Positions 1 through 56,079 of a stretch of DNA of 56,079 bases are shown in pieces. The position numbers were made by a program, and so were the translations under genes. The stretch is from a virus (lineage: Duplodnaviria; Caudoviricetes): positions 1 through 56,079 of IMG/VR virus record IMGVR_UViG_3300036945_000489; one strand, written 5' to 3'. The notes beneath the pieces are model-generated. The model did no database searches, was not told the DNA's origin, and saw only the letters and a program-made list of their open reading frames with translations. Positions within the stretch are counted from its first letter, which is position 1; each line of letters begins with the position of its first letter.

Positions 1-1183
1 TCTCTGCTCCAGGTAGCAAGTTGTGAGACTCTTTGGTCTGAATGGTAATTACGTCATCAGTACAAGATAGTTCATCTAGCTGGTAAGATGGCTTTAGCAA
101 GCTTCCAGAGCTGTACTGAATACCCTTTCCAGACTGGTAGCGGAAGTAACGACGTGTTTGACGAATTGCTTGCTGGTTGTTTGAGTTACCATTAGCTGAG
201 AAAATTACACCACCGTCGTGAGGTCTGTGACCAAATGTTGCCTGTGGTCTTACGTAGACCTTTGCAGAAGTTGCTACGAGAGTTCCTGTTGGGGCATCAT
301 CAACATAAACTTTAAATGATGTTGGGCTAACAACTGTAGACACAACCCATGCACCATTAGGAGCATTGGTGCTTGCTGTAGTTCCAGAGATCGCAACCTC
401 GTTACCAAGGGCTAGACCGTGAGGAACTGTGGTAGTTACTGTAACTAGCTTACCAGAGTATGACATTGTTGGAGCTGCACCAATCTGAGATCCAGTGTAT
501 GGTGTAGAAACAAAGATGCTTGTCTTGTTGTAATCATAAATTTGAGTAATGCCTGTTTTGTTTGCTGACTTAGCATAGTATGTGAACTGGTTTGTTCCAC
601 CACCAGTCTCAATTAGGAATGTTCCATCTGCATTCTTAAGCAGGGTATCTGTAATAGTTACTACTGTACCATTTGGTGGTGCATAATTAGACACAGCTGT
701 ACCTGAAGCATCAGTTACTGTAGTGGTTATTGCATTCTGAACCGCAAAAGTTGTTCCAGATGCAATTTCTTTAATTTGAAAAAGACCGTTATATCCAGAT
801 GGACCTAGGCCAGTAATATTTACATATTCTCCAATAGTAAAGCCGTGCTCTGCTGAAGTTGTGTAAGCAACATATCCCACTGATGGGTTTGATGGGGTAA
901 CTGCAGTAACGCTTCTTGTAGTAGTGTTTAGGGTAACGGTAACTACTCTAGAGTCTTGTGCCATTACAAGAGAGTTAAAGTTCTTAATTGGAATTGCTGA
1001 GTTAAAGGCGAATGGACGGTTGTTAGTCATTGCCAAGTTTTCCCACTTGGTAAGCTGAGGACCAAGCTCAAAGTCAGTATCAATAAGTGCCTGTGGAGTG
1101 GATACTCTAAACTTACCTACTGGATCAGTGAACTCCTCTTTTGGAGCAAACGCCTGATCAAAATTTGATAAAAACTGTGTCAT
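1..1183 (-). CDS. Large virion/tail structural protein, N-terminal part (runs off left edge)
   Basis: Open frame from ATG at 1183 (TAATG overlap with upstream stop), [39 protein letters not shown]..., Thr-rich beta repeats (TTSAEHGF, TTTVPHGL); not in the supplied ORF track because truncated. Confidence 0.75.
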   Translation of the reverse strand, partial: MTQFLSNFDQAFAPKEEFTDPVGKFRVSTPQALIDTDFELGPQLTKWENLAMTNNRPFAFNSAIPIKNFNSLVMAQDSRVVTVTLNTTTRSVTAVTPSNPSVGYVAYTTSAEHGFTIGEYVNITGLGPSGYNGLFQIKEIASGTTFAVQNAITTTVTDASGTAVSNYAPPNGTVVTITDTLLKNADGTFLIETGGGTNQFTYYAKSANKTGITQIYDYNKTSIFVSTPYTGSQIGAAPTMSYSGKLVTVTTTVPHGLALGNEVAISGTTASTNAPNGAWVVSTVVSPTSFKVYVDDAPTGTLVATSAKVYVRPQATFGHRPHDGGVIFSANGNSNNQQAIRQTRRYFRYQSGKGIQYSSGSLLKPSYQLDELSCTDDVITIQTKESHNLLPGAE

Positions 1184-1833
1184 TAGACAACCTTCCAACC
1201 GTATGTAGAGCCTATAAATCTAAAAAGAACTGAGGCTCTGTCTACGTTCAAAAGCATGTTGTCTGTTCTTCCCTCTATTAATTCTAATCCTCCAGAAACG
1301 GTTAGTCCATTTCTTTTGAATGTTTCATCTCCATCAATTATAGCAACACTTTCCCCCACTACAGGGTTTTCTGGCATAATTAATGTAAAACTTCCTGAAG
1401 AAGTTTTTGCAATGTAACCAGTATTGGCTGTTGCTGTAGTATTTGAGTTGATTACTTGCCAGTTACCATAAGCGGTACCGCCACCAACTCCAACCCATGA
1501 TGAGTCGTAATAAATATATGTACTACCAGTTGTAGTATTAAACCAGATGTCTCCAGGGACTGGTGATGCTGGAGCAGTTTCTGATTCTATGTATGTACCG
1601 TCTGGACCTGTTGGTCCCAGAGATCCAGTTGGACCAGGAACTGTTGAAACTGGGCCAGTAGCCCCTGTTGCACCTGTTGGACCTGTCGGACCAACGACTG
1701 TTGAATCTGCACCTGTTGGTCCAGCATTTCCTTGTGGTCCTGTTGGCCCTACTGGACCTGTTGGACCTGCGGCACCAACAATTACTGGTTCCCAAGCTTG
1801 TGTTTGAGAATTATAAAACTTTAATTGACTCAT
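1183..1833 (-). CDS. Collagen-like (GPT repeat) virion/tail fibre protein
   Basis: G-X-Y repeats, PGDIWFN..YIYYD..WV module. Confidence 0.8.
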
Positions 1834-2019
1834 AGAGACACCTCGTTAGACAAGTATGCGAACTTGAAACTTACAGTAGTGTTATAGATGATGGCCATAG
1901 TTATTTAATTATACCATCTTTGTCTATTTAGTTTGAGCAGTATTTTATAGTATATTTTTTGTTAAAAATTTTAAATGAACTTATTAATAGTTATACTTTT
2001 AGTGTTGTAAAACATTTCA

Positions 2020-2889
2020 CTATAGAGCTGCTGATTTCAAATATCTAATAATTACAATTCCTGATCCACCAGCTCCACCACCAGCATCACCAGAATTTAG
2101 GCCTGTAGCAAGTGAGCCGCCGCCGCCACCAGAATTTACACGACCATCACGGTTTGAGTTTTGTGGCCCACCACCTCCGTAGCCTGCTTGAACCGCTCCT
2201 GCCTTACCGCCAAAGTTTGCGTAGTCAAGACCAGAGCCTGCACCACCACCAGCGTATCCAGTAAAGCCTGTTGAAGAAACCCAAGTGCCAATAGAGTAGC
2301 CATTACCACCATTACCACCTTGAGTATTTGACCCATTGCCACCAGTAGAACCATAGCCACCGCCACCACCACCAGCAGCATTACCGCCACCTGTATAGCC
2401 TGAACCACCAGAGTTGCCTTGACCTGCAGTTCCTGAACCTGGACTTGGTGTCTGGCCAGCCGTTCCGCCACCACCACCACCTGAACCACCAGGTTGACCA
2501 GTGAAGTCTGAGTCTCGTGTACCACCACGACCACCACCAACTGCACTAGTGAAACCAGTAATAGAGGAGTTACTGCCATTTGCTGCAGCATTTTGTGTTC
2601 CACCAGAACCACCTGCACCAACAGTTACCGTGTAAGAGCCAGCTGCAAGGGTAGTAGAGCCAAATACTACACCGCCAGCACCACCGCCACCACCGCCGTT
2701 TACTCCAGCACCAGCTCCACCAGCAATGATTATTGCGTCAATTGCCACTCCAGATGTTTGTCCAGTAATAGAAAAAGATGATGTTTCAGTAAACGTTCTA
2801 TAGTAGTATGTAGAATCTGACGTTAATACTCCACCTGAAATTATTGGATAAATTGTTCCAGGATCAAGAAGTCCTAGTGGGATTGCCAT
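2020..2889 (-). CDS. Glycine-rich virion protein
   Basis: AGGAG/GGGGGAGG tracts ending GGSGIVIIRY, a typical phage Gly-rich domain. Confidence 0.8.
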   Translation of the reverse strand: MAIPLGLLDPGTIYPIISGGVLTSDSTYYYRTFTETSSFSITGQTSGVAIDAIIIAGGAGAGVNGGGGGGAGGVVFGSTTLAAGSYTVTVGAGGSGGTQNAAANGSNSSITGFTSAVGGGRGGTRDSDFTGQPGGSGGGGGGTAGQTPSPGSGTAGQGNSGGSGYTGGGNAAGGGGGGYGSTGGNGSNTQGGNGGNGYSIGTWVSSTGFTGYAGGGAGSGLDYANFGGKAGAVQAGYGGGGPQNSNRDGRVNSGGGGGSLATGLNSGDAGGGAGGSGIVIIRYLKSAAL

Positions 2890-2890
2890 G

Positions 2891-3925
2891 CTATCCTAAG
2901 TTTCCAATAAGCATATATTCTCCAGCAGCTACGCACATAACTGTGGCACCAGCATACTGTTTTCCAGTCTTTACTTTGCTATCTACGCTTCGAAGGTTCA
3001 CGCCAGAAGCTTGGAAGGTTATCTGTCCAGAACCAAACTGGGCAAAGTCAATCCTGTCACCTATATTGAGAACATTTGGAATAGTAACTGTAATTGCACC
3101 GCCAGTAGACCTAATTGTTTTTCCTGCATCTGCGTTCGTGATAGTGTAATTGGCTGATATATCAACTACCAGTGTTGCAAAGTTTCCAACGACCTGGCCA
3201 TTTGCATAAATATTTAGCCTTTCAACCCCAGTGCTAGAAACTCCATCTGGCTTTGTAGCAAATGATATCCTACTACCCAAATTATTTGCTGTAGTTCCAG
3301 ATTGCCATCCTGCTACGTAAGCGGCTCTGGTGCCTGTGGATAAAGTATTTGTTACGTCGTGAAATTCCAATAAACCTGTAAGTGCAGCACCATTTGACAA
3401 TCCACTAGCAAAGGCAATTACCCCTACGTCGCTTGGAGCGGCTACAGTCAAATATTTTCTTGATTGACTAGGTATTGTTATTGCGGCATTGTTTCCAAAA
3501 GAGCTGTTAGACTGAATTTGAACAGCACCTGTAAAACTAGCTCCAGATATGTTTGCTTTCGCATCTAGATCAGTTTCAATATTTGCAATAGAGTTTGTAA
3601 CTGTTGTAGCAAAGTTTGCATCATCGCTCAGGGCTGCTGCAAGCTCATTAAGGGTATTCAGTGCCCCAGGTGCTGAATCTACAATTGCTGATGCAGCTGC
3701 GGATGCGGCACTGTCTGCATAGGTCTTAGTTGCATAAGATGATAAGTCTGACTCTGGCCCTGTTGGGCCTGTTGGCCCCTGGATTCCAATAGGACCTGTT
3801 GGTCCTGTTGGTCCAACGCTTGCTGAAACAATTTTCCATGAACTGCCGTTCCACTTCCAAGTACGAGAACCAGAAGTAAAAGTATCATTAGTTGATGGTG
3901 ATAGTGGAAAGTTTATAGCTGCCAT
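2891..3925 (-). CDS. Tail-fibre-like protein
   Basis: FP.SP...WKWNGSSW N-terminus, collagen stretch, APGALNTLNELAAAL.DDANFATTV fibre motif. Confidence 0.8.
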   Translation of the reverse strand: MAAINFPLSPSTNDTFTSGSRTWKWNGSSWKIVSASVGPTGPTGPIGIQGPTGPTGPESDLSSYATKTYADSAASAAASAIVDSAPGALNTLNELAAALSDDANFATTVTNSIANIETDLDAKANISGASFTGAVQIQSNSSFGNNAAITIPSQSRKYLTVAAPSDVGVIAFASGLSNGAALTGLLEFHDVTNTLSTGTRAAYVAGWQSGTTANNLGSRISFATKPDGVSSTGVERLNIYANGQVVGNFATLVVDISANYTITNADAGKTIRSTGGAITVTIPNVLNIGDRIDFAQFGSGQITFQASGVNLRSVDSKVKTGKQYAGATVMCVAAGEYMLIGNLG

Positions 3926-3960
3926 AGTTCTTCAATTATATCAGTTTTTGTATATCTAAA

Positions 3961-4230
3961 TTAGATAGATTCTTCTGGCATTATCCATGACCAAGCTTCT
4001 TCGTCAAAGCCTAGGTTGCCTTCTGGTTCTGCTGGCTTAAAGTTTGTGCCGTCAAAAGTATCTCCAATACCTGCATACTTCTTTCCGAAGTTAGCATTGT
4101 ATGATGTTTGTGCCCAGGTACCCTCTAGTCCTAGATCGTTAAGGTATTGCTCTCCATATGTTTCGTGTTCGTTATCTACGACTACTACATTTGTTACAAT
4201 ACCGTTTTCAATTTTTGCAAAGTGTGCCAT
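3961..4230 (-). CDS. Small phage protein (MAHFAKI family), often next to Gly-rich fibre genes
   Basis: MAHFAKIENGIVTNVVVV...QTSYN...YAGIG motif. Confidence 0.7.
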   Translation of the reverse strand: MAHFAKIENGIVTNVVVVDNEHETYGEQYLNDLGLEGTWAQTSYNANFGKKYAGIGDTFDGTNFKPAEPEGNLGFDEEAWSWIMPEESI

Positions 4231-4239
4231 GTTGTTTTC

Positions 4240-4719
4240 CTATTCGTAATACTCTATTGCCACATATCCAGAACCGCCGTTGGCACCGCCAGCTAATCCA
4301 CCAGAGCCTCCACCACCAACTGTAATGGTGTATGAAGTTCCTGGTGTGACTGCTGAACCACCCAAGAGGATGTTTGAGCTAAAGGCTGTTGAGGCAGCTT
4401 GAATGTATCCTTGGTTTGGTGGACCGTTTCTTACAGAGCCACCTCCGTTACCAGTATTGGCCTGGGCTGCCTGGGCTCCACCCATGTTAAAATTTCCGTA
4501 TGTGCCACCGTTGGCCCCAAGGGCGTCAATTCCAAAAGCAGAAGATGTTCCGCCGTATCCACCGCTGGCTTCACTTCCACCACCGCCACCGCCACCAGCC
4601 ATGATATTTGCAATTGCATAGGTAACTCCAGCAGGTGCTGTCCAGCTTCCAGTAGATTTAAAAAGAGCAATCTTTTTTTGCTTGGTAGAAGCACCTAAAC
4701 TTTTAAAACTAATAGGCAT
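4240..4719 (-). CDS. Glycine-rich virion protein
   Basis: SGSWTAPAGVT...GGGGGGG...GGSGYVAIEY; start at 4719 coupled to upstream stop. Confidence 0.75.
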   Translation of the reverse strand: MPISFKSLGASTKQKKIALFKSTGSWTAPAGVTYAIANIMAGGGGGGGSEASGGYGGTSSAFGIDALGANGGTYGNFNMGGAQAAQANTGNGGGSVRNGPPNQGYIQAASTAFSSNILLGGSAVTPGTSYTITVGGGGSGGLAGGANGGSGYVAIEYYE

Positions 4720-5867
4720 TATCCCATTCTCCATCCATAGGTTGATCCAGTATAGACAAATGATGCAGCTACTCCGTTTGAATCAAGAAGTGCTGAGTCT
4801 AACACTCCGTTAATTTTAACTGAGTTATTTGCTACTGTAATATTGTTTGTACCTGCTGTGCCGCTGGAATCAAAAATTTGTATTTCATTTCCAAGAGTTG
4901 GGGTAGCTGGTAAAGTTAGTGTTCTTGCAACTGTAGTATCTACAAAATATTTATTTCCAGAAGCCAAGGCTATATTAGAAGATACTGCTGTACTAGGAAG
5001 TACTCCAGATGCACCTGCTGGTCCTGTAGGTCCTACAGATCCTGCTGGACCTGTTGGGCCAGCAACTGTTGAGGCTGCACCCTGTGGTCCTGTAGCTCCT
5101 GCTGGACCTGTTGGGCCAATCGCACCTTCTGGTCCTGAAACTTCTACCCAAAAACCATCTATAAAAGTATGGACTGCTCCAGTTGATGACTCTATCCATA
5201 TCTGTCCATTTGATGGATTTGATGGAGGTGTTTCGGAGACAAGAAATTCTGCGTCTACACCTGATGGTCCTGTAGGACCAACATCTCCTTGTGGGCCTGT
5301 AGGGCCTATATCTCCCTGTGGTCCTGTAGGACCCTGCCCCATAATTCCTTCGACTGTAGTGTCTAGCCATAGAACATCAAATGATGTTGGGGCAGTAGAA
5401 CCAACTTCTAGTCCGTCAGATCCGTCTAGGCCAGCGTTAAAAGGTAGCCAGTAAAGATTTGCAAAAGAGTCTGTTTCTCTGTCTGATGGAACGCTGCTTG
5501 TATTGTTTGCATTTGCTATCCAAAGGGCGTTTGCTTCTTTTACTACTTCTTGTGCTGCACTAAAATATGTGGTAGTTGGAGACCAGTCTCCTACGTAGTT
5601 GAATGGGTATGGACCTGTAGCTCCAGTTGGTCCAGTTGCACCATTTGCTCCATCTGCTCCTGCTGGGCCTGTCGGACCTGCAATACTTGATGGTGCTCCT
5701 GTTGGTCCAGTTGGTCCAGGTGTTAGAGAAATACTGTCTACATAGTCTTTTGTGGCAGCGTGATCTGGACCAGTTGGAGTGCCAACAGTTACTGGGGCAC
5801 CAAAAGTACCACCCTCAGTTACAACTAAGCCATTCTTGACCTTGAAGTCTTTATTTGCTGTAGACAA
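4719..5867 (-). CDS. Collagen-like tail fibre protein
   Basis: Multiple GPTG repeat blocks; C-terminal domain paralogous to 1183..1833 (ends TYGW). Confidence 0.8.
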
Positions 5868-5902
5868 TGTTAAGCTCTCCTAAATAGTATAATTATACCA
5901 TT

Positions 5903-6124
5903 TTATAAAATATAGTTATTCAAACCAATAACGGCTATACCAATTGGTGCTGGATTATTAGGGGAGTATCCAACGATTCCAATATTAGTTATTTTAATTC
6001 TAAAAGGCAATACGCTATTTATTCGTACTGAGCCAGCTGTTTCTCTAATTCTAGATTTAAAAAATTTTGATGTTTGTATGTTTCTTACTTTGTTGCTTTT
6101 ATCTAGAATTTGTGCTTTGGACAT
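5903..6124 (-). CDS. Hypothetical protein
   Basis: ORF translationally coupled within the structural operon. Confidence 0.55.
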   Translation of the reverse strand: MSKAQILDKSNKVRNIQTSKFFKSRIRETAGSVRINSVLPFRIKITNIGIVGYSPNNPAPIGIAVIGLNNYIL

Positions 6125-6534
6125 TAGTCAGTCACATCCTCAAGGATGACCATGCTTCCCTGAGCTACCGTCCAAACTATAGTGTCTCCTGCAGATGAAA
6201 GTTGAATATCAAAGATGTCTCCAGTTTCAAGAGTAAATGATTCTGATGCAGTAAGAGATACTGTGAATTCTCCAGGTAGGTCATCTGGATCTGCGACTGG
6301 GTTTAGTTCTAGGATTGTGGTTGCTACATCTGTAATTATTCCAGTAGAAGATGGTGAGTCAGGTCTCTTGACCTTCATTGCTATTGTCCAGTCTTCAATG
6401 TTCAAAGCAACTTTTGCGTCGTCTGTAACATATACTTTAAATGCAGCGGTATCTCCACGAACTACTGTCCATGTGACTCTTGGTGGTCTGTTTCCAACAT
6501 CGTATGTAGATGCTGATCCTCTTGAAGTTGCCAT
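6124..6534 (-). CDS. Virion protein, BppU N-terminal-like (RGDT) family
   Basis: WTVVRGDT motif shared with 10173..10850 and 12307..12690. Confidence 0.6.
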   Translation of the reverse strand: MATSRGSASTYDVGNRPPRVTWTVVRGDTAAFKVYVTDDAKVALNIEDWTIAMKVKRPDSPSSTGIITDVATTILELNPVADPDDLPGEFTVSLTASESFTLETGDIFDIQLSSAGDTIVWTVAQGSMVILEDVTD

Positions 6535-6635
6535 ATGTTAAATTATATCATAATTAATCATTGAATATTCCTCGAAAAACTGGTATAATTGTATGTGACT
6601 TCCAGTAATGGAAGTTTTTGTTCTAAGGAGGACAA

Positions 6636-6713
6636 ATGACTAGACAGAGTAACAACAACGTTGAAATCCTAACTAACTCTCAACAACAGACATTTTTATT
6701 GCTATCGCACTAA
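6636..6713 (+). CDS. Putative 25-aa leader peptide (Asn/Gln-rich) upstream of the NlpC/P60 gene
   Basis: AAGGAGG RBS, MTRQSNNNVEILTNSQQQTFLLLSH*; downstream of a TTGAAT...TGGTATAAT promoter. Confidence 0.5.
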   Translation: MTRQSNNNVEILTNSQQQTFLLLSH

Positions 6714-6782
6714 TAAAAATATTGTCGCCAAGGTATTGATACTGATACCGTAACTACGAAAAGAATAAAAAGGAGGTAGTAA

Positions 6783-7361
6783 TTGAAAGAATTATTGCTA
6801 GTAGTAACAACAGCTTTTGCATTAGTACCATTAACCATTTCTTCTGGAATGGCATATGGAGGAAACCCCGAAAGACCAGAACGTGGAAATCACATATCTG
6901 TGTCAACTCTGCAAAGGCTTGAGATTAAGAAACAAGATGCCATTAATGAAGTTAAGCTTGAAAGGCTTAGAGAGAGTGGCATTAAAGTAAAGAAGGCACT
7001 GGACAAACTATCTACACACGTAGATAAAACCTGGTACGTATTTTCTGGAGCTACACCATCTGGATGGGACTGTTCTGGTCTTACCATGTGGTTTTATGAA
7101 CAGCTTGGAATAACCGTTGAGCATCGTGCATCTGTGCAGGATACCGCTGGAACAAAGACCAACCACCCAAAACCTGGAGATCTAGTTGTATTTAAATACA
7201 ATGGATCAAAGCAGGCTTACCACGTTGGTGTTTATGTTGGAGATGGCAAGATGATTCATGCCCCAAAGCATGGTCACTTGACTAGAATTGAAAACATAAA
7301 GAAGTTTGGTGGAAGCTACTCAAAGATAAGCTACAGAAAGCTTATAGATACTAATTTGTAA
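6783..7361 (+). CDS. Secreted NlpC/P60 (C40) peptidoglycan endopeptidase
   Basis: Signal peptide, YVFSG..P.GWDCSG catalytic Cys, PGDLV.F, HVGVYVGDGKMIHAP. Confidence 0.92.
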   Translation: MKELLLVVTTAFALVPLTISSGMAYGGNPERPERGNHISVSTLQRLEIKKQDAINEVKLERLRESGIKVKKALDKLSTHVDKTWYVFSGATPSGWDCSGLTMWFYEQLGITVEHRASVQDTAGTKTNHPKPGDLVVFKYNGSKQAYHVGVYVGDGKMIHAPKHGHLTRIENIKKFGGSYSKISYRKLIDTNL

Positions 7362-8763
7362 GGTCTATCCAGGCAGAGCCTGTCCAGCGTTTCATCTTAG
7401 TTAGTGCCACCCACTGGCTTCCGTCCCAACGCTTTGCTGTTCCAAAAGATGATTGTCCAAAGGTAGAGTTTATTCTCTTGCCTGGGTAGACAACAGTTAT
7501 TGTTATTACCTTTGATGTAACTGATGCTGCTCCATTAGCACCCAAGGCATTAACTGCAAATGTGTAGGTTCCTGGGACATCTGTACTTCCAGAAAGAGCT
7601 CCTGTAGCGGCGTTAATAGTAAGCCAGCTTGGAAATGTTCCAGTGCCAGCATAAGTGATAGAGTATGGATTTGTTCCTGTATTAGATGCAGCTACGCTAG
7701 CATTTGCTGTTGACTGAATTGTTTGATTGATGACCAGCTGTGGTGTCACTGTTTCATCAGTAAATCCTGGAGTGATTGCTGTCCATCCCAGGTCTGCAGA
7801 AAATGTTGTATCAGAGTTGATTGCTGGAGTAGTTGCCTGATCGTAGTAAGAGGAATTTCCATTCCAACCAGTAAACGTATATCCAGATCTTGATCCTACT
7901 GCTGGAAAAGTTGTAGTGCTTCCATCGTTAACAGTTTTAGATGATGTTGGTGAGTTTAATGATCCATAAGTATTTGTAAAATTTACAGTATATGTTGTGA
8001 TTGGAACTGCACGTAGACCATAAATTCCAGTACCTCCTGCTGGATACCATGCAGAATTCCCTCCTGTTCCCTGAGACCTCACCCAATAATACCTAACACC
8101 GCCTTGTGATGGTCCTGTATCTGTATAAGATGTACTGGAAGTATTAAAATCTGGAGTGCTGGATGTTAGTGGTGCTCCTGTAGAAGAGCCACTGTACCAA
8201 ATACCATAATTGGTAATGCTTCCTGTGGCACCGCTCCAAGAAAGATTAATACCAGCAGAGTCATTCGTACTTGCAGTTAGATTTGTTGGAGCCGTTGGGG
8301 CAGGGGTAGACACGTAACCAGTATCTGCTAAAACGTATGTTCCAGAAACAGATGTTCCTGTTGTGATCTTATATGCAACAGCCTGATCGCTAAATTGAAA
8401 AACAGCACTAACTGAAATTGAAGACTTTCCAGTGTGGTTAATGCTTTTTGTTGCAGTGGCAATTGTTATGGTAGCACCCTTAACTGAATTAGTATACTGT
8501 TTTGTTGTTACAGCACCAGAAACTGCTGATCCATCTATGCTTATTGATCCAGTACAGGTTTCTAAAGAGTAGTTATTTGCTGATGATGTTGTACCGTTGT
8601 TTTCTCTCAATCTAGCATTTATTGTAGAGGTGTTGGTTGTTGAGTTTATATTGGTTTCCCATACTTCAAGATATAGGGTGTGCCTATTTACTGTAGCTCC
8701 AACAAACTGCACTGCTGTTGCTGATGTTGTTGCTGGACCTAGTGGGCCTGTTACTGCAGCCAT
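7351..8763 (-). CDS. Minor tail protein with Fn3/Ig-like domains
   Basis: PTAPTNLTA..LSW..YWVRS Fn3; RSGYTFTGWN InlB-B-like repeat; PSWLTIN..TG.LSG Ig-like; KRWDGSQW end. Confidence 0.75.
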   Translation of the reverse strand: MAAVTGPLGPATTSATAVQFVGATVNRHTLYLEVWETNINSTTNTSTINARLRENNGTTSSANNYSLETCTGSISIDGSAVSGAVTTKQYTNSVKGATITIATATKSINHTGKSSISVSAVFQFSDQAVAYKITTGTSVSGTYVLADTGYVSTPAPTAPTNLTASTNDSAGINLSWSGATGSITNYGIWYSGSSTGAPLTSSTPDFNTSSTSYTDTGPSQGGVRYYWVRSQGTGGNSAWYPAGGTGIYGLRAVPITTYTVNFTNTYGSLNSPTSSKTVNDGSTTTFPAVGSRSGYTFTGWNGNSSYYDQATTPAINSDTTFSADLGWTAITPGFTDETVTPQLVINQTIQSTANASVAASNTGTNPYSITYAGTGTFPSWLTINAATGALSGSTDVPGTYTFAVNALGANGAASVTSKVITITVVYPGKRINSTFGQSSFGTAKRWDGSQWVALTKMKRWTGSAWIDLTN

Positions 8764-8768
8764 TTATA

Positions 8769-9542
8769 TCACCAGAACCAGAGGTCGCCAACAGATGGAC
8801 TAGATGGAGCTGTGCTGCTTACAGTAACTTTTGCTGTTTCTGTTTTTAGCCAATAATTTGAGTGTGTGTGACCAGTTGCTGATTTGCCATCTAGCTGACC
8901 CTGAATTCCTGAAGTAACGCCATCAAGATATCCTAGCTCAGTTGGGGTAACAGTTGCAAGTGAAACAATCTTTCCATTAGCATCTACATATGTAGCTGAA
9001 TTTGCTGAAAGAGCTGTATCAATCTTTAGGTTTATTGCACCAATGGTGTAGTAACGATCATCGTGAGTGTGACCAGTCTTAGCTGTCTGTTGCCATTCTC
9101 CCCATGTAATTGTTGCCTGAACCTTTAGTCCTGTTCTCCAATAGAAGTTACTTCCAGAAGCTGATGCATTTGTGATGTATGTTTGGAAGTATGTATTGTT
9201 TGATGAGCTTAGCCAAAAATTAAGCAAACCAATGCTGGTTGATGGGTAATTCAACAATGCAGTTGGAGAAGTTGTGCTGTGATAAACTCCAGTTTGGGTT
9301 AGATCGTTTATATTCTCTGATGCACCTAGATTGCTGATTGCCGCTGCACCAGCGACTACCGCATCAATTGCCGCTAGGGTATCACGAATATATCCAGCCA
9401 TAGAGTCTGCGAGAATCTGACTCTCACTAGTTGGAACCTCTTCTGTACCGTAGTGGTATAGGTTGAAAGCTTTTCTAATGTCTGCTGCTTCAGTGTACGA
9501 CGGCACCTGAGTTGGAAATAAGCTACCAATTGATTCTGGCAT
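8769..9542 (-). CDS. Tail fibre/minor tail protein
   Basis: HTHDDRYYT and ELGYLDGVTSGIQ.QLD fibre motifs. Confidence 0.7.
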   Translation of the reverse strand: MPESIGSLFPTQVPSYTEAADIRKAFNLYHYGTEEVPTSESQILADSMAGYIRDTLAAIDAVVAGAAAISNLGASENINDLTQTGVYHSTTSPTALLNYPSTSIGLLNFWLSSSNNTYFQTYITNASASGSNFYWRTGLKVQATITWGEWQQTAKTGHTHDDRYYTIGAINLKIDTALSANSATYVDANGKIVSLATVTPTELGYLDGVTSGIQGQLDGKSATGHTHSNYWLKTETAKVTVSSTAPSSPSVGDLWFW

Positions 9543-10171
9543 TATAGAGTCACCTCATCCTGGATTCCTGAAGTTGATGTTATAAACAAGTGAGCAACTC
9601 TTTCACCAGTTACTGGCAACCATGAAAGTGTTGAAATGTTATACTCAATTGCTGTTGTTGTTATTAGCAAATACTTTTTACCACCAGAGTCTACTGTAGA
9701 TAGAGAGAATCCAGTTGATACTGGCTTCAATAGTGATGGTGTTCCTGCTGCAAGCTTATTCTCAAGACTGATATTAACCATGAAGTTATCTGCTATGTAT
9801 CCATCTACATCTAGAGTAAATAGATCTGATATTGGAATGATTCCAGTTGCAATACCGTCTACAAAAGTAACTGTACCCTTGGTACTAAAAACATTTGGAA
9901 CCAAAGATGCAAATGGTAGCCATTCGTCAGTCGTTGTTCCAATTTTCTGATAAACAGTTAGGTAATCTGATTCTGATGGGGACACTACCATTGCAAGATC
10001 GTAGTTGATGGTGTCTACTGGCTTTTCTGTTGTTGCCAATCTTGGGTCAGCATCAACTCCAATAATTCTACTTCCACGAACTCCAGTTGTACCAAAATCA
10101 ATGTCAACATTAATGGATGCTGGTCCACCAAATACTGCTAGTTCGTCTGTAGATAGAATTACGTCTGCCAT
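9542..10171 (-). CDS. Virion structural protein
   Basis: Coupled within the tail operon; IDFG..G.RGS motif. Confidence 0.6.
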   Translation of the reverse strand: MADVILSTDELAVFGGPASINVDIDFGTTGVRGSRIIGVDADPRLATTEKPVDTINYDLAMVVSPSESDYLTVYQKIGTTTDEWLPFASLVPNVFSTKGTVTFVDGIATGIIPISDLFTLDVDGYIADNFMVNISLENKLAAGTPSLLKPVSTGFSLSTVDSGGKKYLLITTTAIEYNISTLSWLPVTGERVAHLFITSTSGIQDEVTL

Positions 10172-10172
10172 A

Positions 10173-10850
10173 TTATCCTGCCACTATGCTATCTTCTGCA
10201 CCAGTTGCACTATCTCCTGCTGAATTGGTTGCTAGAACTTTAATAAAGTATTCTACACCAGTAACAATTGGGAATAGCTGGCTGCTAGTAACAGAATATG
10301 TTCTTGTGGTATTTGCTGGATCAACAATAGTCCAGTCAGCAATACCACCATTAGGAGCCTTTACATATACCTTATAGCTAGTAGCATCTGCAGATGTTGG
10401 TGCATCCCATGTTGCAGTTAGTGTGCCAGTTGGGTTCTCAACGATTGCTAGATTTTGCGGTACTGTTGGAATAGTAACAACAACCTCGTCAACAACGTTT
10501 GTGACCTGCTCTGTAATGGTAATTGAACCATTTAGCAGTGTATACACCAAAGAGTATGGCAATGCATTGATGTTTCTAATTTCAATATCGTAAACATATG
10601 CAGTTCCAGCCTGAAGCTCATTTCCTTCAGTAGGTGTAATGGCACAAGTTATGTAAGTATTGTCTGGTGATATCTGTGCATATGCTGGGATCTGCTGCTC
10701 TGAATTAACACCTCTTGATGTTGCAATATTAAATTGAGCACTGTAGTCTTCTAGATTGAATGGTGATCCAGCTGTGGTTTTTGGATAGATCTTAAACTCA
10801 TAGGTGTCACCTCTGTAGTAATTAAAATCATATTTTCCTGGGAATGCCAT
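10173..10850 (-). CDS. RGDT-family virion protein with C-terminal Fn3
   Basis: YYRGDT N-terminus; PTVPQNL...TWDAP...YFIKVLATNSAG Fn3. Confidence 0.7.
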   Translation of the reverse strand: MAFPGKYDFNYYRGDTYEFKIYPKTTAGSPFNLEDYSAQFNIATSRGVNSEQQIPAYAQISPDNTYITCAITPTEGNELQAGTAYVYDIEIRNINALPYSLVYTLLNGSITITEQVTNVVDEVVVTIPTVPQNLAIVENPTGTLTATWDAPTSADATSYKVYVKAPNGGIADWTIVDPANTTRTYSVTSSQLFPIVTGVEYFIKVLATNSAGDSATGAEDSIVAG

Positions 10851-12307
10851 TAGATAATCTCCTCTATGCTGACAATTATACCATTAGTAACCGTTACCGT
10901 TTTGTTATCTGAAGATACAAAAGATCCAGTTGCTCCTGTTGGAAGCTGGCTTACTGTTGCAATTTGATTTCCTGGATTTGAAGAGTCGTTAATGAACTCT
11001 CCTCCGTCGCCGAATAGAGTAATCTTTCCACTGGCAGTTGTGGTCAGATTGATACTTCCACCAGCCCAAGAACTACTTGAGTATCCAGCATTAATATTTA
11101 CATTTCCTCCAGCGGTACCCTCGCCATTGAATGTTGAACCAGCAGCAATGTTTACGTCTCCGCCGTTTAGTGTGTAAGAGTTTCCAGCATTAATCTCTAC
11201 AAAGCCACCATCGGCATTGTCAGAGTATCCTCCACGAATCTTTACGTATCCACCCTCGCCACCTGCAGCACCGTTGCCACCATCAATCTTGATGTCTCCA
11301 CCGTTGCCAGTAGCTCCTCCACCACGTCCTGCCCAGAGATAAACATCTCCACCTTCTCCGTCGTAACCATCTCCAGCAACGCCGTCTTGTCCAGCAACAA
11401 CTAGACGCTGTGCAGTAGGGTTTGTAACAGTTGGTGATACACCAGTAATAATTGATTGGTCGGATGATAGTGCAAAGCGTAGAACGTCTCCAGAACCAGT
11501 TCGTGCATTTGAAGGACCATAAGGGAAGTGAATGCCACCGTCCATATCAAATTGCCATTCAGCAGGGCCAGCTACAACAGAAACGTGCTCTTTAGGTGCT
11601 GTTACGTTTCCAGTAATTACAACTGGGAATGTTTCTTCAAATGTCTTAGTGAGAACACCATCCCACTGAAAGACCATACCCATGTTTGTTTGGCTTGTGG
11701 TATCGTAAATAGCTACTGTTTGAACACTAGTGCTGTCTGCAAAAGTAAGGGTTGTAGTCGTGTAAGCATTATTAGAGAACCATTGGGTATCTTCATTAAT
11801 AGGTAAGTAAAGACCCTCAGTGTTATTAAGGCCAGTAGAACCATCTGCATAGTCAGCATAAAAAGTTACAGTGCGGCTATCAGTGATGATAGTTCCATTA
11901 TAGCCACTAGCAATTGCTGCGTTACCAGAAGGCAAGGTTAGATTTCCGTTTTGATCAAATCTCCAGGTGTTTGGTCCTTCGCCAGATGTCTCAATCTCAA
12001 CTTGGTCACTAGTAGAGCTAAGTCGCAGTGTGTCAGTTGACTCAATCCAGATGTCATCTGCTGAGTAAATACCAATATCAGCATCCTGTCCATCATCACG
12101 AGTAGTACGAATAGACATATCGTGATTAGCAATTGTTATTGTGCTTTCTTCGTCATTATCGTTATATGCGAACACAAAGTCAGCAACATCACCAGATCCA
12201 CCAATACCTGGTAGACCCTGTTCACCCTGGTATCCTCTAGGACCTTGTGGCCCTGTTGGACCAGGCATCAATACACCTGGCATTGGTACAATTTTAATAG
12301 TTGGCAT
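10850..12307 (-). CDS. Tail fibre-like protein (collagen plus Gly-rich repeats)
   Basis: GPTGPQGPRG; GG.V.I.AG repeats; TVTVTNGII end. Confidence 0.7.
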   Translation of the reverse strand: MPTIKIVPMPGVLMPGPTGPQGPRGYQGEQGLPGIGGSGDVADFVFAYNDNDEESTITIANHDMSIRTTRDDGQDADIGIYSADDIWIESTDTLRLSSTSDQVEIETSGEGPNTWRFDQNGNLTLPSGNAAIASGYNGTIITDSRTVTFYADYADGSTGLNNTEGLYLPINEDTQWFSNNAYTTTTLTFADSTSVQTVAIYDTTSQTNMGMVFQWDGVLTKTFEETFPVVITGNVTAPKEHVSVVAGPAEWQFDMDGGIHFPYGPSNARTGSGDVLRFALSSDQSIITGVSPTVTNPTAQRLVVAGQDGVAGDGYDGEGGDVYLWAGRGGGATGNGGDIKIDGGNGAAGGEGGYVKIRGGYSDNADGGFVEINAGNSYTLNGGDVNIAAGSTFNGEGTAGGNVNINAGYSSSSWAGGSINLTTTASGKITLFGDGGEFINDSSNPGNQIATVSQLPTGATGSFVSSDNKTVTVTNGIIVSIEEII

Positions 12308-12690
12308 TATAAACCTCCTGTAACGTCTCCAAGAACCTTTATGGTACCAATAACTGGTGTCCAGACTGTTCCATCAGTCTTAATTCCTTGAAGATCAAAA
12401 GCCAATTCAGCTACTTGCTTGTTGTACGATGTACCCCAAAGAGCTGTAATGTCTGCTGGAGCATTTACAAGAACATAGCCAACACCAGCAGTTGTTTCTA
12501 GTTCATCAATAACATCGCCCTTAAAGTCATAAGAGCTAGCGGACCAAGTCCATCCAGTCAAGTCGTAAGGGGTAGTTTCATCATCTTCGTAAAACTCAAC
12601 ACGAAGCGGAGAGGTATCTCCACGGACAATAGTCCATTTAAGATTATATGGATCAGCACCAAATTGGGTGTCAGGGCAGCAGGATGTCAT
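12307..12690 (-). CDS. RGDT-family virion protein
   Basis: WTIVRGDT; paralog of 6124..6534. Confidence 0.6.
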   Translation of the reverse strand: MTSCCPDTQFGADPYNLKWTIVRGDTSPLRVEFYEDDETTPYDLTGWTWSASSYDFKGDVIDELETTAGVGYVLVNAPADITALWGTSYNKQVAELAFDLQGIKTDGTVWTPVIGTIKVLGDVTGGL

Positions 12691-12982
12691 AGTAGTTTAA
12701 TTATAGCATTAAATATGTGCTAAAATAACAAAAAAGACTAGCACTCAAGTCGTGGGTATGAGAGACAAACTTGAGCACTAGCCTATATAAATTATAGCAT
12801 AAGTAGGGGTACCATAAATCGTTATAAAGAATTTACATAGATTTAACATAAAAAGTACTTGACAAGAATGTTTTGTGTGCTAATATATATCTATATATAA
12901 GAGATATAAAATATAAAAGATATAACTACTAGCTATATAGCTTTATATATAATAAATATAATCGGTTTTCAGTTTCGGCAGA

Positions 12983-13267
12983 TTACTTTTGACGAGCTAC
13001 GTAGTTGATGAATATTTCTGTTAGGTGATCAATTTTAGAATCTAGTTTTTCGTGATACTCTTCACCTTTTGTGTTTTGATCTTTTAACTCTAGGATATCT
13101 TTTTCAAGTCTTGTAACCTGATCTTTTATTGATTGACCACTATTAGGTTTGACTTCGTGTAGGATATCTTTTAGGTAGTGTCTAATAACCCATCTGATGG
13201 AGACACCGATGATTGTTAAAATTGTAAGTGATGTTAGGATTATACCTAGCCAGTCCACAAAATTCAT
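12983..13267 (-). CDS. Single-TM membrane protein with coiled coil (holin-like?)
   Basis: Probable start MNFVDWLG at 13267; TM helix then PNSGQSIKDQVTRLE. Confidence 0.6.
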   Translation of the reverse strand: MNFVDWLGIILTSLTILTIIGVSIRWVIRHYLKDILHEVKPNSGQSIKDQVTRLEKDILELKDQNTKGEEYHEKLDSKIDHLTEIFINYVARQK

Positions 13268-13301
13268 AATAATACAATTATAAATGCTTTTTAAAATTCG
13301 C

Positions 13302-13322
13302 TGTGGATAACATTGTGTATAA
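13302..13322. promoter_or_regulatory. Tandem DnaA-box pair
   Basis: TGTGGATAA-cat-TGTGTATAA (reverse complement of TTWTNCACA). Confidence 0.7.
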
Positions 13323-13502
13323 GTTTTGCGGTAAATTACTTTCGGCGGTATAAAGCTTTTCGGATATAGCACGGCGGCGATATAGAGTAACTATACACCA
13401 CCTACCAAATATGGATAACACACATATCCCAATATGGTAACAAGGTGTTGATGTCGGGGGTATTGACAATAAACACTATCCCTGATATGATATTATATAT
13501 AC

Positions 13503-13706
13503 ATGGAAGAAGAACGTGAAGTAAAACCTTGGGATCTGCTCAATCCTAAGAACTATAGCGAAGATATATCAGAAGTAGACCGTAGGTTTGCTATCTGTCA
13601 AAGCTGTGAATGGTTTACTAAACAACAACTGTGTTATAAGTGTGGATGTATTATGAAGCTAAAGACTAAGCTTGAACATGCTAGATGTCCTGTAGGTAAA
13701 TGGTAA
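13503..13706 (+). CDS. Small Cys-rich protein
   Basis: RR..IC.SC...CYKCGC..K......CP.GKW; TTGACA promoter directly upstream. Confidence 0.7.
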   Translation: MEEEREVKPWDLLNPKNYSEDISEVDRRFAICQSCEWFTKQQLCYKCGCIMKLKTKLEHARCPVGKW

Positions 13707-13800
13707 GCTTCATTTGCATCAAGAGAGCCTGTGGCTCTTATGTACCGTCGAAGTTTAGCTAACGCTAAATCGAAATATTTTTAACTCATAAGGAGAGATT

Positions 13801-13974
13801 ATGGAAACTAAAGAAATTAATGCATTTAGAGACTCAAAGCCACATCAGAAAGAAGATTGGCTAAGAACTGCATACATTACACAAGGAAAAGAAGTTGGCG
13901 ACATCGCTAAAGAACTTAATATCTCCGTTAAGCTTGTTCACACTCTTCTAAAAGAGTTCAATATAGTCCTATAG
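13801..13974 (+). CDS. Small helix-turn-helix DNA-binding protein (57 aa)
   Basis: AGGAG RBS; ...WLRTAYITQGKEVGDIAKELNISVKLVHTLLKEFNI; below the ORF-track cutoff. Confidence 0.7.
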   Translation: METKEINAFRDSKPHQKEDWLRTAYITQGKEVGDIAKELNISVKLVHTLLKEFNIVL

Positions 13975-14534
13975 GCCATCAGATGGACTACAGAGACATT
14001 ATCATAGGTGTTTTGACATTATATATATTAATAACACTTAAACGCTCCTAGGGCTACCCTGGAGATTTTTAGACACATAAGGAAATACAAATGATCGTTA
14101 ACATTATCGTTCTTCTATTGGCTATTTCCGTTATGCTTTTCTTATACAACGAAGAGGATCAGAATGATTAAGAAGTTTTTATACGTTATTGGTGGAGCTA
14201 CCCTTGCATTTTTATGGATGTTCACATTTTATTCCCTAGTTAGCTACCTAATTTCTTAAAATACCCACATCGTTATCATTTCGTTATATATATAAATCTG
14301 AAAAATCTGAAAAATTGTAAATTTGGAGAAATCTGAATATTTTATAGTTGTGTATGATACACGATCTGACAGAAAAACACCAATTTCAATAGTGAGCACA
14401 CAAACACCACCCCCACCCCACCCTATGCTAATTTGTTTACCTAATGTTTACCTAAATGTGCTTGACAAATGACTATCTATCTGATTGAATATATATAGAT
14501 AAAGAAATAGATAAAAGAAAGAAAGGAAGTCCAA

Positions 14535-14645
14535 ATGTTTTCAGTTTGCGAACTTTGCGATGTAGTAGTAGAGAAGATTTTCATCAAGGAAGAAGGCGAG
14601 TATGGTTGTGAAATCTGCTGGTCTGCCTATGGTGAGATTCACTAA
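14535..14645 (+). CDS. Early Zn-finger microprotein
   Basis: GAAAGGA RBS; MFSVCELCD...CEICWSAYGEIH. Confidence 0.65.
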   Translation: MFSVCELCDVVVEKIFIKEEGEYGCEICWSAYGEIH

Positions 14646-14711
14646 TAGACTTGACAATTGTCATACCTACCCCCTAGAATTAGAACATAACCTAAAAGAA
14701 AGAATCAGAAA

Positions 14712-14918
14712 ATGACTAAGTACGCAAAGACCTCAATCAAAGCCCTAATCCTATCTATCGCCCTAACTGTTGCTGTTGTATTGCTTGACGGCGTTCGCAA
14801 GAGTAATGATGTAGAGGCTCAGGTGTTGGGTGGTATGGCTGAGTTTGTTGTTGGAATGTTTGCCCTAATCGCTGTTGTTGGAACTATCGTTTACCTATTC
14901 GTTGGAGATGAGGCATAA
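14712..14918 (+). CDS. Early two-TM membrane protein
   Basis: Two hydrophobic segments; own promoter and RBS. Confidence 0.65.
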   Translation: MTKYAKTSIKALILSIALTVAVVLLDGVRKSNDVEAQVLGGMAEFVVGMFALIAVVGTIVYLFVGDEA

Positions 14919-15204
14919 TGTCAGACACTACCCCTAAACTATCAGTAGAAGAACTAGAAGTCCTTATCTTCCAGATTGACCTAATGCTAATGAATGAGAG
15001 TAAGTAAATGAATAAACTATTTGGCTTTACCTTCCTAGCCACCTTCCTAACGCTATCTACTAATGACTATTGGGGCTGGGCATTCATTGGTGTAGTAGCC
15101 CTGCTACTGATTGCCCCATTCACTACCCCTGAAACAATGGGTCAAAAGAAATCTAAGTAATACGGCGTGTCAGCTTGACAGATCCCTGGAAAGGGCCCCG
15201 ATCC

Positions 15205-15225
15205 TGTGGATAACTCTGTGGATAA
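15205..15225. promoter_or_regulatory. Tandem DnaA-box pair
   Basis: TGTGGATAA-ctc-TGTGGATAA. Confidence 0.75.
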
Positions 15226-15337
15226 CTATTGTTAAGTATCTACAAAAAAATCCCCTAAAGTTTGTGCGTTTTGGGCTTGACTTTTGTAAGTATCTATGAT
15301 TAACTATATATAGATAAAGAAAAGAAAGGAATTCCAG

Positions 15338-15478
15338 ATGAATTCACTAATGAAAGTAAATGTATCAGATGTAGCAATGTGCGAGATTTGCGACAACTAC
15401 ACCCCTAGAGTGTATGTAGAAGAATTTCAGCAAGAATGCTGTGAGATTTGCTACGACGCTTATGGCGAATGTAACTAA
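15338..15478 (+). CDS. Early Zn-finger microprotein, paralog of 14535..14645
   Basis: CEICD...CEICYDAYGE; near-duplicate upstream region ATATATAGATAAAGAAA..GAAAGGA. Confidence 0.65.
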   Translation: MNSLMKVNVSDVAMCEICDNYTPRVYVEEFQQECCEICYDAYGECN

Positions 15479-15514
15479 ATAACCCCTATAACTACTAAAA
15501 GAAAGGTAAGCATA

Positions 15515-15655
15515 ATGCCTACACTAACTAACGGAACCTTCGTTCCAGTTCACTACAATGACCGTTTCTATGAGGCTAACTGCCCTGAGTGTAATGAAGA
15601 GGTTTCTGCTCTTACTCACTCAGACATAGTAGAGATTCTAGACATTCACTGCTAA
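15515..15655 (+). CDS. Early microprotein (CPEC)
   Basis: GAAAGG RBS; 46 aa. Confidence 0.6.
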   Translation: MPTLTNGTFVPVHYNDRFYEANCPECNEEVSALTHSDIVEILDIHC

Positions 15656-15704
15656 GTGTCTGCCCCTAGTGCTACAATGTAAATAACTAAGAAAGGTAAA
15701 ACTA

Positions 15705-15872
15705 ATGAACATCAAAACACCTATGGACCTACCTACCCTACAGCGTGAGTATGACGCTATGGTTAAGGTTGCTATGCGTTCTATTGACGCAGGGGTTGAC
15801 CTATCCCCTGCTTTTGAGCGTGAACTAACCCTACTAATGAAGGCAGTAAAGGGAATGGGCGGAAAGGTATAA
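15705..15872 (+). CDS. Early hypothetical microprotein
   Basis: Promoter plus GAAAGG RBS; 55 aa. Confidence 0.6.
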   Translation: MNIKTPMDLPTLQREYDAMVKVAMRSIDAGVDLSPAFERELTLLMKAVKGMGGKV

Positions 15873-15930
15873 AAACTTTTCTACCCCACGGCGTGTCGTG
15901 TTGACAAACCAGCTTAGATCTGATCGGGCC

Positions 15931-15951
15931 TGTGGATAACTTTGTGGATAA
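15931..15951. promoter_or_regulatory. Tandem DnaA-box pair
   Basis: TGTGGATAA-ctt-TGTGGATAA. Confidence 0.75.
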
Positions 15952-16077
15952 CTTTTAAGATCGTTGTAAGAAACCTCCAAAAAAGTTTGTAGAAACTTAC
16001 AAAGAAAAAAGGCGTGTTTGTGCCATAAATGTCTGACCCCTGTGGTAATGTAGAACTATCAGATGAAAGGAAAACTA

Positions 16078-16218
16078 ATGGATAAAATGTGTGTTTACTG
16101 CGAGGGTGTTTTTACTAGCGATACTGTTGTATGCCCTAACTGTGATGAACTTGACGGCTTGCTACCGCTAGAAAAAGCGATTGACTACCTAGGGCTTGAC
16201 CCTAATGACTTTGAATAA
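16078..16218 (+). CDS. Early Zn-ribbon microprotein
   Basis: CVYC...CPNC; GAAAGGA RBS. Confidence 0.65.
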   Translation: MDKMCVYCEGVFTSDTVVCPNCDELDGLLPLEKAIDYLGLDPNDFE

Positions 16219-16269
16219 ATGTCATACCCCTCTGCTAAAATAAATTAACAAACAAAGAAAGGGCAACTA

Positions 16270-16449
16270 ATGCCAAAACCAAGAATGACCAAAAGCGAAA
16301 AAGCGTTTACTGAGAGAGTTCACGCAATTGTTTTTGCTACACCAGAAATCCGTAATGGCGTTTCATACCTTGACCGCAAAACTTTTGCTTTGTTGCCAGA
16401 AGTTGCTCAGAAACGATACCTAAATTTGTTAGCAACCAAGACACGCTAA
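16270..16449 (+). CDS. Early basic microprotein
   Basis: Promoter plus RBS; 59 aa. Confidence 0.55.
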   Translation: MPKPRMTKSEKAFTERVHAIVFATPEIRNGVSYLDRKTFALLPEVAQKRYLNLLATKTR

Positions 16450-16496
16450 ATGTCTGAGGGTAATGCTAAACTAAATCTATAAACAAAGGACAGAAA

Positions 16497-16646
16497 ATGT
16501 ATAACGATAACGAACTAGTAAAATGCTCAGACTGCCAAGCGTTAGGTCTGTTCGCACCTGACCTGTATGGCAACTCTGTGTTTCACCACAAAATCCCAAG
16601 CCAGCGAGTTGGCTACTTTACCTTTACAACTACTCACCTAATCTAA
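16497..16646 (+). CDS. Early microprotein (CSDC...HH)
   Basis: AAGGA RBS; 49 aa. Confidence 0.55.
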   Translation: MYNDNELVKCSDCQALGLFAPDLYGNSVFHHKIPSQRVGYFTFTTTHLI

Positions 16647-16658
16647 GGATAGAAAATA

Positions 16659-16832
16659 ATGATGACACGCAAAGACTATGTTGCTACCGCTGAAATTATC
16701 AAGTCATACAACCTACAACTGCCAGAAATTGTTTTGGAAAAGTTGGTAAATGATTTTGCTGAAATGTTCAAGGCTGATAACCCACGCTTTGACTCTAACC
16801 GTTTTCGTGTTGCTGCTATGGAGGTAAACTAA
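16659..16832 (+). CDS. Conserved phage early protein (MTRKDY...DNPRFD..RF family)
   Basis: Recognisable motif of small phage early proteins; function unknown. Confidence 0.7.
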   Translation: MMTRKDYVATAEIIKSYNLQLPEIVLEKLVNDFAEMFKADNPRFDSNRFRVAAMEVN

Positions 16833-17575
16833 TGGAGATTTTTCTAATCGCTTCTGCCCTGCTAAACATTCTAGGCGGAATAACCATTTTGCTTTTGCTA
16901 AAGAGTCTAAAGAATAATCTTCCACCTTTTTAGCGACACGCCAGGCCAGGACTTGACAAAAGCTCCTGGATCTGGTCGGGGGGCGTTATCCTATCGTTAT
17001 AAAAATCGTTAAGAAGATAGTTGCTTTTCCCCTGAATGTGTGATAGGTTTATCTTATAACGAAAGGTGAACTTATGGAAGACATGGCAGCTGATTTTGGT
17101 TGGGACCTCTTTGATGAGGAGGAGGGCTTCAATGTCCCTCTAACCTCTGAGGAGGTGGAGGCTGAGCGTCGCTCTATGGAGCAGGAGGCTCGTGACTCCA
17201 TGATTGGCGAGATGTATAATGCTCGCTACTCATTTGATTGACAAATCCAGGGAAACCTGGTCGGGCCCATCAAAGATCAAAAGTCAAGTCAATTAAGAAG
17301 ATTGAAAAACTTTTCCAGGATTATTAAATGTCAGAGGGTCGTGTTAGTATTTTAGTATGAGAAAAAGAACGAAGCCTTTAGGCAAGGTAAACGAAGCAAG
17401 ACGCAAGGCTGAGAGTCAAGCGTTATTCCACTCTATGCTAAAAGAGGGCAAGAAGCAGGTTGTTATCCCTAAGAAGTTTAAGGGGACACGCCAAGAAAAG
17501 TTTCGTGAAGCCCTTGACAATGAGTAACTAATCCTGTAAAATTATTTCATAACCCCAACAAGAAAGAGGTCCACT

Positions 17576-17881
17576 ATGGGCAGCAACTTTGTAGCAGAGA
17601 TTCAAGACACAGACCTATTCCCTAACTTTGATTTGCGTGACGCTATTGGCATGCACCTTAGAGGTAATTGCTATCCCCCTATCCCTATTGAGATGGCAGA
17701 CGTATGCGTTGAGGCTGTTTATGCCTATGAAGATGGTGACTACTATCGTATGCTTACCCTGCCTAAAATTGGTGATTTCCAAGTCCGCAACCGTGACGGT
17801 AGTATTGAAGTGACTGCAATGCAAGTAGTAGAGAACACACGTATTGAAGGATTCATTCAAGATATGGAGTATGAAGACTAA
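17576..17881 (+). CDS. Early hypothetical protein
   Basis: TTGACA..TAAAAT promoter, GAGG RBS; HL.GN.YPP motif. Confidence 0.7.
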   Translation: MGSNFVAEIQDTDLFPNFDLRDAIGMHLRGNCYPPIPIEMADVCVEAVYAYEDGDYYRMLTLPKIGDFQVRNRDGSIEVTAMQVVENTRIEGFIQDMEYED

Positions 17882-18141
17882 TGGAAGAGTTTGATAAACT
17901 AATGCAGACTATATTGTCTGAGGGCCTTGCTAAAATAGATTCACTATCAGAAGAGGAGCTATACCAATGGATGAGCAATACGTAGCAGAACTATTTGAGA
18001 TGTTTCACAATGGTGATATCAGTGCCAGTGATTTAATGGCGGATCTAGATATGGGTGGCTTTGATGGCGATCTAATTGACTATCTATAAATGTCATACCC
18101 CTAGTCTATAATAATCTTATACCCCAAAAGAAAGTAGCAAA

Positions 18142-18663
18142 ATGACTAACTATGTTGAGATTTATTCAGAACTAATCAAGAAGGCAACCTTTGGCCAGGT
18201 AGAGACTGCCAGTAAATGGTATGTTGACGCTGAGCGTATTGCAGAACAAGTTGCTAAGAACTTAGGTACCACACTTGATGTTGGTGCCAGTGTTATCAGT
18301 GCATTCTCACCTAGGGAGCGTTGGAGCGTAAACGTTGCACGTGCGATTGCATTCTCACTAGGCGAAGAGGTGACTTGCCTAAAGAACAACATAGTCATGG
18401 CTAACAATTCTTTGACCATGGGATTCAGTGCCCTAAAGGGATTGAAGACTAATGCATTCGCTAAGGCTATTGCAGGTGATGAGCAAGCGGTAGTGATTGA
18501 TGTTTGGATGTTGCGTGCCGTTGGTATTGAGAAGAAGACACCTAATCAGTCTTTGTATAATGAACTATCTAACGCTATCAAGGCTGCTGCCTTTGAAGTT
18601 GGTATGACCCCAAGAAGTGCACAGGCTTTGATTTGGATTATCATTAGGGGTAGTGCCCAATGA
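18142..18663 (+). CDS. Conserved phage protein, possibly DNA-glycosylase-like
   Basis: WY..A, SAFSP...W..N, KT.AF, VVIDVWMLR (resembles the HhH-GPD catalytic Asp region), QA..W. Confidence 0.55.
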   Translation: MTNYVEIYSELIKKATFGQVETASKWYVDAERIAEQVAKNLGTTLDVGASVISAFSPRERWSVNVARAIAFSLGEEVTCLKNNIVMANNSLTMGFSALKGLKTNAFAKAIAGDEQAVVIDVWMLRAVGIEKKTPNQSLYNELSNAIKAAAFEVGMTPRSAQALIWIIIRGSAQ

Positions 18664-19197
18664 TTGACTTATCCCTAAGCATATGGGATAATAAAAGGTG
18701 AATGTTTTAGTTGTTGGCGTATGCCTAATATTGTTGATGTTTATCTTATTTATCTTAGCCCCTTTGATAATAGGATTTATCTTTTTTATTGAGACCTTTT
18801 TTGGAGATTGGATTGAGCGTGGAAGAAAGAGAAACTGATGATGTGATGATGCTAGGATGCTTTATCTTTGCAGGTCCATTCTTTATTCTATTAGGCATAA
18901 TTTGCATTCTAGCTTTGTTTAGTTGACAAACTACCCCCAGGGGGCCCGACCACACCAAAGCTGATCTGTCAAGTCTTTAAGAAGATCTTTAAGAACCCCC
19001 AAAACTTTTTCAAATTCTTACGGCGTGTCGCTTTACAATGTCGTAGGGTGTGTGTATAATTGAGGTATAGCAAAAGAGATGTCGCAAAAATAAATAAAAA
19101 AAGTTTAGAAAAGTGCTTGACAAACTCCCCAAACTATGAAATAATAGATTATCAGCAAAAGTTGGTAATAAAATCAAAAAGAGAAAGAAGCAATACT

Positions 19198-19344
19198 ATG
19201 AACACTCTAACTGTTGGCTCACAGTTCACCACCGCTAAGTCAGGCGTTGTAGGCACTATTCAGGAAATCGTAAAGAACGCAAGTGGCTCACAGCGTGTCC
19301 GTCTAGATGTAAACGGACAGCCTCGCTGGACTACTGTAAAGTAA
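19198..19344 (+). CDS. Early small beta protein
   Basis: Probable start MNTLTVGSQF behind a TTGACA promoter. Confidence 0.65.
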   Translation: MNTLTVGSQFTTAKSGVVGTIQEIVKNASGSQRVRLDVNGQPRWTTVK

Positions 19345-19349
19345 TAACC

Positions 19350-19377
19350 TCTGCTGGGTATCAGATAAAACTGCCCA
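19350..19377 (+). ncRNA. H-type pseudoknot copy 1
   Basis: TCTG-CTGGGTAT-CAGA-TAAAAC-TGCCCA. Confidence 0.65.
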
Positions 19378-19411
19378 CCACAACCCACCCCTGAAAAGAA
19401 AGACTACCAAA

Positions 19412-19597
19412 ATGGCTACTAAGACCAAGATTGTTATCTCAACTGAGAAGTGGAACACCACCAAGGGTGAAATCTACAAGGCAGTTGTTCGCACCGCAGA
19501 CGGCAAGTTTCTAGGTGCTACTAATCAGACAACTAACATTCCTGTAAAGGCTAAGCGTAAGGCATCAAGCCCTCGTTTCTTCCTAATGGGCAAGTAG
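19412..19597 (+). CDS. Early basic hypothetical protein
   Basis: ORF with purine-rich RBS. Confidence 0.65.
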   Translation: MATKTKIVISTEKWNTTKGEIYKAVVRTADGKFLGATNQTTNIPVKAKRKASSPRFFLMGK

Positions 19598-19603
19598 TTG
19601 CTA

Positions 19604-19630
19604 ATCCTGAGTATGATGTAAAACTGCTCA
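19604..19630 (+). ncRNA. H-type pseudoknot copy 2
   Basis: ATC-CTGAGTAT-GAT-GTAAAAC-TGCTCA. Confidence 0.65.
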
Positions 19631-19699
19631 CCAATAAATGTCAGACCCCTCTGATAGAATAATGAAGTAAACAAATACCCCTAAAGAAAGAAGTATCTA

Positions 19700-20149
19700 A
19701 TGGCTCGTGCCTTATCTGTAAAAGTTCCAACTGCCGCTGTAATTTCCCAGATTGAGTTGGCTATCGCTGACATTGACGCTAAGGTTGCGTCTTATGCTGG
19801 TGATGTTGAGAAGTATAACCTAGAACTAGAAATCTACAAGAACGAAGTTGCTACCGCCATCATCAAGTATGTTGGTGCTAACACTAACAAGATTGGTTAT
19901 GACTACACCTCAGAAATCCGTATCTCACAAGGACACTCTGGCAAGTTGGAACTAGCGTTTGACGCTGACAAACTTGTTGGCTTCCCTGTTCGCCCAACTG
20001 AGCCTAAGAAGCCTAATCAGTCTGAGTGGTATGGCAACAAGCACATCAACCGCAAGGAAGTCTTGGAAAGCAACCTACGCATTTTGCGTATGACCACCCA
20101 AGAGGAAATCAACGCCTCATCTTACTCGTCTGTAATGGACTTGCTCTAA
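19700..20149 (+). CDS. Early hypothetical protein
   Basis: 149 aa with its own TGTC promoter. Confidence 0.75.
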   Translation: MARALSVKVPTAAVISQIELAIADIDAKVASYAGDVEKYNLELEIYKNEVATAIIKYVGANTNKIGYDYTSEIRISQGHSGKLELAFDADKLVGFPVRPTEPKKPNQSEWYGNKHINRKEVLESNLRILRMTTQEEINASSYSSVMDLL

Positions 20150-20159
20150 GATGAAAAAC

Positions 20160-20188
20160 GACCTGAGTATGTCTATGTAAACTGCTCA
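20160..20188 (+). ncRNA. H-type pseudoknot copy 3
   Basis: GAC-CTGAGTAT-GTC-TATGTAAAC-TGCTCA. Confidence 0.65.
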
Positions 20189-20198
20189 CCACAAACCT

Positions 20199-20327
20199 CT
20201 TGTAAGTGTCCTAGGCAACGGCTTACAAGCGTGAGGGCTAACACGATAACGAAGCAAGTCTTAGACAACCGCAAGGCTCTAAGGCGAAACTAATCCTCCT
20301 GCCTAAATAACAGGGGGATTTCTTTTT
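20199..20327 (+). ncRNA. Multi-hairpin structured RNA ending in an intrinsic terminator
   Basis: Three hairpins, then ATCCTCCTG/CAGGGGGAT followed by TTCTTTTT. Confidence 0.5.
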
Positions 20328-20576
20328 GACTTGACAACTGATCCAAAAATGGTCGGGCAGCTCTAAGTGATAGAAAAAATAGTTTAAGAAACACCATATT
20401 AAATCCCCATAATGTCAGACCCCCCTGGTATAGTTATAGTAATCAAAGAAAGGAACCCCAATGCAAGGAACGTTTAGCATCAACTTTTGTGAGACCTGTA
20501 ATGACTTTGGCTTAGTGTCAGTGGTCAATGGTAAACTAATGGTTCAGTCGTGTGAATGTGTAAAGGGAGATAACTA

Positions 20577-20771
20577 ATGGCTTATGTTGAGTATGATGGA
20601 TTGTATTTTTCAGAGGATGGCAACTATGGTGGTGGCAAGATTATTATTGCTGACCATGACGCTTTCACTGAGGAGCAGATGGAACTACTAGGTTCACTTG
20701 GCGATAACTCTCGCTATGACTATGCCAATGCCGTTTTGAATGGCCAAGATGTTTCTGAATGGGAGGACTAA
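20577..20771 (+). CDS. Acidic early protein
   Basis: GGAG RBS; D/E-rich. Confidence 0.65.
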   Translation: MAYVEYDGLYFSEDGNYGGGKIIIADHDAFTEEQMELLGSLGDNSRYDYANAVLNGQDVSEWED

Positions 20772-20772
20772 G

Positions 20773-20931
20773 ATGGGATACCAATACGAAGTTTCTTATG
20801 TTGCTAACTACTATGTAGTGAGTGATGAAAAACTAACTGATGAGGAAATCATTGAGCAGGCTATTGAGCAACACGAAGACTTGCCAGATGGCAGTTGGAC
20901 AGTTGAGTTGGAGGAGGAAACAGTTGACTAA
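20773..20931 (+). CDS. Acidic early protein
   Basis: GGAGG RBS; start MGYQYEV. Confidence 0.6.
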   Translation: MGYQYEVSYVANYYVVSDEKLTDEEIIEQAIEQHEDLPDGSWTVELEEETVD

Positions 20932-21254
20932 GATAGTTTTAGATGTAGACGCAGACTACAACGGTAGCAACCTTGTAGAACTATGTGAGTTGCTACTAAC
21001 AGAGATTCAGGAGTTTCGTCAAGAGCGTGTTGGCCTTGACATCAATGATGGCTTTGGTGACTACCTTGAGGGACTTATCTCTGCTAGGGAAGTTATGCTT
21101 GGAAGACTTGGAGTACCCCTTGAAGTTTACATGGATGGAGATTGCTAATGAACTTTGACCACCTTACCCCAAGTATGTGGGAGACCCTACGCAAGTTTGA
21201 CTACTACCAACTGAGGAAGTTTGCTCAGATGTTTGAGCCACTGGAGGAGGACTA

Positions 21255-21458
21255 ATGGCTGAATACAGAGATGTAGTGATCGAATGGCACGATGAACCTG
21301 GAGTTCAATACGCAACTACCGTTTCACTTGACGGTGAGTGGAACTCTCTAGACGAGGATGATGATAACATCTTCTTCTACTTTTCAAGTGAGTCAGAGTT
21401 TGAAGAGGCAAAGCAAGATGGCGACAACGGGTATGAGTTCAGGATTGTGGAGGAGTAG
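21255..21458 (+). CDS. Acidic early protein
   Basis: GGAGG RBS; D/E-rich. Confidence 0.65.
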   Translation: MAEYRDVVIEWHDEPGVQYATTVSLDGEWNSLDEDDDNIFFYFSSESEFEEAKQDGDNGYEFRIVEE

Positions 21459-21460
21459 AA

Positions 21461-21664
21461 ATGGCAAGAATCGCTAGAGCAAGTGTTGTGTTTGAGTTCC
21501 AACTAGATGAGGACCCATTGTTTGAGATGGACCAACATGAATGGTCAGATGAACAACGCCTGACTTATTTCAAAGAGATGATGGCAGAGGACCTAATCAC
21601 CATGTCCTATGGTTCTGGAGCAGAACTAATCAACGCTATCGATGTGGAGATTCTAAATGTCTGA
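21461..21664 (+). CDS. Acidic early protein
   Basis: GGAG RBS. Confidence 0.65.
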   Translation: MARIARASVVFEFQLDEDPLFEMDQHEWSDEQRLTYFKEMMAEDLITMSYGSGAELINAIDVEILNV

Positions 21665-21814
21665 GGGTAATGCTAAAGTAGACACTATGAACAAATGCTA
21701 CCAATGTGAAGAACCATTAGACCGTGACCCAGTAGACGAGGTTCACCCCCTATGTAATGATTGCCAGTACGAGTTTGATGACTGGCTACAAAATGAGATG
21801 ATGAGGTTCAACTA

Positions 21815-22006
21815 ATGCCTATGTTCTATGTAAAGATGATGATTGAGTTCTCAGGTGAGATTGAAGCAGACAGCGAAGCAGACGCAGAGCAAAAGGCTTG
21901 GACCAGTTGGGGAGACACTATGGATAATGAGATAACTTATGACGGTGTCTATTCCGTAGATGTTGAAGAGATTGAAGAAGAAGATGACGAAGAAACAACT
22001 GAGTAG
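21815..22006 (+). CDS. Highly acidic early protein
   Basis: IEADSEADAE motif, poly-E/D tail. Confidence 0.65.
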   Translation: MPMFYVKMMIEFSGEIEADSEADAEQKAWTSWGDTMDNEITYDGVYSVDVEEIEEEDDEETTE

Positions 22007-22147
22007 GATTCTTGAAGAGTGGAGTGAAGAGTTCCACAAAGACTATATGGATAGTTATAATCAAGACTTACGCTCTGGCCACTACCGTGACTTATTGTCA
22101 GAGGTTATTGATAGAATAGATGCGTTGAACGCTTACAACAAAAAGAA

Positions 22148-22573
22148 ATGGTGGAAGAAATGAACGAGAGCATGCACCCAGTACTAGAGACACTAAAGAC
22201 ACGCATTGAACTACTTGAGCAAGAAGTGCAGGCAAAGCAGGACAACGTTGACAGTCTTCGCAATGATTTCAAACTGCTACAGGACCGTGGCATTCAGTAT
22301 GCTGAGCGTGTAAAGACTGTTGTCTATGACCTATACAAGGACGGTGGCTACGATGAAGACACCCTACTTGCAGTCATGCGTAATCTTGATATTGACACAC
22401 GTGCAAGCAAGAAGTTTGAAGTCAACGTGACTTTTGAGATAGAACTTGAATATGCCCTAGGTGAAGAGATTGACAAGAGCAACCTTGAGTGGGACCTAGA
22501 GTTTGATGTCAAGTCTGGAGACTATGAAGTTCTTGACTACAGGTCTGATATCCTTTGGAGCAACGAAGTTTAG
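22148..22573 (+). CDS. Early coiled-coil hypothetical protein
   Basis: ORF downstream of the TGTC promoter at 22096. Confidence 0.65.
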   Translation: MVEEMNESMHPVLETLKTRIELLEQEVQAKQDNVDSLRNDFKLLQDRGIQYAERVKTVVYDLYKDGGYDEDTLLAVMRNLDIDTRASKKFEVNVTFEIELEYALGEEIDKSNLEWDLEFDVKSGDYEVLDYRSDILWSNEV

Positions 22574-22585
22574 TAGGGGTACTAA

Positions 22586-22612
22586 AGGCCTGAGCAAGCT
22601 TGACAACTGCTC
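22586..22612 (+). ncRNA. H-type pseudoknot copy 4 (overlaps module TTGACA)
   Basis: AGGC-CTGAGCAA-GCTT-GACAAC-TGCTC. Confidence 0.55.
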
Positions 22613-22769
22613 CCCTTTGGGGACCGAGCAGATCAAAGATCCTTTGTCAACCCTTTAAGAAAGACTAATTATTTTTCCAGAAATATGCTAAATAACCTTG
22701 ACAATGTCAGTGGGTTCCTGTAAAATAGACTTATCACTCAGAAATCCCCTAAAAGAAAGTTGGCTCCCT

Positions 22770-23783
22770 ATGGCTCACGATTTGGAAACCGTAAACGGTC
22801 AGACTGCTTTCGCTTCATTGCGACAGCCTGCTTGGCACAACCTTGGCACAGTATTTCAGGACGAGGTAAACACTAACGAGATGTTGGCGTTGGCTCACCT
22901 TGACAACTGGAATGTTCGCCTTGAAGATGTTGCTATCCCTGATGGCTTTGCTTCAGACAAGGGCTACTCATTCGTGACACGCACGAACCCATTTGACCGC
23001 AACACTAATGATGTTCTTGGCGTTGTTGGTGAACGTTATGTTCCTCTTCAGAATGAAGACCTATTTAGTTTTGGTGACAACCTGCTAGACGGTGGTGGAC
23101 GTTGGGAAACTGCTGGCTCTATCAAGGGTGGACGTGTTGTCTTTGGCTCTATCGCATTGACTGACGGAATCACACTTGACCCTAACGGACGTGCTGACAA
23201 GATTGATAACTATCTTCTAATCAACACCTCTCACGATGGCTCTGTTGCTATTCAGGCTTCTATCACACCTGTTCGTGTTGTTTGTGCTAACACTCTAAAC
23301 TTGGCTTTGTCTGCTGTGAATGGCAAGAAAGATGTCAAGCAAACTTTCAAGATTCGCCACACCCAGACCGCAGAAGGCAAAATCGCTGTGGCACGTGAGG
23401 CTCTTGGACTTGCTCACAAATACATTGACGAGTTCTCTTCTATTGCTAACGCTATGATTGAAACTGAAATCACTAAGGCTCAGTTTGACGACATTGTTGC
23501 TCTTGCCTACCCTGCCCCTGCTAAGGACGCTAAGGGTTCACAAAAGAAACACGATGGCAAGATTGACCTGCTTCAGTCTATCTATGTTGGTGACTACAAC
23601 AACACCATTAGCGGAACTGCTTGGGGTGCTTTCAATGCTCTAACAGAACGCCTAGATTGGTATCGCAACTCACGTGGCGGAAACAACGAAAGCATTTATG
23701 CTTCTGCTTCAGGCTTTGACCCAGTAATCAACGCTGAGAAGAATCGCCTAATGAAGATTGTTCGCCAAACTGTAATGGCATAA
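22770..23783 (+). CDS. DUF932/DUF945 family phage/plasmid protein
   Basis: MAH...PAWHNLG, LGVVG.RY.PLQN, ETAGS..GGR.VF, NTSHDGS, P.RVVCANTL, TAWGAFNA.TE..D. Confidence 0.85.
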   Translation: MAHDLETVNGQTAFASLRQPAWHNLGTVFQDEVNTNEMLALAHLDNWNVRLEDVAIPDGFASDKGYSFVTRTNPFDRNTNDVLGVVGERYVPLQNEDLFSFGDNLLDGGGRWETAGSIKGGRVVFGSIALTDGITLDPNGRADKIDNYLLINTSHDGSVAIQASITPVRVVCANTLNLALSAVNGKKDVKQTFKIRHTQTAEGKIAVAREALGLAHKYIDEFSSIANAMIETEITKAQFDDIVALAYPAPAKDAKGSQKKHDGKIDLLQSIYVGDYNNTISGTAWGAFNALTERLDWYRNSRGGNNESIYASASGFDPVINAEKNRLMKIVRQTVMA

Positions 23784-23944
23784 CAATAAACAACACGCCT
23801 ATCCCTGGACTTGACATCTGGGGGTAGGCTGTGGCCGATCACATCTAAATAGGATTGTCAAGCTTAAAAATAGTATTAAGATATGCTTGACTTTTTCCCA
23901 GAATTTTGAGATAATTGATTATCAAATAGAAAGTAGGAATTCTA

Positions 23945-24442
23945 ATGGGTACACGCAATCTAACAGTAGTAAAAGACACAGAGGGTGAAGTTGTAGTAGC
24001 CCAGTATGGACAATGGGATGGCTATCCATCTTACACAGGAGCAGGAATCATTGGCTTCCTATCTGATTCACAGAATGTTGACTACCTAAAGGCTGGCCTT
24101 CACTCTGTTCGTTTTGTTTCAGATGATTACGTAGATAAGATTTATAACGAGGTTTCTAACCGTGCAGGTGATGAGGCTTTCAAAGAGGCATACCCTTCGC
24201 TAACCAGGGATGTGGGATGGCAGATTCTTGAGATCATTCGTGACAAGATGAATGTGCCTCTAGTAAACTCTATTGACTTTGCAGCGGATGAACTATTCTG
24301 TGAAGGGTACTATGAGATTGACTTCCAGACTAATAAGTTTATTAGTAAGTGGAATGGTATGACTATTGAGCACTCTATCAATGCCCTTCCAATGGTGGAA
24401 GATTACGTAGAAAGTTTTGAAAAAAGCTTGACAAACGCCTAG
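23945..24442 (+). CDS. Conserved phage early protein (MGTR...WDGYP family)
   Basis: MGTRNLT...QYGQWDGYPS motif. Confidence 0.75.
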   Translation: MGTRNLTVVKDTEGEVVVAQYGQWDGYPSYTGAGIIGFLSDSQNVDYLKAGLHSVRFVSDDYVDKIYNEVSNRAGDEAFKEAYPSLTRDVGWQILEIIRDKMNVPLVNSIDFAADELFCEGYYEIDFQTNKFISKWNGMTIEHSINALPMVEDYVESFEKSLTNA

Positions 24443-24485
24443 CCCTATGGCATAATGTATATACACCCCAAAAGTAAGGAAACCC

Positions 24486-25031
24486 ATGCACGTTTTACAA
24501 TGGATTGCTGTAAAGAACCCTGCCACATTTGATATCGAAGAGCTGGACACTTGCAAGCAGGAAGCCCATGACCTTGTCAAATCTAAGTTTGAAGAAATGT
24601 ATTCTGAGAGCGAAGGTCTTGGCGGTTGGTCTGACTGGTATATTGTAGGTGGGGGTAGGTGGAATCCTGACCCTGATAACCAATATAAAGAAGACGACTA
24701 CTCTATGGTTGTGTCTTATGGTGCAGAGCCTGATAAGTTTATTGAAACTATCAACAATGCTATTGAAGAGCGTAAGAATGAGTTTGCTACCTACCGTGAC
24801 CGCTTTGAGAAACAGAACATTGATATCTCTGCTAGTTTAGATAAGTATGACGGAACTACAGATTACTCATTCGACATGTATGAACTAAATAAACTAATTG
24901 ACATGTTGCAGGGTAAGTGGGATATGAACTCATACTTCTACGACCTAAATAACTGGTCAACAAATCCTAAATGGGTGCTTGACAATCTCGACGATTCATG
25001 GTATCTTATACCTGTAGACTTCCACTTCTAA
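24486..25031 (+). CDS. Early hypothetical protein
   Basis: MH...WSDWY.VGGGRW...PVDFH motif; TTGACA promoter. Confidence 0.7.
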   Translation: MHVLQWIAVKNPATFDIEELDTCKQEAHDLVKSKFEEMYSESEGLGGWSDWYIVGGGRWNPDPDNQYKEDDYSMVVSYGAEPDKFIETINNAIEERKNEFATYRDRFEKQNIDISASLDKYDGTTDYSFDMYELNKLIDMLQGKWDMNSYFYDLNNWSTNPKWVLDNLDDSWYLIPVDFHF

Positions 25032-25041
25032 GGAGACCCCA

Positions 25042-25458
25042 ATGTCTAAATTCTATACCTATTCCTCTTGGGCAGATACATTCAAGCCAACCAAGAACCA
25101 CATCACTAATGGTATTGATACTCACTTTGAAACCTATGGTGAGGAGCAAGAGTTCGTACGTACAACTGACCCTAAGTTTATCTGGACTGAGGTAGACGGT
25201 GACAGTGGCACTTACATTGTTGCTGGCTATCACTATGTGAATCGCATTCATTACTACATCACTGAGAATCCTTGGGATGATGAGATGACTGAAGTACCTA
25301 CTTGGGTATACCGCCAGTGTGACTGTGCTGAACAGAACGAAGACGGCGACTACGACCCTGACTGCCCAGAGTGTGATGAGGGAATGATTGACATTGACTG
25401 TGACACTGTGGTAGCATTGAAAGACATCTATGGAGAGGACGCACCAATTGTCAGTTGA
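25042..25458 (+). CDS. Hypothetical protein with C-terminal CxC/CxxC
   Basis: FETYGEE..FV...IWT...G.HYVNR.HYYITE; AGGAG RBS. Confidence 0.7.
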   Translation: MSKFYTYSSWADTFKPTKNHITNGIDTHFETYGEEQEFVRTTDPKFIWTEVDGDSGTYIVAGYHYVNRIHYYITENPWDDEMTEVPTWVYRQCDCAEQNEDGDYDPDCPECDEGMIDIDCDTVVALKDIYGEDAPIVS

Positions 25459-25611
25459 GATTCTAAACCCAGACGTAGTATGTGCGGACTGTGGCACTGA
25501 GTATACACCAGATGGTGAATGGGTTGGCGACACATTTATGTGTGACAGCCAGCAAGAGTATTGCTTGAACTGCTGTGGTTGTGAAGACCATGACATTACT
25601 GAAGAAGGGCC

Positions 25612-25968
25612 GTGGTACTAATGGCTATTCCAGATCTTGATACAGCCCTAGGCAGGCTAATAGACTATGACCTAAACATCTATCACCTAGAAGAAGAGAA
25701 CGACGAAGGTGAGTATGAGTACACTGACCAATGGTACGTTGACATCTATGAGTATCTAGATAGAGACCAGATGCATGTTGCTGGCCCATTCATGATTACT
25801 GATAACCAGAGGGACCTGCTCCAGCTTGGTACAGGAGGTTACTTCACTGACGATGACTCTTGGTATGGCATGTGGGGATTCATGGCTGACTACAAAGGCA
25901 AGTTACTTCCAGAACTGCTAAGCATTCTGCAGTCATTGCCTAAGTACAAGGATGAGACCTTGTTCTAA
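25612..25968 (+). CDS. Acidic hypothetical protein
   Basis: ORF in early operon. Confidence 0.6.
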   Translation: MVLMAIPDLDTALGRLIDYDLNIYHLEEENDEGEYEYTDQWYVDIYEYLDRDQMHVAGPFMITDNQRDLLQLGTGGYFTDDDSWYGMWGFMADYKGKLLPELLSILQSLPKYKDETLF

Positions 25969-26304
25969 TTAAATAAACTTCCATGTTGAGACTACTCCAT
26001 GGAATACATATGGTAGGGGTACCATATGAAAGGGTATGGTTGGTAGGGGTACCATCATATCTTAGAGGGGCAGAGCGAGAGACATTTCCTACTTTCACTC
26101 TTGCTCTCCCCTCTTATTTTTGCTATAATGAGTTGAGGTATAAAATGAGAAAGCACGCACTAACAGAGGAACAAAAGACAGCAGTAAAGATAACCAAACT
26201 ACTAGACAGCGTATCACTTGACTTGGACAGAGTGGGAATTGAGATTGCCAGAATAAGACCAACAACAATGTATAACCGCCTAATGCTCGTAGCAGAATCA
26301 GCAG

Positions 26305-26586
26305 TTGAAGAACAGGAAAATAATGGAAGAAACGACCTACGCTAATAAGTGTGCCATCCTAGCAGACCTATGGATGACCTATCGCAATGATGAACAGTTC
26401 CAAGACTTCATTGAGTATAACGACTTGGGCTTGCCCTTGTCCTATGCCATTGATAGTGAGATTGTAAAGTCAACAGAGATGGCTCAGCGTTTCATTGAAG
26501 AGGCATTCAGTCTCTTGCTTGCTGGACTAGACATTGCTGAAGACGCAGGGTATGAAACTATGGATGACATCCTAGGGGGACTATAA
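26305..26586 (+). CDS. Hypothetical protein
   Basis: DF.EYNDLGLPL motif; distant paralog of 26615..26878. Confidence 0.6.
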   Translation: MKNRKIMEETTYANKCAILADLWMTYRNDEQFQDFIEYNDLGLPLSYAIDSEIVKSTEMAQRFIEEAFSLLLAGLDIAEDAGYETMDDILGGL

Positions 26587-26614
26587 TGTCAGAGGGGTAT
26601 GGTAAGGTAGTAGT

Positions 26615-26878
26615 ATGAATAAGATAACTAAAGACCAGTTCCTAGACATTTGCTTTGCTATCAACGAAGCCTATACAGATGTTCGTATGGACTACATTGG
26701 TGATAAGACTATTTACAATCAGGAAGTGTTTGACCAAGTGTTGGTTGAGGACTATTTGTATTGTGGTCTAGCCCAATGTATCTATCTTGACATTGTTCCT
26801 TATGACACTTTGACTGATGAAGCAATCAACGCAATTATGGAACTGTATCAGGACTACTTGGCATTAGAGCTAATCTAA
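26615..26878 (+). CDS. Hypothetical protein, probably leaderless
   Basis: ATG 6 nt after the -10 of the TGTC promoter at 26587. Confidence 0.6.
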   Translation: MNKITKDQFLDICFAINEAYTDVRMDYIGDKTIYNQEVFDQVLVEDYLYCGLAQCIYLDIVPYDTLTDEAINAIMELYQDYLALELI

Positions 26879-26959
26879 AAGAAAACAGGATTGCCCCTTG
26901 ACAAAGGGGTTTTCTTGTGCCCGAACCAATGTTATCAAACTGTTATCAAACCATATTGA

Positions 26960-27670
26960 CAAAAAGACATTACGAAGGTATAATATATTTCCCCGAATGT
27001 CCAAACATTTGTATATCAAAAACAAATTTGTTTTGCATATAAGACATTACGATGAGATCAGAAAAATCGTGGAAGTTTGTATGTGTTATTACTACCTATA
27101 GGGATAATGGGTATAGCTTTATCTACCCCAGCAAAGCTGGTGGCCAAAGGCCAGGGTATAAGAGGATCATCTTTGATACCAAATCCCCCTAGTATAAGTA
27201 ATAACACATAGGCAGATATGGGATTACGAAGAACATTAAAAAATCCCAGAAAGTCTATATGTTTTATATATATTTATGTATGTTTGTTTAAATAAGTATA
27301 TAGTTTGTTATCATTTTGTTATAAAAAATATGGCCTATTTGGGAATAGCTGGGATATAAATATTTGATAACAATGTTTGGATATGGTGGTTTGGGGGTTG
27401 ACAAATGATTACGTTTATGGTAAGAGGTGTTCTATTCTCCACTAATCTCCACTTCCATCCACTTATTAACACTCTGTGTATAACTCAGTAAGATATTTAA
27501 GCTAACAAACACCATCAGAACATACTCTAATAAGCCATAGAAGCCTCATAGAGAGGTTTAAATGTCTGGGGGTATTAGATCATGCATATGGGGGTTATGT
27601 CTTGATATGGAGGATATCAGGAGATGTGGATAACTCTGATATCTGTGGATAAACCTGTGTATAACCTTAT
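26960..27670. other. Candidate replication origin / non-coding control region
   Basis: ATTACG repeats, AT-rich tract, 10-bp-phased TCCACT x3, DnaA boxes at 27475, 27625, 27644, 27656. Confidence 0.5.
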
Positions 27671-27819
27671 CTATTTAACCAAGCAAGACCAAATGTTGCT
27701 ATGATTAAAATAGCCAAACCAATGTATTGTTCCATAGGGTATTCTTTCTACTAGGTGTATCTTATACTAGGGTTAATGAGAGTATCTCTTGATACCCCCA
27801 GAAAATGCTATAATTTATT

Positions 27820-28428
27820 ATGCACAAACACAACAACATCCTGTTGGTCTCATTAGGTTCTAATTGTTTGCAAGAAGCTTTTAATGAGCAGTTCAGCGAA
27901 GAGGACTTTCCTATGGAGAGAGTCTCTGGCTTCTTTGATTGGATGATCACATCTCCACAATCCATTATTCAGTTTTTAGAACACTGTAAGGCTGGCACTG
28001 TCTTTGATGCTTTGTCTAATGTGGATAACTACATTGAGGTTGTTAATCCAGATGGAGGAATCTTCTATAAGAACACTCTCTTTGATTGTATGTACATCTG
28101 GCACCCTGAACAGTTTCGTAAGAATCCAGACTTCTCTGATACAGTTATCCATAAGCTAAACAATCTATTTAACCATGCTGGTAAAAGATATTTTATACTT
28201 AACAATACTAGTGGACAAATTGAAGAAAGCATGCTTCGTGTAAATGAAGATCCAGCTAAGTTTATTATCACTGCATACCAACATCTTCAGATCAAGTCCT
28301 TGCTCAAGGAGCTTTTCAATGGAGAGCTAATCCTAATAACAAACCAAGAGAAGTCTATAGGTATATCAGATCCTGTAGGCTACTTTAGTCTGGAATCGTT
28401 GTTGTCTATATTTAGTTTAGAATCATAG
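27820..28428 (+). CDS. DUF1796-like putative papain-type cysteine peptidase
   Basis: VSLGSNC and FFDWM motifs, later H. Confidence 0.55.
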   Translation: MHKHNNILLVSLGSNCLQEAFNEQFSEEDFPMERVSGFFDWMITSPQSIIQFLEHCKAGTVFDALSNVDNYIEVVNPDGGIFYKNTLFDCMYIWHPEQFRKNPDFSDTVIHKLNNLFNHAGKRYFILNNTSGQIEESMLRVNEDPAKFIITAYQHLQIKSLLKELFNGELILITNQEKSIGISDPVGYFSLESLLSIFSLES

Positions 28429-30228
28429 ATACAAGGTTATCAAAGGTGAAGTCAGGCTTATCCTTATTGTTGTTAATGATTCTTAGGATACGTTCACGTT
28501 CATTGTGAATGCCCTCGTAAATAGAGTCAGAGTAGTTAGCCTCATCTGCTTCTAGCTGCCCATCCTTAAAACCAGATACATGTGCTATCTCCATAGCCAT
28601 CTCAAAGTCGTCAGCATTATTAACATCATCTAGGTTAATGTCAAACCAGTCCATGGTTTCAAATTTGTGGTCAGTCATGTTATCTCCTTTATTGTGTATA
28701 TTAAGTATACTAGAGGATAGTGCTTGTGTCAAGCCTTTTAACTCTATTTACCGCCGAACTTTTTATCGCCGAACTTTACTCTGCATTGGAGATATCTCTA
28801 AAGCGTTTAGGTGGGTGAGGGTCCTGGTTCTCAACAGCATTCACTGCATCACAGAACCAACACCTAGATCCCTCGTGGTGGGTCTGCCCATTGTGACCAG
28901 ATACTTCATGGAATAGGGCAATGATGCGTTCCCTCTCCTGCTCTCTAGCAAGCCTAACAAACTCATTAACTGCGTCAGCATCTTCTTTACTAATAGGAGC
29001 ATCAAGTACCAATACGCCAGCTTCTATCTTAATCAAAACATCTCCAATTCATCAAAATCTTCTTTACGTGCAATGTATGTGGTCTGGAAGTCTAGCTGCT
29101 TGCCCCATACAATGATCTCTGGGACCAGTGGGTGCATGCGATAGCCATCACGCTCCAGCTCTTTGAGTATCTTTTCGTCATACTCTACGAGGAATAGCAT
29201 GTCATTGCTGTCCCATTCCATCTCGTGGTCTAGGTTGCCTGTACATACTAGGGTGGTTGGTTTATTTGCTCTTAGTAGTTGTGCCATTACAGCTTCCTGT
29301 TAATTGCAATGATTACTACTGCCAGGATGATACCTACAAGGTACCCCCATGCACTACCAAAAGTTTCTGCCATAAAGCTCATTTGTTTTCCTTAAATGAA
29401 AAGTATTTTACGTTTATAGTAAAAGTATACAGGCTGATAGGGTATTTGTCAATAGGCTATTAGAATGGTGGCTCATCAAATCCGTCTTCCTTTAGCTGTC
29501 TATACATGCTCTCTAGACTAGTGTACTTAATCCTGATTGTTTCTACCGCCCAACCCTCACAGGCTGAGTCAGCATCCTGCAATGCCTTGACGCAACGATC
29601 ATTCTCATCCATCTCAGCTATTCGCTTAACTATCTCAAGATACATGTCCATCTCAGGAAAGATCTTCCAGGCTAGACGCTCACGAAAGCCTTCTGTCCAT
29701 GAGTTTAAATAGTTTCTGATTACTGCCATACGTCCTCCTCTGCCTTTGGGATGTGATTCTTAACCATGGGAACAATGTCTCTAACCTGAATGGGTTCTTC
29801 TCTTGTCCAGTCAATGTTATCTAGGGCATGAGTAAGCATAGAGATAATTTCGTGGTGCTTCTCTACCTTGCCAGCCTCCAGACCATGCATAAAGCCCAGG
29901 TCATAGCTCTGCTGGATAAGCTTTAAGTTCTCATCAGCTTTTTTACGTAGTTTCATAGTTATAAGTATAGTTGATAGACAAGTGTTTGTCAATAGTGTAT
30001 ACTGTCTTTATGGCCTTAGACAAATACCGCTACCACATTTATCCAGATCGTATCTATGTTATTCAGATAGATGCAAAGACCTCAATAGAAATAAGGGGCC
30101 ATGAGCTAATAAGCTTGCTAGGACTGGGGTCATACTTTAATGAGTAAATTTGGTTGGTGTATGACTGGTCATCATGGTGCCTGTATTAAGACTATTAAAG
30201 ATCCGCTAATCAATTGTGATTGCGAATG

Positions 30229-30453
30229 TCACTTGGTGTCTGAGAATAGCGAGACTTCTTCATAGTCTCCAGCGTCATCTACCCTTGGGTAGGACTCTTG
30301 ACATCCATAGCAATAGTGTGTAGGCATATCTTTGCCAACTGTGCAACCACCTAGGGCAATACCCTCAGATCTTGCCATGTCAATTAGTTTAGGTGTAGGA
30401 AAGCCATAGATTACATTAACTAGGTCGTGACCACACTCTGGACAATTATTCAT
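30229..30453 (-). CDS. Small Zn-binding protein
   Basis: CPECG...IYG.P...LGGC...C..C. Confidence 0.65.
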   Translation of the reverse strand: MNNCPECGHDLVNVIYGFPTPKLIDMARSEGIALGGCTVGKDMPTHYCYGCQESYPRVDDAGDYEEVSLFSDTK

Positions 30454-30487
30454 TATTCTAGTATAGCATAGAATAAGTGGTATAATA

Positions 30488-30772
30488 GTGATTATGGCTA
30501 CTATTCATAATCTTTATACCCTTAGCGATACAGTCGCTACACGTCTAACTCCTCTAGGAATTCACTCTGGAATGGACATTACCCTTCAAAATGTAAATGC
30601 ATCTAAGTATGTATATATTGGTGGAGAAGGTGTCACCAATGCAAACTACGGATACCGCATCCCACCTAATGGATCTGTTGGCTTTGAGCTACCAGGAAAA
30701 GATTCTCTCTATGCAATTGGAGAGATTGACGGACTCAATCTTGCAGTCATCAAGACCAGCCTGGAGGGATAA
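30488..30772 (+). CDS. Hypothetical virion-associated protein
   Basis: TGGTATAAT promoter; coupled to downstream collagen gene. Confidence 0.6.
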   Translation: MIMATIHNLYTLSDTVATRLTPLGIHSGMDITLQNVNASKYVYIGGEGVTNANYGYRIPPNGSVGFELPGKDSLYAIGEIDGLNLAVIKTSLEG

Positions 30773-31446
30773 TGGCTAGAGTTAGTTCTATACTTAACTA
30801 TAACTATGGCATTCAAATTCTTGATGCCCACGAAACCTACGAAGACTTTATAGCTGAGCACCCAATTGGTAATCTAGGAGATGCACACATTGTTGGTACA
30901 CACATATATTCTTGGAATGTAGAGCTCAACAGCTGGATTGATGCAGGAGAGATTGTTGGTCCACAGGGTGAGACTGGAGAGCGTGGACCAGTTGGACCTA
31001 CTGGACCTGCAGGTGCAGCTGGCCAGGATGCTACAGTCCCTACTGAAGTTACATTTGTAGTTCAGGGTGGAACAGTTGGTGGCACACAACCAACATTTAA
31101 TGGTGCACCAATGTTTACTGGATCTTATGTTAAGAACGGACCACTGGTATCATTTCAGATCCAGGTTGAGTTTGATAACATAACTAACTTTGGAACTGGA
31201 CAGTACTATGTAAATCTTCCATATGTATCTAAGTATGGATACCAGTTTAGAAACGGATGTCTGCACGATACCTCTAATGGGGATCAGTGGTCTATATCTG
31301 GTCACGTTAGTCCTGGATCAAATCAGATGATGTTGTTTTACACAGCAGGTTCAGCAAAGGATGAAATCTTTGACCACAATAGTCCAGTTACTCTTCAAAC
31401 TGTAGATCGTTTTCACGTTGCTGGTAACTACATAGACAATGACTAA
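30772..31446 (+). CDS. Collagen-containing fibre-like protein
   Basis: [19 protein letters not shown] plus fibre-tip-like C-terminus. Confidence 0.7.
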   Translation: MARVSSILNYNYGIQILDAHETYEDFIAEHPIGNLGDAHIVGTHIYSWNVELNSWIDAGEIVGPQGETGERGPVGPTGPAGAAGQDATVPTEVTFVVQGGTVGGTQPTFNGAPMFTGSYVKNGPLVSFQIQVEFDNITNFGTGQYYVNLPYVSKYGYQFRNGCLHDTSNGDQWSISGHVSPGSNQMMLFYTAGSAKDEIFDHNSPVTLQTVDRFHVAGNYIDND

Positions 31447-31694
31447 AGAAGTCTTACTCTGGTATAAGTGTCCATGTGGCAAGCATCACGACATCTATTG
31501 GTCTGTATACAAGCAATTGGTTGAAAAAAGATTAAGCTGTAACTGCGATCTAATCCATCAAATAGTCTCTAAAGACACGAAGTAACTTCTCTGTATAGGT
31601 TGAATAGTCAATCTCAATAACTGAGTTATCTTCATCTATCTTGTGTATCTTAATGTCTTGACCAATGCTAAGCAAGATCTTGTGAATCTCTTCT

Positions 31695-31976
31695 TCAATA
31701 TCCATCTTCATGCTCTCTAGTGTATGTCCTTACCTTATGGCAATTACTACATACCACATCGCATTTGGCTACTTCTTTCCAGGCCATCTCTACCCCAAAA
31801 TTTTTGAGGACACGAGTAACGTTATCTATCTTAACTTCATCTGGACGGTGATCAAACTCTAATACGTAGTGTGGATACTTGTTACGGCAATCCTGACAGC
31901 CAAGCTTCTCTTTAAGCAGATGAAGCTGTTCAACCACTCTGGCACACTCTTGACGATGTTTCTTAGATTTAACCAT
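31695..31976 (-). CDS. HNH-type endonuclease
   Basis: CQDC....P.YVLEFDH...EVAKCDVVCSNCH..RT. Confidence 0.75.
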   Translation of the reverse strand: MVKSKKHRQECARVVEQLHLLKEKLGCQDCRNKYPHYVLEFDHRPDEVKIDNVTRVLKNFGVEMAWKEVAKCDVVCSNCHKVRTYTREHEDGY

Positions 31977-32032
31977 CCATATAATTATAACATTCGTTCT
32001 GATATAATTAATCTAAACAAGAAAGATTTTTA

Positions 32033-32725
32033 ATGGATTTAGTGTATATTTGCAGGTCTGGGGATAATGAAGAGTTAAGATACTCTATCAGATCAATGGT
32101 GGCTAACGTTCCACACGACAGCATATGGGTTGTTGGTGGTAAGCCTAGCTGGTACATTGGCAACCACATCCCAGTAAAGCAAGGTGATGACAAGTATGAA
32201 AACGCAAAGAATAACCTTAAGGCTATTGTTGAGTCTAAAGAAATCTCTGATCGTTTTGTCCTGGTGAATGATGACTTCTATGTAACTAAACCAATAAAAA
32301 AGATCTATACATTTGTTTCAGGAACGTTGCACTCTAAGCTAGAATTCTTTCAAAACAAACATCCATCATCATTCTATACAAGTCTAATTAGATCAACATA
32401 CAAAAAGATTAAACAGATTCGTGGAAACAGTTTTATATCAATGGACTATGACATACATGTTCCTATGGTGTTTCATAAGAGGAGGCTGGCACCTCTATTA
32501 GACTACACTCTTCTATGGAGATCGCTGTATGGAAACAAATACTCTTTGTCCTATAAGGTTATGAGAGATGTTAAGATATATAGACATAATAAGCAAGATG
32601 CCCTGGAAGAGATTTTAAATCGTGATACTCCATATATGTCTAGTGATGACACTTCTTTTCAGTATATCTATGACATGTACTTGGCAGAAACATTTACTGT
32701 ACCGTCGCAATACGAGGCTATCTAA
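32033..32725 (+). CDS. Stealth-family-like sugar-phosphate transferase
   Basis: MDLVY and DNEELRYSIRS, VLVNDDFY, H.P motifs. Confidence 0.7.
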   Translation: MDLVYICRSGDNEELRYSIRSMVANVPHDSIWVVGGKPSWYIGNHIPVKQGDDKYENAKNNLKAIVESKEISDRFVLVNDDFYVTKPIKKIYTFVSGTLHSKLEFFQNKHPSSFYTSLIRSTYKKIKQIRGNSFISMDYDIHVPMVFHKRRLAPLLDYTLLWRSLYGNKYSLSYKVMRDVKIYRHNKQDALEEILNRDTPYMSSDDTSFQYIYDMYLAETFTVPSQYEAI

Positions 32726-33767
32726 CTGTTCTGGATGCCTTAACTATGCCAGCAACTCTTTCAGTGTTATCCTTTGGCTTCTCAATATTATTAATAAAGT
32801 CTTTAAGCCTCTGCAGTTCTTCTGTCTGACGAGCATCTAGGTACTCTGCTCTTGCTCTTGCCTTAGCAGCATATGTATCATAATCTTTTTCTATTAGATC
32901 AATTCCCTTGGCAGTTTCCTTTAGGCTTTGTGGTGGCACCAGGATTGCTCCCTCTCCAATACCTTCTCTAACGTGAGGAGTGTCTACGTGAACGCATGGA
33001 ATACCATAGCCTGCTGCTTCAATAGCTGACATACCATAAGTCTCATACTTTGATGGCACTAGAAGGATTCTTGTTTGTTGGAAATACTTATAGACTTCTT
33101 CTGGAGATACTCTTGGGTGAAGCTCTACGTTTGGAAGCTTGGCAGCTCTTTCTTCAAGATCTTTTATGCCATGGGTTCTCTCTGCAGGAGACCTTACGAT
33201 TATAAATCTTTTATCTGGATACATCTTTGCAAGGTCAAGGACTACCTCAACCCCCTTGTTGCGTAAAGACGATAGCACAGTGTATGCGTCACCAGAGTTG
33301 TTTATCTTCTCTGGCAGTGGACTAATTGGTGGGTGAATGACCAGAGCATCTGGCTCTCCCCATTCTCTTGCAGCCACTTGTGTATTATAAATAGCATAGT
33401 CTGCTATACGCATTGCATCAGCAAGGTTTCTACCGTATTGTGGTGGTGTGTGAATGTTTACAATTGAGACTGCCCCAACAATCTTAGCAGCTCTTACTGC
33501 AGCCAAAGACAATTCGTTCTGACCAATCACCACGTTGGCACCAAGCTTCTTTAGCTGCTCTGCAATTGGTCTTGGATTTGATCTAATGTTCAAAACATCT
33601 GGAGTGTTTATCTGCTGAACCACAACATTCTCAAAAGCGTATGGCTCATGAGTGTTAGTTAGTACAAACTTATCTCCGTCAATTGCCTTCATTGTTCTAT
33701 GAAGGGATACCTCTCCACCCATATTCCATAGCGGTGGATAGCCATGCGTTATTGCAACTGCGATCAT
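32718..33767 (-). CDS. GT4 (GT-B) glycosyltransferase
   Basis: GGE N-terminal loop, KG, LVPSKYETYGMSAIEAAGYGIP. Confidence 0.88.
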   Translation of the reverse strand: MIAVAITHGYPPLWNMGGEVSLHRTMKAIDGDKFVLTNTHEPYAFENVVVQQINTPDVLNIRSNPRPIAEQLKKLGANVVIGQNELSLAAVRAAKIVGAVSIVNIHTPPQYGRNLADAMRIADYAIYNTQVAAREWGEPDALVIHPPISPLPEKINNSGDAYTVLSSLRNKGVEVVLDLAKMYPDKRFIIVRSPAERTHGIKDLEERAAKLPNVELHPRVSPEEVYKYFQQTRILLVPSKYETYGMSAIEAAGYGIPCVHVDTPHVREGIGEGAILVPPQSLKETAKGIDLIEKDYDTYAAKARARAEYLDARQTEELQRLKDFINNIEKPKDNTERVAGIVKASRTVR

Positions 33768-34435
33768 TATGCTAAAGCTTTCTTTGCCTCAGCAAGACCA
33801 TCCCCATCACGCCAAGTTTCAAAAGCAGCCTTGTCAATGTCACGCTTCTTCTTATCGTTTGCTTCTCTGTATGTTTGGTCATCTGGTGCTGTCTTGTTCC
33901 AACGGTGTAGGTGTGTTAGCTTTACATCTGGAAGATAGATAAACTCAGTAGCCTTGCCAAGCTCTCTCCATACGTTATCGCAGAATAGGTGTCTGGTGGT
34001 TGGTAGTCCAATCCATCCTAGACGCTTGTACATTTCAATTGGCACTAGAACGTGTGTTGGCAAGTCTGGCCCATGCAGGTCTTCTAGACCATCGCTACCA
34101 TAAACAACTCCCAAGCCTGACAGAGCATTGATCATCTTCTCATCCCAGCCATGTGTCTGTGGTAGAACATCGTCACCAAGAATAGCCATGTGGGTAAAGC
34201 CTTGCTCATCTGCAAGGGCAGCAAGCTCATTAAGAGATGCAGAGAAAAAGATTCTTGGACCAGTAATGTATGTTACATTATCTAAAACAGGATAGACAGA
34301 TGTATCGTCTTCATCAACTCTTGCAAGGATTTGATAGTCTACTGTACATGTCTCTGCTACTGCTTTTGATAGTCTTTTCATGTTCCGTGGTCTACCACGT
34401 GTTGGTACTGTAATTGCTAGTTTAATTTTATCCAT
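33767..34435 (-). CDS. GT2-like (GT-A) glycosyltransferase
   Basis: VPTRGRP, VDEDD, LGDD, HLFCD. Confidence 0.8.
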   Translation of the reverse strand: MDKIKLAITVPTRGRPRNMKRLSKAVAETCTVDYQILARVDEDDTSVYPVLDNVTYITGPRIFFSASLNELAALADEQGFTHMAILGDDVLPQTHGWDEKMINALSGLGVVYGSDGLEDLHGPDLPTHVLVPIEMYKRLGWIGLPTTRHLFCDNVWRELGKATEFIYLPDVKLTHLHRWNKTAPDDQTYREANDKKKRDIDKAAFETWRDGDGLAEAKKALA

Positions 34436-34453
34436 AGTTTAATTATAGCATAG

Positions 34454-34525
34454 TGCCCCTAGTAGGATTCGAACCCACGGCCTTCAGGGTAGAAACCTGT
34501 CGCTCTTCCGCTGAGCTATAGAGGC
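34454..34525 (-). tRNA. tRNA-Arg(TCT)
   Basis: Cloverleaf, anticodon loop TTTCTAC, GTTCGAATC. Confidence 0.9.
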
Positions 34526-34532
34526 GGTAGTC

Positions 34533-34781
34533 TTAGCTGTTAGCTTTGAACTTACGCAAGCGATCACAGTTAGCACAAATAAACTTTAGCTGTGCTACCT
34601 TTAGCTTAGACTGCTCAAGGGTTTCCTTATCAACAACAGTCTTAATGATCTTGTCTACGTCAGTTGCATCAACTGGGTCTAGCTGGCTGTGGTGAAGATA
34701 CTGTCCACAAGAATTACATGGACGCTTCTCTTTGTATCCTTCTACGAACCTTAGTACTTTATCTTTAAATTCATTTGCCAT
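34533..34781 (-). CDS. Degenerate HNH-like Zn protein
   Basis: PCNSCG...ICANC.R.R; catalytic DH not intact. Confidence 0.55.
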   Translation of the reverse strand: MANEFKDKVLRFVEGYKEKRPCNSCGQYLHHSQLDPVDATDVDKIIKTVVDKETLEQSKLKVAQLKFICANCDRLRKFKANS

Positions 34782-34829
34782 TTTATTCTCCTTATATTAA
34801 TTGTATCAGATATATAGTCTGATGTCTAG

Positions 34830-34903
34830 TACTGCGACTGGGAATTGAACCCAGATACCCCACCTTATAAGAGTGGTTCATTGACCTGTTATGATATCGC
34901 AGA
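34830..34903 (-). tRNA. tRNA-Ile(TAT)
   Basis: CCACT-CTTATAA-GGTGG anticodon arm, CTGGG-TTCAATT-CCCAG T arm, U1:U72 mismatch. Confidence 0.75.
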
Positions 34904-34904
34904 G

Positions 34905-34978
34905 TGGGCTGGATGGGACTTGAACCCATGACCAACGGATTATGAGTCCGTAGCTCTAACCAGCTGAGCTACCAGCCC
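34905..34978 (-). tRNA. tRNA-CAT (likely Ile2; Met possible)
   Basis: GGGCTGGTAGCTCAG...ACGGA-CTCATAA-TCCGT. Confidence 0.88.
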
Positions 34979-34984
34979 AGAGTA

Positions 34985-35524
34985 CTAACTTGCCATAATC
35001 AAATCAACAAATGTATGCAGGTTGTCTAGCGATCCATCATTACGAACTGCCCAATCAAATGCATAGTTGTCCAGGGCAGTCTCTGATGAGTGACCGTTTA
35101 CTGGACTAGACCCAGCCTTTGTAATTCTCCAGACCTGTCCACCATTAGACTTAATAGCATCTGCTTCATTGAGATAGCGAGTATCCGCAAACACAACACG
35201 CTCATGTTCTTTAGCCCTTAGAAGGCCCTGTGTGACCCAGAAGTCCTGACCAAACATTTCTCTACCAACCTCAGTTCCCATCCGCTGTAGAAGCTCCCTG
35301 GTGTCGCTAGAGAATACTTTTACGTCTTCCCATCCCATGTGGTCAACAGCAACAGATAGGCTTGTAGGTGGCATATCTCCAACACGAATGTATGGGTTAA
35401 GCTTGTACAATGCTTCACGAATAGGGTCTGCAAAAGAAACCTTTACAAAGCCATAATGCTTAACTAAATAGTTAGCTACAGTGTCCTTGCCAGTCTGTGC
35501 ATAGCCAGATAGACCAATGATCAT
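34985..35524 (-). CDS. Deoxynucleoside monophosphate kinase
   Basis: IIGLSGYAQTGKDT, SFADP, RELLQRMGTEVGR, DTRY.NE, HSSE. Confidence 0.9.
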   Translation of the reverse strand: MIIGLSGYAQTGKDTVANYLVKHYGFVKVSFADPIREALYKLNPYIRVGDMPPTSLSVAVDHMGWEDVKVFSSDTRELLQRMGTEVGREMFGQDFWVTQGLLRAKEHERVVFADTRYLNEADAIKSNGGQVWRITKAGSSPVNGHSSETALDNYAFDWAVRNDGSLDNLHTFVDLIMAS

Positions 35525-36225
35525 TTATCTTCCTTAAGACTCTTTAGAACTCCCATTGTAGCTGGGAATGCTTGGCTTGTCAACTCCTGTACTGCCTTTG
35601 CATACTCCTGAATCTCAACCTGAGCATCGTGTGGTAGACGCTGGTCTAGGAATGTTGCAACACCCTGCAAAGATGTGGTCCAACGCCAACGTACATACAT
35701 ACCATATGCTGGTAGGAATAGACGTGCAATCTCAGGTGCAATGTCATCCTTCATGGCATCGTGATACAACTTGGTTGACTCTGCAATAAGTCCATTTAGT
35801 TTGTTAGTGTAGTAAGCACCATTAGAGAAGTGGATTGGTTCCCCACTACCCTGCTTACTATTCTCTGGCTTGCTACGCCAGGAAGAGGCTGATGGAACAT
35901 AGAACTCCTCGTCCTCAGTAATGTAGCGACGTGATGATTCGTTCCAGCCATTCTGGTCATCTACATGTGTAGAACCTACGGCATACTTCCACCACTGACG
36001 TGCTACAAAAAGCGGTGCATATACTTCAAACGTGAGGGCTGCATGACGAAATGGTGACGTGTGACCCTCACGGATGAGGAACTTAAGAAGCTTCTCATCT
36101 CTGGGCTCAAACACTTCAGACTCTTTATCATAAGAAACACGTGCAGCATTAACGATAGATAGATCATCCCCAAGAGTATCCACAAGACGTACATAACCTT
36201 TATCCAACACTTCCAATTTAGTCAT
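35521..36225 (-). CDS. thyX: Flavin-dependent thymidylate synthase
   Basis: AARVSY, HTSPF, APLFVARQW, NESSRRY, EIAR.FLP, AQ.EI. Confidence 0.95.
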   Translation of the reverse strand: MTKLEVLDKGYVRLVDTLGDDLSIVNAARVSYDKESEVFEPRDEKLLKFLIREGHTSPFRHAALTFEVYAPLFVARQWWKYAVGSTHVDDQNGWNESSRRYITEDEEFYVPSASSWRSKPENSKQGSGEPIHFSNGAYYTNKLNGLIAESTKLYHDAMKDDIAPEIARLFLPAYGMYVRWRWTTSLQGVATFLDQRLPHDAQVEIQEYAKAVQELTSQAFPATMGVLKSLKEDK

Positions 36226-36867
36226 TTAGCAAATCCTTTACTTCTGGGTAATCCAAGTATGACGGATACTCTTCAAGTACAGCCTTTGCATTCTTTTTAA
36301 TGGCATCCCAGTTGTCTAGCATTTGCAGCCAGACACCCTCTGGGACAACATTCTTCCACTCTCCACCAATATACATTGTAGGAATGTGGGTCTTATCAAT
36401 AATCGTATAGCCCCACGTGAGACCACCTTCTGTGTATGGTGCGATTAGTATCTCTTGTGGGTCTAGACGAAGTCCAATACCTCGTAGCTGACCTTCTATT
36501 GGTTGATCCATTGCTTTATCTTTCTAGATAGTTTTGGTTTGGTAAAATAGTTCCAGTTGTTTAGGAACCAATGCTTATAGACTGAAAGAGGATACTTAAG
36601 CATACCCCACAAAGTTGTCCAGTCTTTTTTAAAACCGTGCTTACTCAACATCTTTGCCAAGCTGTGTGGCACGCTCCTGAAGAAGCTCAATCACATACTT
36701 GACATAGTAGCCATAGTATGGATCTTCTGTTGCTGTAAGGTGGTACTCTTTGTTAAAGTACTCAAGCAGTTCCTCGTAAGCCTGAAGCTTACCCTCATTA
36801 ACTAGGATATCAACAACAAGCTTTTGCTCTGTAGTTAGATTATCAAGAACGACACTTGCCATTTGTC

Positions 36868-37158
36868 TTATCCAATCACTGCAAAAATGTCACGGTAAGG
36901 TAGGATGACAAGGTCCTTGCCATCATGCTTAATCTCAGTACCAGAGTACTTAGAGTAGATAACTTTGTCGCCTACGGCAACGTCCATGGTCATCTTGGTA
37001 CCATCTGCAAAGGTTGCTCCACTGCCAACGGCAATCACAATACCCTCAGTAGGCTTCTCTTCTGCTGAACCTGCAATGATTAGACCAGAGGTAGTTACCT
37101 TCTCAGTCTCAACGATTGGCTCTAGGATAATCTTATCTTCTAGTGGCTTCAAACTCAT
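36868..37158 (-). CDS. groES: Co-chaperonin GroES
   Basis: LKPLEDKI, TTSGLII, EKP.EG.VIAVG.G, VGDKVIYSKYSGTEIK. Confidence 0.95.
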   Translation of the reverse strand: MSLKPLEDKIILEPIVETEKVTTSGLIIAGSAEEKPTEGIVIAVGSGATFADGTKMTMDVAVGDKVIYSKYSGTEIKHDGKDLVILPYRDIFAVIG

Positions 37159-37412
37159 TTTAATACTCATCTTTCTGGTGTTCTACACCATGCTTGTCAT
37201 CAATATATTTGTGGATCTTACGCAACGCTACCGCCTTTGATACGGCATAGCCAACCAATAGGAACACAGCATTCCAAAAGAACTCTGATACCATATGCTC
37301 TGGTCCAAAGGTTACTTCAAGAATTGTTTGGATTAGGGTTTCGCCCTCGTGTTCGTGCATTGTTTCCTCTCATACGTTTGTATATCAATTATACTAAACA
37401 GAGAGGTGGTTG

Positions 37413-37634
37413 TCAAGCAGCTAGAGCGTTAATTTTTTCTGGCTGGAATCCTGCCCAGGCATCATTCTCAGTGATAACTACTGGAGCTGCCTGGAATCCC
37501 ATATCTACAACCATGTCATATGCACGTGTATCAAGCGTAATATCTACAGTTGTAAACTCAAGCCCATTCTTTGTTAGTAGCTTCTTGGTTTGCTCACACT
37601 GAACGCAAGCTGGCTTGGTATAAACCGTAATCAT
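37413..37634 (-). CDS. nrdH: Glutaredoxin-like NrdH
   Basis: VYTKPACVQC, APVV, WAGFQPEKI. Confidence 0.95.
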   Translation of the reverse strand: MITVYTKPACVQCEQTKKLLTKNGLEFTTVDITLDTRAYDMVVDMGFQAAPVVITENDAWAGFQPEKINALAA

Positions 37635-37686
37635 ATATTCTCCTTTATAGTTGTAGATCTATTATACGGAATTGTTTAATAGATTT

Positions 37687-37724
37687 GTTATTGTAATATT
37701 ACAATTGTGTTACGAACATGTTAC
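37687..37724. promoter_or_regulatory. Four 11-bp-phased GTTAC-like direct repeats upstream of nrdH
   Basis: GTTAT 37687, ATTAC 37698, GTTAC 37709, GTTAC 37720. Confidence 0.55.
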
Positions 37725-37727
37725 AAG

Positions 37728-37799
37728 CTCCCCTACCAGGATTCGAACCTAGAATGACGGTACCAAAAACCGTAGTGTTGCCAATTACACCAAAGGGGA
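37728..37799 (-). tRNA. tRNA-Gln(TTG)
   Basis: ACGGT-TTTTGGT-ACCGT. Confidence 0.9.
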
Positions 37800-37911
37800 T
37801 TGGTGCACCTTGGCCAAACCCAGATAGGTGCCACATCTGTAATAGTTTTTACTAGTATTACTATTAAGGGGTCGTAATGCTTTCGCAACATAGGACTGTT
37901 CCTGGTGTTCG

Positions 37912-37982
37912 CACCGCCACAAGGAATTGAACCTTGTCCCTCAGTTTTGGAGACTGATGTGCTACCGTAACACTTTGGCGAT
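37912..37982 (-). tRNA. tRNA-Trp(CCA)
   Basis: TCAGT-CTCCAAA-ACTGA. Confidence 0.9.
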
Positions 37983-37987
37983 ATGTG

Positions 37988-38059
37988 TGACCCCAAGGAG
38001 AATCGAACTCCTATTGCCAGGATGAAAACCTGGAGTCCTAACCATTAAACGATGGGGCC
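37988..38059 (-). tRNA. tRNA-Glu(TTC)
   Basis: CCAGG-TTTTCAT-CCTGG. Confidence 0.9.
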
Positions 38060-38092
38060 AGATATATATTCTATCAGTGTTGGATACGAATG

Positions 38093-38968
38093 TCAAACAA
38101 TTCGTCTAGATTTTGAGTAATCTTTTCCAAAGTCTGCGAATAGGGCCTTGTCAGCTTCACGTTGAGCAGTGCTACGTGACCAAGAATATCCTGCGTCTCC
38201 ACCCCATGCAAGCCACATGATGTATCCATTAGATGGGTTAGCTGAGTTTCCCCAGTCCTTGCCCTTCTTGTCTACTTCGTGACGTGAGAAGTATGAGTAC
38301 ATACGCTTAACAGTACTCAGAGAGACTGTTTCTCCTCTTGCAAGCTGTCCTGCACGAGTCCAACCTACTGCTGTACCAGCTCCAGTAGCTTTACCATCTT
38401 CTTTAAACTTAATAGCACGACGTGCTGCAGATCTTGCACCTGCTGGTGGAGAGTATCCTTCAGCCTTGTCCATGTATTCCATGTCTTCGTAATCTTCTAG
38501 ACTAATTCTAGGCATATCAGTTCTCATGATGTTTGACATCAAAGCCCCAACGGAGTATGGTGTATAGCAATAGGATCCGTCTTCTTCTTCTTCAAGCATT
38601 CTAATAGCTACCGCTGGATTTTCAGGAGTTGACTCTACTGAATAAGGATTTCCAGGCTGACCGTATGTTCCGCCTTCAACCATCACGTGCTCTACCTGGC
38701 CAATAAAGGTGCCACCTTCTGGATGCATAGCCATAACAAAGTCACCCTCAACGATTCTATCGTCTGATTTCTTTACTGGAATACAGTTAGGTACCATCTT
38801 GCCATTCTTTGGCTTCATGCCACGCTGTACGTAGCCATCCCAACAAGGAGATTGCTTTTCTACAGACTCGTCTGGACAGCAGTCTACCTTTTTAACGGAG
38901 CAAACCTTACACATTGGATCATCGCACATAGCGGAATCAGGAGTACATTCTTTCATCATTTCATTCAT
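38093..38968 (-). CDS. Modular hypothetical protein (possibly head-associated)
   Basis: PCWDGY...MVPNC module; GT.VG..RA.QLA.G..VS..TVKRM.SYF.RH...WLAWGGD module seen in phage head-region proteins. Confidence 0.6.
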   Translation of the reverse strand: MNEMMKECTPDSAMCDDPMCKVCSVKKVDCCPDESVEKQSPCWDGYVQRGMKPKNGKMVPNCIPVKKSDDRIVEGDFVMAMHPEGGTFIGQVEHVMVEGGTYGQPGNPYSVESTPENPAVAIRMLEEEEDGSYCYTPYSVGALMSNIMRTDMPRISLEDYEDMEYMDKAEGYSPPAGARSAARRAIKFKEDGKATGAGTAVGWTRAGQLARGETVSLSTVKRMYSYFSRHEVDKKGKDWGNSANPSNGYIMWLAWGGDAGYSWSRSTAQREADKALFADFGKDYSKSRRIV

Positions 38969-38996
38969 ACATAAAGTATACCATAAAAACTAGAAA

Positions 38997-39083
38997 GCCC
39001 CCATACAGGCAATTCAAGCACGAAGGCCACGGTCATAAAATAGGTAACTAATCCATCCTAAGCGTAGTCCTGTATGGGGACAC
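38997..39083 (-). ncRNA. Putative stand-alone ~90 nt small RNA
   Basis: 11-bp terminal stem CCCCATACAGG/CCTGTATGGGG; TATAAT just upstream; U-rich tail. Confidence 0.55.
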
Positions 39084-39096
39084 TTCTATTATACTA

Positions 39097-39489
39097 CTAA
39101 TTGATAGCGATATTCTTTGGTTTCTTTTCTTCTGGTACATTACGCACTAGATCAATGTAAAGAATACCGTCTTCAAATCCAGCAGACTCTACCTCAAAGT
39201 ACTCAGGTAGGTTAAAGGCACGAGAGAACTTACGAGCAGCAATCCCCTTGTGGAGATATGACTTTTCATCAGCCTCTGGCTTGTCTGCTTTAATAGATAG
39301 AACATTTTTCTCAGTAGTAATACTGATTTCGTCCTTCTTGAATCCAGCTACCGCAAATTCCATAACGATCTTGTCTTCATCAATCTTGACAATGTTGTAT
39401 GGTGGGTAGCTGGTGGTTGTTGGTTTTGTGAATACCTTCTCAAATTCCTGAGCAAGGGTTCCGTAAAATGGGTCATTAAAAATAACCAT
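39097..39489 (-). CDS. Small heat-shock protein (Hsp20/IbpA-like)
   Basis: YPPYNI, AVAGF, YLHKGIAARKFSRAF.L, DGIL.I.L...PEEKKP. Confidence 0.95.
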   Translation of the reverse strand: MVIFNDPFYGTLAQEFEKVFTKPTTTSYPPYNIVKIDEDKIVMEFAVAGFKKDEISITTEKNVLSIKADKPEADEKSYLHKGIAARKFSRAFNLPEYFEVESAGFEDGILYIDLVRNVPEEKKPKNIAIN

Positions 39490-39498
39490 ATGTATCAT

Positions 39499-39540
39499 CT
39501 CCTTATATTAAGCGAGTTAATGTCCCCCAAATGGGCAGAC
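39499..39540 (-). promoter_or_regulatory. ROSE-like RNA thermometer in the hsp20 5' UTR
   Basis: CUC(G)CUUA-AUA-UAAGGAG hairpin occluding the SD, preceded by a second hairpin. Confidence 0.6.
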
Positions 39541-39604
39541 AAAATAATTATAGCATAAGAAAAGAGGTAATGCAAATGCATTACCCCTGATCTTTTAGAA
39601 GATA

Positions 39605-39889
39605 TTACTTCTTCTTTGGAGTTACCTTTGTAACTACGTTCTTTACCTTTGCTGGAGCCTTCTTTGGCGTAGCTGCCTTTACAGCAACCTCAACTTCTTC
39701 AGCACTTGGTGTACGACCAAACGCTGCGTCATTAGGATTGATGTAACGAATAGCTACAGGTGCAATTGCTGCTACCAGAGACCATGCAAGGTCTGCTGGA
39801 TCAGTTACTCCAGCCAGGTACAGTGCTGTACCAGCTGACAATACGCTACGTGCATATGATGCTAGTAGTGCTTTTAGTGATTTACTCAT
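39605..39889 (-). CDS. Membrane protein (holin-like) with Lys/Ala/Pro tail
   Basis: Two hydrophobic segments, R.INP.D..FG. Confidence 0.55.
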   Translation of the reverse strand: MSKSLKALLASYARSVLSAGTALYLAGVTDPADLAWSLVAAIAPVAIRYINPNDAAFGRTPSAEEVEVAVKAATPKKAPAKVKNVVTKVTPKKK

Positions 39890-40292
39890 TGTTATTTTCC
39901 TTTTCTGGCATTACCTCTGCCAATGTCTTATATGCTTGTATAAGAGTTTTTACATTAAGATCCTTAGTCTTGCTAAGCTTAGGCAAAACAGGTTCAACTG
40001 ATTCCTGAAAGTCTTTCATCTTACCCTGGACATCTTCTATGTATGAGAATGCCCAGTCTCTAGAGTTAGAAAGGAACTTTATAAAACCATCGTCTTCCTT
40101 CAAAGAGTTAGCATCTTTTTCAGCTGCCAGTGTTGCTACTCTTTCAAGCAGAATGCTTTTATCTATTATCAATTGATCCAGGCTTGCCTGCATCTTATCT
40201 TTTTGTAGCTTTAGCTTATATACCAAGAAGGTCAAGGTAGCGATTAGTCCTAGTGATATTGCAAATACAATAATGTCTATTAGATTTTGCAT
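39882..40292 (-). CDS. Membrane-anchored coiled-coil protein
   Basis: N-terminal TM; FIKFLS.SRDWAF.YIE.VQ. Confidence 0.6.
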   Translation of the reverse strand: MQNLIDIIVFAISLGLIATLTFLVYKLKLQKDKMQASLDQLIIDKSILLERVATLAAEKDANSLKEDDGFIKFLSNSRDWAFSYIEDVQGKMKDFQESVEPVLPKLSKTKDLNVKTLIQAYKTLAEVMPEKENNNE

Positions 40293-40293
40293 A

Positions 40294-40539
40294 CTAGATC
40301 TCCTTCCCACCCTTGCGTTGTAGAAGTACAATTGCTCCATTGTCTTCTAGTGCCGCTTTAACCTTTGCCATATATTCTGCAGCACGTCTTTTATCTTCAT
40401 CAAGAAGAGACATGAATTGGTTTTCACTAGCAGTGACTGAGAGGAAGTGCTCATGATCTTTAATTTCTAGCTCAAAGCCTTTTGGTGCTAAGTGGCTAAG
40501 TGAGTGAGCTGCTGCTCTCATAGAATCCGTATATGTCAT
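40294..40539 (-). CDS. Hypothetical protein
   Basis: Coupled downstream of whiB. Confidence 0.6.
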   Translation of the reverse strand: MTYTDSMRAAAHSLSHLAPKGFELEIKDHEHFLSVTASENQFMSLLDEDKRRAAEYMAKVKAALEDNGAIVLLQRKGGKEI

Positions 40540-40832
40540 TTGTCATCCCCCCTGTCGTTAGTTAGATATTGCCAAGTCTCTGCCCACTGTTGCTTGGTTC
40601 TGTGTCTACCAAATTCTCTAGACGGTTTACCGCCATCAATATAGACACCACCCCAAACACCAGTTTCTTTTTGTGTAATTCCAACTGCAAAACATTGTCT
40701 TGCAACTGGGCATCCTGAACACAGCTTATCAATAGCTGGTCGTAAACTTAAGTCTTCCTCGTACTTATCAAAGAACAAGTTGACATCAAAGTCTTTACAG
40801 GAAGCATCATCCATCCAGTCGTTTTTGCTCAT
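40536..40832 (-). CDS. whiB: WhiB-family Fe-S transcription factor
   Basis: W...ASC, LFF, C.GCPV..QC, GVWGG. Confidence 0.9.
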   Translation of the reverse strand: MSKNDWMDDASCKDFDVNLFFDKYEEDLSLRPAIDKLCSGCPVARQCFAVGITQKETGVWGGVYIDGGKPSREFGRHRTKQQWAETWQYLTNDRGDDK

Positions 40833-41046
40833 AATTACCAGCAAACCTGTCTGGGATATCCCATCCATTTATGTTTGGCACGAATCTCTTTTGAAGATGC
40901 CAAACTCCACTGACATACGCACCAAATTTTGAGGTACGTCCCTTGTCTGATGGATATGAGTTAACTACAACCCATCCATCCCAATGTAAAGATCTGTTAC
41001 GCTTAACGATCTTTTCCATTTCACCTAATGACTTTATAACTGCCAT
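40807..41046 (-). CDS. Hypothetical protein
   Basis: L.WDGW.V motif. Confidence 0.6.
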   Translation of the reverse strand: MAVIKSLGEMEKIVKRNRSLHWDGWVVVNSYPSDKGRTSKFGAYVSGVWHLQKRFVPNINGWDIPDRFAGNYEQKRLDG

Positions 41047-41118
41047 TTTTTTATTCCTAGTGTTTTATTTTTTTCACTCACATATTCCGTGAGTCATCCT
41101 GTATAGGTACAGGAATCT

Positions 41119-41469
41119 TTAATATCTGTAAACGCCAACTTCAATGTCTTTGTTTTCAGCTAAGGTTACCAAGTCTGACAGTGACTCTTTAGGCTTGCTA
41201 AAGAATGCGAAGTATCCAACCTTCTGGATGTTCTCTCTAATCCAACTTGGTGGAACCTTAATAAATCTAATCTTAATTCCACGGCCCTTGAGACTACGCT
41301 CAGAGACATTGGAGAACTCCATCCCCATCTCGTTAATGTGAGATGGTCCTGCAGAGTATAGCAAAATCTCTTTGTCATCTTCAGGCTTAGTAGACATGGC
41401 TGTTCCCATTGCTCTAAGGAAGATACCGTAGTCGTCAAATGATTTAGTTCCCTGAACTGCTATTATCAT
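41119..41469 (-). CDS. SLOG/YspA-like protein
   Basis: MIIAVQGTKSFDDY N-terminus. Confidence 0.5.
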   Translation of the reverse strand: MIIAVQGTKSFDDYGIFLRAMGTAMSTKPEDDKEILLYSAGPSHINEMGMEFSNVSERSLKGRGIKIRFIKVPPSWIRENIQKVGYFAFFSKPKESLSDLVTLAENKDIEVGVYRY

Positions 41470-41866
41470 TTGTCAATCCTTCCGTTAATTGTTCTACAAT
41501 AAAAACAAGCTTATCCAATTGTACCTTATCCATGTCCATTGTGTCAACCTCTTTTACTGATTCTTCAGATACTGATCCATTCAAAAGCTCAGCTACGTAT
41601 AGCTTGTTTCCTGCTATCCAGTATGCCTCATTGCTAGTAAAGATTATTCGTACCTGAGTACTCTTGATATGCTTACTAGACTGAGTAGGCTTTTTATCCT
41701 TTAGGTCTGGTATCAGGTATGGCAACACTGGCCTTAGAAGATCGTATGTATATGATTGTGAGTACCTGACATCAAGGGGTATATTCTTCTTGCTCTCAGC
41801 AACTGCCTTACGTGACAAAACAAGCATCACAAATAAGGTTAGCAGCGAACCAATTAGATATTCCAT
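41444..41866 (-). CDS. Membrane-anchored hypothetical protein
   Basis: N-terminal TM. Confidence 0.6.
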   Translation of the reverse strand: MEYLIGSLLTLFVMLVLSRKAVAESKKNIPLDVRYSQSYTYDLLRPVLPYLIPDLKDKKPTQSSKHIKSTQVRIIFTSNEAYWIAGNKLYVAELLNGSVSEESVKEVDTMDMDKVQLDKLVFIVEQLTEGLTNDNSSSGN

Positions 41867-41952
41867 ATTCCCTAAACTATCAATACTCTATATAATATTA
41901 TATCCTATCTGACTTTAATCAGTGTGTCAAATAGGGCATAATTAAAATATTG

Positions 41953-42189
41953 TTAGTCGTCTCCCTGTGTTCTATTCTGAACCAGGCGATGTCTTTCATC
42001 TTCAATCTTGAAGGCAAACTTCATCATCTTGTCATAACCAACTGCATTGTTAACAACCTTTTCGTAGTGATGACCACAGAAAAGCAACTCTCCAGCTACG
42101 CCTGTAGCCTTTACGTATGCTTGTGCAGTACAATCTCTAGAGTCACAACGATCGTTAGCAGTAAGTACCCACTCTAATGTCTCTACCAT
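41953..42189 (-). CDS. Actinobacterial small Zn-binding protein
   Basis: LTANDRCD..C.AQAYV...GELLFCGHH. Confidence 0.7.
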   Translation of the reverse strand: MVETLEWVLTANDRCDSRDCTAQAYVKATGVAGELLFCGHHYEKVVNNAVGYDKMMKFAFKIEDERHRLVQNRTQGDD

Positions 42190-42365
42190 TACTTATCCTT
42201 TGAATAAAATCCGCTACCCTTGAACTGAATGCCAAGGGATCCAATAACTTGATTCATCTGCTCCCCACACTTTTCACAAAGGTGAATTGGTGATGGGTCA
42301 TGAATGCTTCTAATCTCTACAAGATTAGTCTCACATTCTCTACAGGCATATTCATATGTTGGCAT
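42189..42365 (-). CDS. FmdB-family zinc-ribbon protein
   Basis: MPTYEYACREC...CEKCG.......GIQFKGSGFY; below the ORF-track cutoff. Confidence 0.85.
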   Translation of the reverse strand: MPTYEYACRECETNLVEIRSIHDPSPIHLCEKCGEQMNQVIGSLGIQFKGSGFYSKDK

Positions 42366-42794
42366 TTATATTTCTCCCACTCTATCGCTACAGATAGCGT
42401 ACATGTTAGTTTTATTAGATGTTCCTTCAAGATCTACGAGAACGGTTCTGTCTGTAGTTTCTTTTCCTGGATAGGCCCATATAAAGCCTTGGCTAGTTAA
42501 AGTATAGTCGTCTTCCTGATGCCAGAAATAGTTTAGCTGTGGAAAGGTAGTGTTTAAAAAGTGCAAGGCATCTAGATTCTTACAGTGAATCCATGCAGCA
42601 TGTCCAATGTCTAACAGGAAAGTCTCTTTAATTAAGTACTCTGGTCCATTGTGACCAAGCCACAACAAGCCACTAATCTTCCATAGATCAAACTCTACAT
42701 CATAACCAGCATTAACCGCATCCATAAGGTAGTCTGCCTGGTTCTCTTTGTGAGATGGTCCATTGACATTGCCACGATGTGCAATCTTAATCAT
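42366..42794 (-). CDS. GDPD-like phosphodiesterase
   Basis: IAHRGN, EN, GYDVEFD, LGH, WIHCKN. Confidence 0.75.
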   Translation of the reverse strand: MIKIAHRGNVNGPSHKENQADYLMDAVNAGYDVEFDLWKISGLLWLGHNGPEYLIKETFLLDIGHAAWIHCKNLDALHFLNTTFPQLNYFWHQEDDYTLTSQGFIWAYPGKETTDRTVLVDLEGTSNKTNMYAICSDRVGEI

Positions 42795-43498
42795 CCAATG
42801 ACCTCATTAATATAGCTATTCATGTCTTCTGGAGTTCCAAGACCGTGCATCTCATCCACAAAGTATGGGACAATCTTTTGGCCGTCAGCGATTGCTTCGT
42901 TATATACTGGTGCAATGTAGAACTCATTGTTAGTTCTAATGTCCTTGGATATCATTTGCTCAGCATACTTTACGTAGTCTGCCCCAGATTTCCATCCGTA
43001 TATGCCAACGCTAGCATTATTGCTAATGACTTTCTTTTCTGCAACCTCAGTGATCAATCCATCATTAATTTTGGCATATGACCACTTAGTTTCGTCTGCG
43101 TGGAATAGGGCTATAACGCCCTGTGAGGCCATTAGGGAGCTAAAGGCCAAACCATCCCATGCTACTACCTGGTCTGAATTTGCAATTAAGAGCGGAGTGT
43201 TATTATCAATCAATTCTTTTGCCAATAGGGTAGTTCTTGCAGCACCATCTGTCAGTCCATCTACTTCAATTACCATACATCCTGGAGCAATTCCATCAAG
43301 AACATCGTCAAGATGATACTTTACCCTGTGATCCTTTTGAACAAGAAATATGTAGTTGCCATCAATACCCAGGCTTTCAACAACAAGCTGAATCATTGGC
43401 TTACCAAATATCTTGATGAGTGGCTTTGGTAGGGAGTATCCCTTTTCAGCAAATCTGCTGCCCATGCCTGCCATTGGGATTAAAACATTAGGCTTCAT
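42791..43498 (-). CDS. Sugar-phosphate nucleotidyltransferase family protein
   Basis: IPMAGMGSRF...PKPLI, NSDQ, AEK, GLGTPED. Confidence 0.85.
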   Translation of the reverse strand: MKPNVLIPMAGMGSRFAEKGYSLPKPLIKIFGKPMIQLVVESLGIDGNYIFLVQKDHRVKYHLDDVLDGIAPGCMVIEVDGLTDGAARTTLLAKELIDNNTPLLIANSDQVVAWDGLAFSSLMASQGVIALFHADETKWSYAKINDGLITEVAEKKVISNNASVGIYGWKSGADYVKYAEQMISKDIRTNNEFYIAPVYNEAIADGQKIVPYFVDEMHGLGTPEDMNSYINEVIG

Positions 43499-44114
43499 TT
43501 AGTTCCTCTACAACTCTTAAAATTCTATCAAAAAATATGTCTGATCTATTTATAACTGGCTCAACTGATGCACCACTTGCATAGGCTGCAGCCAGGCCAA
43601 CTGGGCTATCTTCAAAAATAACTGTGTTGTCTTTGTTAGTTTCAAAGTAATTGATTACCTTGTTATATATTTCTGGACTTGGCTTTGGTAATGAAACATC
43701 TTCATTACTCAAAGAGTAGTCAATCAATTCTATCAGACCAAGGGACTTTAAGCAACCATCTAGAGTCTTTCTAATGCTATTGCTTGCAACGCCAATCTTT
43801 ATATTGTTTGACCTAATAAACTTAAATAGATTTATTAGCTCTTTGTCTTGAGAAACGCTAGTAAAAAGGGTTGCAGAGTATTCCTGCTTTAATCTCCAGA
43901 TGTCTTCGTGCAAACTTTCAGGCAAGTCTTTTATCTTTGTTAAGATATTTAGTTTAGCTTTAGTTGTCAAACCCTCAAAGATGTTATCCTGCTCATCCCT
44001 AGTTATAATTAGGTCACTACCAAATTCATCTAGTGCCAGGTTGAGAGCATTGAAGTGAATCTCTTTGCTATCAATCAGAACACCATCCAAGTCAAAGATG
44101 ATTGCTTTATTCAT
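43488..44114 (-). CDS. HAD-family phosphatase
   Basis: FDLDGVL, ASNS, KPSPE, FEDS..G. Confidence 0.9.
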   Translation of the reverse strand: MNKAIIFDLDGVLIDSKEIHFNALNLALDEFGSDLIITRDEQDNIFEGLTTKAKLNILTKIKDLPESLHEDIWRLKQEYSATLFTSVSQDKELINLFKFIRSNNIKIGVASNSIRKTLDGCLKSLGLIELIDYSLSNEDVSLPKPSPEIYNKVINYFETNKDNTVIFEDSPVGLAAAYASGASVEPVINRSDIFFDRILRVVEELNEA

Positions 44115-45204
44115 TTCTATTTAAGAATGCCTTCACATGACTGTCTAGCTCTATGGTCTTCTTAAAATCCTCAACTGATCTCTCTGGATTTTGAATTGAG
44201 AAATAGTTTAGGTTTTGATAGTAAGCAATGTTCTTATAGAAGTTGTGAAGCTCTTGAACATAGTATAGATTGCTCAGGTTCTTCGTTGTTTCTCCTGGAG
44301 CTGGTATTGATACTATGAGCGGTGTAGTGATTTCTATCATGGTGCCGCCTGGTTGCATGAGGGCTGCGTTAGTCAAACCAGATCCAGTCAATGAGGCAAT
44401 GGTCTTGACTGTGTGAAAGAAGTCAACCTGATCCTGAAAAGTTTCAAATGTTTCTGAGTACACAATCTCATAACCAAGATCCACAAAGACACGCTCAAGC
44501 TCTTCGTGACTATCCATTCTATAGTCTTTAGTAAAAGAAAGTCCGTTAGCTCTAACCTTTTCTTCATCTAGATCTTCTAGGTTTTGACCATAAGCAAGCT
44601 TTCTGCTTACAAAAACATTTCTGTATGGCTTTTGCCCCCTTGTGTTTATTGAAGGCTCAAAGAAATCATATATGATGCTTGTCTTCCTATTTGAGTCTGA
44701 TGGGTAATCAGCAACAATAAAGTTATCCATATAGATAATTTCATATTCTCTTAGATTCACAAGAGTATACTTTATCTTTTTGTCAATTAGTCGTCTAACG
44801 AAATGATTTATATAGTCCCAGTCTTTACTCTTGCTATAGACAACGTCTGATATGTTGCTAATATCTAGGATTACGTCATGGTCTGGGTGCTCTTCTATGG
44901 CAGCAATTAATTCAGATAGGTTGTCTAGAACTGAGTGGTAGAAACTTCTACAAAAAGATTTAACTAGCTTTTTTCTACCGTCAATTAGATTAAGAGATAG
45001 CACACCATCAGATTCAATGTACCCTGGAATAACGTTCTCATTTTTTCTAAAATAGAAAAGATCGTCGCTAGTCCTTGGGTTTATGTTTTTGATGGTGTGC
45101 ATCCCATTAAAAGTTGGCAGAGTCACATTCTGTGTAGCCTCTACGTCTGGAACATCTATAGTTACAACCTGATCTACTCTTGTAAACCAACTCTTAAGAC
45201 CCAT
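44107..45204 (-). CDS. GT61 (DUF563) glycosyltransferase
   Basis: FYH, VFVSR, DQV.FF, TGSGLTN..LM.PG.TMIEI. Confidence 0.75.
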   Translation of the reverse strand: MGLKSWFTRVDQVVTIDVPDVEATQNVTLPTFNGMHTIKNINPRTSDDLFYFRKNENVIPGYIESDGVLSLNLIDGRKKLVKSFCRSFYHSVLDNLSELIAAIEEHPDHDVILDISNISDVVYSKSKDWDYINHFVRRLIDKKIKYTLVNLREYEIIYMDNFIVADYPSDSNRKTSIIYDFFEPSINTRGQKPYRNVFVSRKLAYGQNLEDLDEEKVRANGLSFTKDYRMDSHEELERVFVDLGYEIVYSETFETFQDQVDFFHTVKTIASLTGSGLTNAALMQPGGTMIEITTPLIVSIPAPGETTKNLSNLYYVQELHNFYKNIAYYQNLNYFSIQNPERSVEDFKKTIELDSHVKAFLNRNE

Positions 45205-45211
45205 ATTAAAC

Positions 45212-46042
45212 CTAGCCCAAAGCCTTCCAGGTAAGGTTTCCTACAGCACCATCTGGCTTTGTAATTTCCTTACGAGTCTTTTGGAACTTAACAACTGCAG
45301 CCTTTGTGACATTATCAAATGTACCAGTAACTGGAACATCTAGTCTAGTCTGAAGCCACCTAACAGCATCACCAGTTGATCCAACCTTTAGCTCAGCCTT
45401 TAGTGCTGGCTTTGATGGTTTTACTGGTGCTGGTGCAGCCTTAGCCTCTGCCTTCTTGGCTGCCAACTCTTTGTCAACAGCTGCTGCCTGTGCCTCGTTG
45501 TGCTCTGGTGCTTCTGCTACTGGGTCACCCTTTTTAGCAACAACTGCTGCTGAAGCAATAGCCTTCTCAGATGCAATGAGTGCCTTGAAGAATGCAATTG
45601 GCTCAATGTAGTTCTTGCCATTAGCATCCCAGATGTGCTTGTTGCCAAGACGTAGCTCCCAGTGTAGGTGCTTGCCAGTTGACATACCAGTAGTACCCAT
45701 CTTACCAAGTGGAGTACCAGCTTCAATCTTCTGGCCCTTCTTAACCTTTATGGATCCGTCCTGCATGTGTGCGAATAGAGTGGTGTACTCTTTACCATTA
45801 ATCTTCATCAAGATAATTACATAGTTACCAAAGCCACCGCCTGGGGCTGTTGACTTCTTTGCTTCAATTACCTTACCGTCAAATGGTGCTTCAATCCAGC
45901 ATGGCTCGTGTGGAGACCAAATGTCTGTTCCGTTGTGGTGCTTCTTTTGCTTAGTAACAGGATGGATTCTCATCCCCATAAGCGAGGTAGCCTTGAAATC
46001 TTTTCCAAGCTTACCGTCAATTGGAAATTGTGCCTTTGCCAT
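45212..46042 (-). CDS. Endolysin: M23 peptidase plus peptidoglycan-binding domain
   Basis: HNGTD, GGFGNYV, STGKHLHWE; LKVGSTG.AV.WLQ..L...DG.VG..TW.AL. Confidence 0.9.
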   Translation of the reverse strand: MAKAQFPIDGKLGKDFKATSLMGMRIHPVTKQKKHHNGTDIWSPHEPCWIEAPFDGKVIEAKKSTAPGGGFGNYVIILMKINGKEYTTLFAHMQDGSIKVKKGQKIEAGTPLGKMGTTGMSTGKHLHWELRLGNKHIWDANGKNYIEPIAFFKALIASEKAIASAAVVAKKGDPVAEAPEHNEAQAAAVDKELAAKKAEAKAAPAPVKPSKPALKAELKVGSTGDAVRWLQTRLDVPVTGTFDNVTKAAVVKFQKTRKEITKPDGAVGNLTWKALG

Positions 46043-46077
46043 ATTTCCTCCTTTAGTTATAACTCTATTATAGCATT

Positions 46078-46152
46078 TGGAGCCACCTGTCAGGATTGAA
46101 CTGACGACCTGCTCATTACAAGTGAGCTGCTCTACCACTGAGCTAAGGAGGC
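46078..46152 (-). tRNA. tRNA-Thr(TGT)
   Basis: GCTCA-CTTGTAA-TGAGC; encoded CCA. Confidence 0.92.
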
Positions 46153-46324
46153 GTTTGCCAGTCGTGGTCACCTATTGGTTAAGGGTTCATTCCCACTGGC
46201 TGTATATACTAGTTCTCGCTTCAACACGGAGTCTATGAGTCTGAACACCTTCACCCCACGGCTGGAACACGGACAGCTTCATATATACGATCTCCACATA
46301 GATTATTCAGACCTATGCTTTGAG

Positions 46325-46397
46325 CGTCCTGGATGGGATTTGAACCCACGATCCCCTGGCTGACAACCAGGTGCTTTAACCGCTAAGCCACCAAGAC
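46325..46397 (-). tRNA. tRNA-Asp(GTC)
   Basis: CCTGG-TTGTCAG-CCAGG. Confidence 0.9.
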
Positions 46398-46488
46398 AAG
46401 TTAGAGATAGACCTTCCGCAGCAAATCTATCCCCCAGCAGCTTCGTAGTGAAGCGAGAATTCCCATTCCAGAAGGAAACTGCTGTTTG

Positions 46489-46559
46489 AGCGTATGACAG
46501 GAATCGAACCTGCGCCTCTAACTTGGAAGGATAGGGCACTACCATTATGCAACATACGC
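46489..46559 (-). tRNA. tRNA-Gly(TCC)
   Basis: GCGTATG acceptor, CTTCCAA loop. Confidence 0.88.
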
Positions 46560-46609
46560 ATTGCTTGCTTTTATCCCATACCCAGGAGTGGTGCAAGCGG
46601 AACCATTAG

Positions 46610-46681
46610 CTCCCCACCGTGGATTCGAACCACGAACCAATTCATTAACAGTGAAACGCTCTGCCGTTGAGCTAGTGAGGA
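46610..46681 (-). tRNA. tRNA-Asn(GTT)
   Basis: TCCTCAC acceptor, CTGTTAA loop. Confidence 0.9.
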
Positions 46682-46687
46682 AAGTCT

Positions 46688-47110
46688 TTATTTAATTATT
46701 CTTTGCTGCGTTCTTTCTCTATGACAGTTAGAACATACAATTTCACACTTTTCTATTTCATCTAATAGTCTTTGCCTAGATACTGATCCCTGAACCAGCT
46801 TAGCAATGTCTCTATCTTTGTTTCCACGAACATGATCAAAATCCATCACATAATATGGATAAGACTTCTTGCAATCCATACAGGGAACAGACTCTTTCAT
46901 GCTCCTTACAAATTTTTTATTTTCATCTACTACCCTTTTGCGTCTTGCGTATATTTGCTTTTTCATTTCTTCTGGATTTTCTAAATATCTTTTTTTAGAT
47001 TTCAGATTGTCACAAGGACGACAAAAATTTTGCAGGCCACTAGAGTTAGCTTTATTTTTATTAAAGTTATCTATAGATACTTCTTTTTTGCAGTGCGAAC
47101 AATATTTCAT
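46688..47110 (-). CDS. HNH endonuclease with N-terminal Zn finger
   Basis: KYCSHC...F.....GL...CRPC; PCMDC...PYYVMDFDHV...EIEKCEIVCSNCHRERT. Confidence 0.82.
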   Translation of the reverse strand: MKYCSHCKKEVSIDNFNKNKANSSGLQNFCRPCDNLKSKKRYLENPEEMKKQIYARRKRVVDENKKFVRSMKESVPCMDCKKSYPYYVMDFDHVRGNKDRDIAKLVQGSVSRQRLLDEIEKCEIVCSNCHRERTQQRIIK

Positions 47111-47147
47111 AATGTTAATTATAACATATAGTTCACATCTTTGTCAA

Positions 47148-47258
47148 CTATTTAGTTACTAGGCGACGCTTCTCAGCATCCCAAACCTTTGGACGCTTCT
47201 TAGAAGCCTTACCACTTGGTCTGGAGTCATTACGATTTCCCTTTGTTTTAGCAGCCAT
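47148..47258 (-). CDS. Small basic peptide
   Basis: GAAAGG RBS; MAAKTKGNRNDSRPSGKASKKRPKVWDAEKRRLVTK. Confidence 0.5.
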   Translation of the reverse strand: MAAKTKGNRNDSRPSGKASKKRPKVWDAEKRRLVTK

Positions 47259-47505
47259 TGTAAAACCTTTCTAATTAATTATACCAAAATTTTGATTACT
47301 GGGGCACACGGATCTCCGCCGTCTTCCCATTCTTTTTCTTCTTCTTCACTCATGTATGGATCGCCATCATGTGTATAGCAGAATGGCTCAGTTACCCAGC
47401 CCTTGTCAATTCCAACCTGAAGCCATTCCCAGACTTCAGATGTATCTACCAATTGTTTTTCGTTCATATATATATTATACTTTCTTCTCAAGTAGTTGTC
47501 AAGTA

Positions 47506-47976
47506 TTAAGTTGCGGTATTCTTTTTAATTTTCATGTTGTTCACAAACTCATGTGATCCAATTAAGTGTGCATTGCCATTAACAATCCATTCAGCATTTA
47601 GCTGTCGTCCAACGCAAAAACTAACAAACCATGAAAGAAAATCTGTCTTTAGCTCTTCTCCTGCATACACTAGAGAGAGGTAGTCCGTGTCCCCAATACG
47701 CTGTGCAGTCACAATGTTTCCTGTTTTTTGTGGACTAAATTCTTCTGGTACCAAATCTTGTTCAGCTCTCCACATACAAAGAAAAGTCTTGCATGGATTT
47801 TCTGGTCTGTTGTCGTAGTCAGAGCATCCTTTATCAACTTCACAGAATTGACAAGGCTTGCCAGGATACATCTCTTCACCATGAATGTTAGCAGTTAGCC
47901 AGCCTTCACAACATTTAGTGCACGATCCACAAGACCTTGCACCTTTCTTGCCAATACCAACTTCAACTTTTCCCAT
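47506..47976 (-). CDS. CxxCxxCC (YkgJ-like) metal-cluster protein
   Basis: CGSCTKCC...PCQF...GCSDY.NRP..PC..F.C.W. Confidence 0.7.
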   Translation of the reverse strand: MGKVEVGIGKKGARSCGSCTKCCEGWLTANIHGEEMYPGKPCQFCEVDKGCSDYDNRPENPCKTFLCMWRAEQDLVPEEFSPQKTGNIVTAQRIGDTDYLSLVYAGEELKTDFLSWFVSFCVGRQLNAEWIVNGNAHLIGSHEFVNNMKIKKNTAT

Positions 47977-48014
47977 TAGTATATTATACTATTCTCAGTT
48001 ATGAATGTCAATGA

Positions 48015-48404
48015 TTATTCTAAGCTCAGCAGGTAATCTGATACCGCTGGATTTTCACGCAAGACTAGCAACAGGGTGTCTTCATACATTGCAATAAAGT
48101 AGTGTTCCCAAATACCAATTAGCTCATCTGACTGAACGTCTTCTAGGTTTGGCTTAATGCCACTTGATCCATTTGAAAAACGGATAGCATGAAAAAGTTC
48201 ATGGAACAATGTTTGACGCTTACGAGATGGTGGACAGTGCTTATCAAGAACAATGATATTGCTCTTCTGAAGAGTATACCCATAGCTATCATCATTGATA
48301 AGTCCATCATCATCACGTGAACGCTCAATAACTGTCCAGTCTTGTGCACCAATCTTAATCTTGGTAGGCACTTTTGGATACTTAATAGTCTTGGCATTAG
48401 CCAT
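48015..48404 (-). CDS. HEXXH metallopeptidase-like protein
   Basis: TLFHELFHA. Confidence 0.65.
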   Translation of the reverse strand: MANAKTIKYPKVPTKIKIGAQDWTVIERSRDDDGLINDDSYGYTLQKSNIIVLDKHCPPSRKRQTLFHELFHAIRFSNGSSGIKPNLEDVQSDELIGIWEHYFIAMYEDTLLLVLRENPAVSDYLLSLE

Positions 48405-48481
48405 AAGAAAACCCCTCCTAAATAGTGTTTACGTCTAGTATACACCACCCAGAAGGGGTTGTCAAGGGGTTGGTAGGGGAT

Positions 48482-48754
48482 TTAGTTTTCTGCGTTCTTG
48501 TCTACCTTTGCGAAGGCTGAGTTGATCTCATCTAGAGTCAGCTTACCATCGTCAAGGAAGGCACGAGCCAGTCTCTCAACCACTGTTGCAACACCCAATA
48601 GTCCAGCCATAGATACAGCCTGGAGGGTGTCAATTCCAATCACAGCACCTGCACCTAGGACTCCAAGTCCTGATGCGGCAAATACTGCGACGATTCTTAG
48701 TAGAATGTTCTTAACAGTGTGCAAGCCACCTGTTACTCCATATTCTTCTTCCAT
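48482..48754 (-). CDS. Membrane protein (holin candidate)
   Basis: Two TM, DDGKLT.DEIN.AF. Confidence 0.6.
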   Translation of the reverse strand: MEEEYGVTGGLHTVKNILLRIVAVFAASGLGVLGAGAVIGIDTLQAVSMAGLLGVATVVERLARAFLDDGKLTLDEINSAFAKVDKNAEN

Positions 48755-48790
48755 TTTACTTTCCTTTCAATAAGCGAATAAATTACTTAG

Positions 48791-48967
48791 TTATTCTTTA
48801 TTTCTAATAGGATATGTAATAATCCATAGACCTAGTGTACCCATGATACAATAGCCAACAATTGTCTTGGCAGATCCCTCTAACACTACCCAGGCAACAA
48901 ACATGCCTAGGAGTGTCCAAGCTTGCCCAAGAATATCGTTGAAGAATTTGATTAGCTTGTCCTTCAT
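48791..48967 (-). CDS. Two-TM membrane protein
   Basis: Start MKDKLIK; hydrophobic. Confidence 0.6.
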   Translation of the reverse strand: MKDKLIKFFNDILGQAWTLLGMFVAWVVLEGSAKTIVGYCIMGTLGLWIITYPIRNKE

Positions 48968-48968
48968 T

Positions 48969-51020
48969 TTATTCCTTTCTTCTGGCTGATGAGCCTGATG
49001 ATGATCCGCCTGATGATCCACCAGTTGTTCCTGATGATCCAGACGCTGTTACAGCTGCTGATGCAGCTGCGGTTGTTGCAGACTGAACAGCATTGATAGC
49101 TGCTCCTGCTGCAATAACGGTTGCGATAACTGTTTCTTCCGCTGCTTCACGGACTTCTGGTGCCATGTCAGCACCAACGTTACCAATATTATTAAATACT
49201 TCTAGAGCTGCTCCTGCAACATCTCCAAGCAAAGGAATTGCTGCAAGCTCAGATGGCAGCTCAGCGTCATCTGCTTCTGCTGCTACTGCAAGAGCTTCTA
49301 GAGCTTGCTCATAGGCTTCTGATCCCTGCTCTGCAGTTTCAAATACAACCAAGGCTGCCTCTACAAGTTGCTCTACCTGTGCATCTGTCAGATCTTCTGG
49401 TGCAGTCTCTACTAGGTTTGAGATCTCCTCTACCGCTGTCACTTCTGTAGGTGGCTCTGGAGCAAGCTCAGGTGCTGGCTCAGGCTCTACAGGAGGTTCT
49501 GGTGCTGGTTCAGGTTGTGGCTCAGGTTCTGCAGGTGGTTCTGGGGCAGGCTCTGGTTGTGGCTCTGGATCTACAATAGGTGGCTCTGGTTCAACCACAG
49601 GAGGTTCTGGAATCACGACAGGTGGTTCTGGCTCTACCACTGGTGGAGCAGGCTCAGGGCTTGGTGCTGGTGATGGCTGAGGCTCAGGAACTGGAAGAGG
49701 AATTGGCTGTGGTTGTGGCTGTGGCTCAATTACTGGTGGAGTTACTATTGGTGGAACCACTACTTGTACTGGCACTATTGACCAGGTAAATCTAGTAACC
49801 TTAACCACTCCTCCGCAAGGATCACCAAAGGTTCCGTTATCCAGAGCCACAGTTATAGATGTTTGACCAATCATCAGGTTGCCCAGCACTGAGGAGACAT
49901 CTGCTCCACATGTTGCATCGTCTGGTGATCCGTACCATGCACGTACAGAGTAGAACTCCCAACCAGCAGGTGCTGTAATGGTTACAGTTTCCCCTTCCCA
50001 GTTTTGCTGAGCCCACCAAGGTTGCTCTACAATCACTGTTGGAGTGGGGGTTGGGGTTGGTTCTGGAGTAGGCTCTGGTGTTGGAGTTAGTGCTAGAATA
50101 GCAGCCTCTAGTCCAGGAATTGAAGCCAAGGCTGTGCTTAAACGTACTTGAGCAGCCTGATTAGCATTTACTGCTGAGCTGTATGCAAGCTGTGCCGTTG
50201 CCAAGGCTGTCTGGGCTGATACAACTGCTGCAGACTCTGCATCGCCATAGGTGGTTGTTTCTGGTATCGTAGTTGTGACACCAGCAATAAGACTAATGTT
50301 GTCAATGCTTCCAGCAAAGTTACCATTCCAGTAACCGTTGTCTACTAGTCGGAACCCAATATCCCACCTAACTGCATCATCAGACAGATTGTAGGTTGCT
50401 GTAAAGTGTGTCCAAGAGAATGTGTCAGCACGGTCACGAGTATCATAGTAGTTTAGTCGTTGTCCTGCGGCGTTGTAGGTTCTGAACTCTACCCTATAGC
50501 CATCTATCTGTGGGCGATTTCCGTCATTGAAGTTATTGTTCGACATGTCATATGAAAATGTAACCTGTCTAACTGGTGATGGAAAAGTTCCAGTTTGGGA
50601 CATAAAGTTATATATGTAGGAGCCAACTAGCACACCGTTGTAAACACGAGCAATGTTTGAGTTAATCACTGTTTCTGGAGATCCCATGCCAATGTTTGAC
50701 CAGTTGGATGCTGTATCAAAGGTTCCGTTTATTACCTGTTGCTGTGCTACTGAGGTAGTAACGGCTGGCGTTACTACTGCCGTTGCAAGCTTGGCAACTA
50801 GTGCAGAGTCGTAAGCTGCCTGGGCATCTATGACATTCTGGCTAGCAGAAGCTAATGTGGCGGCTGTGTCAATTGCATCTTGGCTAGCAGCAGCGACCTC
50901 CTGCTGTCCAGCAATTAGTGCTGACTGAGCCTCGTCTAGAGTTTGAGCATGGGCTGGGGTAGCAAAAAACAATGGCAGGAAAGCCATTGATAACGCTGCT
51001 AAGAATCTTGGGGTTTTAAT
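48969..51020 (-). CDS. Secreted/membrane-anchored Pro-Glu-rich protein with carbohydrate-binding domains; probable ATT start
   Basis: Signal peptide ...PAHA, INGTFD CBM-like domain, AWYG...FGDPC.G..K gal-lectin-like motif, PEP linker, C-terminal hydrophobic segment. Confidence 0.75.
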   Translation of the reverse strand: MKTPRFLAALSMAFLPLFFATPAHAQTLDEAQSALIAGQQEVAAASQDAIDTAATLASASQNVIDAQAAYDSALVAKLATAVVTPAVTTSVAQQQVINGTFDTASNWSNIGMGSPETVINSNIARVYNGVLVGSYIYNFMSQTGTFPSPVRQVTFSYDMSNNNFNDGNRPQIDGYRVEFRTYNAAGQRLNYYDTRDRADTFSWTHFTATYNLSDDAVRWDIGFRLVDNGYWNGNFAGSIDNISLIAGVTTTIPETTTYGDAESAAVVSAQTALATAQLAYSSAVNANQAAQVRLSTALASIPGLEAAILALTPTPEPTPEPTPTPTPTVIVEQPWWAQQNWEGETVTITAPAGWEFYSVRAWYGSPDDATCGADVSSVLGNLMIGQTSITVALDNGTFGDPCGGVVKVTRFTWSIVPVQVVVPPIVTPPVIEPQPQPQPIPLPVPEPQPSPAPSPEPAPPVVEPEPPVVIPEPPVVEPEPPIVDPEPQPEPAPEPPAEPEPQPEPAPEPPVEPEPAPELAPEPPTEVTAVEEISNLVETAPEDLTDAQVEQLVEAALVVFETAEQGSEAYEQALEALAVAAEADDAELPSELAAIPLLGDVAGAALEVFNNIGNVGADMAPEVREAAEETVIATVIAAGAAINAVQSATTAAASAAVTASGSSGTTGGSSGGSSSGSSARRKE

Positions 51021-51080
51021 TCTGTCTCCTTGTTAGTGGGGCATGCCTAACAAGACTATTATATCATTGTTTAAGATAGC

Positions 51081-51113
51081 AAAAAGGGGACCAGACATTT
51101 GTCCAATCCCCTT
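51081..51113 (-). terminator. Intrinsic terminator after nrdF
   Basis: AAGGGGA...TCCCCTT stem followed by T-run on minus strand. Confidence 0.6.
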
Positions 51114-51126
51114 AATGAGTATTAAG

Positions 51127-54195
<3,069 letters not shown>

Positions 54196-54203
<8 letters not shown>

Positions 54204-54597
54204 ATAGCAGACCTAGCCTTTCGTTTACTTTAATTACATCGTCGTCTGTGCCAAAGATTTCTACCTTGGCGATTACTGGTACCCCAGTCTTTTGTGAGAT
54301 CATCTCTGCAGCCTTGCAAAAATGTTCTCCAAAGTTTGTGTTGCCTAAACCAACTACTCCACGTAGCCATGCCCTATTGCTAGGAATGTTTAGGAATTTC
54401 CTAACCTGCCTTGGGATAGCTGACTTATCGCTACCACCTCCATAAGTTGGGACCATCAGAACGTATTCTGTTTCAACATAAACTGGATGTGCAGGGTCCC
54501 AGCTTATAGGAATACGGATAGGTGAACCACCCAACTTTTCAACAAATCTCTTGGTGTTACCTGAATAATTTGAGAAATATACAATTTGTATAGACAT
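54196..54597 (-). CDS. nrdI: Flavodoxin NrdI
   Basis: [29 protein letters not shown]. Confidence 0.95.
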
Positions 54598-54676
54598 CTA
54601 TTCTAACTCCATTTTTTAAAATCAGAGACAAGAAAAGGGAAGGATTTTTGCCCTTCCCCTCTCAAGTATATCCTGA

Positions 54677-55618
54677 CTACTTACGTAGTGCAACCTTGTT
54701 CTTAGGGAACTTCTTGTTCCACTTAGCTGCAAGAGCGTTATACTTCTTGATCTCTGCAGCCTTTAGAGTAGCAGCAGTAGTCTCTGCTAGCACAAGCTTG
54801 GCCTTTAGGATAGCAATCTCTGCATCCTTTTCTGCTACTAGAGCAGCTAGGTCTACAACCTTTAGCTGACCCTTAACAAAACCAACAGGCTTTGCAAGAC
54901 CAGTTACAGCAGTTGCTACGGTAGCAGTTGCTAGTAGGTCATATGCATCTACTGACAGTCCAGTTAGTTCCTTAACGGCAGTACCGTCAGTTACAGTGGT
55001 TAGTGAGTAGGTGTTAGTCGCAGTTGCACTGATTACCTGTAGAGAAACGGTTGCACCAGAAACAGCATTACCAAATACGTCAGTACCAGTAGCAGTTACC
55101 TTTGCGGTAGTTCCTAGAGCAGCAGTTGGAGCAGACAATGCAATTGCATTAAGTGATCCAGCAGTACCCTTTACATAGTAAGTTACAGCAGTAGCTGCAC
55201 CAACAGTCACTACAACCTTGCCAACCTTGGTAGTCTTAGTGTACACCTTGAAACCAGCGGTTGTTCCAGTACCTGTAGTGATGTCTAGACGAGAAACGCC
55301 AGAGCTAGCAGTTACAGGAGCAGATAGAGTTGATACTGCAGTTACTAGGGTTGCATCAGTAGCTACAACAGCTACAGTCTCACCAGCAGTAATGCCAGTA
55401 AGTGCAAAGTCTAGAACGTCAGCAGAGTCTACTGAGTTATCAGCAGGCACTGGTAGAGAGATTGCTAGTGCTTCTGTAGCACCAGTCTTTGTTACTGAGT
55501 CTCCACCAGTTAGTGTGTAGGTTGCACCTACAGCGTTAGCAGGTGAAGCAACCAATGCGGTTGCGGTTAGAACCATTGCAGAAACAATGGCAATTAGTGG
55601 CTTCTTGAATGAAGTCAT
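54677..55618 (-). CDS. Secreted Ig-like surface protein
   Basis: Signal peptide ASPANA, Thr/Ala/Val-rich, TDVFGN.V Ig motif, coiled coil and basic YNALAAKWNKKFP tail. Confidence 0.7.
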   Translation of the reverse strand: MTSFKKPLIAIVSAMVLTATALVASPANAVGATYTLTGGDSVTKTGATEALAISLPVPADNSVDSADVLDFALTGITAGETVAVVATDATLVTAVSTLSAPVTASSGVSRLDITTGTGTTAGFKVYTKTTKVGKVVVTVGAATAVTYYVKGTAGSLNAIALSAPTAALGTTAKVTATGTDVFGNAVSGATVSLQVISATATNTYSLTTVTDGTAVKELTGLSVDAYDLLATATVATAVTGLAKPVGFVKGQLKVVDLAALVAEKDAEIAILKAKLVLAETTAATLKAAEIKKYNALAAKWNKKFPKNKVALRK

Positions 55619-55656
55619 ATGTTTTATTCTCCTTGTTATTTTCTGTGTTTTTTGAT

Positions 55657-56079
55657 TTATATTAAATCAAATCTTGCTAAGTACTCTGTCACATCTTTGG
55701 GAACAGGTTTATATTGTATCACGTTGCCGTCCCCCATGTCAAGTACTGATTTTGGTCTATCCTTGAAAGTGTGAACCTCTACTTCAAGGTTTTGTTCCTT
55801 TGGCGTATGTGATATGGCACCAAAGATAGCACCGCATACAGCATCCGCAAGGTCCTTAGAGGACTTCCTAGGGTGGTCTACACGGTTGTTCTTCATAATC
55901 TTAAGCTCTGTAAGTTCTTCAAAAAGAAGCTCTATTGCTGGCAGGGCTAGTCGCTCTTCATACATAAGCATAGCCATGTCCTCATAGTGCTTCTTAGCAA
56001 CAGAAACGGTTTCAGTTCTTATACCAACAGACTTAAGTTCATTCTGAATATCAAATGATTGCCAACGGTCAAACGAAAC
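55657..56079 (-). CDS. terL: Terminase large subunit, C-terminal nuclease part (runs off right edge)
   Basis: VSFDRWQS...EL..L......VDHP...SKDLADAVCG. Confidence 0.8.
   Translation of the reverse strand, partial: VSFDRWQSFDIQNELKSVGIRTETVSVAKKHYEDMAMLMYEERLALPAIELLFEELTELKIMKNNRVDHPRKSSKDLADAVCGAIFGAISHTPKEQNLEVEVHTFKDRPKSVLDMGDGNVIQYKPVPKDVTEYLARFDLI

Follow-up and report, generated by a model that had tools for sequence, protein, structure and literature searches.

A block of about 12.5 kb in the genome of an uncultured virulent phage is under strong purifying selection at the DNA level. This selection is directed specifically against short palindromes, ends abruptly at either border of the block and is a conserved feature of the clade. 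Four restriction-type sites, GATC, AGCT, GGCC and CCWGG, are avoided in the genes of this block and are, in contrast, concentrated in short composite elements (modules) between its gene cassettes. This contrast between genes and modules in the early DNA is real. The best reading is in our opinion restriction avoidance confined to the early DNA, combined with boundary elements that are occupied or tolerate breaks; we give it somewhat less than an even chance. The analysed stretch (the window) is a 56-kb partial genome, out of roughly 93-125 kb, from freshwater-type metagenomes.

Palindrome depletion in the early block

The block and two of its genes referred to below are:

14400-27100 (depletion over 14.4-26.9 kb, about 12.5 kb), plus strand: palindrome-purged early block of 41 small genes, their promoters and leaders included
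18142-18663, plus strand: DUF7178 gene (Pfam PF23802), weakly purged though inside the block (observed/expected ratio, O/E, 0.63)
22770-23783, plus strand: DUF932 gene (Pfam PF06067, E 2e-51), the longest purged gene

According to the initial annotation, the segments 14400-15160, 15300-15890 and 16060-16930 and the DUF932 gene contain no GATC, AGCT, GGCC, CCWGG, TGCA or CATG, and our counts in these segments and in 22698-23783 (3,309 bp in all) agree. Since the summed density of these six sites in the window is 18.6 per kb, about 62 of them would be expected there. For coding sequences (CDS), expectations were derived from synonymous-codon shuffles (300 in the test of the E1 genes). The E1 genes (14535-16933) harbour 0 of the six sites against 22.3 expected (z -6.2; none of the 300 shuffles was as low), the E3 genes (19199-22573) 16 against 43.8 (z -6.2), the DUF932 gene 0 against 16.8 (z -5.2) and the E4 genes (23945-26878) 28 against 47.1 (z -3.8). 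The weaker depletion noted at 17-19 kb was borne out (23 observed, 24.6 expected). The 35 minus-strand genes (28,188 nt) showed no depletion of the six sites (638 against 594.5 expected, z +2.4). The depletion of early CDS relative to the rest of the genome was thus confirmed with codon-preserving shuffles.

The purge is stronger and broader than first described. When all 16 four-base palindromes were pooled, they were under-represented in each early sub-block (z -3.9 to -11.7, codon shuffle). In early CDS the median O/E was 0.37 for palindromes versus 1.04 for non-palindromic 4-mers, and among the 256 words ranked by depletion TTAA was first, GATC third, AATT fourth, TCGA fifth and AGCT sixth. 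Per gene, the O/E of all 16 palindromes was below 0.85 in 39 of the 41 block genes and at most 0.40 in 27 of them. The DUF932 gene contains 8 palindromic 4-mers where 49.6 are expected, and only ACGT and CTAG occur. The purge is uneven: two small mid-block genes escape it and the DUF7178 gene is purged weakly. Non-module intergenic DNA of the block is purged too (3 GATC, AGCT, GGCC or CCWGG sites against 16.9 expected), with an O/E of 0.18 for these four sites in non-module spacers and 0.19 in block CDS. For the whole block, the palindrome O/E was 0.39 (dinucleotide shuffle). Outside it, the O/E was 1.1 for the two genes at 13503-13974 on the left and 0.78-1.25 for the nine genes at 27820-32725 on the right. 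No anti-restriction gene was identified in the block; 10 of the larger early proteins matched no PHROG, and 8 of these 10 matched no Pfam family.

Composite modules between the early cassettes

The modules are a conserved, clade-wide composite cis element found in either orientation to the genes. A GGCGTGTC box is followed by TTGACA, a spacer of 14-15 nt and the palindromic core GSYCGRSC; 3' of the core there is either a pair of DnaA boxes with 3 nt between them or the mirrored hexamer TGTCAA, and then a TTAAGAA-type repeat. The spacer usually contains a small hairpin; alternatively, TTGACA lies in the loop of a long hairpin. The modules lie 60-100 bp ahead of the real promoter from which the next cassette is transcribed, and no -10 partner for the module TTGACA was found at these sites. 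We collected 107 unique instances in 27 of 71 sources; the spacer was 15 nt long in 81 and 14 nt in 23 of 112 raw matches. Hairpins are present in 83 of the 107 modules. Spacer hairpins occur in 72% of modules versus 41% of shuffles, a hairpin of at least 7 bp encloses TTGACA in 11 of 107 modules versus 2% of swapped-arm controls, and the fold z is below -2 in 25 of 107. The modules of the window and the DnaA-box pairs flanking the block are:

13302-13322, plus strand: two DnaA boxes separated by 3 nt, some 1.1 kb to the left of the block
15163-15237, plus strand: module A, GGCGTGTC box, TTGACA (15175), 15-nt spacer, core CCCCGATC, DnaA-box pair
15889-15963, plus strand: module B, GGCGTGTC box, TTGACA (15901), core GATCGGGC, DnaA-box pair
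16941-17015, plus strand: module C, TTGACA (16953) within the loop of a long hairpin, core GGTCGGGG; fold z -3.9
17226-17300, plus strand: module D, TTGACA (17238), GAAA-looped hairpin in the spacer, core GGTCGGGC
18911-18985, no strand assigned: module E, two-sided, TTGACA at 18923 (plus) and 18972 (minus), core GCCCGACC in between
20319-20393, plus strand: module F, hairpin and T-run 5' of the module, TTGACA (20331), core GGTCGGGC
22588-22662, no strand assigned: module G, two-sided, 22600 (plus) and 22650 (minus), core GACCGAGC, upstream of the DUF932 gene; fold z -2.0
23799-23873, no strand assigned: module H, two-sided, 23811 (plus) and 23861 (minus), TTGACA in hairpin loop, core GGCCGATC; fold z -2.7
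26886-26960, plus strand: module I, terminator-like hairpin, TTGACA (26898) in the loop, core GCCCGAAC, repeated 11-mer pair; fold z -2.7
27644-27664, plus strand: DnaA-box pair with 3-nt spacer, within the non-coding stretch of about 720 bp that closes the block

DnaA-box pairs with a 3-nt spacer thus occur four times in the window versus 0.03 expected: modules A and B have one each, and the other two flank the block. Orthologous copies of module C exist in the relatives L001, L025 and L026. Contigs from the runs X4 and X5 join 15226/15227 to 15982, so that the cassette between modules A and B is missing. Other cassette-sized joints were seen in other samples.

The sites listed earlier for modules A, B and G were found as described. 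In the nine 75-bp cores, GATC, AGCT, GGCC and CCWGG together occur 34 times versus 8.7 in dinucleotide shuffles, and none of 1000 shuffles reached 34. Local GC content is not the cause, as GC-matched windows outside the block gave 8.1. Modules A, B, C and F contain 5, 5, 6 and 2 such sites (1.2, 0.7, 1.0 and 0.6 expected), and module I has none. The enrichment is selective: for the sum of the 16 palindromes the modules show none (37 versus 29.9; 79 of 1000 shuffles reach the observed number), and TGCA, CATG, GTAC, ACGT, CTAG and TCGA are absent where about 9 are expected. Of the 34 sites, 11 overlap TTGACA or the core, and 18 lie wholly in variable parts versus 3.4 expected. Constraint alone fails to account for this five-fold enrichment in variable spacers or for the selectivity for four types. 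Further, 13 of the 16 GATC at 14400-23900 lie in modules or at their edge; the purge of the genes would thus give no protection against a GATC-specific enzyme, unless the sites in the modules were shielded or cuts at these places did no harm.

A second, absolute avoidance applies to the whole window, in which CCGG and CGCG are absent, GCGC occurs once and TCGA is near-absent; the relatives are similar. YCGR was found 44 times versus 345 for RCGY: one lies in each of the nine module cores, a tenth flanks the TTGACA at 13454, and five are in tRNA T-arms. Modules and late genes share this avoidance, and no CCGG, CGCG or GCGC is present in the modules.

Lineage dependence of the sites in relatives

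Palindrome profiles were determined for 24 of 70 related loci, and the close relatives among them have a block of 10-12 kb with an O/E of 0.2-0.6. Orthologues of the DUF932 gene have an O/E of 0.36 in 24 close and 0.70 in 29 distant relatives, those of a 149-aa gene, with amino-acid identities of 31-77%, have 0.18 in 26 close relatives, and those of the DUF7178 gene 0.78 in 33 close and 0.81 in 36 distant relatives. Persistence of module sites despite sequence turnover, which the initial annotation had suggested testing, holds for the close clade, in which 47 of 63 unique modules contain GATC, with 59 distinct flanks at 66 sites. It does not extend to distant relatives (7 of 44 modules). In L007, 0 of 3 modules have GATC. 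In close-clade spacers GATC is the most over-represented 4-mer (34 versus 4.0, z 15.8), often as pairs 4-27 bp apart adjoining DnaA boxes. Since positions and flanks vary, it is the word itself that recurs and no longer motif.

The lineages differ in the sites they forbid outright, namely AGCT, or GATC and GGCC, or CCGG, CGCG and GCGC. L030 forbids GATC and GGCC, most distant relatives forbid AGCT, and their modules lack these sites as well; the modules of L030 have the core GGTCGGGC, and GATC is found in 0 of 4. The cores of distant relatives are GGCCGGGC/GCCCGGGC, and the CCGG of a locus falls largely in modules (7 of 8 in L049, 6 of 7 in L051, 7 of 10 in L048). In the CCGG-free clade the core is GGTCGGSC, in which the TCGG form replaces the CCGG-containing form. 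In the window, L024, L025, L026 and L032, modules contain AGCT and the block is purged of it; in L001, L007, L008, L017, L022, L027 and L029 neither is the case. The relatives are mosaics of shared and unshared cassettes; ends of homology blocks show no concentration at modules (4.3 per 100 bp versus 9.0 in other spacers).

The initial annotation had proposed that the modules are either shielded by bound protein or deliberate decoy or sensor pads. Its logic stands, and the enrichment is not due to GC content, but the modules are no general refuge for palindromes: they lack six other types and also CCGG, CGCG and GCGC. The lineage-specific bans which modules obey in L030 and in AGCT-free relatives, and the shift of the core from the CCGG to the TCGG form, argue against deliberate decoys and against blanket shielding.

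Known systems and possible explanations

The early region resembles the first-step-transfer DNA of T5-like phages, in which about 10 kb of tiny genes for host takeover precede a large non-coding stretch. In the parts of the T5 literature considered here, the injection-stop region has DnaA boxes paired 3 nt apart, like the four pairs of the window. The rightward order tRNAs, thymidylate synthase, nrdB, nrdA is also T5-like, with all of them on the opposite strand in the window. However, the T5 large terminase and two terminase Pfam families matched nothing in five relatives, and the first-step DNA of T5 shows only a mild depletion of 4-bp palindromes (O/E 0.84, versus 0.95-0.99), as compared to 0.39 in the window block. 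We know of no TTGACA-N14/15-GSYCGRSC element in T5. The terminal repeat and two-step entry of T5 are at most hypothetical for the window. The complete relative G001 has an exact terminal repeat of 8,517 bp; since the ends of this repeat fall within genes and do not coincide with the block, it is apparently an overlap created in assembly, and the genome may be a permuted headful one.

For the T7-like Murciavirus, the consulted part of the report (NAR 2025, PMC12455610) describes an effect of the leading, early-injected region which is experimental and concerns one Type I motif; in the window, the evidence is statistical and the purge of the block extends to nearly all 4-bp palindromes. The modules themselves are reminiscent of PeSLs, composite promoter-terminator motifs of T4-like phages, which in the passages on them (PMC4122927, PMC2839356) likewise combine a short conserved stem-loop with TTGACA between small ORFs of hyperplastic early regions, occur in 'degraded' form with stem-loop and -35 but without -10, and are implicated in gain and loss of cassettes; in the window one module-to-module deletion was found. 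Unlike PeSLs, the modules have a GC-rich palindromic core at a fixed spacing where the -10 hexamer would be, exist in both orientations and in a two-sided form, and are joined to DnaA-box pairs; enrichment of restriction-type palindromes is not described in those passages. The genome-wide avoidance in phages treated by Rusinov et al. 2018 (PMC6286503) corresponds, in the sections considered, to the lack of CCGG and CGCG and near-lack of GCGC and TCGA in the window and its relatives, but neither the block-limited purge of nearly all palindromes nor the reversed trend in the modules is an effect on the genome as a whole.

Several other explanations were weighed. Targets of solitary host methyltransferases (GATC, CCWGG, GGCC, AGCT) in the modules could be read to time or gate early transcription, distinguishing parental from newly replicated DNA or reporting the previous host, with the block cleared so that the signal stays confined to modules. 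That only four types are enriched and six others absent, that GATC is the top spacer word (z 15.8), recurs at varied positions with 59 flanks for 66 sites and forms pairs 4-27 bp apart beside DnaA boxes, and that AGCT purge and module presence go together (five lineages with both, seven with neither) would fit. Nevertheless, we consider this possible but unlikely: in five complete relatives no C5 methyltransferase and only sub-threshold Dam-like matches were found, modules function in lineages without module GATC, GGCC or AGCT, and the purge of AATT, TTAA, TATA and other palindromes is left unexplained. The AGCT coupling may also reflect a single phylogenetic event, since its five lineages are the closest relatives including the window. 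Doubtful, too, is the view that mobility of cassettes and not entry order matters. Cassettes exchanged among lineages with different restriction systems would carry the union of avoided sites, late genes and fast-evolving modules would keep the avoidance of the present lineage, and module sites would be by-products of a self-complementary, GC-rich design. This is consistent with the mosaic relatives, lineage-specific forbidden sites, the loss of the A-B cassette and other cassette-sized joints, the absolute avoidance common to modules and late genes, and the wealth of hairpins in modules. At odds with it, the DUF932 and 149-aa genes are widely conserved residents yet strongly purged, while the equally conserved DUF7178 gene is not; homology-block ends are no more frequent at modules than in other spacers (4.3 versus 9.0 per 100 bp); and by-products should include palindromes of every kind, instead of four types with none of the roughly 9 others expected.

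It is improbable that the module sites are sacrificial, directing cuts between self-promoted cassettes so that units stay expressible, or keeping enzymes occupied. Transcription units including promoters and leaders are purged and only the DNA between units is not, every module is followed by an own promoter, and the enrichment in variable parts is positive (18 versus 3.4). A genomic break would still be lethal unless repaired or unless the block is redundant, sites forbidden everywhere in a lineage are also missing from its modules, and module I has none of the four types. Restriction enzymes turn over, and soaking them up is implausible. Very improbable, finally, is an early nuclease of the phage itself, destroying host DNA at short palindromes and thus driving the purge in place of host restriction. 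Such an activity has been proposed for A1 of T5, in the part of that literature considered, and a block-limited pattern would suit DNA present while the enzyme acts; but the search with 10 larger proteins among the 41 of the early block gave only DUF932 and DUF7178 as family matches and no nuclease family, selection by one enzyme would not extend to nearly all 16 palindromes, and the sites have normal frequency in late DNA.

Returning to early-confined restriction avoidance, the purge would reflect avoidance of Type II sites focused on the DNA needed before a phage counter-defence exists, while the rest of the genome would avoid only the sites lethal in its lineage (CCGG, CGCG, GCGC and most TCGA/YCGR). 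The conserved core and the TTGACA junction would dictate about one third of the four-type sites; the remaining ones, in variable spacers, may be positively favoured in this sub-clade. Sites in the modules could be tolerated through occupation of the element, or since early expression would continue after a break between units. As double-stranded DNA, the modules are putatively bound by a dimeric factor at the core, with sigma region 4 of RNA polymerase at TTGACA and DnaA at its boxes as candidate host partners, and they would form boundaries between cassettes or regulate them, and serve as sites of cassette gain and loss. In T5-like phages (first-step block) and Murciavirus (PMC12455610), restriction acts, according to the passages considered, only via sites in first-injected DNA. 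By analogy, the purged block may be the DNA that enters the host first.

Palindrome depletion in the early block

The small rightward genes at 14.4-26.9 kb of the window (early block, 41 genes with their spacers) are poor in short palindromes. In the initial annotation it was noticed by eye that GATC, AGCT, GGCC, CCWGG, TGCA and CATG are missing from 14400-15160, 15300-15890 and 16060-16930 and from the DUF932 gene (22770..23783, plus strand), and indeed none is found in these four stretches, while together they average 18.6 per kb over the window. Coding sequences were compared with synonymous-codon shuffles, in which each protein and the codon usage are kept.

Occurrence of the six sites in coding sequences (observed; expected)
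Genes 14535-16933, rightward: 0; 22.3
Genes 17074-18663, rightward: 23; 24.6
Genes 19199-22573, rightward: 16; 43.8
DUF932 gene, rightward: 0; 16.8
Genes 23945-26878, rightward: 28; 47.1
35 leftward (minus-strand) genes: 638; 594.5

Depletion of the early coding sequences thus holds under codon-preserving shuffles, while the leftward genes are not depleted, and the weaker effect suspected at about 17-19 kb is seen in genes 17074-18663. The purge is wider than initially recognized. When all 16 four-base palindromes were pooled, every early sub-block was depleted (z of -3.9 to -11.7 against codon shuffles), and for six-base palindromes this was the case in four of the five sub-blocks (z of -2.2 to -4.3; -1.4 in 17074-18663). 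The only four-base palindromes remaining in the DUF932 gene are ACGT (6) and CTAG (2). Over 10,050 nt of early coding sequence the median observed/expected ratio (O/E) is 0.37 for palindromes vs 1.04 for other 4-mers, and TTAA, GATC, AATT, TCGA and AGCT hold ranks 1, 3, 4, 5 and 6 among the most depleted of the 256 4-mers. The limits are sharp, the first gene starting at 14535 and the last one ending at 26878; O/E is below 0.85 in 39 of the 41 block genes and at most 0.40 in 27 of them, vs 0.68-1.25 outside the block (two genes at 13503-13974, nine genes at 27820-32725 and the 35 leftward genes). Spacers of the block that lack a module (see below) are also purged, with 3 GATC, AGCT, GGCC or CCWGG sites vs 16.9 expected. 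Single small genes at 19345-19604, 21148-21741 and 26618-26930 are skipped or replaced in contigs of other samples, which shows cassette-level presence/absence polymorphism within the block.

Other words are avoided throughout the window: CCGG and CGCG are missing completely, the single GCGC lies in a tRNA gene, TCGA is rare, and depletion is strong for TCGA, TCGG and CCGA (YCGR 44 vs RCGY 345). In related loci different words are forbidden outright, namely AGCT in L015, L023 and most distant loci, and GATC together with GGCC in L030 and L031.

The window corresponds to the whole assembly, one contig of 56,079 bp, with the following layout.

1-13 kb, leftward: tail and virion genes
13.5-26.9 kb, rightward: about 43 very small genes
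Right of the block, leftward: 10 tRNA genes, ThyX, a glycosyltransferase/nucleotidyl-transferase/HAD group, a peptidase-type lysin, nrdB and nrdA

Packaging genes are absent from the window. We collected 70 related loci from IMG/VR via the DUF7178 protein (gene at 18142..18663, plus strand), on contigs of up to 124.5 kb; since five relatives rated 93-100% complete have sizes of 93-125 kb, the window is a partial genome. Sequencing runs with window DNA, in which the matches are contigs, are labelled as freshwater, riverine or shale-gas metagenomes, and none is recorded as RNA. In the phage collection, megablast with 14400-23900 and tblastn with the 672-aa protein gave zero matches. Only distant matches were found, for DUF932 and DUF7178 (actinophages) and for one virion protein (cyanomyoviruses). 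The latter, a structural protein encoded at 2-1198 (minus strand), has its best matches in Synechococcus cyanomyoviruses (43-47% identity), so that the host signals conflict. DUF932 and DUF7178 are the only family matches in the early block, in which we identified no anti-restriction gene; 10 of the larger early proteins have no PHROG match, 8 of these also no Pfam match, and Rfam detected in the window the 10 tRNAs only, with nothing in the block or the modules. Among the early-arm genes are those for a group-1 glycosyltransferase (32718-33767), ThyX (35521-36225), a nucleotidyl-transferase (42791-43498) and a HAD hydrolase (43488-44114), which may have a role in sugar-nucleotide or DNA-modification chemistry; such chemistry could bear on the tolerance of restriction sites in late DNA. 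A search for phage methyltransferases in the five complete relatives revealed no C5 family match and two sub-threshold Dam-like matches.

Structure and site content of the modules

Nine intergenic elements of the block (modules A-I, analysed as 75-bp cores) follow one plan: often a GGCGTGTC box, then TTGACA, a spacer of 14-16 nt, an 8-mer core with CG at its centre (GGTCGGGC or a variant of it, in either orientation), a downstream repeat and a TTAAGAA-type word. Modules A and B have as their downstream repeat two DnaA-type boxes separated by 3 nt; in D, E, G and H it is a mirrored TGTCAA about 45 bp from TTGACA, and in C and I it consists of other 12-bp-spaced repeats. A promoter-like site follows 60-100 bp after the module.

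The nine modules contain 34 GATC, AGCT, GGCC or CCWGG sites vs 8.7 in dinucleotide shuffles, none of 1000 reaching 34. It had been considered that local GC content could account for such an enrichment, but GC-matched windows outside the block contain 8.1. The modules are not a general refuge for sites, with 37 palindromes vs 29.9 expected for all 16 types pooled, and no TGCA, CATG, GTAC, ACGT, CTAG or TCGA vs 9.0 expected. The 34 sites are located in the spacer (10), downstream (8) or upstream (5), or overlap the core (9) or TTGACA (2). Since 11 of them fall on TTGACA or the core, while the variable parts alone still contain 18 sites vs 3.4 expected (reached in none of 1000 shuffles), forced overlap explains about a third of the sites and not all.

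A combination of -35 and -10 elements at 17-nt spacing was not found in the modules: TTGACA is there, and the -10 position is taken by the palindromic core GSYCGRSC. The promoter scan reported no module TTGACA site. In this respect the modules differ from the PeSLs of T4-like phages, which are described in the available text of PMC4122927 and PMC2839356 as composites of a stem-loop and an early promoter flanking variable ORFs. An intrinsic terminator (GC-rich hairpin with T-run) was recognized by the scan in only one of the nine modules (I), and module F lies just after a hairpin with a T-run. The fold z is -2.0 or lower in four of the nine modules, the others being indistinguishable from shuffles.

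In the window and its relatives, 27 of 71 sources contain altogether 107 unique instances of the element, with a spacer of 15 nt in 81 and of 14 nt in 23 of the 112 raw matches. A hairpin is present in 83 of the 107, and the fold z is below -2 in 25. Spacer hairpins occur in 72% vs 41% of shuffled spacers, and stems of at least 7 bp enclosing TTGACA in 11 of the 107 vs 2% when arms were swapped between loci. RNAalifold detected no covarying consensus hairpin in 18 loop-type modules, because the hairpins differ in register; our statements on hairpins are based on per-sequence folds and the swapped-arm control. The orientation with respect to genes is not fixed: all seven modules of L046 are reversed, and two-sided forms exist. 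As both orientations occur, we set aside a strand-specific RNA element (antitermination or processing) as well as a directional promoter consisting of TTGACA, 14 or 15 nt and the core. This variability speaks for an element recognised as double-stranded DNA.

Many IMG/VR contigs of relatives (L003, L007, L011, L012, L013, L036 and L038) stop 0.04-1.8 kb downstream of the DUF7178 gene, at the position corresponding to module E; it is probable that short-read assemblies are interrupted by the dispersed modules. Another conserved motif resembling a promoter is a 12-13-nt ATGTCAGACCCC-type box, followed after 4-6 nt by TAnnnT. It is found in the window at 16029, 16219, 16450, 17329, 18090, 19638, 20412, 21664 and 22703 and at many sites in L063, where a hairpin and the word GGCCCGGGC usually precede it. 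This motif may represent a promoter, either of the middle class or specific to the phage.

Conservation in relatives and the edges of the block

Among 24 loci profiled, the close relatives show a block of 10-12 kb with an O/E of 0.2-0.6 and flanks near 1, and in distant relatives it is weak or absent. The orthologues of three block genes behave as follows.

O/E in orthologues of block genes
149-aa gene: 0.18 in 26 close relatives (31-77% identity); 0.22 in 4 distant ones
DUF932 gene: 0.36 in 24 close relatives; 0.70 in 29 distant ones
DUF7178 gene: 0.78 in 33 close relatives; 0.81 in 36 distant ones

These values show that the purge is maintained by selection and that its strength varies between genes. 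The module core, a degenerate palindrome, tracks the forbidden sites of each lineage. In distant relatives it reads GGCCGGGC or GCCCGGGC, and a large share of the CCGG sites of a locus lies inside modules (7 of 8 in L049, 6 of 7 in L051, 7 of 10 in L048 and 7 of 15 in L046); in the clade free of CCGG the core is GGTCGGCC, GGCCGACC or GGTCGACC. The locus L030, which is without any GATC or GGCC, has the core GGTCGGGC.

Pairs of DnaA boxes with a 3-nt spacer occur four times in the window vs 0.03 expected, namely once each in modules A and B and once on either side of the block (13302 and 27644). According to the available part of a preprint, the injection-stop region of phage T5 contains eight DnaA boxes paired 3 nt apart, their function there being the preprint's hypothesis. 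This pairing is present in the window, as is a T5-like gene order right of the block. At the right block edge, 27100-27820 is a non-coding stretch of about 720 bp with DnaA-type boxes (27475, 27625, 27644 and 27656) and AT-rich repeats, the layout of which recalls the T5 injection-stop region or a replication origin. Left of the block lies a non-coding segment (14270-14420) with three direct 11-mer repeats (AAATCTGAAAA type) as well as a run rich in C. L004, L005, L006, L025 and L028 have conserved this segment (74-81%), which might represent a genome end or serve as a control site. The full record behind L002 (G001, 124.5 kb) carries an exact direct terminal repeat of 8,517 bp (1-8517 and 116024-124540), which covers only part of the purged block and has ends that do not match it. 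Since both ends lie inside ORFs, we discarded the idea of a genuine terminal repeat and consider an overlap in the assembly probable.

In T5-like phages, restriction acts only via sites in first-step-transfer DNA, as far as the accessible source text states. First-step DNA of T5 itself is mildly depleted (0.84 vs 0.95-0.99), while the window block has an O/E of about 0.2-0.4. The T5 large terminase protein gave zero matches in the five relatives, and among T5 and these relatives Terminase_6N matches T5 only; membership in the Demerecviridae (T5-like) via a homologous large terminase therefore does not apply to the five relatives. Together with the mild depletion in T5, this limits the likeness to logic and layout. 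Murciavirus phages offer another comparison: in the available text of PMC12455610 it is the early-injected region that determines whether these phages are sensitive to a Type I system, and the authors argue that restriction selects at a sub-genomic scale and that site location was previously unaddressed in avoidance studies. For conjugative plasmids, the portion of the literature at hand describes the leading region as not consistently depleted.

Possible roles of the purge and the modules

Since 13 of the 16 GATC sites in 14400-23900 sit inside or at the edge of modules, a GATC-cutting enzyme could still attack the block after the genes had been cleared. For this not to matter, either the sites in modules would have to be protected, or breaks in the modules tolerated, or the purge would have to have a different cause. 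Shielding of the modules by bound protein had been proposed. We consider it unlikely as blanket protection: a site forbidden throughout a lineage is lost from its modules too, and even the core is altered. Nor is a purely structural by-product sufficient, given that only four site types are concerned and that the variable parts are enriched five-fold. We rank first, at slightly below an even chance, restriction avoidance focused on early DNA combined with boundary elements that would be occupied or break-tolerant. A role of the modules in reading methylation ranks second and seems unlikely to us. Persistence of sites in the modules of relatives despite sequence turnover, which had been suggested as a check, was observed for GATC in the close clade (47 of 63 modules, with 59 distinct flanks among 66 sites), where GATC exceeds all other spacer 4-mers in over-representation (34 vs 4.0), and it fails in the distant clade (7 of 44 modules).

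The third-ranked explanation, improbable in our view, is that mobility of cassettes accounts for the purge. Among 15 listed joints in contigs of other samples (61 further ones exist), those of X4 and X5 (two other sequencing runs) connect 15226/15227 to 15982, so that modules A and B are fused and the three-gene cassette between them is lost, and another joint ends right after the core of module I. PeSLs are implicated in the gain and loss of the small ORFs that they flank, and the A-B joint may be one such case here; homology-block endpoints do not concentrate at modules as compared with other spacers, so that modules as preferred homology breakpoints are unsupported. That the module sites are sacrificial or decoys, as the initial annotation had also proposed, ranks fourth and is quite improbable, and a purge caused by the phage's own nuclease, ranked fifth, is very improbable.

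It is tempting to combine these features into one design, which we regard as rather doubtful. GATC, AGCT, GGCC and CCWGG, as sites of a few widespread 4-5-bp systems, would be confined to pads between cassettes, adjacent to DnaA boxes, so that host restriction enzymes would break the DNA, or host methylases mark it, only between self-promoted early cassettes; the pads would then be programmed break points or methylation sensors, the early genes would stay expressible and the early programme would be set. In the window, L024, L025, L026 and L032, AGCT has been cleared from the block and yet occurs in modules, and in seven other loci it is neither purged nor found in modules. If the one-design reading were true, this coupling across lineages would be its evolutionary trace; as the two groups are phylogenetically clustered, the coupling may be one event.

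The purge is important for several reasons. Prior analyses of restriction avoidance in phages were mostly performed at the level of whole genomes, while here a sharply bounded, clade-conserved domain of 12.5 kb is purged more strongly than any other region compared. Such a pattern could predict, from sequence alone, which part of the genome of an uncultured phage is exposed first. The opposite behaviour of a conserved module is not predicted by simple avoidance theory. Its oddities, i.e., four site types at four-fold excess, six others missing and a core mutating with the forbidden site of the lineage, point to a novel DNA-binding function at the boundaries of early genes, and possibly host methylation, DnaA and the early control of the phage are linked via the modules.

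What the first reader, a model, noticed from the sequence alone, without database searches (positions are those of the whole stretch)
15175..26975. Nine modular 'dead-promoter' pads with a fixed CG core and interchangeable host-protein arms (top candidate for an undescribed system)
Seen: a perfect TTGACA (15175, 15901, 16953, 17238, 18923, 20331, 22600, 23811, 26898) is followed not by a -10 but by a GC core, TCGGG or its inverse (C)CCGA. The CG lies 18 nt after the hexamer in six copies and 17-19 nt in the rest. The right arm varies but keeps its position. It is an inverted -35 exactly 18 nt after the CG in four copies (AGTCAA 17282, TGTCAA 18967, 22645, 23856; module E is a perfect TTGACA-N18-CG-N18-TGTCAA dyad). 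It is a DnaA-box pair 4 nt after the CG in two copies (15205, 15931) and a GTTAT-N6-GTTAT repeat in two (16985, 26931). TTAAG(A) follows ~29-32 nt after the core in seven copies, then a real promoter. Each module sits between gene cassettes. Inference, as alternatives: landing pads that capture RNAP-sigma, DnaA and response regulators to ratchet DNA entry or titrate them; programmed nick/processing sites as in T5; or recombination sites that shuffle early cassettes.
Basis: partly seen in the sequence, partly recalled or inferred. Interest (0 to 1): 0.9.

Follow-up and report, generated by a model that had tools for sequence, protein, structure and literature searches.

The report
Promoter-like decoy sites between phage early genes
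Between the first-expressed genes of an uncultured freshwater phage lies a repeated DNA element that looks like half a promoter joined to a GC-rich block that differs between phage lineages, sometimes beside binding sites for the host replication starter protein DnaA; it is conserved across related phages and resembles a poorly understood stretch of phage T5, but its job is still inferred.

Summary
The scan tool called none of the nine promoter-like.

Comparison with 80 related viral loci and three complete ~110-kb relatives adds four points:
- The unit is TTGACA, then 16-17 nt, then a GC-rich near-palindrome centred on CpG.
- The core word is nearly constant within a genome and differs between lineages.
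- The element is confined to one early-gene island.
- It sits at the 3' end of early transcription units, upstream of promoter candidates.

Arms on either side point towards the core: a second TTGACA, a DnaA-box pair with a 3-nt gap, or 11-nt direct repeats.

The closest known element is the 'injection stop signal' repeat of T5-like phages. I found an invariant CTTGAC without a -10 between its DnaA-box pairs. The PeSL cassettes of T4-like phages are the nearest concept.

My best reading (about 0.35) is a non-firing double-stranded DNA site where proteins assemble, marking and regulating unit boundaries. Function is inferred only; no data on RNA ends, nicks or protein binding were available.

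The parts
15175..15225 (+). Pad A. TTGACA at 15175-15180, GATC at 15181 and 15200, core GGCCCCGATCC (CG at 15199), DnaA-box pair at 15205-15225. An ACGGCGTGTC box lies just upstream (15162-15171).
15901..15951 (+). Pad B. TTGACA, two GATC sites, core GATCGGGCC (CG at 15925), DnaA-box pair at 15931-15951. An ACGGCGTGTC box lies upstream.
16934..17001 (+). Pad C. A long imperfect hairpin (CGACACGCC...GGTCGG) holds TTGACA (16953) in its loop. Core GGTCGGGG (CG at 16977); GTTAT-N6-GTTAT from 16985.
17238..17287 (+). Pad D. TTGACA overlaps the stop codon of ORF 17074-17241. Spacer hairpin CCAGG-GAAA-CCTGG, core GGTCGGGCC (CG at 17262), AGTCAA at 17282.
18923..18972 (.). Pad E. Exact dyad TTGACA-N18-CG-N18-TGTCAA. 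The TTGACA-N17-TCGGGCC unit is on the - strand.
20331..20360 (+). Pad F. TTGACA-N16-GTCGGGC (CG at 20354), directly after a terminator-like hairpin with a T-run (about 20297-20330).
22600..22650 (.). Pad G. Dyad; the - strand unit is TTGACA-N17-TCGGTCC. The + strand TTGACA lies in the loop of a GAGCA...TGCTC stem.
23793..23861 (.). Pad H. Dyad; the - strand unit is TTGACA-N17-TCGGCC. On the + strand a stem with three G-U pairs encloses TTGACA (23811).
26893..26947 (+). Pad I. TTGACA lies in the loop of the top-ranked terminator-like hairpin of the scan (26893-26910, followed by TTTCTTGTGC). Core GCCCGAACC (CG at 26922); GTTATC repeats from 26931.
15232..27000 (+). Second conserved block after each pad: TTAAGA or TTACGA, N14-15, then (T)CCCC-N-GAAT. 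TTAMG starts at 15232, 15955, 17009, 17293, 18977, 20384, 22655, 23876 and 26970.
19032..19060 (+). Promoter candidate after pad E (TTTACA-17-TATAAT, 11 of 12 matches). The others are 20412-20440 (F), 22698-22726 (G), 23887-23915 (H) and 26956-26984 (I).
13302..13322 (+). DnaA-box pair with a 3-nt gap, in the non-coding stretch at the left edge of the island.
27625..27664 (+). Three DnaA boxes (27625; pair 27644-27664) in the 1-kb non-coding stretch at the right edge of the island.
28752..28782 (-). Two direct repeats AAGTTCGGCG that carry the core-like word, upstream of the first right-arm promoter (TTGACA-17-TATACT, 28732-28704).

Best explanation
The pads are non-initiating sites on double-stranded DNA where proteins assemble. 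They mark the boundary of each early (host-takeover) transcription unit.

**Anatomy, shown by the sequence.** Each pad has a hub: a GC-rich near-palindrome centred on CpG. At least one TTGACA lies at promoter geometry from it, 16-17 nt away. The hub occupies the place of the -10, so an ordinary sigma-70-type promoter cannot form there. Further arms point inward to the hub: a second TTGACA, a pair of host-type DnaA boxes, or 11-nt direct repeats.

**Mechanism, inferred.**
- Region 4 of the host's main sigma factor, within RNA polymerase, docks on the hexamer without opening the DNA.
- A factor that differs between phage lineages reads the hub.
- DnaA binds where its boxes are present.
- The bound complex, together with the hairpins that overlap or precede the pad, stops or insulates transcription coming from the upstream unit. 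It also gives the phage a handle to regulate or shut off the early units.
- As a by-product, the repeated conserved words act as homologous-recombination points where early gene cassettes are exchanged.
For: **No promoter at the pads.** There is no -10 at any of the nine pads by the scan tool, while consensus promoters with the same cTTGACAa hexamer lie nearby.

**Tight geometry.**
- The lineage core word has a TTGACA (at most 1 mismatch) 14-17 nt upstream in 38 of 45 occurrences across six loci. Most sit at 16 nt.
- In the window the gap to TCGG is 17 nt in six units and 16 nt in one.

**Core specificity.**
- The core is uniform within a genome and differs between lineages: TCGGCC, GTCGGG, GTCGCC, CTCGCC, GAGCGC and CTCGGG types. 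The 16-nt spacers differ between pads, which argues for sequence-specific reading rather than gene conversion.
- The core keeps a CpG in a genome where CpG observed/expected is 0.46.
- It is confined to the island. All 26 composite matches in three complete ~110-kb relatives lie within stretches of 4-11 kb (reversed-pattern control 0). GGTCGGCC occurs 9 times in G002, all between 5.6 and 17.0 kb.

**Symmetry points to double-stranded DNA.**
- Dyads with 37-39 nt between hexamers occur 3 times in the window (0.05 expected) and 38 times in 25 of the 104 loci held at that point.
- The core occurs in both orientations relative to the + strand genes.
- DnaA pairs and GTTAY repeats replace a hexamer on either side and always point towards the core.

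**Position.**
- Eight pads begin 0-28 nt after an ORF stop; F follows a terminator-like hairpin.
- Pad I is the best terminator-like hairpin in the scan.
- In relatives a classic hairpin plus T-run directly abuts the TTGACA.

**A core-like word also lies upstream of a promoter.** Core-like direct repeats lie upstream of the first right-arm promoter, where an activator site would be expected.

**The DnaA arms look genuine.**
- They match the consensus box 9 of 9.
- Pad A shares 19 identical nt with an oriC-like DnaA-box cluster of a freshwater Actinomycetota genome.

**Parallel in T5-like phages.** An invariant CTTGAC without a -10 sits between DnaA-box pairs.
Against: - There is no binding, footprint, transcript-end or nick data of any kind. 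The only public RNA run is held as contigs and cannot show starts or ends.
- No candidate hub-reading protein emerged from comparing ORF families with core type.
- In GAGCGC-type and L075-type loci the short core word is tied to an exact TTGACA much less often: 2 of 14, 5 of 13 and 2 of 9.
- In 26 hairpin-type pads the + strand folds better than its complement (-22.1 against -19.4 kcal/mol, p = 0.004). That favours a role in RNA or single-stranded DNA for that subset.
- Only 26 of 181 unique pads carry DnaA boxes and 74 have no recognisable arm.
- Uniformity of the core could partly reflect the few GC-rich words left once restriction-site-like tetramers are avoided.
Confidence: 0.35

Rival explanations
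1. RNA-level element. The pads are terminator or processing hairpins at the ends of early messages. In actinobacteria such hairpins often lack a U-tract (recalled, not checked). The TTGACA would be a promoter remnant or an overlapping word, as in the composite and 'degraded' PeSL terminator/promoter motifs of T4-like phages. On this view conservation comes from RNA structure and from recombination between copies.
For: - Stems with compensating changes enclose TTGACA in 26 C- and H-type pads. The sense strand is more stable than the antisense (p = 0.004).
- Pads fold better than shuffled copies (-17.5 against -13.6 kcal/mol).
- Pad I scores as a terminator, and classic terminators abut pads in F and in relatives.
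- Passages of PMC4122927 describe PeSLs with an intact -35 and stem-loop but no -10.
Against: - TTGACA lies in a predicted loop in only 21 of 118 + strand pads, and strand asymmetry over all + pads is weak (p = 0.08).
- The fixed 16-17 nt hexamer-to-core distance, the mirror-image dyads with non-complementary spacers, and cores in both orientations relative to the transcribed strand are not expected of an RNA element.
- There is no Rfam match.
- RNAalifold found no consensus structure on the plain alignment.
Confidence: 0.2
2. Alternative promoters. TTGACA plus the core at 17 nt would be a promoter class read by host polymerase redirected by a phage factor, with the lineage-specific core acting as a new '-10'. 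Units on the - strand would then make antisense RNA that shuts off early genes.
For: - The spacing is that of sigma-70-family promoters.
- The core co-varies with phage lineage, as the target of a phage-encoded specificity factor would.
- The + strand is favoured by roughly 2 to 1 in six loci.
Against: - No Sigma70_r2 domain was found in the window or in three complete relatives.
- The core occurs in either orientation behind a + strand hexamer, as in A, I and L022 3672.
- Face-to-face dyads would fire into each other.
- Units on the - strand run straight into strong hairpins and the 3' ends of genes.
- A GC-rich CpG block is a poor site for DNA melting (established knowledge).
Confidence: 0.15
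3. Control of DNA entry, as proposed for the T5 injection stop signal. Pads would capture membrane-associated DnaA or polymerase to pause or ratchet genome entry, or would be programmed nick sites.
For: - DnaA-box pairs with a 3-nt gap, and a hexamer without a -10, occur both here and in the repeats of T5-like phages that one T5 record annotates as the 'injection stop signal'.
- Pads are confined to about 10% of the genome, which holds the small early genes.
- The DUF932 gene of the island lies near a genome end (about 1.2-2.7 kb) in Streptomyces phage records and matches two places per record.
Against: - The T5 model itself is an untested preprint hypothesis.
- Nine to twelve pads, one per gene cassette, fit transcription units better than a single stop.
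- Most pads lack DnaA boxes.
- No end repeats are recorded for these records.
- Nothing here can show nicks.
Confidence: 0.1
4. Replication origins, or auxiliary sites for an initiator. The core would be an iteron for a phage initiator working with host DnaA, as in plasmid origins that combine tandem DnaA boxes with iterons (recalled).
For: - Tandem DnaA boxes directly abut the core, and an A+T-rich stretch follows.
- The DnaA clusters at the island edges, especially 27.2-27.7 kb, look origin-like.
Against: - There is one core per site rather than arrays.
- There are nine or more sites per genome.
- Most pads lack DnaA boxes.
- The hexamer-to-core geometry is left unexplained.
Confidence: 0.07
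5. Target sites of a site-specific recombinase that shuffles cassettes. The 50-bp dyad with a central dinucleotide resembles large serine recombinase attachment sites in outline only (recalled).
For: - Dyad geometry.
- Cassette differences with end points inside pads.
Against: - No Resolvase or Phage_integrase domain was found in the window or in three complete relatives.
- The joints lie at the DnaA boxes and other conserved words, not at the central CG.
- Half the pads are not dyads.
Confidence: 0.03

Closest known systems
Inverted repeats IRC-spacer-IRD and IRD'-spacer-IRC' in the first-step-transfer region of T5-like phages, annotated 'injection stop signal' in record AY692264
   Same: - DnaA boxes occur in pairs separated by 3 nt (section 3.3 of bioRxiv 10.1101/866236, read).
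- Between the pairs lies a CTTGACA with no -10 at 16-18 nt (my reading of AY587007).
- GTCAAG is invariant in five aligned copies from T5, fuchur, UTK0009 and Kpn02.
- The repeats lie in the non-coding parts of the region that holds the earliest genes.
   Different: - T5 has two large repeat copies with four boxes each. This phage has one pad per cassette, and most pads have no boxes.
- T5 has no lineage-specific GC/CpG core at the -10 position.
- The boxes face the other way (TTATCCACA after the hexamer in T5, TGTGGATAA here).
- The phages share no detectable DNA or protein similarity in my searches.
- The preprint does not mention TTGACA, promoters or RNA polymerase. I did not see its supplemental files.
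PeSL (promoter-early stem-loop) cassettes of T4-like phages
   Same: - Composite stem-loop plus sigma-70-type promoter words are repeated at the borders of small variable early genes and linked to cassette gain and loss.
- 'Degraded' copies with a -35 and stem-loop but no -10 are described (passages of PMC4122927; PMC2839356 seen as a search listing and abstract start only).
   Different: - Here the -10 is not decayed. It is replaced by a conserved, lineage-specific core at fixed distance.
- Accessory arms (DnaA boxes, a mirrored hexamer) are present.
- A separate promoter candidate follows.
- The phage group is different, and so is the likely host phylum.
Ordinary sigma-70/sigma-A promoter
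   Same: A perfect -35 hexamer with the same flanks as the neighbouring early promoters, and a 17-nt spacer.
   Different: There is no TAnnnT at any of the nine pads. The position is held by G/C with a CpG.
oriC-type DnaA-box clusters of freshwater Actinomycetota
   Same: The same 9-mer box occurs, including a pair with a 3-nt gap and a G/C-rich word just before the boxes. Pad A shares 19 identical nt with one such cluster.
   Different: Similarity stops at the boxes. The hexamer-core composite was absent from the two genomes searched.

Membership tests
sigma-70-type promoter | -35 hexamer close to TTGACA | tested here: met
   Exact TTGACA in 9 of 9 pads.
sigma-70-type promoter | -10 hexamer TAnnnT 16-18 nt downstream | tested here: not met
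   None of the nine pads passes the scan. The position reads TCGGGC, CCGATC and similar.
PeSL composite terminator/promoter | Stem-loop joined to an early promoter word | tested here: met
   Hairpins enclose or precede TTGACA in C, F, G, H and I and in relatives. In all + strand pads TTGACA lies in a predicted loop in only 21 of 118.
PeSL composite terminator/promoter | Complete -35/-10 promoter within the motif | tested here: not met
   There is no -10 in the pad; a separate promoter candidate lies 35-100 nt downstream.
PeSL composite terminator/promoter | Sits at borders of variable small genes where relatives differ by insertions and deletions | tested here: met
   The synteny is mosaic. 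Contig joints run 15226/7 to 15982, 15229 to 15890 and 26618 to 26930. Nearly every intergenic gap holds a pad, so the association is weakly discriminating.
T5-type injection-stop repeat | DnaA boxes in pairs separated by 3 nt | tested here: met
   Present in pads A and B and at 13302 and 27644. Only 2 of the 9 pads have them.
T5-type injection-stop repeat | Two long inverted copies with a 52-bp spacer flanked by box pairs on both sides | tested here: not met
   Pads have boxes on one side only, and no long inverted copies were seen.
T5-type injection-stop repeat | Location in a long terminal repeat that enters the cell first | not testable with these tools
   The records are classed linear with no end repeats found. 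Raw reads were not available.
Intrinsic terminator | G+C-rich hairpin followed by a T-run | tested here: inconclusive
   Met for pad I and just upstream of F. The other pads have hairpins without a T-run.
DnaA box | 9-mer TTATCCACA (consensus recalled; also quoted in the preprint) | tested here: met
   Matches 9 of 9 in four boxes of pads A and B. The same word clusters in oriC-like DnaA-box clusters of Aquiluna and a related genome.
Recombinase attachment site | A cognate serine or tyrosine recombinase in the genome | tested here: not met
   PF00239 and PF00589 are absent from the window and three complete relatives; the named control genomes gave hits.
Known RNA family | Match to an Rfam covariance model | tested here: not met
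   0 matches at E up to 1 over 12300-28900.

The most novel reading that the evidence does not exclude
The pads would be a new class of cis element: deliberately unmeltable 'promoter decoys'. They would hold host sigma-polymerase in a closed complex beside a phage-lineage-specific hub, and optionally beside host DnaA. The element would have evolved in parallel with the T5 injection-stop repeats. On this view, docking of polymerase and DnaA without initiation is a general device by which large lytic phages control the first DNA segment to act in the cell, governing its entry, insulation or capture of host factors.
Probability: 0.2. Interest if true: 0.85.

Novelty: new variant of a known kind. 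Interest (0 to 1): 0.62.

Why it matters
How large lytic phages organise and switch off their first genes is understood for only a few model phages, and the T5 'injection stop signal' has had no mechanism for decades.

This element gives a second, independent example of the same word set: a -35 hexamer without a -10, next to paired DnaA boxes. It comes with dozens of natural variants, a lineage-specific core that can be swapped experimentally, and a clear statement of what must co-vary with it. That makes the T5 question testable by comparison. If binding is shown, it would add a non-initiating class to the known uses of promoter elements.

The element also marks the borders at which early anti-host gene cassettes differ between related phages.

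Tried and rejected
- **RNAalifold.** On a MAFFT alignment of 26 hairpin pads it returned no structure, because the stems are out of register. I used per-sequence folds instead.
- **Collection-wide scan.** CTTGACA-N16-GTCGGCC gave 112 stretches. The reversed control gave at least 118, so single hits are chance. Stretches with 2 or more copies appeared only among the listed rows of the real-pattern scan (L025, L117, L119, L135, L181). None did among the listed rows of the control.
- **Search for the hub-reading protein.** All-against-all clustering of 7,466 ORFs from the window segment and 80 loci, compared with core type, gave no convincing candidate.
  - The DUF6171 protein is identical across different core types.
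  - The 57-aa helix-turn-helix protein has the same recognition helix across four core types in 6 members.
  - A 77-aa family is absent from the window.
  - The analysis is confounded by shared descent and by loci that do not reach all genes.
- **Host assignment.** The endolysin found no relative. NrdF gave freshwater Actinomycetota at 82-83% identity, which is a hint and not proof.
- **Domain searches.** No Sigma70_r2, Resolvase or Phage_integrase was found. The PF00940 search is uninformative because its controls did not respond. A D12 methylase hit in one relative is below the cut-off.
- **Read laying.** All four runs are contigs. They cannot show starts, ends, strand or nicks, and I do not interpret stretches without cover.
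- **Ideas considered and dropped.**
  - A heat-shock-sigma reading of the TTAAGA...CCCC block: recalled resemblance only, and unlikely in an actinobacterial host.
  - Dam/SeqA sites: no Dam-type enzyme was found, and Dam is not typical of the likely host phylum (recalled).
  - IHF sites, integron attC sites, primase sites and nut-like sites: none could be tested and none fitted all the features.
- **Megablast and tblastn.** Megablast of the region and tblastn of a 672-aa protein against cultured phages found nothing.

Full report
**Setting**

The window is an IMG/VR virus record of 56,079 bases, estimated 49% complete.
- Ten tRNA genes lie on the - strand.
- The left arm (- strand) encodes proteins with collagen-like and Ig-like domains, of the kind seen in tail fibres.
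- The right arm (- strand) encodes ribonucleotide reductase, ThyX, a dNMP kinase, sugar-nucleotide enzymes and glycosyltransferases.
- Between them, at about 12.8-28.4 kb, lies an island of some forty small + strand ORFs. Almost none matches a known family. The exceptions are DUF932, DUF7178 and DUF6171.
- Thirty of the 41 + strand TTGACA hexamers in the window fall in this island.
- The phage NrdF is 82-83% identical to those of freshwater Actinomycetota genomes, including Aquiluna, and the DUF932 protein is shared with many actinophages.

- The CG lies 18 nt after the hexamer in six pads, 17 nt in F, and 19 nt in G and H.
- The mirrored hexamer lies exactly 18 nt after the CG in D, E, G and H.
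- DnaA-box pairs lie 4 nt after the CG in A and B.
- GTTAT-N6-GTTAT occurs in C and I.
- TTAAG lies 30-33 nt after the CG in seven pads.

Chance does not explain this.
- The composite occurs 6 times against 0.16 expected.
- The dyad occurs 3 times against 0.05.
- The exact DnaA 9-mer occurs 9 times, all on one strand.
- The consensus scan lists none of the nine pads as promoter-like. It does list neighbouring sites with the same hexamer at 11-12 of 12 matches.

**What the relatives add**

A search with the DUF932 protein brought in 80 related loci.
- By a working definition (TTGACA, no TAnnnT at 16-18 nt, at least 9 G/C in the 12 nt at +13 to +25), the window and these loci hold 206 pads, 181 of them unique.
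- The exact TCGG form occurs 64 times, in 22 of the 80 loci. Many loci have no pad with a perfect hexamer.
- Pads of the same types recur in relatives. Similar hairpin and spacer sequences of pad C, and the pad next to the DUF932 gene, are found across phages.

**The hub**

The consensus is TTGACAaa, about ten variable nucleotides, T, then GGGGcCGcCCCc. This is a GC-rich near-palindrome centred on CpG.

The core word is almost constant within a genome but differs between lineages:

| Core type | Where |
|---|---|
| GGTCGGCC | L022, L025, L028, L033, L052 |
| GTCGGG | the window |
| GTCGCC and close variants | L044, L045 |
| GCTCGCC | L068, L073 |
| GAGCGC | L026, L027, L031, L035 |
| CTCGGG | L051, L054, L056 |

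- In six loci the core word has a TTGACA (at most one mismatch) 14-17 nt upstream in 38 of 45 occurrences, nearly always at 16 nt. The exceptions mostly have a DnaA pair or GTTAY repeats in that place.
- The link is much weaker for the shorter words of L026, L031 and L075: 2 of 14, 5 of 13 and 2 of 9.
- The spacers differ from pad to pad, so homogenisation by gene conversion is an unlikely cause of the uniform core. I infer a reader with sequence specificity.
- The core obeys each lineage's oligonucleotide avoidance.
  - The window has CCGG 0 (106 expected), GCGC 1 (106), CGCG 0 (106) and TCGA 17 (207), with CpG observed/expected at 0.46.
  - The GAGCGC lineages instead lack GGCC entirely.
  - The asymmetric GGTCGGCC is what remains of a GGYCGRCC palindrome once TCGA and CCGG are forbidden. 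This last step is my inference.

**Confinement to the island**

- In three relatives rated 100% complete (about 110 kb each), all 26 composite matches lie in one stretch of 4-11 kb. The reversed-pattern control found none.
- GGTCGGCC occurs nine times in one of these genomes, all between 5.6 and 17.0 kb.
- In the window the core word occurs 11 times. Nine are the pads. The other two are direct repeats upstream of the first right-arm promoter.

**Arms**

Relative to the core, the arms are arranged symmetrically and point inward. They can be:
- TTGACA at 16 nt;
- two DnaA boxes with a 3-nt gap, abutting the core;
- two GTTAYC words 11 nt apart.

Among the 181 unique pads, 59 have the mirrored hexamer, 26 have DnaA boxes, 12 have GTTAY repeats and 74 have none of these.

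GATC lies in the hexamer-to-core spacer of 93 of 206 pads. The figures are 7 of 472 for promoter-like TTGACA sites and 56 of 1,235 for other TTGACA sites. Its meaning is open.

The DnaA arms look genuine.
- The two genomes with the nearest NrdF that I examined (Aquiluna and an Actinomycetota genome) use the same 9-mer in oriC-like DnaA-box clusters. These include a pair with a 3-nt gap preceded by a G/C word.
- Pad A shares 19 identical nucleotides with one such cluster.
- Similarity ends at the boxes, and the hexamer-core composite is absent from both genomes.

**Position and structure**

- Eight pads start 0-28 nt after an ORF stop. In D and E the stop codon lies inside the TTGACA itself. 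F follows a hairpin with a T-run.
- Pad I is the top terminator-like hit of the scan, with TTGACA in its loop.
- In several relatives a textbook terminator abuts the hexamer.
- In 26 pads of types C and H a long imperfect stem encloses TTGACA, with compensating changes between phages. The stem runs from the CGACACGCC word to the core. The + strand folds better than its complement (-22.1 against -19.4 kcal/mol, Wilcoxon p = 0.004).
- Over all + strand pads the asymmetry is weak (p = 0.08), and TTGACA is in a loop in only 21 of 118.
- Hairpins are therefore a real feature of a subset, but they cannot account for the hexamer-core geometry or for the dyads, whose two spacers are not complementary.

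**Downstream of the pad**

A second conserved block follows: TTAAGA or TTACGA, N14-15, CCCC-N-GAAT. After it comes a promoter candidate, which scores in the scan for E-I and is weaker, found by eye, for A-D.

**Cassette exchange**

Synteny with relatives is mosaic. Contigs from other samples skip from the DnaA pair of pad A to that of pad B (15226/7 to 15982). They have further joints in pads B and I and at other conserved intergenic words. No recombinase domain was found, so homologous exchange at repeated words, as proposed for PeSLs, is the simplest reading. Almost every intergenic gap holds a pad, so this association is weak evidence.

**Closest known system**

- A preprint on T5 (10.1101/866236; abstract and section 3.3 read) reports two things about T5-like phages. 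The inverted repeats thought to be the injection stop signal carry DnaA boxes 'always in pairs separated by 3 bp', and the spacer between them is constant at 52 bp.
- In the T5 record I found a CTTGACA in that spacer in both repeat copies (6078 on the + strand, 9406 on the - strand). No -10 follows at 16-18 nt, and the hexamer lies 22 nt before a box pair.
- GTCAAG is invariant in an alignment of five copies from four T5-like phages, while the rest of the spacer varies.
- The preprint does not mention this hexamer, promoters or polymerase.
- My literature searches found no description of such an element.
- The library lacks most subscription-journal papers, so the older T5 literature may hold more.

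**Weighing the readings**

The fixed promoter-like spacing, the mirror symmetry, the independence of strand, the lineage-specific hub and the interchangeable inward-pointing arms together favour recognition of double-stranded DNA by proteins. The replacement of the -10 by a G/C block explains why the site should not fire. This is the basis for my best explanation.
- Binding by polymerase, by a hub reader and by DnaA is inferred.
- The position at unit ends is shown.
- The roadblock or regulatory role is inferred.

The rivals, in order:
1. An RNA-level terminator or processing role, which certainly contributes in some pads.
2. A phage-specific promoter class, weakened by the absence of a sigma domain and by orientation.
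3. T5-like control of DNA entry, or nicking, which is untestable here.
4. An origin-related role.
5. Site-specific recombination.

**Verdict**

The feature is real, conserved and statistically solid. No function is demonstrated.

Noticed in passing
whole window; loci L021-L100: Short G/C palindromes are almost completely avoided: CCGG 0, GCGC 1 and CGCG 0, each against 106 expected. TCGA is 17 against 207, and CpG observed/expected is 0.46. Lineages L026, L027, L031 and L035 instead avoid GGCC (0 against 28-43 expected) and tolerate GCGC. This looks like restriction avoidance that differs by host.
   Followed up: partly
window 19345-19380, 19598-19630, 20160-20195; also inside pad G at 22590-22620: A second conserved element lies right after stop codons: a short stem with compensating changes (GAGCA...TGCTC, GGGCA...TGCCC, AGGCA...TGCCT) around a loop ending in AAACTGC. 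It also follows the DUF932 gene in many relatives. A contig joint runs from 19345 to 19604, skipping the stretch between two of these sites.
   Followed up: no
window 15162-15171, 15888-15897, 16936-16944, 19020-19029, 23800-23806 and others: The word ACGGCGTGTC, or its complement CGACACGCC, lies just upstream of -35 hexamers of both pads and real promoters. In C- and H-type pads it forms the 5' foot of the hairpin. A similar word (CGGCGTGTTTCCACA) lies within oriC-like DnaA-box clusters of two freshwater Actinomycetota genomes.
   Followed up: partly
window 26956-27700: The best consensus promoter of the island (26956, 12 of 12 matches) is followed by about 900 nt with no convincing ORF. That stretch holds a very A+T-rich segment, GTTAT repeats and DnaA boxes at 27475 (one mismatch), 27625, 27644 and 27656 (one mismatch). 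It is a candidate replication origin or non-coding RNA locus.
   Followed up: no
window 28745-28790 (- strand) and 13340-13395 (+ strand): AAGTTCGGCG(A/G)TAAA direct repeats lie upstream of the first right-arm promoter, and related TTCGGCGG words lie upstream of the first island promoter. These are possible regulator sites at both edges of the island.
   Followed up: no
window 13503-13706 and 13801-13974: The first two island genes encode small proteins. One is a 67-aa Cys-rich DUF6171 protein, conserved in 36 of 81 loci and identical across different core types. The other is a 57-aa helix-turn-helix protein with sub-threshold GerE (E = 0.0034) and Sigma70_r4_2 (E = 0.021) matches. The second could bind one of the constant words.
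   Followed up: partly
window 17320-17527: A basic 56-aa ORF (17357-17527) starts 6 nt after a TGT-TAGTAT extended -10-like word and has no ribosome-binding site. It may be a leaderless message.
   Followed up: no
L101 (T5, AY587007) 6078 and 9406; L102-L104: In T5-like phages, GTCAAG (CTTGAC on the other strand) is invariant within the otherwise variable spacer between the DnaA-box pairs of the annotated injection stop signal, and no -10 follows it. The preprint I read does not mention this.
   Followed up: partly
window 32033-45204: A cluster of glycosyltransferases, a nucleotidyl transferase, a HAD hydrolase and a Stealth-like protein sits beside ThyX and a dNMP kinase. This may point to sugar-modified DNA or to cell-surface modification.
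   Followed up: no
window 12300-28500: GATC is scarce in the island overall (34 against 58 expected), but 13 of the 34 lie inside pads A-H.
   Followed up: partly

Follow-up and report, generated by a model that had tools for sequence, protein, structure and literature searches.

Our analysis identifies the element that recurs four times in the window, the whole 56,079-nucleotide (56-kb) stretch of phage DNA analyzed, as an H-type RNA pseudoknot with compensatory changes in both helices, a member of a large family missing from Rfam. We document its fold, its distribution, the rules of its placement and its coincidence with cassette junctions. With respect to function, we tentatively propose that it is a cistron-boundary RNA module, folded outside the terminating ribosome, that defines or protects RNA ends.

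Four pseudoknots in the window and the fold of their family

All four copies lie on the plus strand, and the sequence reads as an initial annotation had described it in position, stems, loops and tails. Copy 1 (19350..19380) pairs TCTG (19350-19353) with CAGA (19362-19365) around the loop CTGGGTAT (19354-19361); after the linker TAAAAC (19366-19371), TGCCC (19372-19376) pairs back to GGGTA in the loop as stem 2, and ACCA follows. Copy 2 (19604..19633) is built from ATC (19604-19606) and GAT (19615-19617), the loop CTGAGTAT (19607-19614), the linker GTAAAAC (19618-19624) and a GAGTA/TGCTC stem 2 (TGCTC 19625-19629), again followed by ACCA. The same loop, CTGAGTAT (20163-20170), stem 2 (TGCTC 20183-20187) and ACCA recur in copy 3 (20160..20191), with GAC (20160-20162) and GTC (20171-20173) as stem 1 and the 9-nt linker TATGTAAAC (20174-20182). 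Copy 4 (22586..22612) has an AGGC/GCTT stem 1 with one G-U pair (22586-22589 and 22598-22601), the loop CTGAGCAA (22590-22597), the linker GACAAC (22602-22607) and TGCTC (22608-22612), and then CCCC. Copies 2, 3 and 4 begin 254, 556 and 2426 nt beyond the start of the one before, and genes occupy the intervals.

Each copy follows a stop codon at 5 to 12 nt, as had been noted: stem 1 begins 5 nt past the stop (ending 19344) of a 48-amino-acid ORF (19198-19344), where two consecutive stops, TAA TAA, precede copy 1; 6 nt past that (ending 19597) of a 61-amino-acid ORF (19412-19597); 10 nt past that (ending 20149) of a 149-amino-acid ORF (19700-20149); and 12 nt past that (ending 22573) of the ORF at 22148-22573, the last in a closely spaced series of small ORFs. 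Within the window, CTGRGYA followed further on by AACTGCYC is found at these four sites alone, and neither the motif scan nor the covariance model R2 found a further full copy there. R2, built from relatives with copies 1 and 2 in its seed and copies 3 and 4 outside it, scores copies 1 to 4 at 42.3, 46.5, 32.2 and 24.9 bits (E from 2e-9 to 7e-5, the latter for copy 4), and its next-best match in the window is a partial one of 12.6 bits. An earlier model from a narrow seed gave 42.8, 47.1 and 46.4 bits for copies 1, 2 and 3, and 8.1 bits (E 0.45) for copy 4.

Across the family, knots of about 33 nt share one layout. Stem 1 has 3 to 5 pairs, usually 4, of any sequence; its loop reads C-U-RRGYA-W, and URCYY, downstream of an A-rich linker ending in AAAC, pairs with the RRGYA of the loop. 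The 2-nt C-U loop crosses the 5-pair stem 2, the 6-nt linker crosses stem 1, and loop 2 is a single nucleotide. The covariation first noticed among the four copies holds on 80 distinct relatives, in which 96.7% of the paired cells can pair, compared with 76.5% in shuffles, of which 0 of 500 reached the observed value, and 26 to 48% when the partner strand is slid. All four stem 1 pairs vary on both sides in these 80 sequences; stem 2 has one pair that does so, two that vary on a single side and two that are invariant. Pair 2 of stem 2 is A-U in 63, G-C in 16 and unpaired in 1 of the 80, and pair 4 is U-G in 52, C-G in 22 and U-A in 6. When the stem 2 letters were left free in the scan, 168 of 1301 candidates had all five stem 2 pairs, of the RRGYA/URCYY types, where an arithmetic estimate puts the chance expectation at about 10. 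These compensated changes in both helices bear out the compact H-type pseudoknot that the initial annotation had drawn.

Conservation within helices and loops far exceeds what pairing needs: every one of 81 aligned copies has C-U ahead of stem 2, and in 78 of 80 stem 2 starts with a G-C pair. The copy in Vibrio phage D456 (so called by its record name) has C-C in place of C-U. Nearest-neighbor energies range from -2.2 to +0.6 kcal/mol for stem 1 and from -3.0 to -5.3 kcal/mol for stem 2. Since the commonest stem 2 type has a U-G pair, and since the element lies between genes in gene-direction orientation, it probably acts as RNA rather than as duplex DNA.

Several transcription signals surround the window copies. 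Two sigma-70-like promoter matches on the plus strand at 19032..19145 (TTTACA-17-TATAAT and TTGACA-17-AATAAT, each 11 of 12 and each a consensus match only) precede a three-gene unit, every gene of which ends with a pseudoknot. About 90 nt 3' of copy 3, sequence reading and a predicted fold indicate a terminator-like plus-strand hairpin, AATCCTCCTG...CAGGGGGATT followed by TCTTTTT (20282..20317), which puts copy 3 in a 3' untranslated tail and not ahead of a gene of the same unit; this hairpin is absent from the terminator scan list because its loop exceeds the length that the scan allows. A promoter-like plus-strand site, TTGACA-17-TAAAAT (22698..22726), lies 3' of copy 4 and ahead of a DUF932 gene (22704-23783), and TTGACA...TAAAAT stands immediately 3' of the copy 1 orthologues in two related loci (L021 and L006). 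The four copies are not among the 16 promoter-like sites of our promoter scan. That the element is itself a sigma-70 or phage promoter was considered and rejected, as its stem 1 letters vary freely yet stay complementary and its stem 2 covaries with a U-G pair.

Distribution, placement and cassette junctions

The initial annotation did not recognize the family, and our Rfam 15 search agrees. The gathering scan of the whole window returned 10 tRNAs only, and that of 13 related loci 5 tRNAs only; a scan of 19300-20300 at E<=10 gave four chance-level matches (16 to 18 bits), none of them structured on a copy and none a riboswitch. Copy 4 was covered by the gathering scan. In IMG/VR, each of two exact patterns has at least 120 matches, and the family is carried by hundreds of uncultured phages and by several cultured ones. 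Five of the latter, phages of Synechococcus, Roseobacter, Lactobacillus, Streptococcus and Vibrio (the last by record name), have one copy each. The hosts thus span cyanobacteria, Bacillota and alpha-proteobacteria, in addition to the records named as Vibrio phages. In phig1e, StB12 and Javan271, the element precedes the scaffold and capsid genes. As it is kept almost letter for letter across these host groups and hundreds of metagenome sites, it likely touches a universal step of gene expression, for instance RNA processing, RNA decay or translation termination.

The element is intergenic and oriented with the genes, with only 2 of 379 occurrences inside long open frames. Among 317 occurrences with an upstream ORF, the distance from stop to loop is 7 nt or less in 3, 8 nt in 4, 9 nt in 40 and 10 nt in 36. 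There is thus a floor of about 9 nt between the upstream stop and the start of the loop (9 to 10 nt in 76 of 317), which sets stem 1 at 5 to 6 nt past the stop. This sharp floor falls at the edge of a ribosome footprint. The upstream stops are TAA in 221, TAG in 79 and TGA in 17. Stem 1 begins less than 20 nt past a stop in 203 of 337 occurrences, and in 67 of these either no ORF follows or the next one is 100 nt or more away; where spacers are short, the next start lies 20 to 40 nt 3' of the element in 68 of 189, and no fixed distance to a ribosome-binding site was found among family copies. Often the element stands at the end of a transcription unit, and many copies are distant from stops, ahead of tRNAs, or ahead of terminators or promoters.

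The association with tRNA genes is frequent. In the loci studied, a copy ends no more than 30 nt upstream of 41 of 165 tRNA genes, in most cases at 4 to 14 nt; these genes represent 10 tRNA types, and tRNA-Asp genes from related phages make up 30 of the 41. All five tRNAs in the 13 Rfam-scanned loci have a pseudoknot copy just upstream. The protein-coding genes upstream are diverse: 95 of 126 have no PHROG, and the others include genes for DUF932-type proteins, Hsp20, single-stranded DNA binding protein (SSB; 2 of the 126, upstream genes only being annotated), polymerase, ribonucleotide reductase (RNR), head proteins and endolysin. In the window, the neighbors are ORFs of unknown function.

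The element also coincides with junctions between gene cassettes. Orthologous blocks of ORF plus pseudoknot corresponding to copy 1 occur in 12 related loci, and homology blocks with relatives stop at the 3' edge of the pseudoknot, with a different gene order in L006. A DNA contig from another sample joins 19345 to 19604 and so lacks copy 1 together with the 61-amino-acid gene. Among the pairs compared, which are not independent, 155 share the upstream flank only and 63 the downstream flank only, and neither flank is clearly favored as the one with which the variable pseudoknot letters move (within three differences in 80 of the 155 and 34 of the 63, again in nonindependent pairs). The element accounts for the places at which phages of the window's lineage exchange small genes.

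A tentative model for a boundary element in phage messages

Considering these data, we propose the following scenario. The element would be a cis-acting module of phage messages that sits as near to the upstream stop as it can without being melted by the terminating ribosome, and it would mark a segment boundary in the polycistronic RNA. An endonuclease may then cut nearby, perhaps RNase P at an adjoining tRNA or an enzyme of the RNase E/Y type in the A/U-rich flanks, and the folded knot would define and shield the new RNA end, giving neighboring cistrons different lifetimes. In the lineage of the window, the knot would mainly shield the upstream cistron at its 3' end; in certain temperate Bacillota phages, it may shield the scaffold/capsid message at its 5' end. 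As a side effect, the near-invariant stretch of about 26 bases would provide patches of homology where gene cassettes swap or vanish. Cutting and end protection at the element are what we infer, and the RNase J resistance or processing suggested in the initial annotation is a possible reading compatible with a boundary element. If the role is indeed processing or end protection, the element would be a compact tool, independent of the host, with which to tune gene levels within an operon relative to one another.

Some of our data argue against this model. The single RNA run, which consists of contigs, showed no RNA ends, and one of its contigs spans copy 1 uncut. The nearest-neighbor energies are weak and make it doubtful that the knot is purely a roadblock, unless tertiary contacts contribute substantially, and a barrier does not explain the near-invariant stem 2, C-U and AAAC letters across unrelated phages. 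The single copy in each of the five cultured phages also counts against a boundary module, and the copies before the scaffold and capsid genes of phig1e, StB12 and Javan271 suit a 5' rather than a 3' role.

Alternative readings and known pseudoknots

The main alternative, which we regard as unlikely, is that the element mimics a tRNA acceptor arm and serves as punctuation, with host RNase P cutting the polycistronic RNA in the way that mitochondrial transcripts are punctuated by tRNAs. Stem 2 stacked on stem 1 would imitate the acceptor/T helix, the 3' strand would act as a built-in external guide sequence, and the cut would separate two neighbors in loop 1, the invariant U and the first G of stem 2. 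PMC12710915 reports that bacterial RNase P cleaves a small H-type pseudoknot bearing a 3' RCCA in its loop 1, with a preference for U at -1; it names the T2/T4 gene 32 pseudoknot, with its ACCA, as a candidate natural substrate, and it leaves pseudoknots as RNase P targets in vivo as an open question. Copies 1 to 3 fit well, reading C-U before the cut and G...C-A-C-C-A after it (U at -1, G1-C72, an A discriminator and CCA), and U at -1 and a first G-C pair hold throughout the family at the frequencies given above. The copies 4 to 14 nt ahead of tRNA genes occupy tRNA-like slots, and the universality of RNase P fits the breadth of hosts.

In the window, RCCA follows the 3' strand in copies 1 to 3 (ACCA) and is absent from copy 4 (CCCC). 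Against acceptor mimicry, among 119 distinct copies, none selected by a search pattern, stem 2 is followed by A in 81, by ACC in 16 and by ACCA in 6. PMC12710915 states that cleavage of the model pseudoknot needed RCCA and was far less efficient than that of hairpin substrates. The coaxial helix would have only about 9 pairs and lacks a T-loop, a cut in loop 1 would remove the knot from the upstream cistron, and the conserved AAAC and stem 2 letters are left unexplained. The pseudoknotted acceptor arms of tRNA-like structures in plant viruses (TYMV) and the model RNase P substrates share with the family an H-type knot whose 3' strand ends a helix and, with copies 1 to 3, the (R)CCA that follows. 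The TYMV-type structures, however, lie at RNA 3' termini with a full mimic of T-arm and D-arm, whereas family members stand inside the messages of DNA phages, show nothing else that is tRNA-like and have ACC in only 16 of the 119 copies. We doubt that phages of many phyla punctuate their messages with a minimal, portable acceptor mimic that recruits host RNase P at cistron boundaries; were it true, it would be a bacterial-virus counterpart of mitochondrial tRNA punctuation and a first answer on mRNA pseudoknots as in vivo targets, and any cut by RNase P would make that question testable on a natural substrate.

Among the nearest known systems is the autoregulatory leader pseudoknot of gene 32 in T4, T2 and T6, likewise a phage mRNA element of the same topology. 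The T4 form, TGCC-AGCTATGA-GGTA-AAGTG-TCATAGC-ACCA, has a 4-pair stem, an 8-nt pairing loop, a 5-nt linker and, as in copies 1 to 3, a 3' strand followed by ACCA, a likeness that also favors the RNase P reading. It abuts the upstream stop, with the segG stop within its loop. PMC10690425 gives it as absent from Rfam. The likeness does not extend to sequence: model R1, run over the region, gave a best score of 6.1 bits elsewhere and nothing on the whole pseudoknot. The T4 structure differs in its 7-pair stem 2 and 1-nt loop 1 (5 pairs and 2 nt in the family), and it serves a single gene (SSB) and binds gp32, whereas the family follows all kinds of genes. For the window copies, a gene 32-type context of an SSB leader with an unstructured A/U-rich operator was not found.

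Returning to the stop codons, the knot might be directed at the ribosome, standing at the mRNA entrance with the stop in the A site, where it would modulate termination, recycling or re-initiation, or insulate cistrons. We consider this quite improbable. It is favored by the sharp floor, with the loop 9 to 10 nt past the stop in so many copies, and by the next start 20 to 40 nt behind the element in many short spacers. A stem 5 to 6 nt downstream is the spacing of frameshift and read-through pseudoknots. The luteovirus -1 frameshift pseudoknots (BWYV, PEMV) are very small; their 2-nt loop 1 starts with C, and an A-rich loop of theirs occupies the stem 1 minor groove, features resembled by the C-U loop and A-rich linker here. 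They stand 5 to 9 nt past the A-site codon, after a slippery heptamer in overlapping frames. The family elements, in contrast, stand behind stop codons, where a shifted ribosome would find no frame to enter. At the four window copies, no plus-strand ORF of at least 30 amino acids in the table-11 ORF list continues from the stop through the copy, apart from a 51-amino-acid ORF in another frame across copy 4, and by eye no slippery heptamer precedes them. Also, copy 1 follows TAA TAA, the stops are mostly TAA, and many copies are far from stops, before tRNAs, terminators or promoters.

There is likewise little likelihood that the element is a binding site or aptamer, in which the invariant unpaired C-U, W, AAAC and A would form a pocket or surface for a conserved protein or small molecule, either as a cis operator (compare gp32 on the gene 32 pseudoknot, or the 34-nt preQ1-I aptamer) or, once released, as a trans decoy or sponge. 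This would account for conservation beyond pairing needs and for the single copy per cultured phage, and size and topology are near those of the preQ1-I and gene 32 pseudoknots. The preQ1-I aptamer (RF00522) is an H-type knot of about 34 nt, and the A-rich 3' linker that leads to its second stem has C as its last base. The family differs in having no Rfam match, riboswitches included, at E<=10 (19300-20300), no link to queuosine genes, no fixed expression platform or distance to a ribosome-binding site, and a one-base loop 2, which would leave little room for a preQ1-type pocket. The neighboring genes, moreover, have no common function, and a phage protein common to such diverse hosts is implausible.

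Very unlikely is a DNA-level element, a site of recombination or cassette exchange or a single-strand DNA structure. The cassette junctions and the deletion joint lie at the element, and folded single-strand DNA can also form G-T pairs, but the element always points the same way as the genes and stays clear of stop codons, no recombinase common to such different phages was found, and homology alone predicts exchange at a conserved sequence of 26 to 30 nt. The PeSL (promoter-early stem-loop) cassettes of T4-type phages, reportedly described by Arbiol et al. in 2010, are likewise short conserved intergenic signals where small phage genes shuffle; they combine a promoter with a terminator-like hairpin and act on DNA and transcription, whereas the family forms an RNA pseudoknot with covariation and has no promoter hexamers. 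That the element mimics the antitoxin RNA of a type III toxin-antitoxin system, as raised in the initial annotation, has hardly any likelihood left, since despite a size and pseudoknot nature like those of ToxI-type units, the copies are single and dispersed, with no tandem array in the window or the five cultured phages, their near-invariant sequence recurs in phages of very different host phyla where antitoxin RNAs are specific to their own system, and the copies are positioned with reference to stop codons and tRNAs.

Copy 4 departs from the other window copies in several minor respects. It belongs to a subclass of the form CTGAGCAA...TGCTCCCC (TGCTC-CCC), shared by relatives in L006, L032 and L034. 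A 51-amino-acid ORF with a TTG start (22503-22658) crosses it in another frame, its TGCTC has an alternative partner in GAGCA at about 22626-22630, and its linker overlaps a TTGACA that belongs to a TTGACAA-hairpin repeat family.

The pseudoknot family and its covariation

The initial annotation had described four compact H-type pseudoknots on the + strand of the window, and our reading of the sequence agrees with it at all four sites (19350..19380, 19604..19633, 20160..20191, and 22586..22612, here copies 1 to 4); no other site joining both halves of the motif was found elsewhere within the 56-kb window. Their placement just behind stop codons was likewise borne out, with stem 1 beginning 5, 6, 10, and 12 nt past a stop codon in copies 1 to 4, respectively. 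The element comprises stem 1, a loop of the form C-U-[RRGYA]-W, a linker ending in AAAC, and a strand URCYY that pairs with the loop as stem 2.

When viral contigs were scanned with the exact motif of copies 1 to 3, leaving R and Y free and allowing a spacer of 4 to 16 nt, at least 121 matches were obtained. Among the matches listed, 71 of 121 have a spacer of exactly 7 nt, the free R/Y combinations (window copies 1 to 3 included) are A-T in 94 of 124, G-C in 26, G-T in 3, and A-C in 1, and three or more contiguous stem-1 pairs adjoin the loop in 92 of 100 distinct sequences. With a covariance model built from these sequences, 100 loci (0.94 Mb in total) yielded 207 matches at E ≤ 1. Many of these matches are divergent second copies on contigs already in the set, and they include variants of the loop (CUGAGCAU, CUGAGCAA, and CUAAGYAW) and of the partner strand (UACUC, UGCUU, and UGCCU) as well as tails besides ACC. 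Dropping ACC from the pattern gave at least 120 matches in viral contigs, with 99 new loci among the matches listed. Typical copies have a 4-pair stem 1 (178 of 327) and a 6-nt linker (150 of 327); the negative correlation between stem-1 and linker lengths follows simply from the main class having a constant sum of 10 nt.

All collected loci were also scanned under minimal requirements (C-U, AAC, and three stem-1 pairs), with the stem-2 letters unconstrained. All five stem-2 pairs formed in 168 of 1,301 candidates, against about 10 expected from random letters by our own arithmetic, while 113, 295, 418, 227, and 80 candidates had 0, 1, 2, 3, and 4 pairs, respectively. Within the full-pair set (n = 168), stem 2 is GAGUA/UGCUC in 64, GAGCA/UGCUC in 46, GGGUA/UGCCC in 15, GGGCA/UGCCC and AAGCA/UGCUU in 5 each, GAGUA/UACUC in 4, and AGGCA/UGCCU and GGGUA/UACCC in 3 each.

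An ungapped alignment of the main length class holds 81 copies (80 distinct), namely, window copies 1 and 2 and 79 model hits (80 listed minus one duplicate of window copy 1). Paired cells make up 96.7% of this alignment, many of whose sequences are related to each other, versus 76.5% after shuffling (0 of 500 as high) and 26 to 48% with slid partners. The compensatory variation first proposed from the window copies recurs in both stems of the 80 distinct sequences: both sides change in four of four stem-1 pairs, and stem-2 pair 2 is A-U in 63, G-C in 16, and unpaired in 1, this covarying R/Y pair having been left free by the pattern that fixed most stem-2 letters and fetched about half of the alignment. 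Stem-2 pair 4 is U-G in 52, C-G in 22, and U-A in 6, and two stem-2 pairs are invariant. The U-G pair, together with gene orientation, shows the fold to be of the RNA type.

The initial annotation did not recognize the family, and at Rfam 15 gathering thresholds the window and 13 related loci yield tRNAs only; even at E ≤ 10, copies 1 to 3 drew only chance-level matches. Full-text literature searches gave no description of the motif. PMC10690425 presents a catalogue of 10,006 candidate viral structured RNAs, and the motif may be among those in its supplementary tables; the available part of 10.64898/2026.09.22.753630 does not have the motif as its subject. The nearest known object is the pseudoknot in the T-even gene 32 leader, which has its topology and ACCA in common with window copies 1 to 3 but shows no sequence likeness to the family and is tied to one gene. 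The family is a new, portable, multicontext form of compact viral mRNA pseudoknot that is uncatalogued in Rfam.

Genomic setting and distribution

The 56,079-bp IMG/VR virus record has an estimated completeness of about 49% and encodes tail-fiber and structural proteins, NrdAB, thymidylate synthase, a dNMP kinase, Hsp20, and ten tRNAs. Contigs with at least a fifth of its sampled words in common (0.28 to 0.41) come from shale-gas and freshwater metagenomes. A distant blastn search of 17500-25000 against named phages gave 33 weak matches, confined to the DUF932 gene; judged by sequence, the relation to named phages is only distant. All four copies lie in a + strand block of many small ORFs downstream of sigma-70-like promoters, at about 13.4 to 28.5 kb. 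Copies 1 to 3 each end one gene of a three-gene unit, which opens with sigma-70-like consensus matches at 19032-19145 (+) and closes with a terminator-like hairpin at about 20282-20317 (+), some 90 nt past copy 3. The approximately 125 nt from copy 3 to this hairpin (20192-20317) are predicted to form long hairpins and are about 70% conserved in the related locus L032; this stretch may be a small noncoding RNA with the pseudoknot at its start. Copy 4 lies 3' of the last ORF in a series of small, closely spaced ORFs and is followed by a promoter consensus match at 22698 (+).

Copies 3 and 4 are outside the seed of our broader covariance model, which scores them at 32.2 bits (E = 1e-6) and 24.9 bits (E = 7e-5), respectively. 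That copy 4 is a chance overlap with TTGACAA-hairpin repeats, as its 8.1 bits in the narrow model might imply, is rejected in view of relatives that hold the same subclass and of the broader model's score. A half element lies between tRNA-Asn and tRNA-Gly at 46569-46589 (−), with a stem CTCC/GGGA, a loop TGGGTAT, and an A-rich tail; it has no downstream partner strand, scores 12.6 to 13.6 bits, and could represent a decayed copy, or the match may be due to chance.

The homology blocks that the window shares with relatives consist of a gene plus its pseudoknot and end at the knot's 3' edge (about 19379-19384, 19632-19633, and 20189-20190); in locus L006, the three blocks are arranged A, C, B. 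The four public sequencing runs used, one of them RNA, consist entirely of assembled contigs, from which RNA starts and ends are not readable. In one DNA contig of a different sample, 19345 runs straight into 19604, leaving out copy 1 and a 61-aa gene. An RNA-run contig has a similar joint; within the only RNA run, one contig reads through copy 1. Pairs of sites with just one flank in common are frequent, the upstream flank only in 155 and the downstream flank only in 63, and the variable letters of the knot go about as often with the one flank as with the other.

Short blastn queries against named phages gave matches in unannotated spacers of phages of Lentibacter, Celeribacter, Roseobacter, Paracoccus, Lactobacillus, Staphylococcus, Streptococcus, Synechococcus, Cylindrospermopsis, and Vibrio and of some gut phages. 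Six hits were inspected at the sequence level: phig1e, SIO1, and S-RIM4 carry canonical copies, in Vibrio phage D456, C-C replaces C-U, and StB12 and Javan271 form four of five stem-2 pairs. In the five complete genomes searched with the broader model (S-RIM4, SIO1, phig1e, D456, and Javan271), exactly one copy each was found (E ≤ 2e-7).

Cellular genomes were scanned with one pattern whose spacer, one base over that of the main class, represents a rarer spacing class. This returned 9 stretches, which by our own reading comprise 4 in sigma-54-activator-like coding sequence, 2 in other apparent coding sequence, 2 genuine-looking ones on Methanobrevibacter MAG contigs, and 1 doubtful one. Viral contigs held 21 stretches with the long-spacer core (T fixed at the Y position, final A dropped), and the virus's own genome had no match to the long-spacer pattern. 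These counts suggest that the element is rare in cellular genomes. The exact pattern also matches coding sequence in bacterial contigs L124, L129, L130, and L132 (...LFLDE...L..Q.KLL... region), which we take to encode sigma-54-type AAA+ activators; these are chance coding hits and a pitfall for cellular-genome scans.

Of 379 distinct copies, all but 2 lie outside long open frames on their own strand. For the 317 copies with an upstream ORF of at least 50 codons, the distance from stop codon to loop start is ≤7 nt in 3, 8 nt in 4, 9 nt in 40, 10 nt in 36, 11 nt in 14, 12 nt in 24, and 13 nt in 30, with counts tailing off beyond. This floor means that stem 1 keeps a distance of about 5 nt or more from the stop codon and very often begins exactly at that limit, which is where the mRNA-channel edge lies in a ribosome whose A site holds the stop codon. 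The element is kept out of the ribosome's reach. The upstream stop codons are TAA (221), TAG (79), and TGA (17).

The element also sits at boundary positions. Stem 1 starts less than 20 nt from a stop in 203 of 337 copies, and 67 of these 203 are followed either by an ORF 100 nt or more away or by none. A further 77 copies are at least 60 nt away from a stop or lack one within 300 nt, and in 47 of them the next start is less than 45 nt away. Across all loci, a copy ends no more than 30 nt (mostly 4 to 14 nt) ahead of 41 of 165 tRNA genes; 30 of these 41 are tRNA-Asp genes from related phages, and nine other types are represented. In the 13 loci scanned with Rfam, each of the five tRNAs has a copy just upstream. 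No function is common to the genes that precede 126 distinct copies, and in three temperate Bacillota phages the single copy falls between portal/minor-head and scaffold/capsid genes. In relatives, the DUF932 (phrog_1221) gene has a pseudoknot next to it on the 3' side (L055 4442-5535, L016, L141, L153, L240, L117, and others), followed by tRNA-Asp in L055, L141, and L153 and by tRNA-Glu in L016; the window's own DUF932 gene (22704-23783) has neither pseudoknot nor tRNA behind it.

Possible roles of the element

We infer that the knot needs to remain folded when its message is being translated and that it acts at segment boundaries. The reading that we tentatively favor is that of a boundary module, in which, after a nearby cut, the knot would define and shield the new RNA end; in the slots ahead of tRNAs, an RNase P cut at the pre-tRNA would make the knot the 3'-terminal part of the upstream RNA. 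Such a module fits the unit ends, the slots ahead of tRNAs, and the variety of neighboring genes. Against it count the weak predicted nearest-neighbor energies and the conservation of individual letters, for which a boundary module does not account.

It is doubtful that RNase P instead cuts the element itself, in loop 1. The C-U|G...C-ACCA layout of copies 1 to 3 and the ACCA behind the T4 gene 32 pseudoknot speak for such a cut, as does the finding, reported in the available part of PMC12710915, that a small pseudoknot is cleaved in loop 1 in an RCCA-dependent manner, preferentially with U at −1; however, ACC is present in just 16 of 119 copies that no search pattern had selected. We give lower odds to a signal directed at the ribosome, to a ligand- or protein-binding element, and to an element acting at the DNA level, and it is unlikely that the knot mimics an antitoxin, as the initial annotation had considered.

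Two further readings are rejected. A promoter is incompatible with stem-1 letters that vary freely yet stay complementary and with a stem 2 that covaries with a U-G pair. A boxA/Nus site was considered for the likeness to ACUGCUC; in rrn boxA, UUUA is expected after the UGCUC-like core, whereas here UGCUC is followed by A-C-C/U, and the covariation of UGCUC with the loop also speaks against it.

Other repeats and signals in the window

A second repeat family consists of TTGACA(A), a short variable hairpin, (G)TCGGGC-like letters, and TTAAGAA some 30 to 40 nt on; its members lie on the + strand between transcription units, at about 15175, 15901, 16953, 17240, 18925, 20329, 22599, and 23810, and pseudoknot copy 4 overlaps one of them. 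Inside members of this family are two pairs of direct TGTGGATAAC repeats (about 15205-15226 and 15931-15953), the complement of the DnaA-box consensus; these pairs may mark where replication starts or serve to titrate DnaA.

AATGTCWGA boxes, followed by CCCC or GGG and then by a TAnAAT-like hexamer about 11 nt later, often overlap a stop codon (about 16028, 16218, 16449, 17328, 18090, 19635, 20411, and 21656, all +). The spacing from box to hexamer is too short for a −35/−10 pair, and the boxes recall activator-dependent middle promoters such as those with T4 MotA boxes. Finally, a leader motif, CCCCT(A/G)AAAGAAAG, replaces the canonical GGAGG 10 to 15 nt ahead of many small + strand ORF starts (e.g., 19388-19411, 19676-19699, and 22745-22768).
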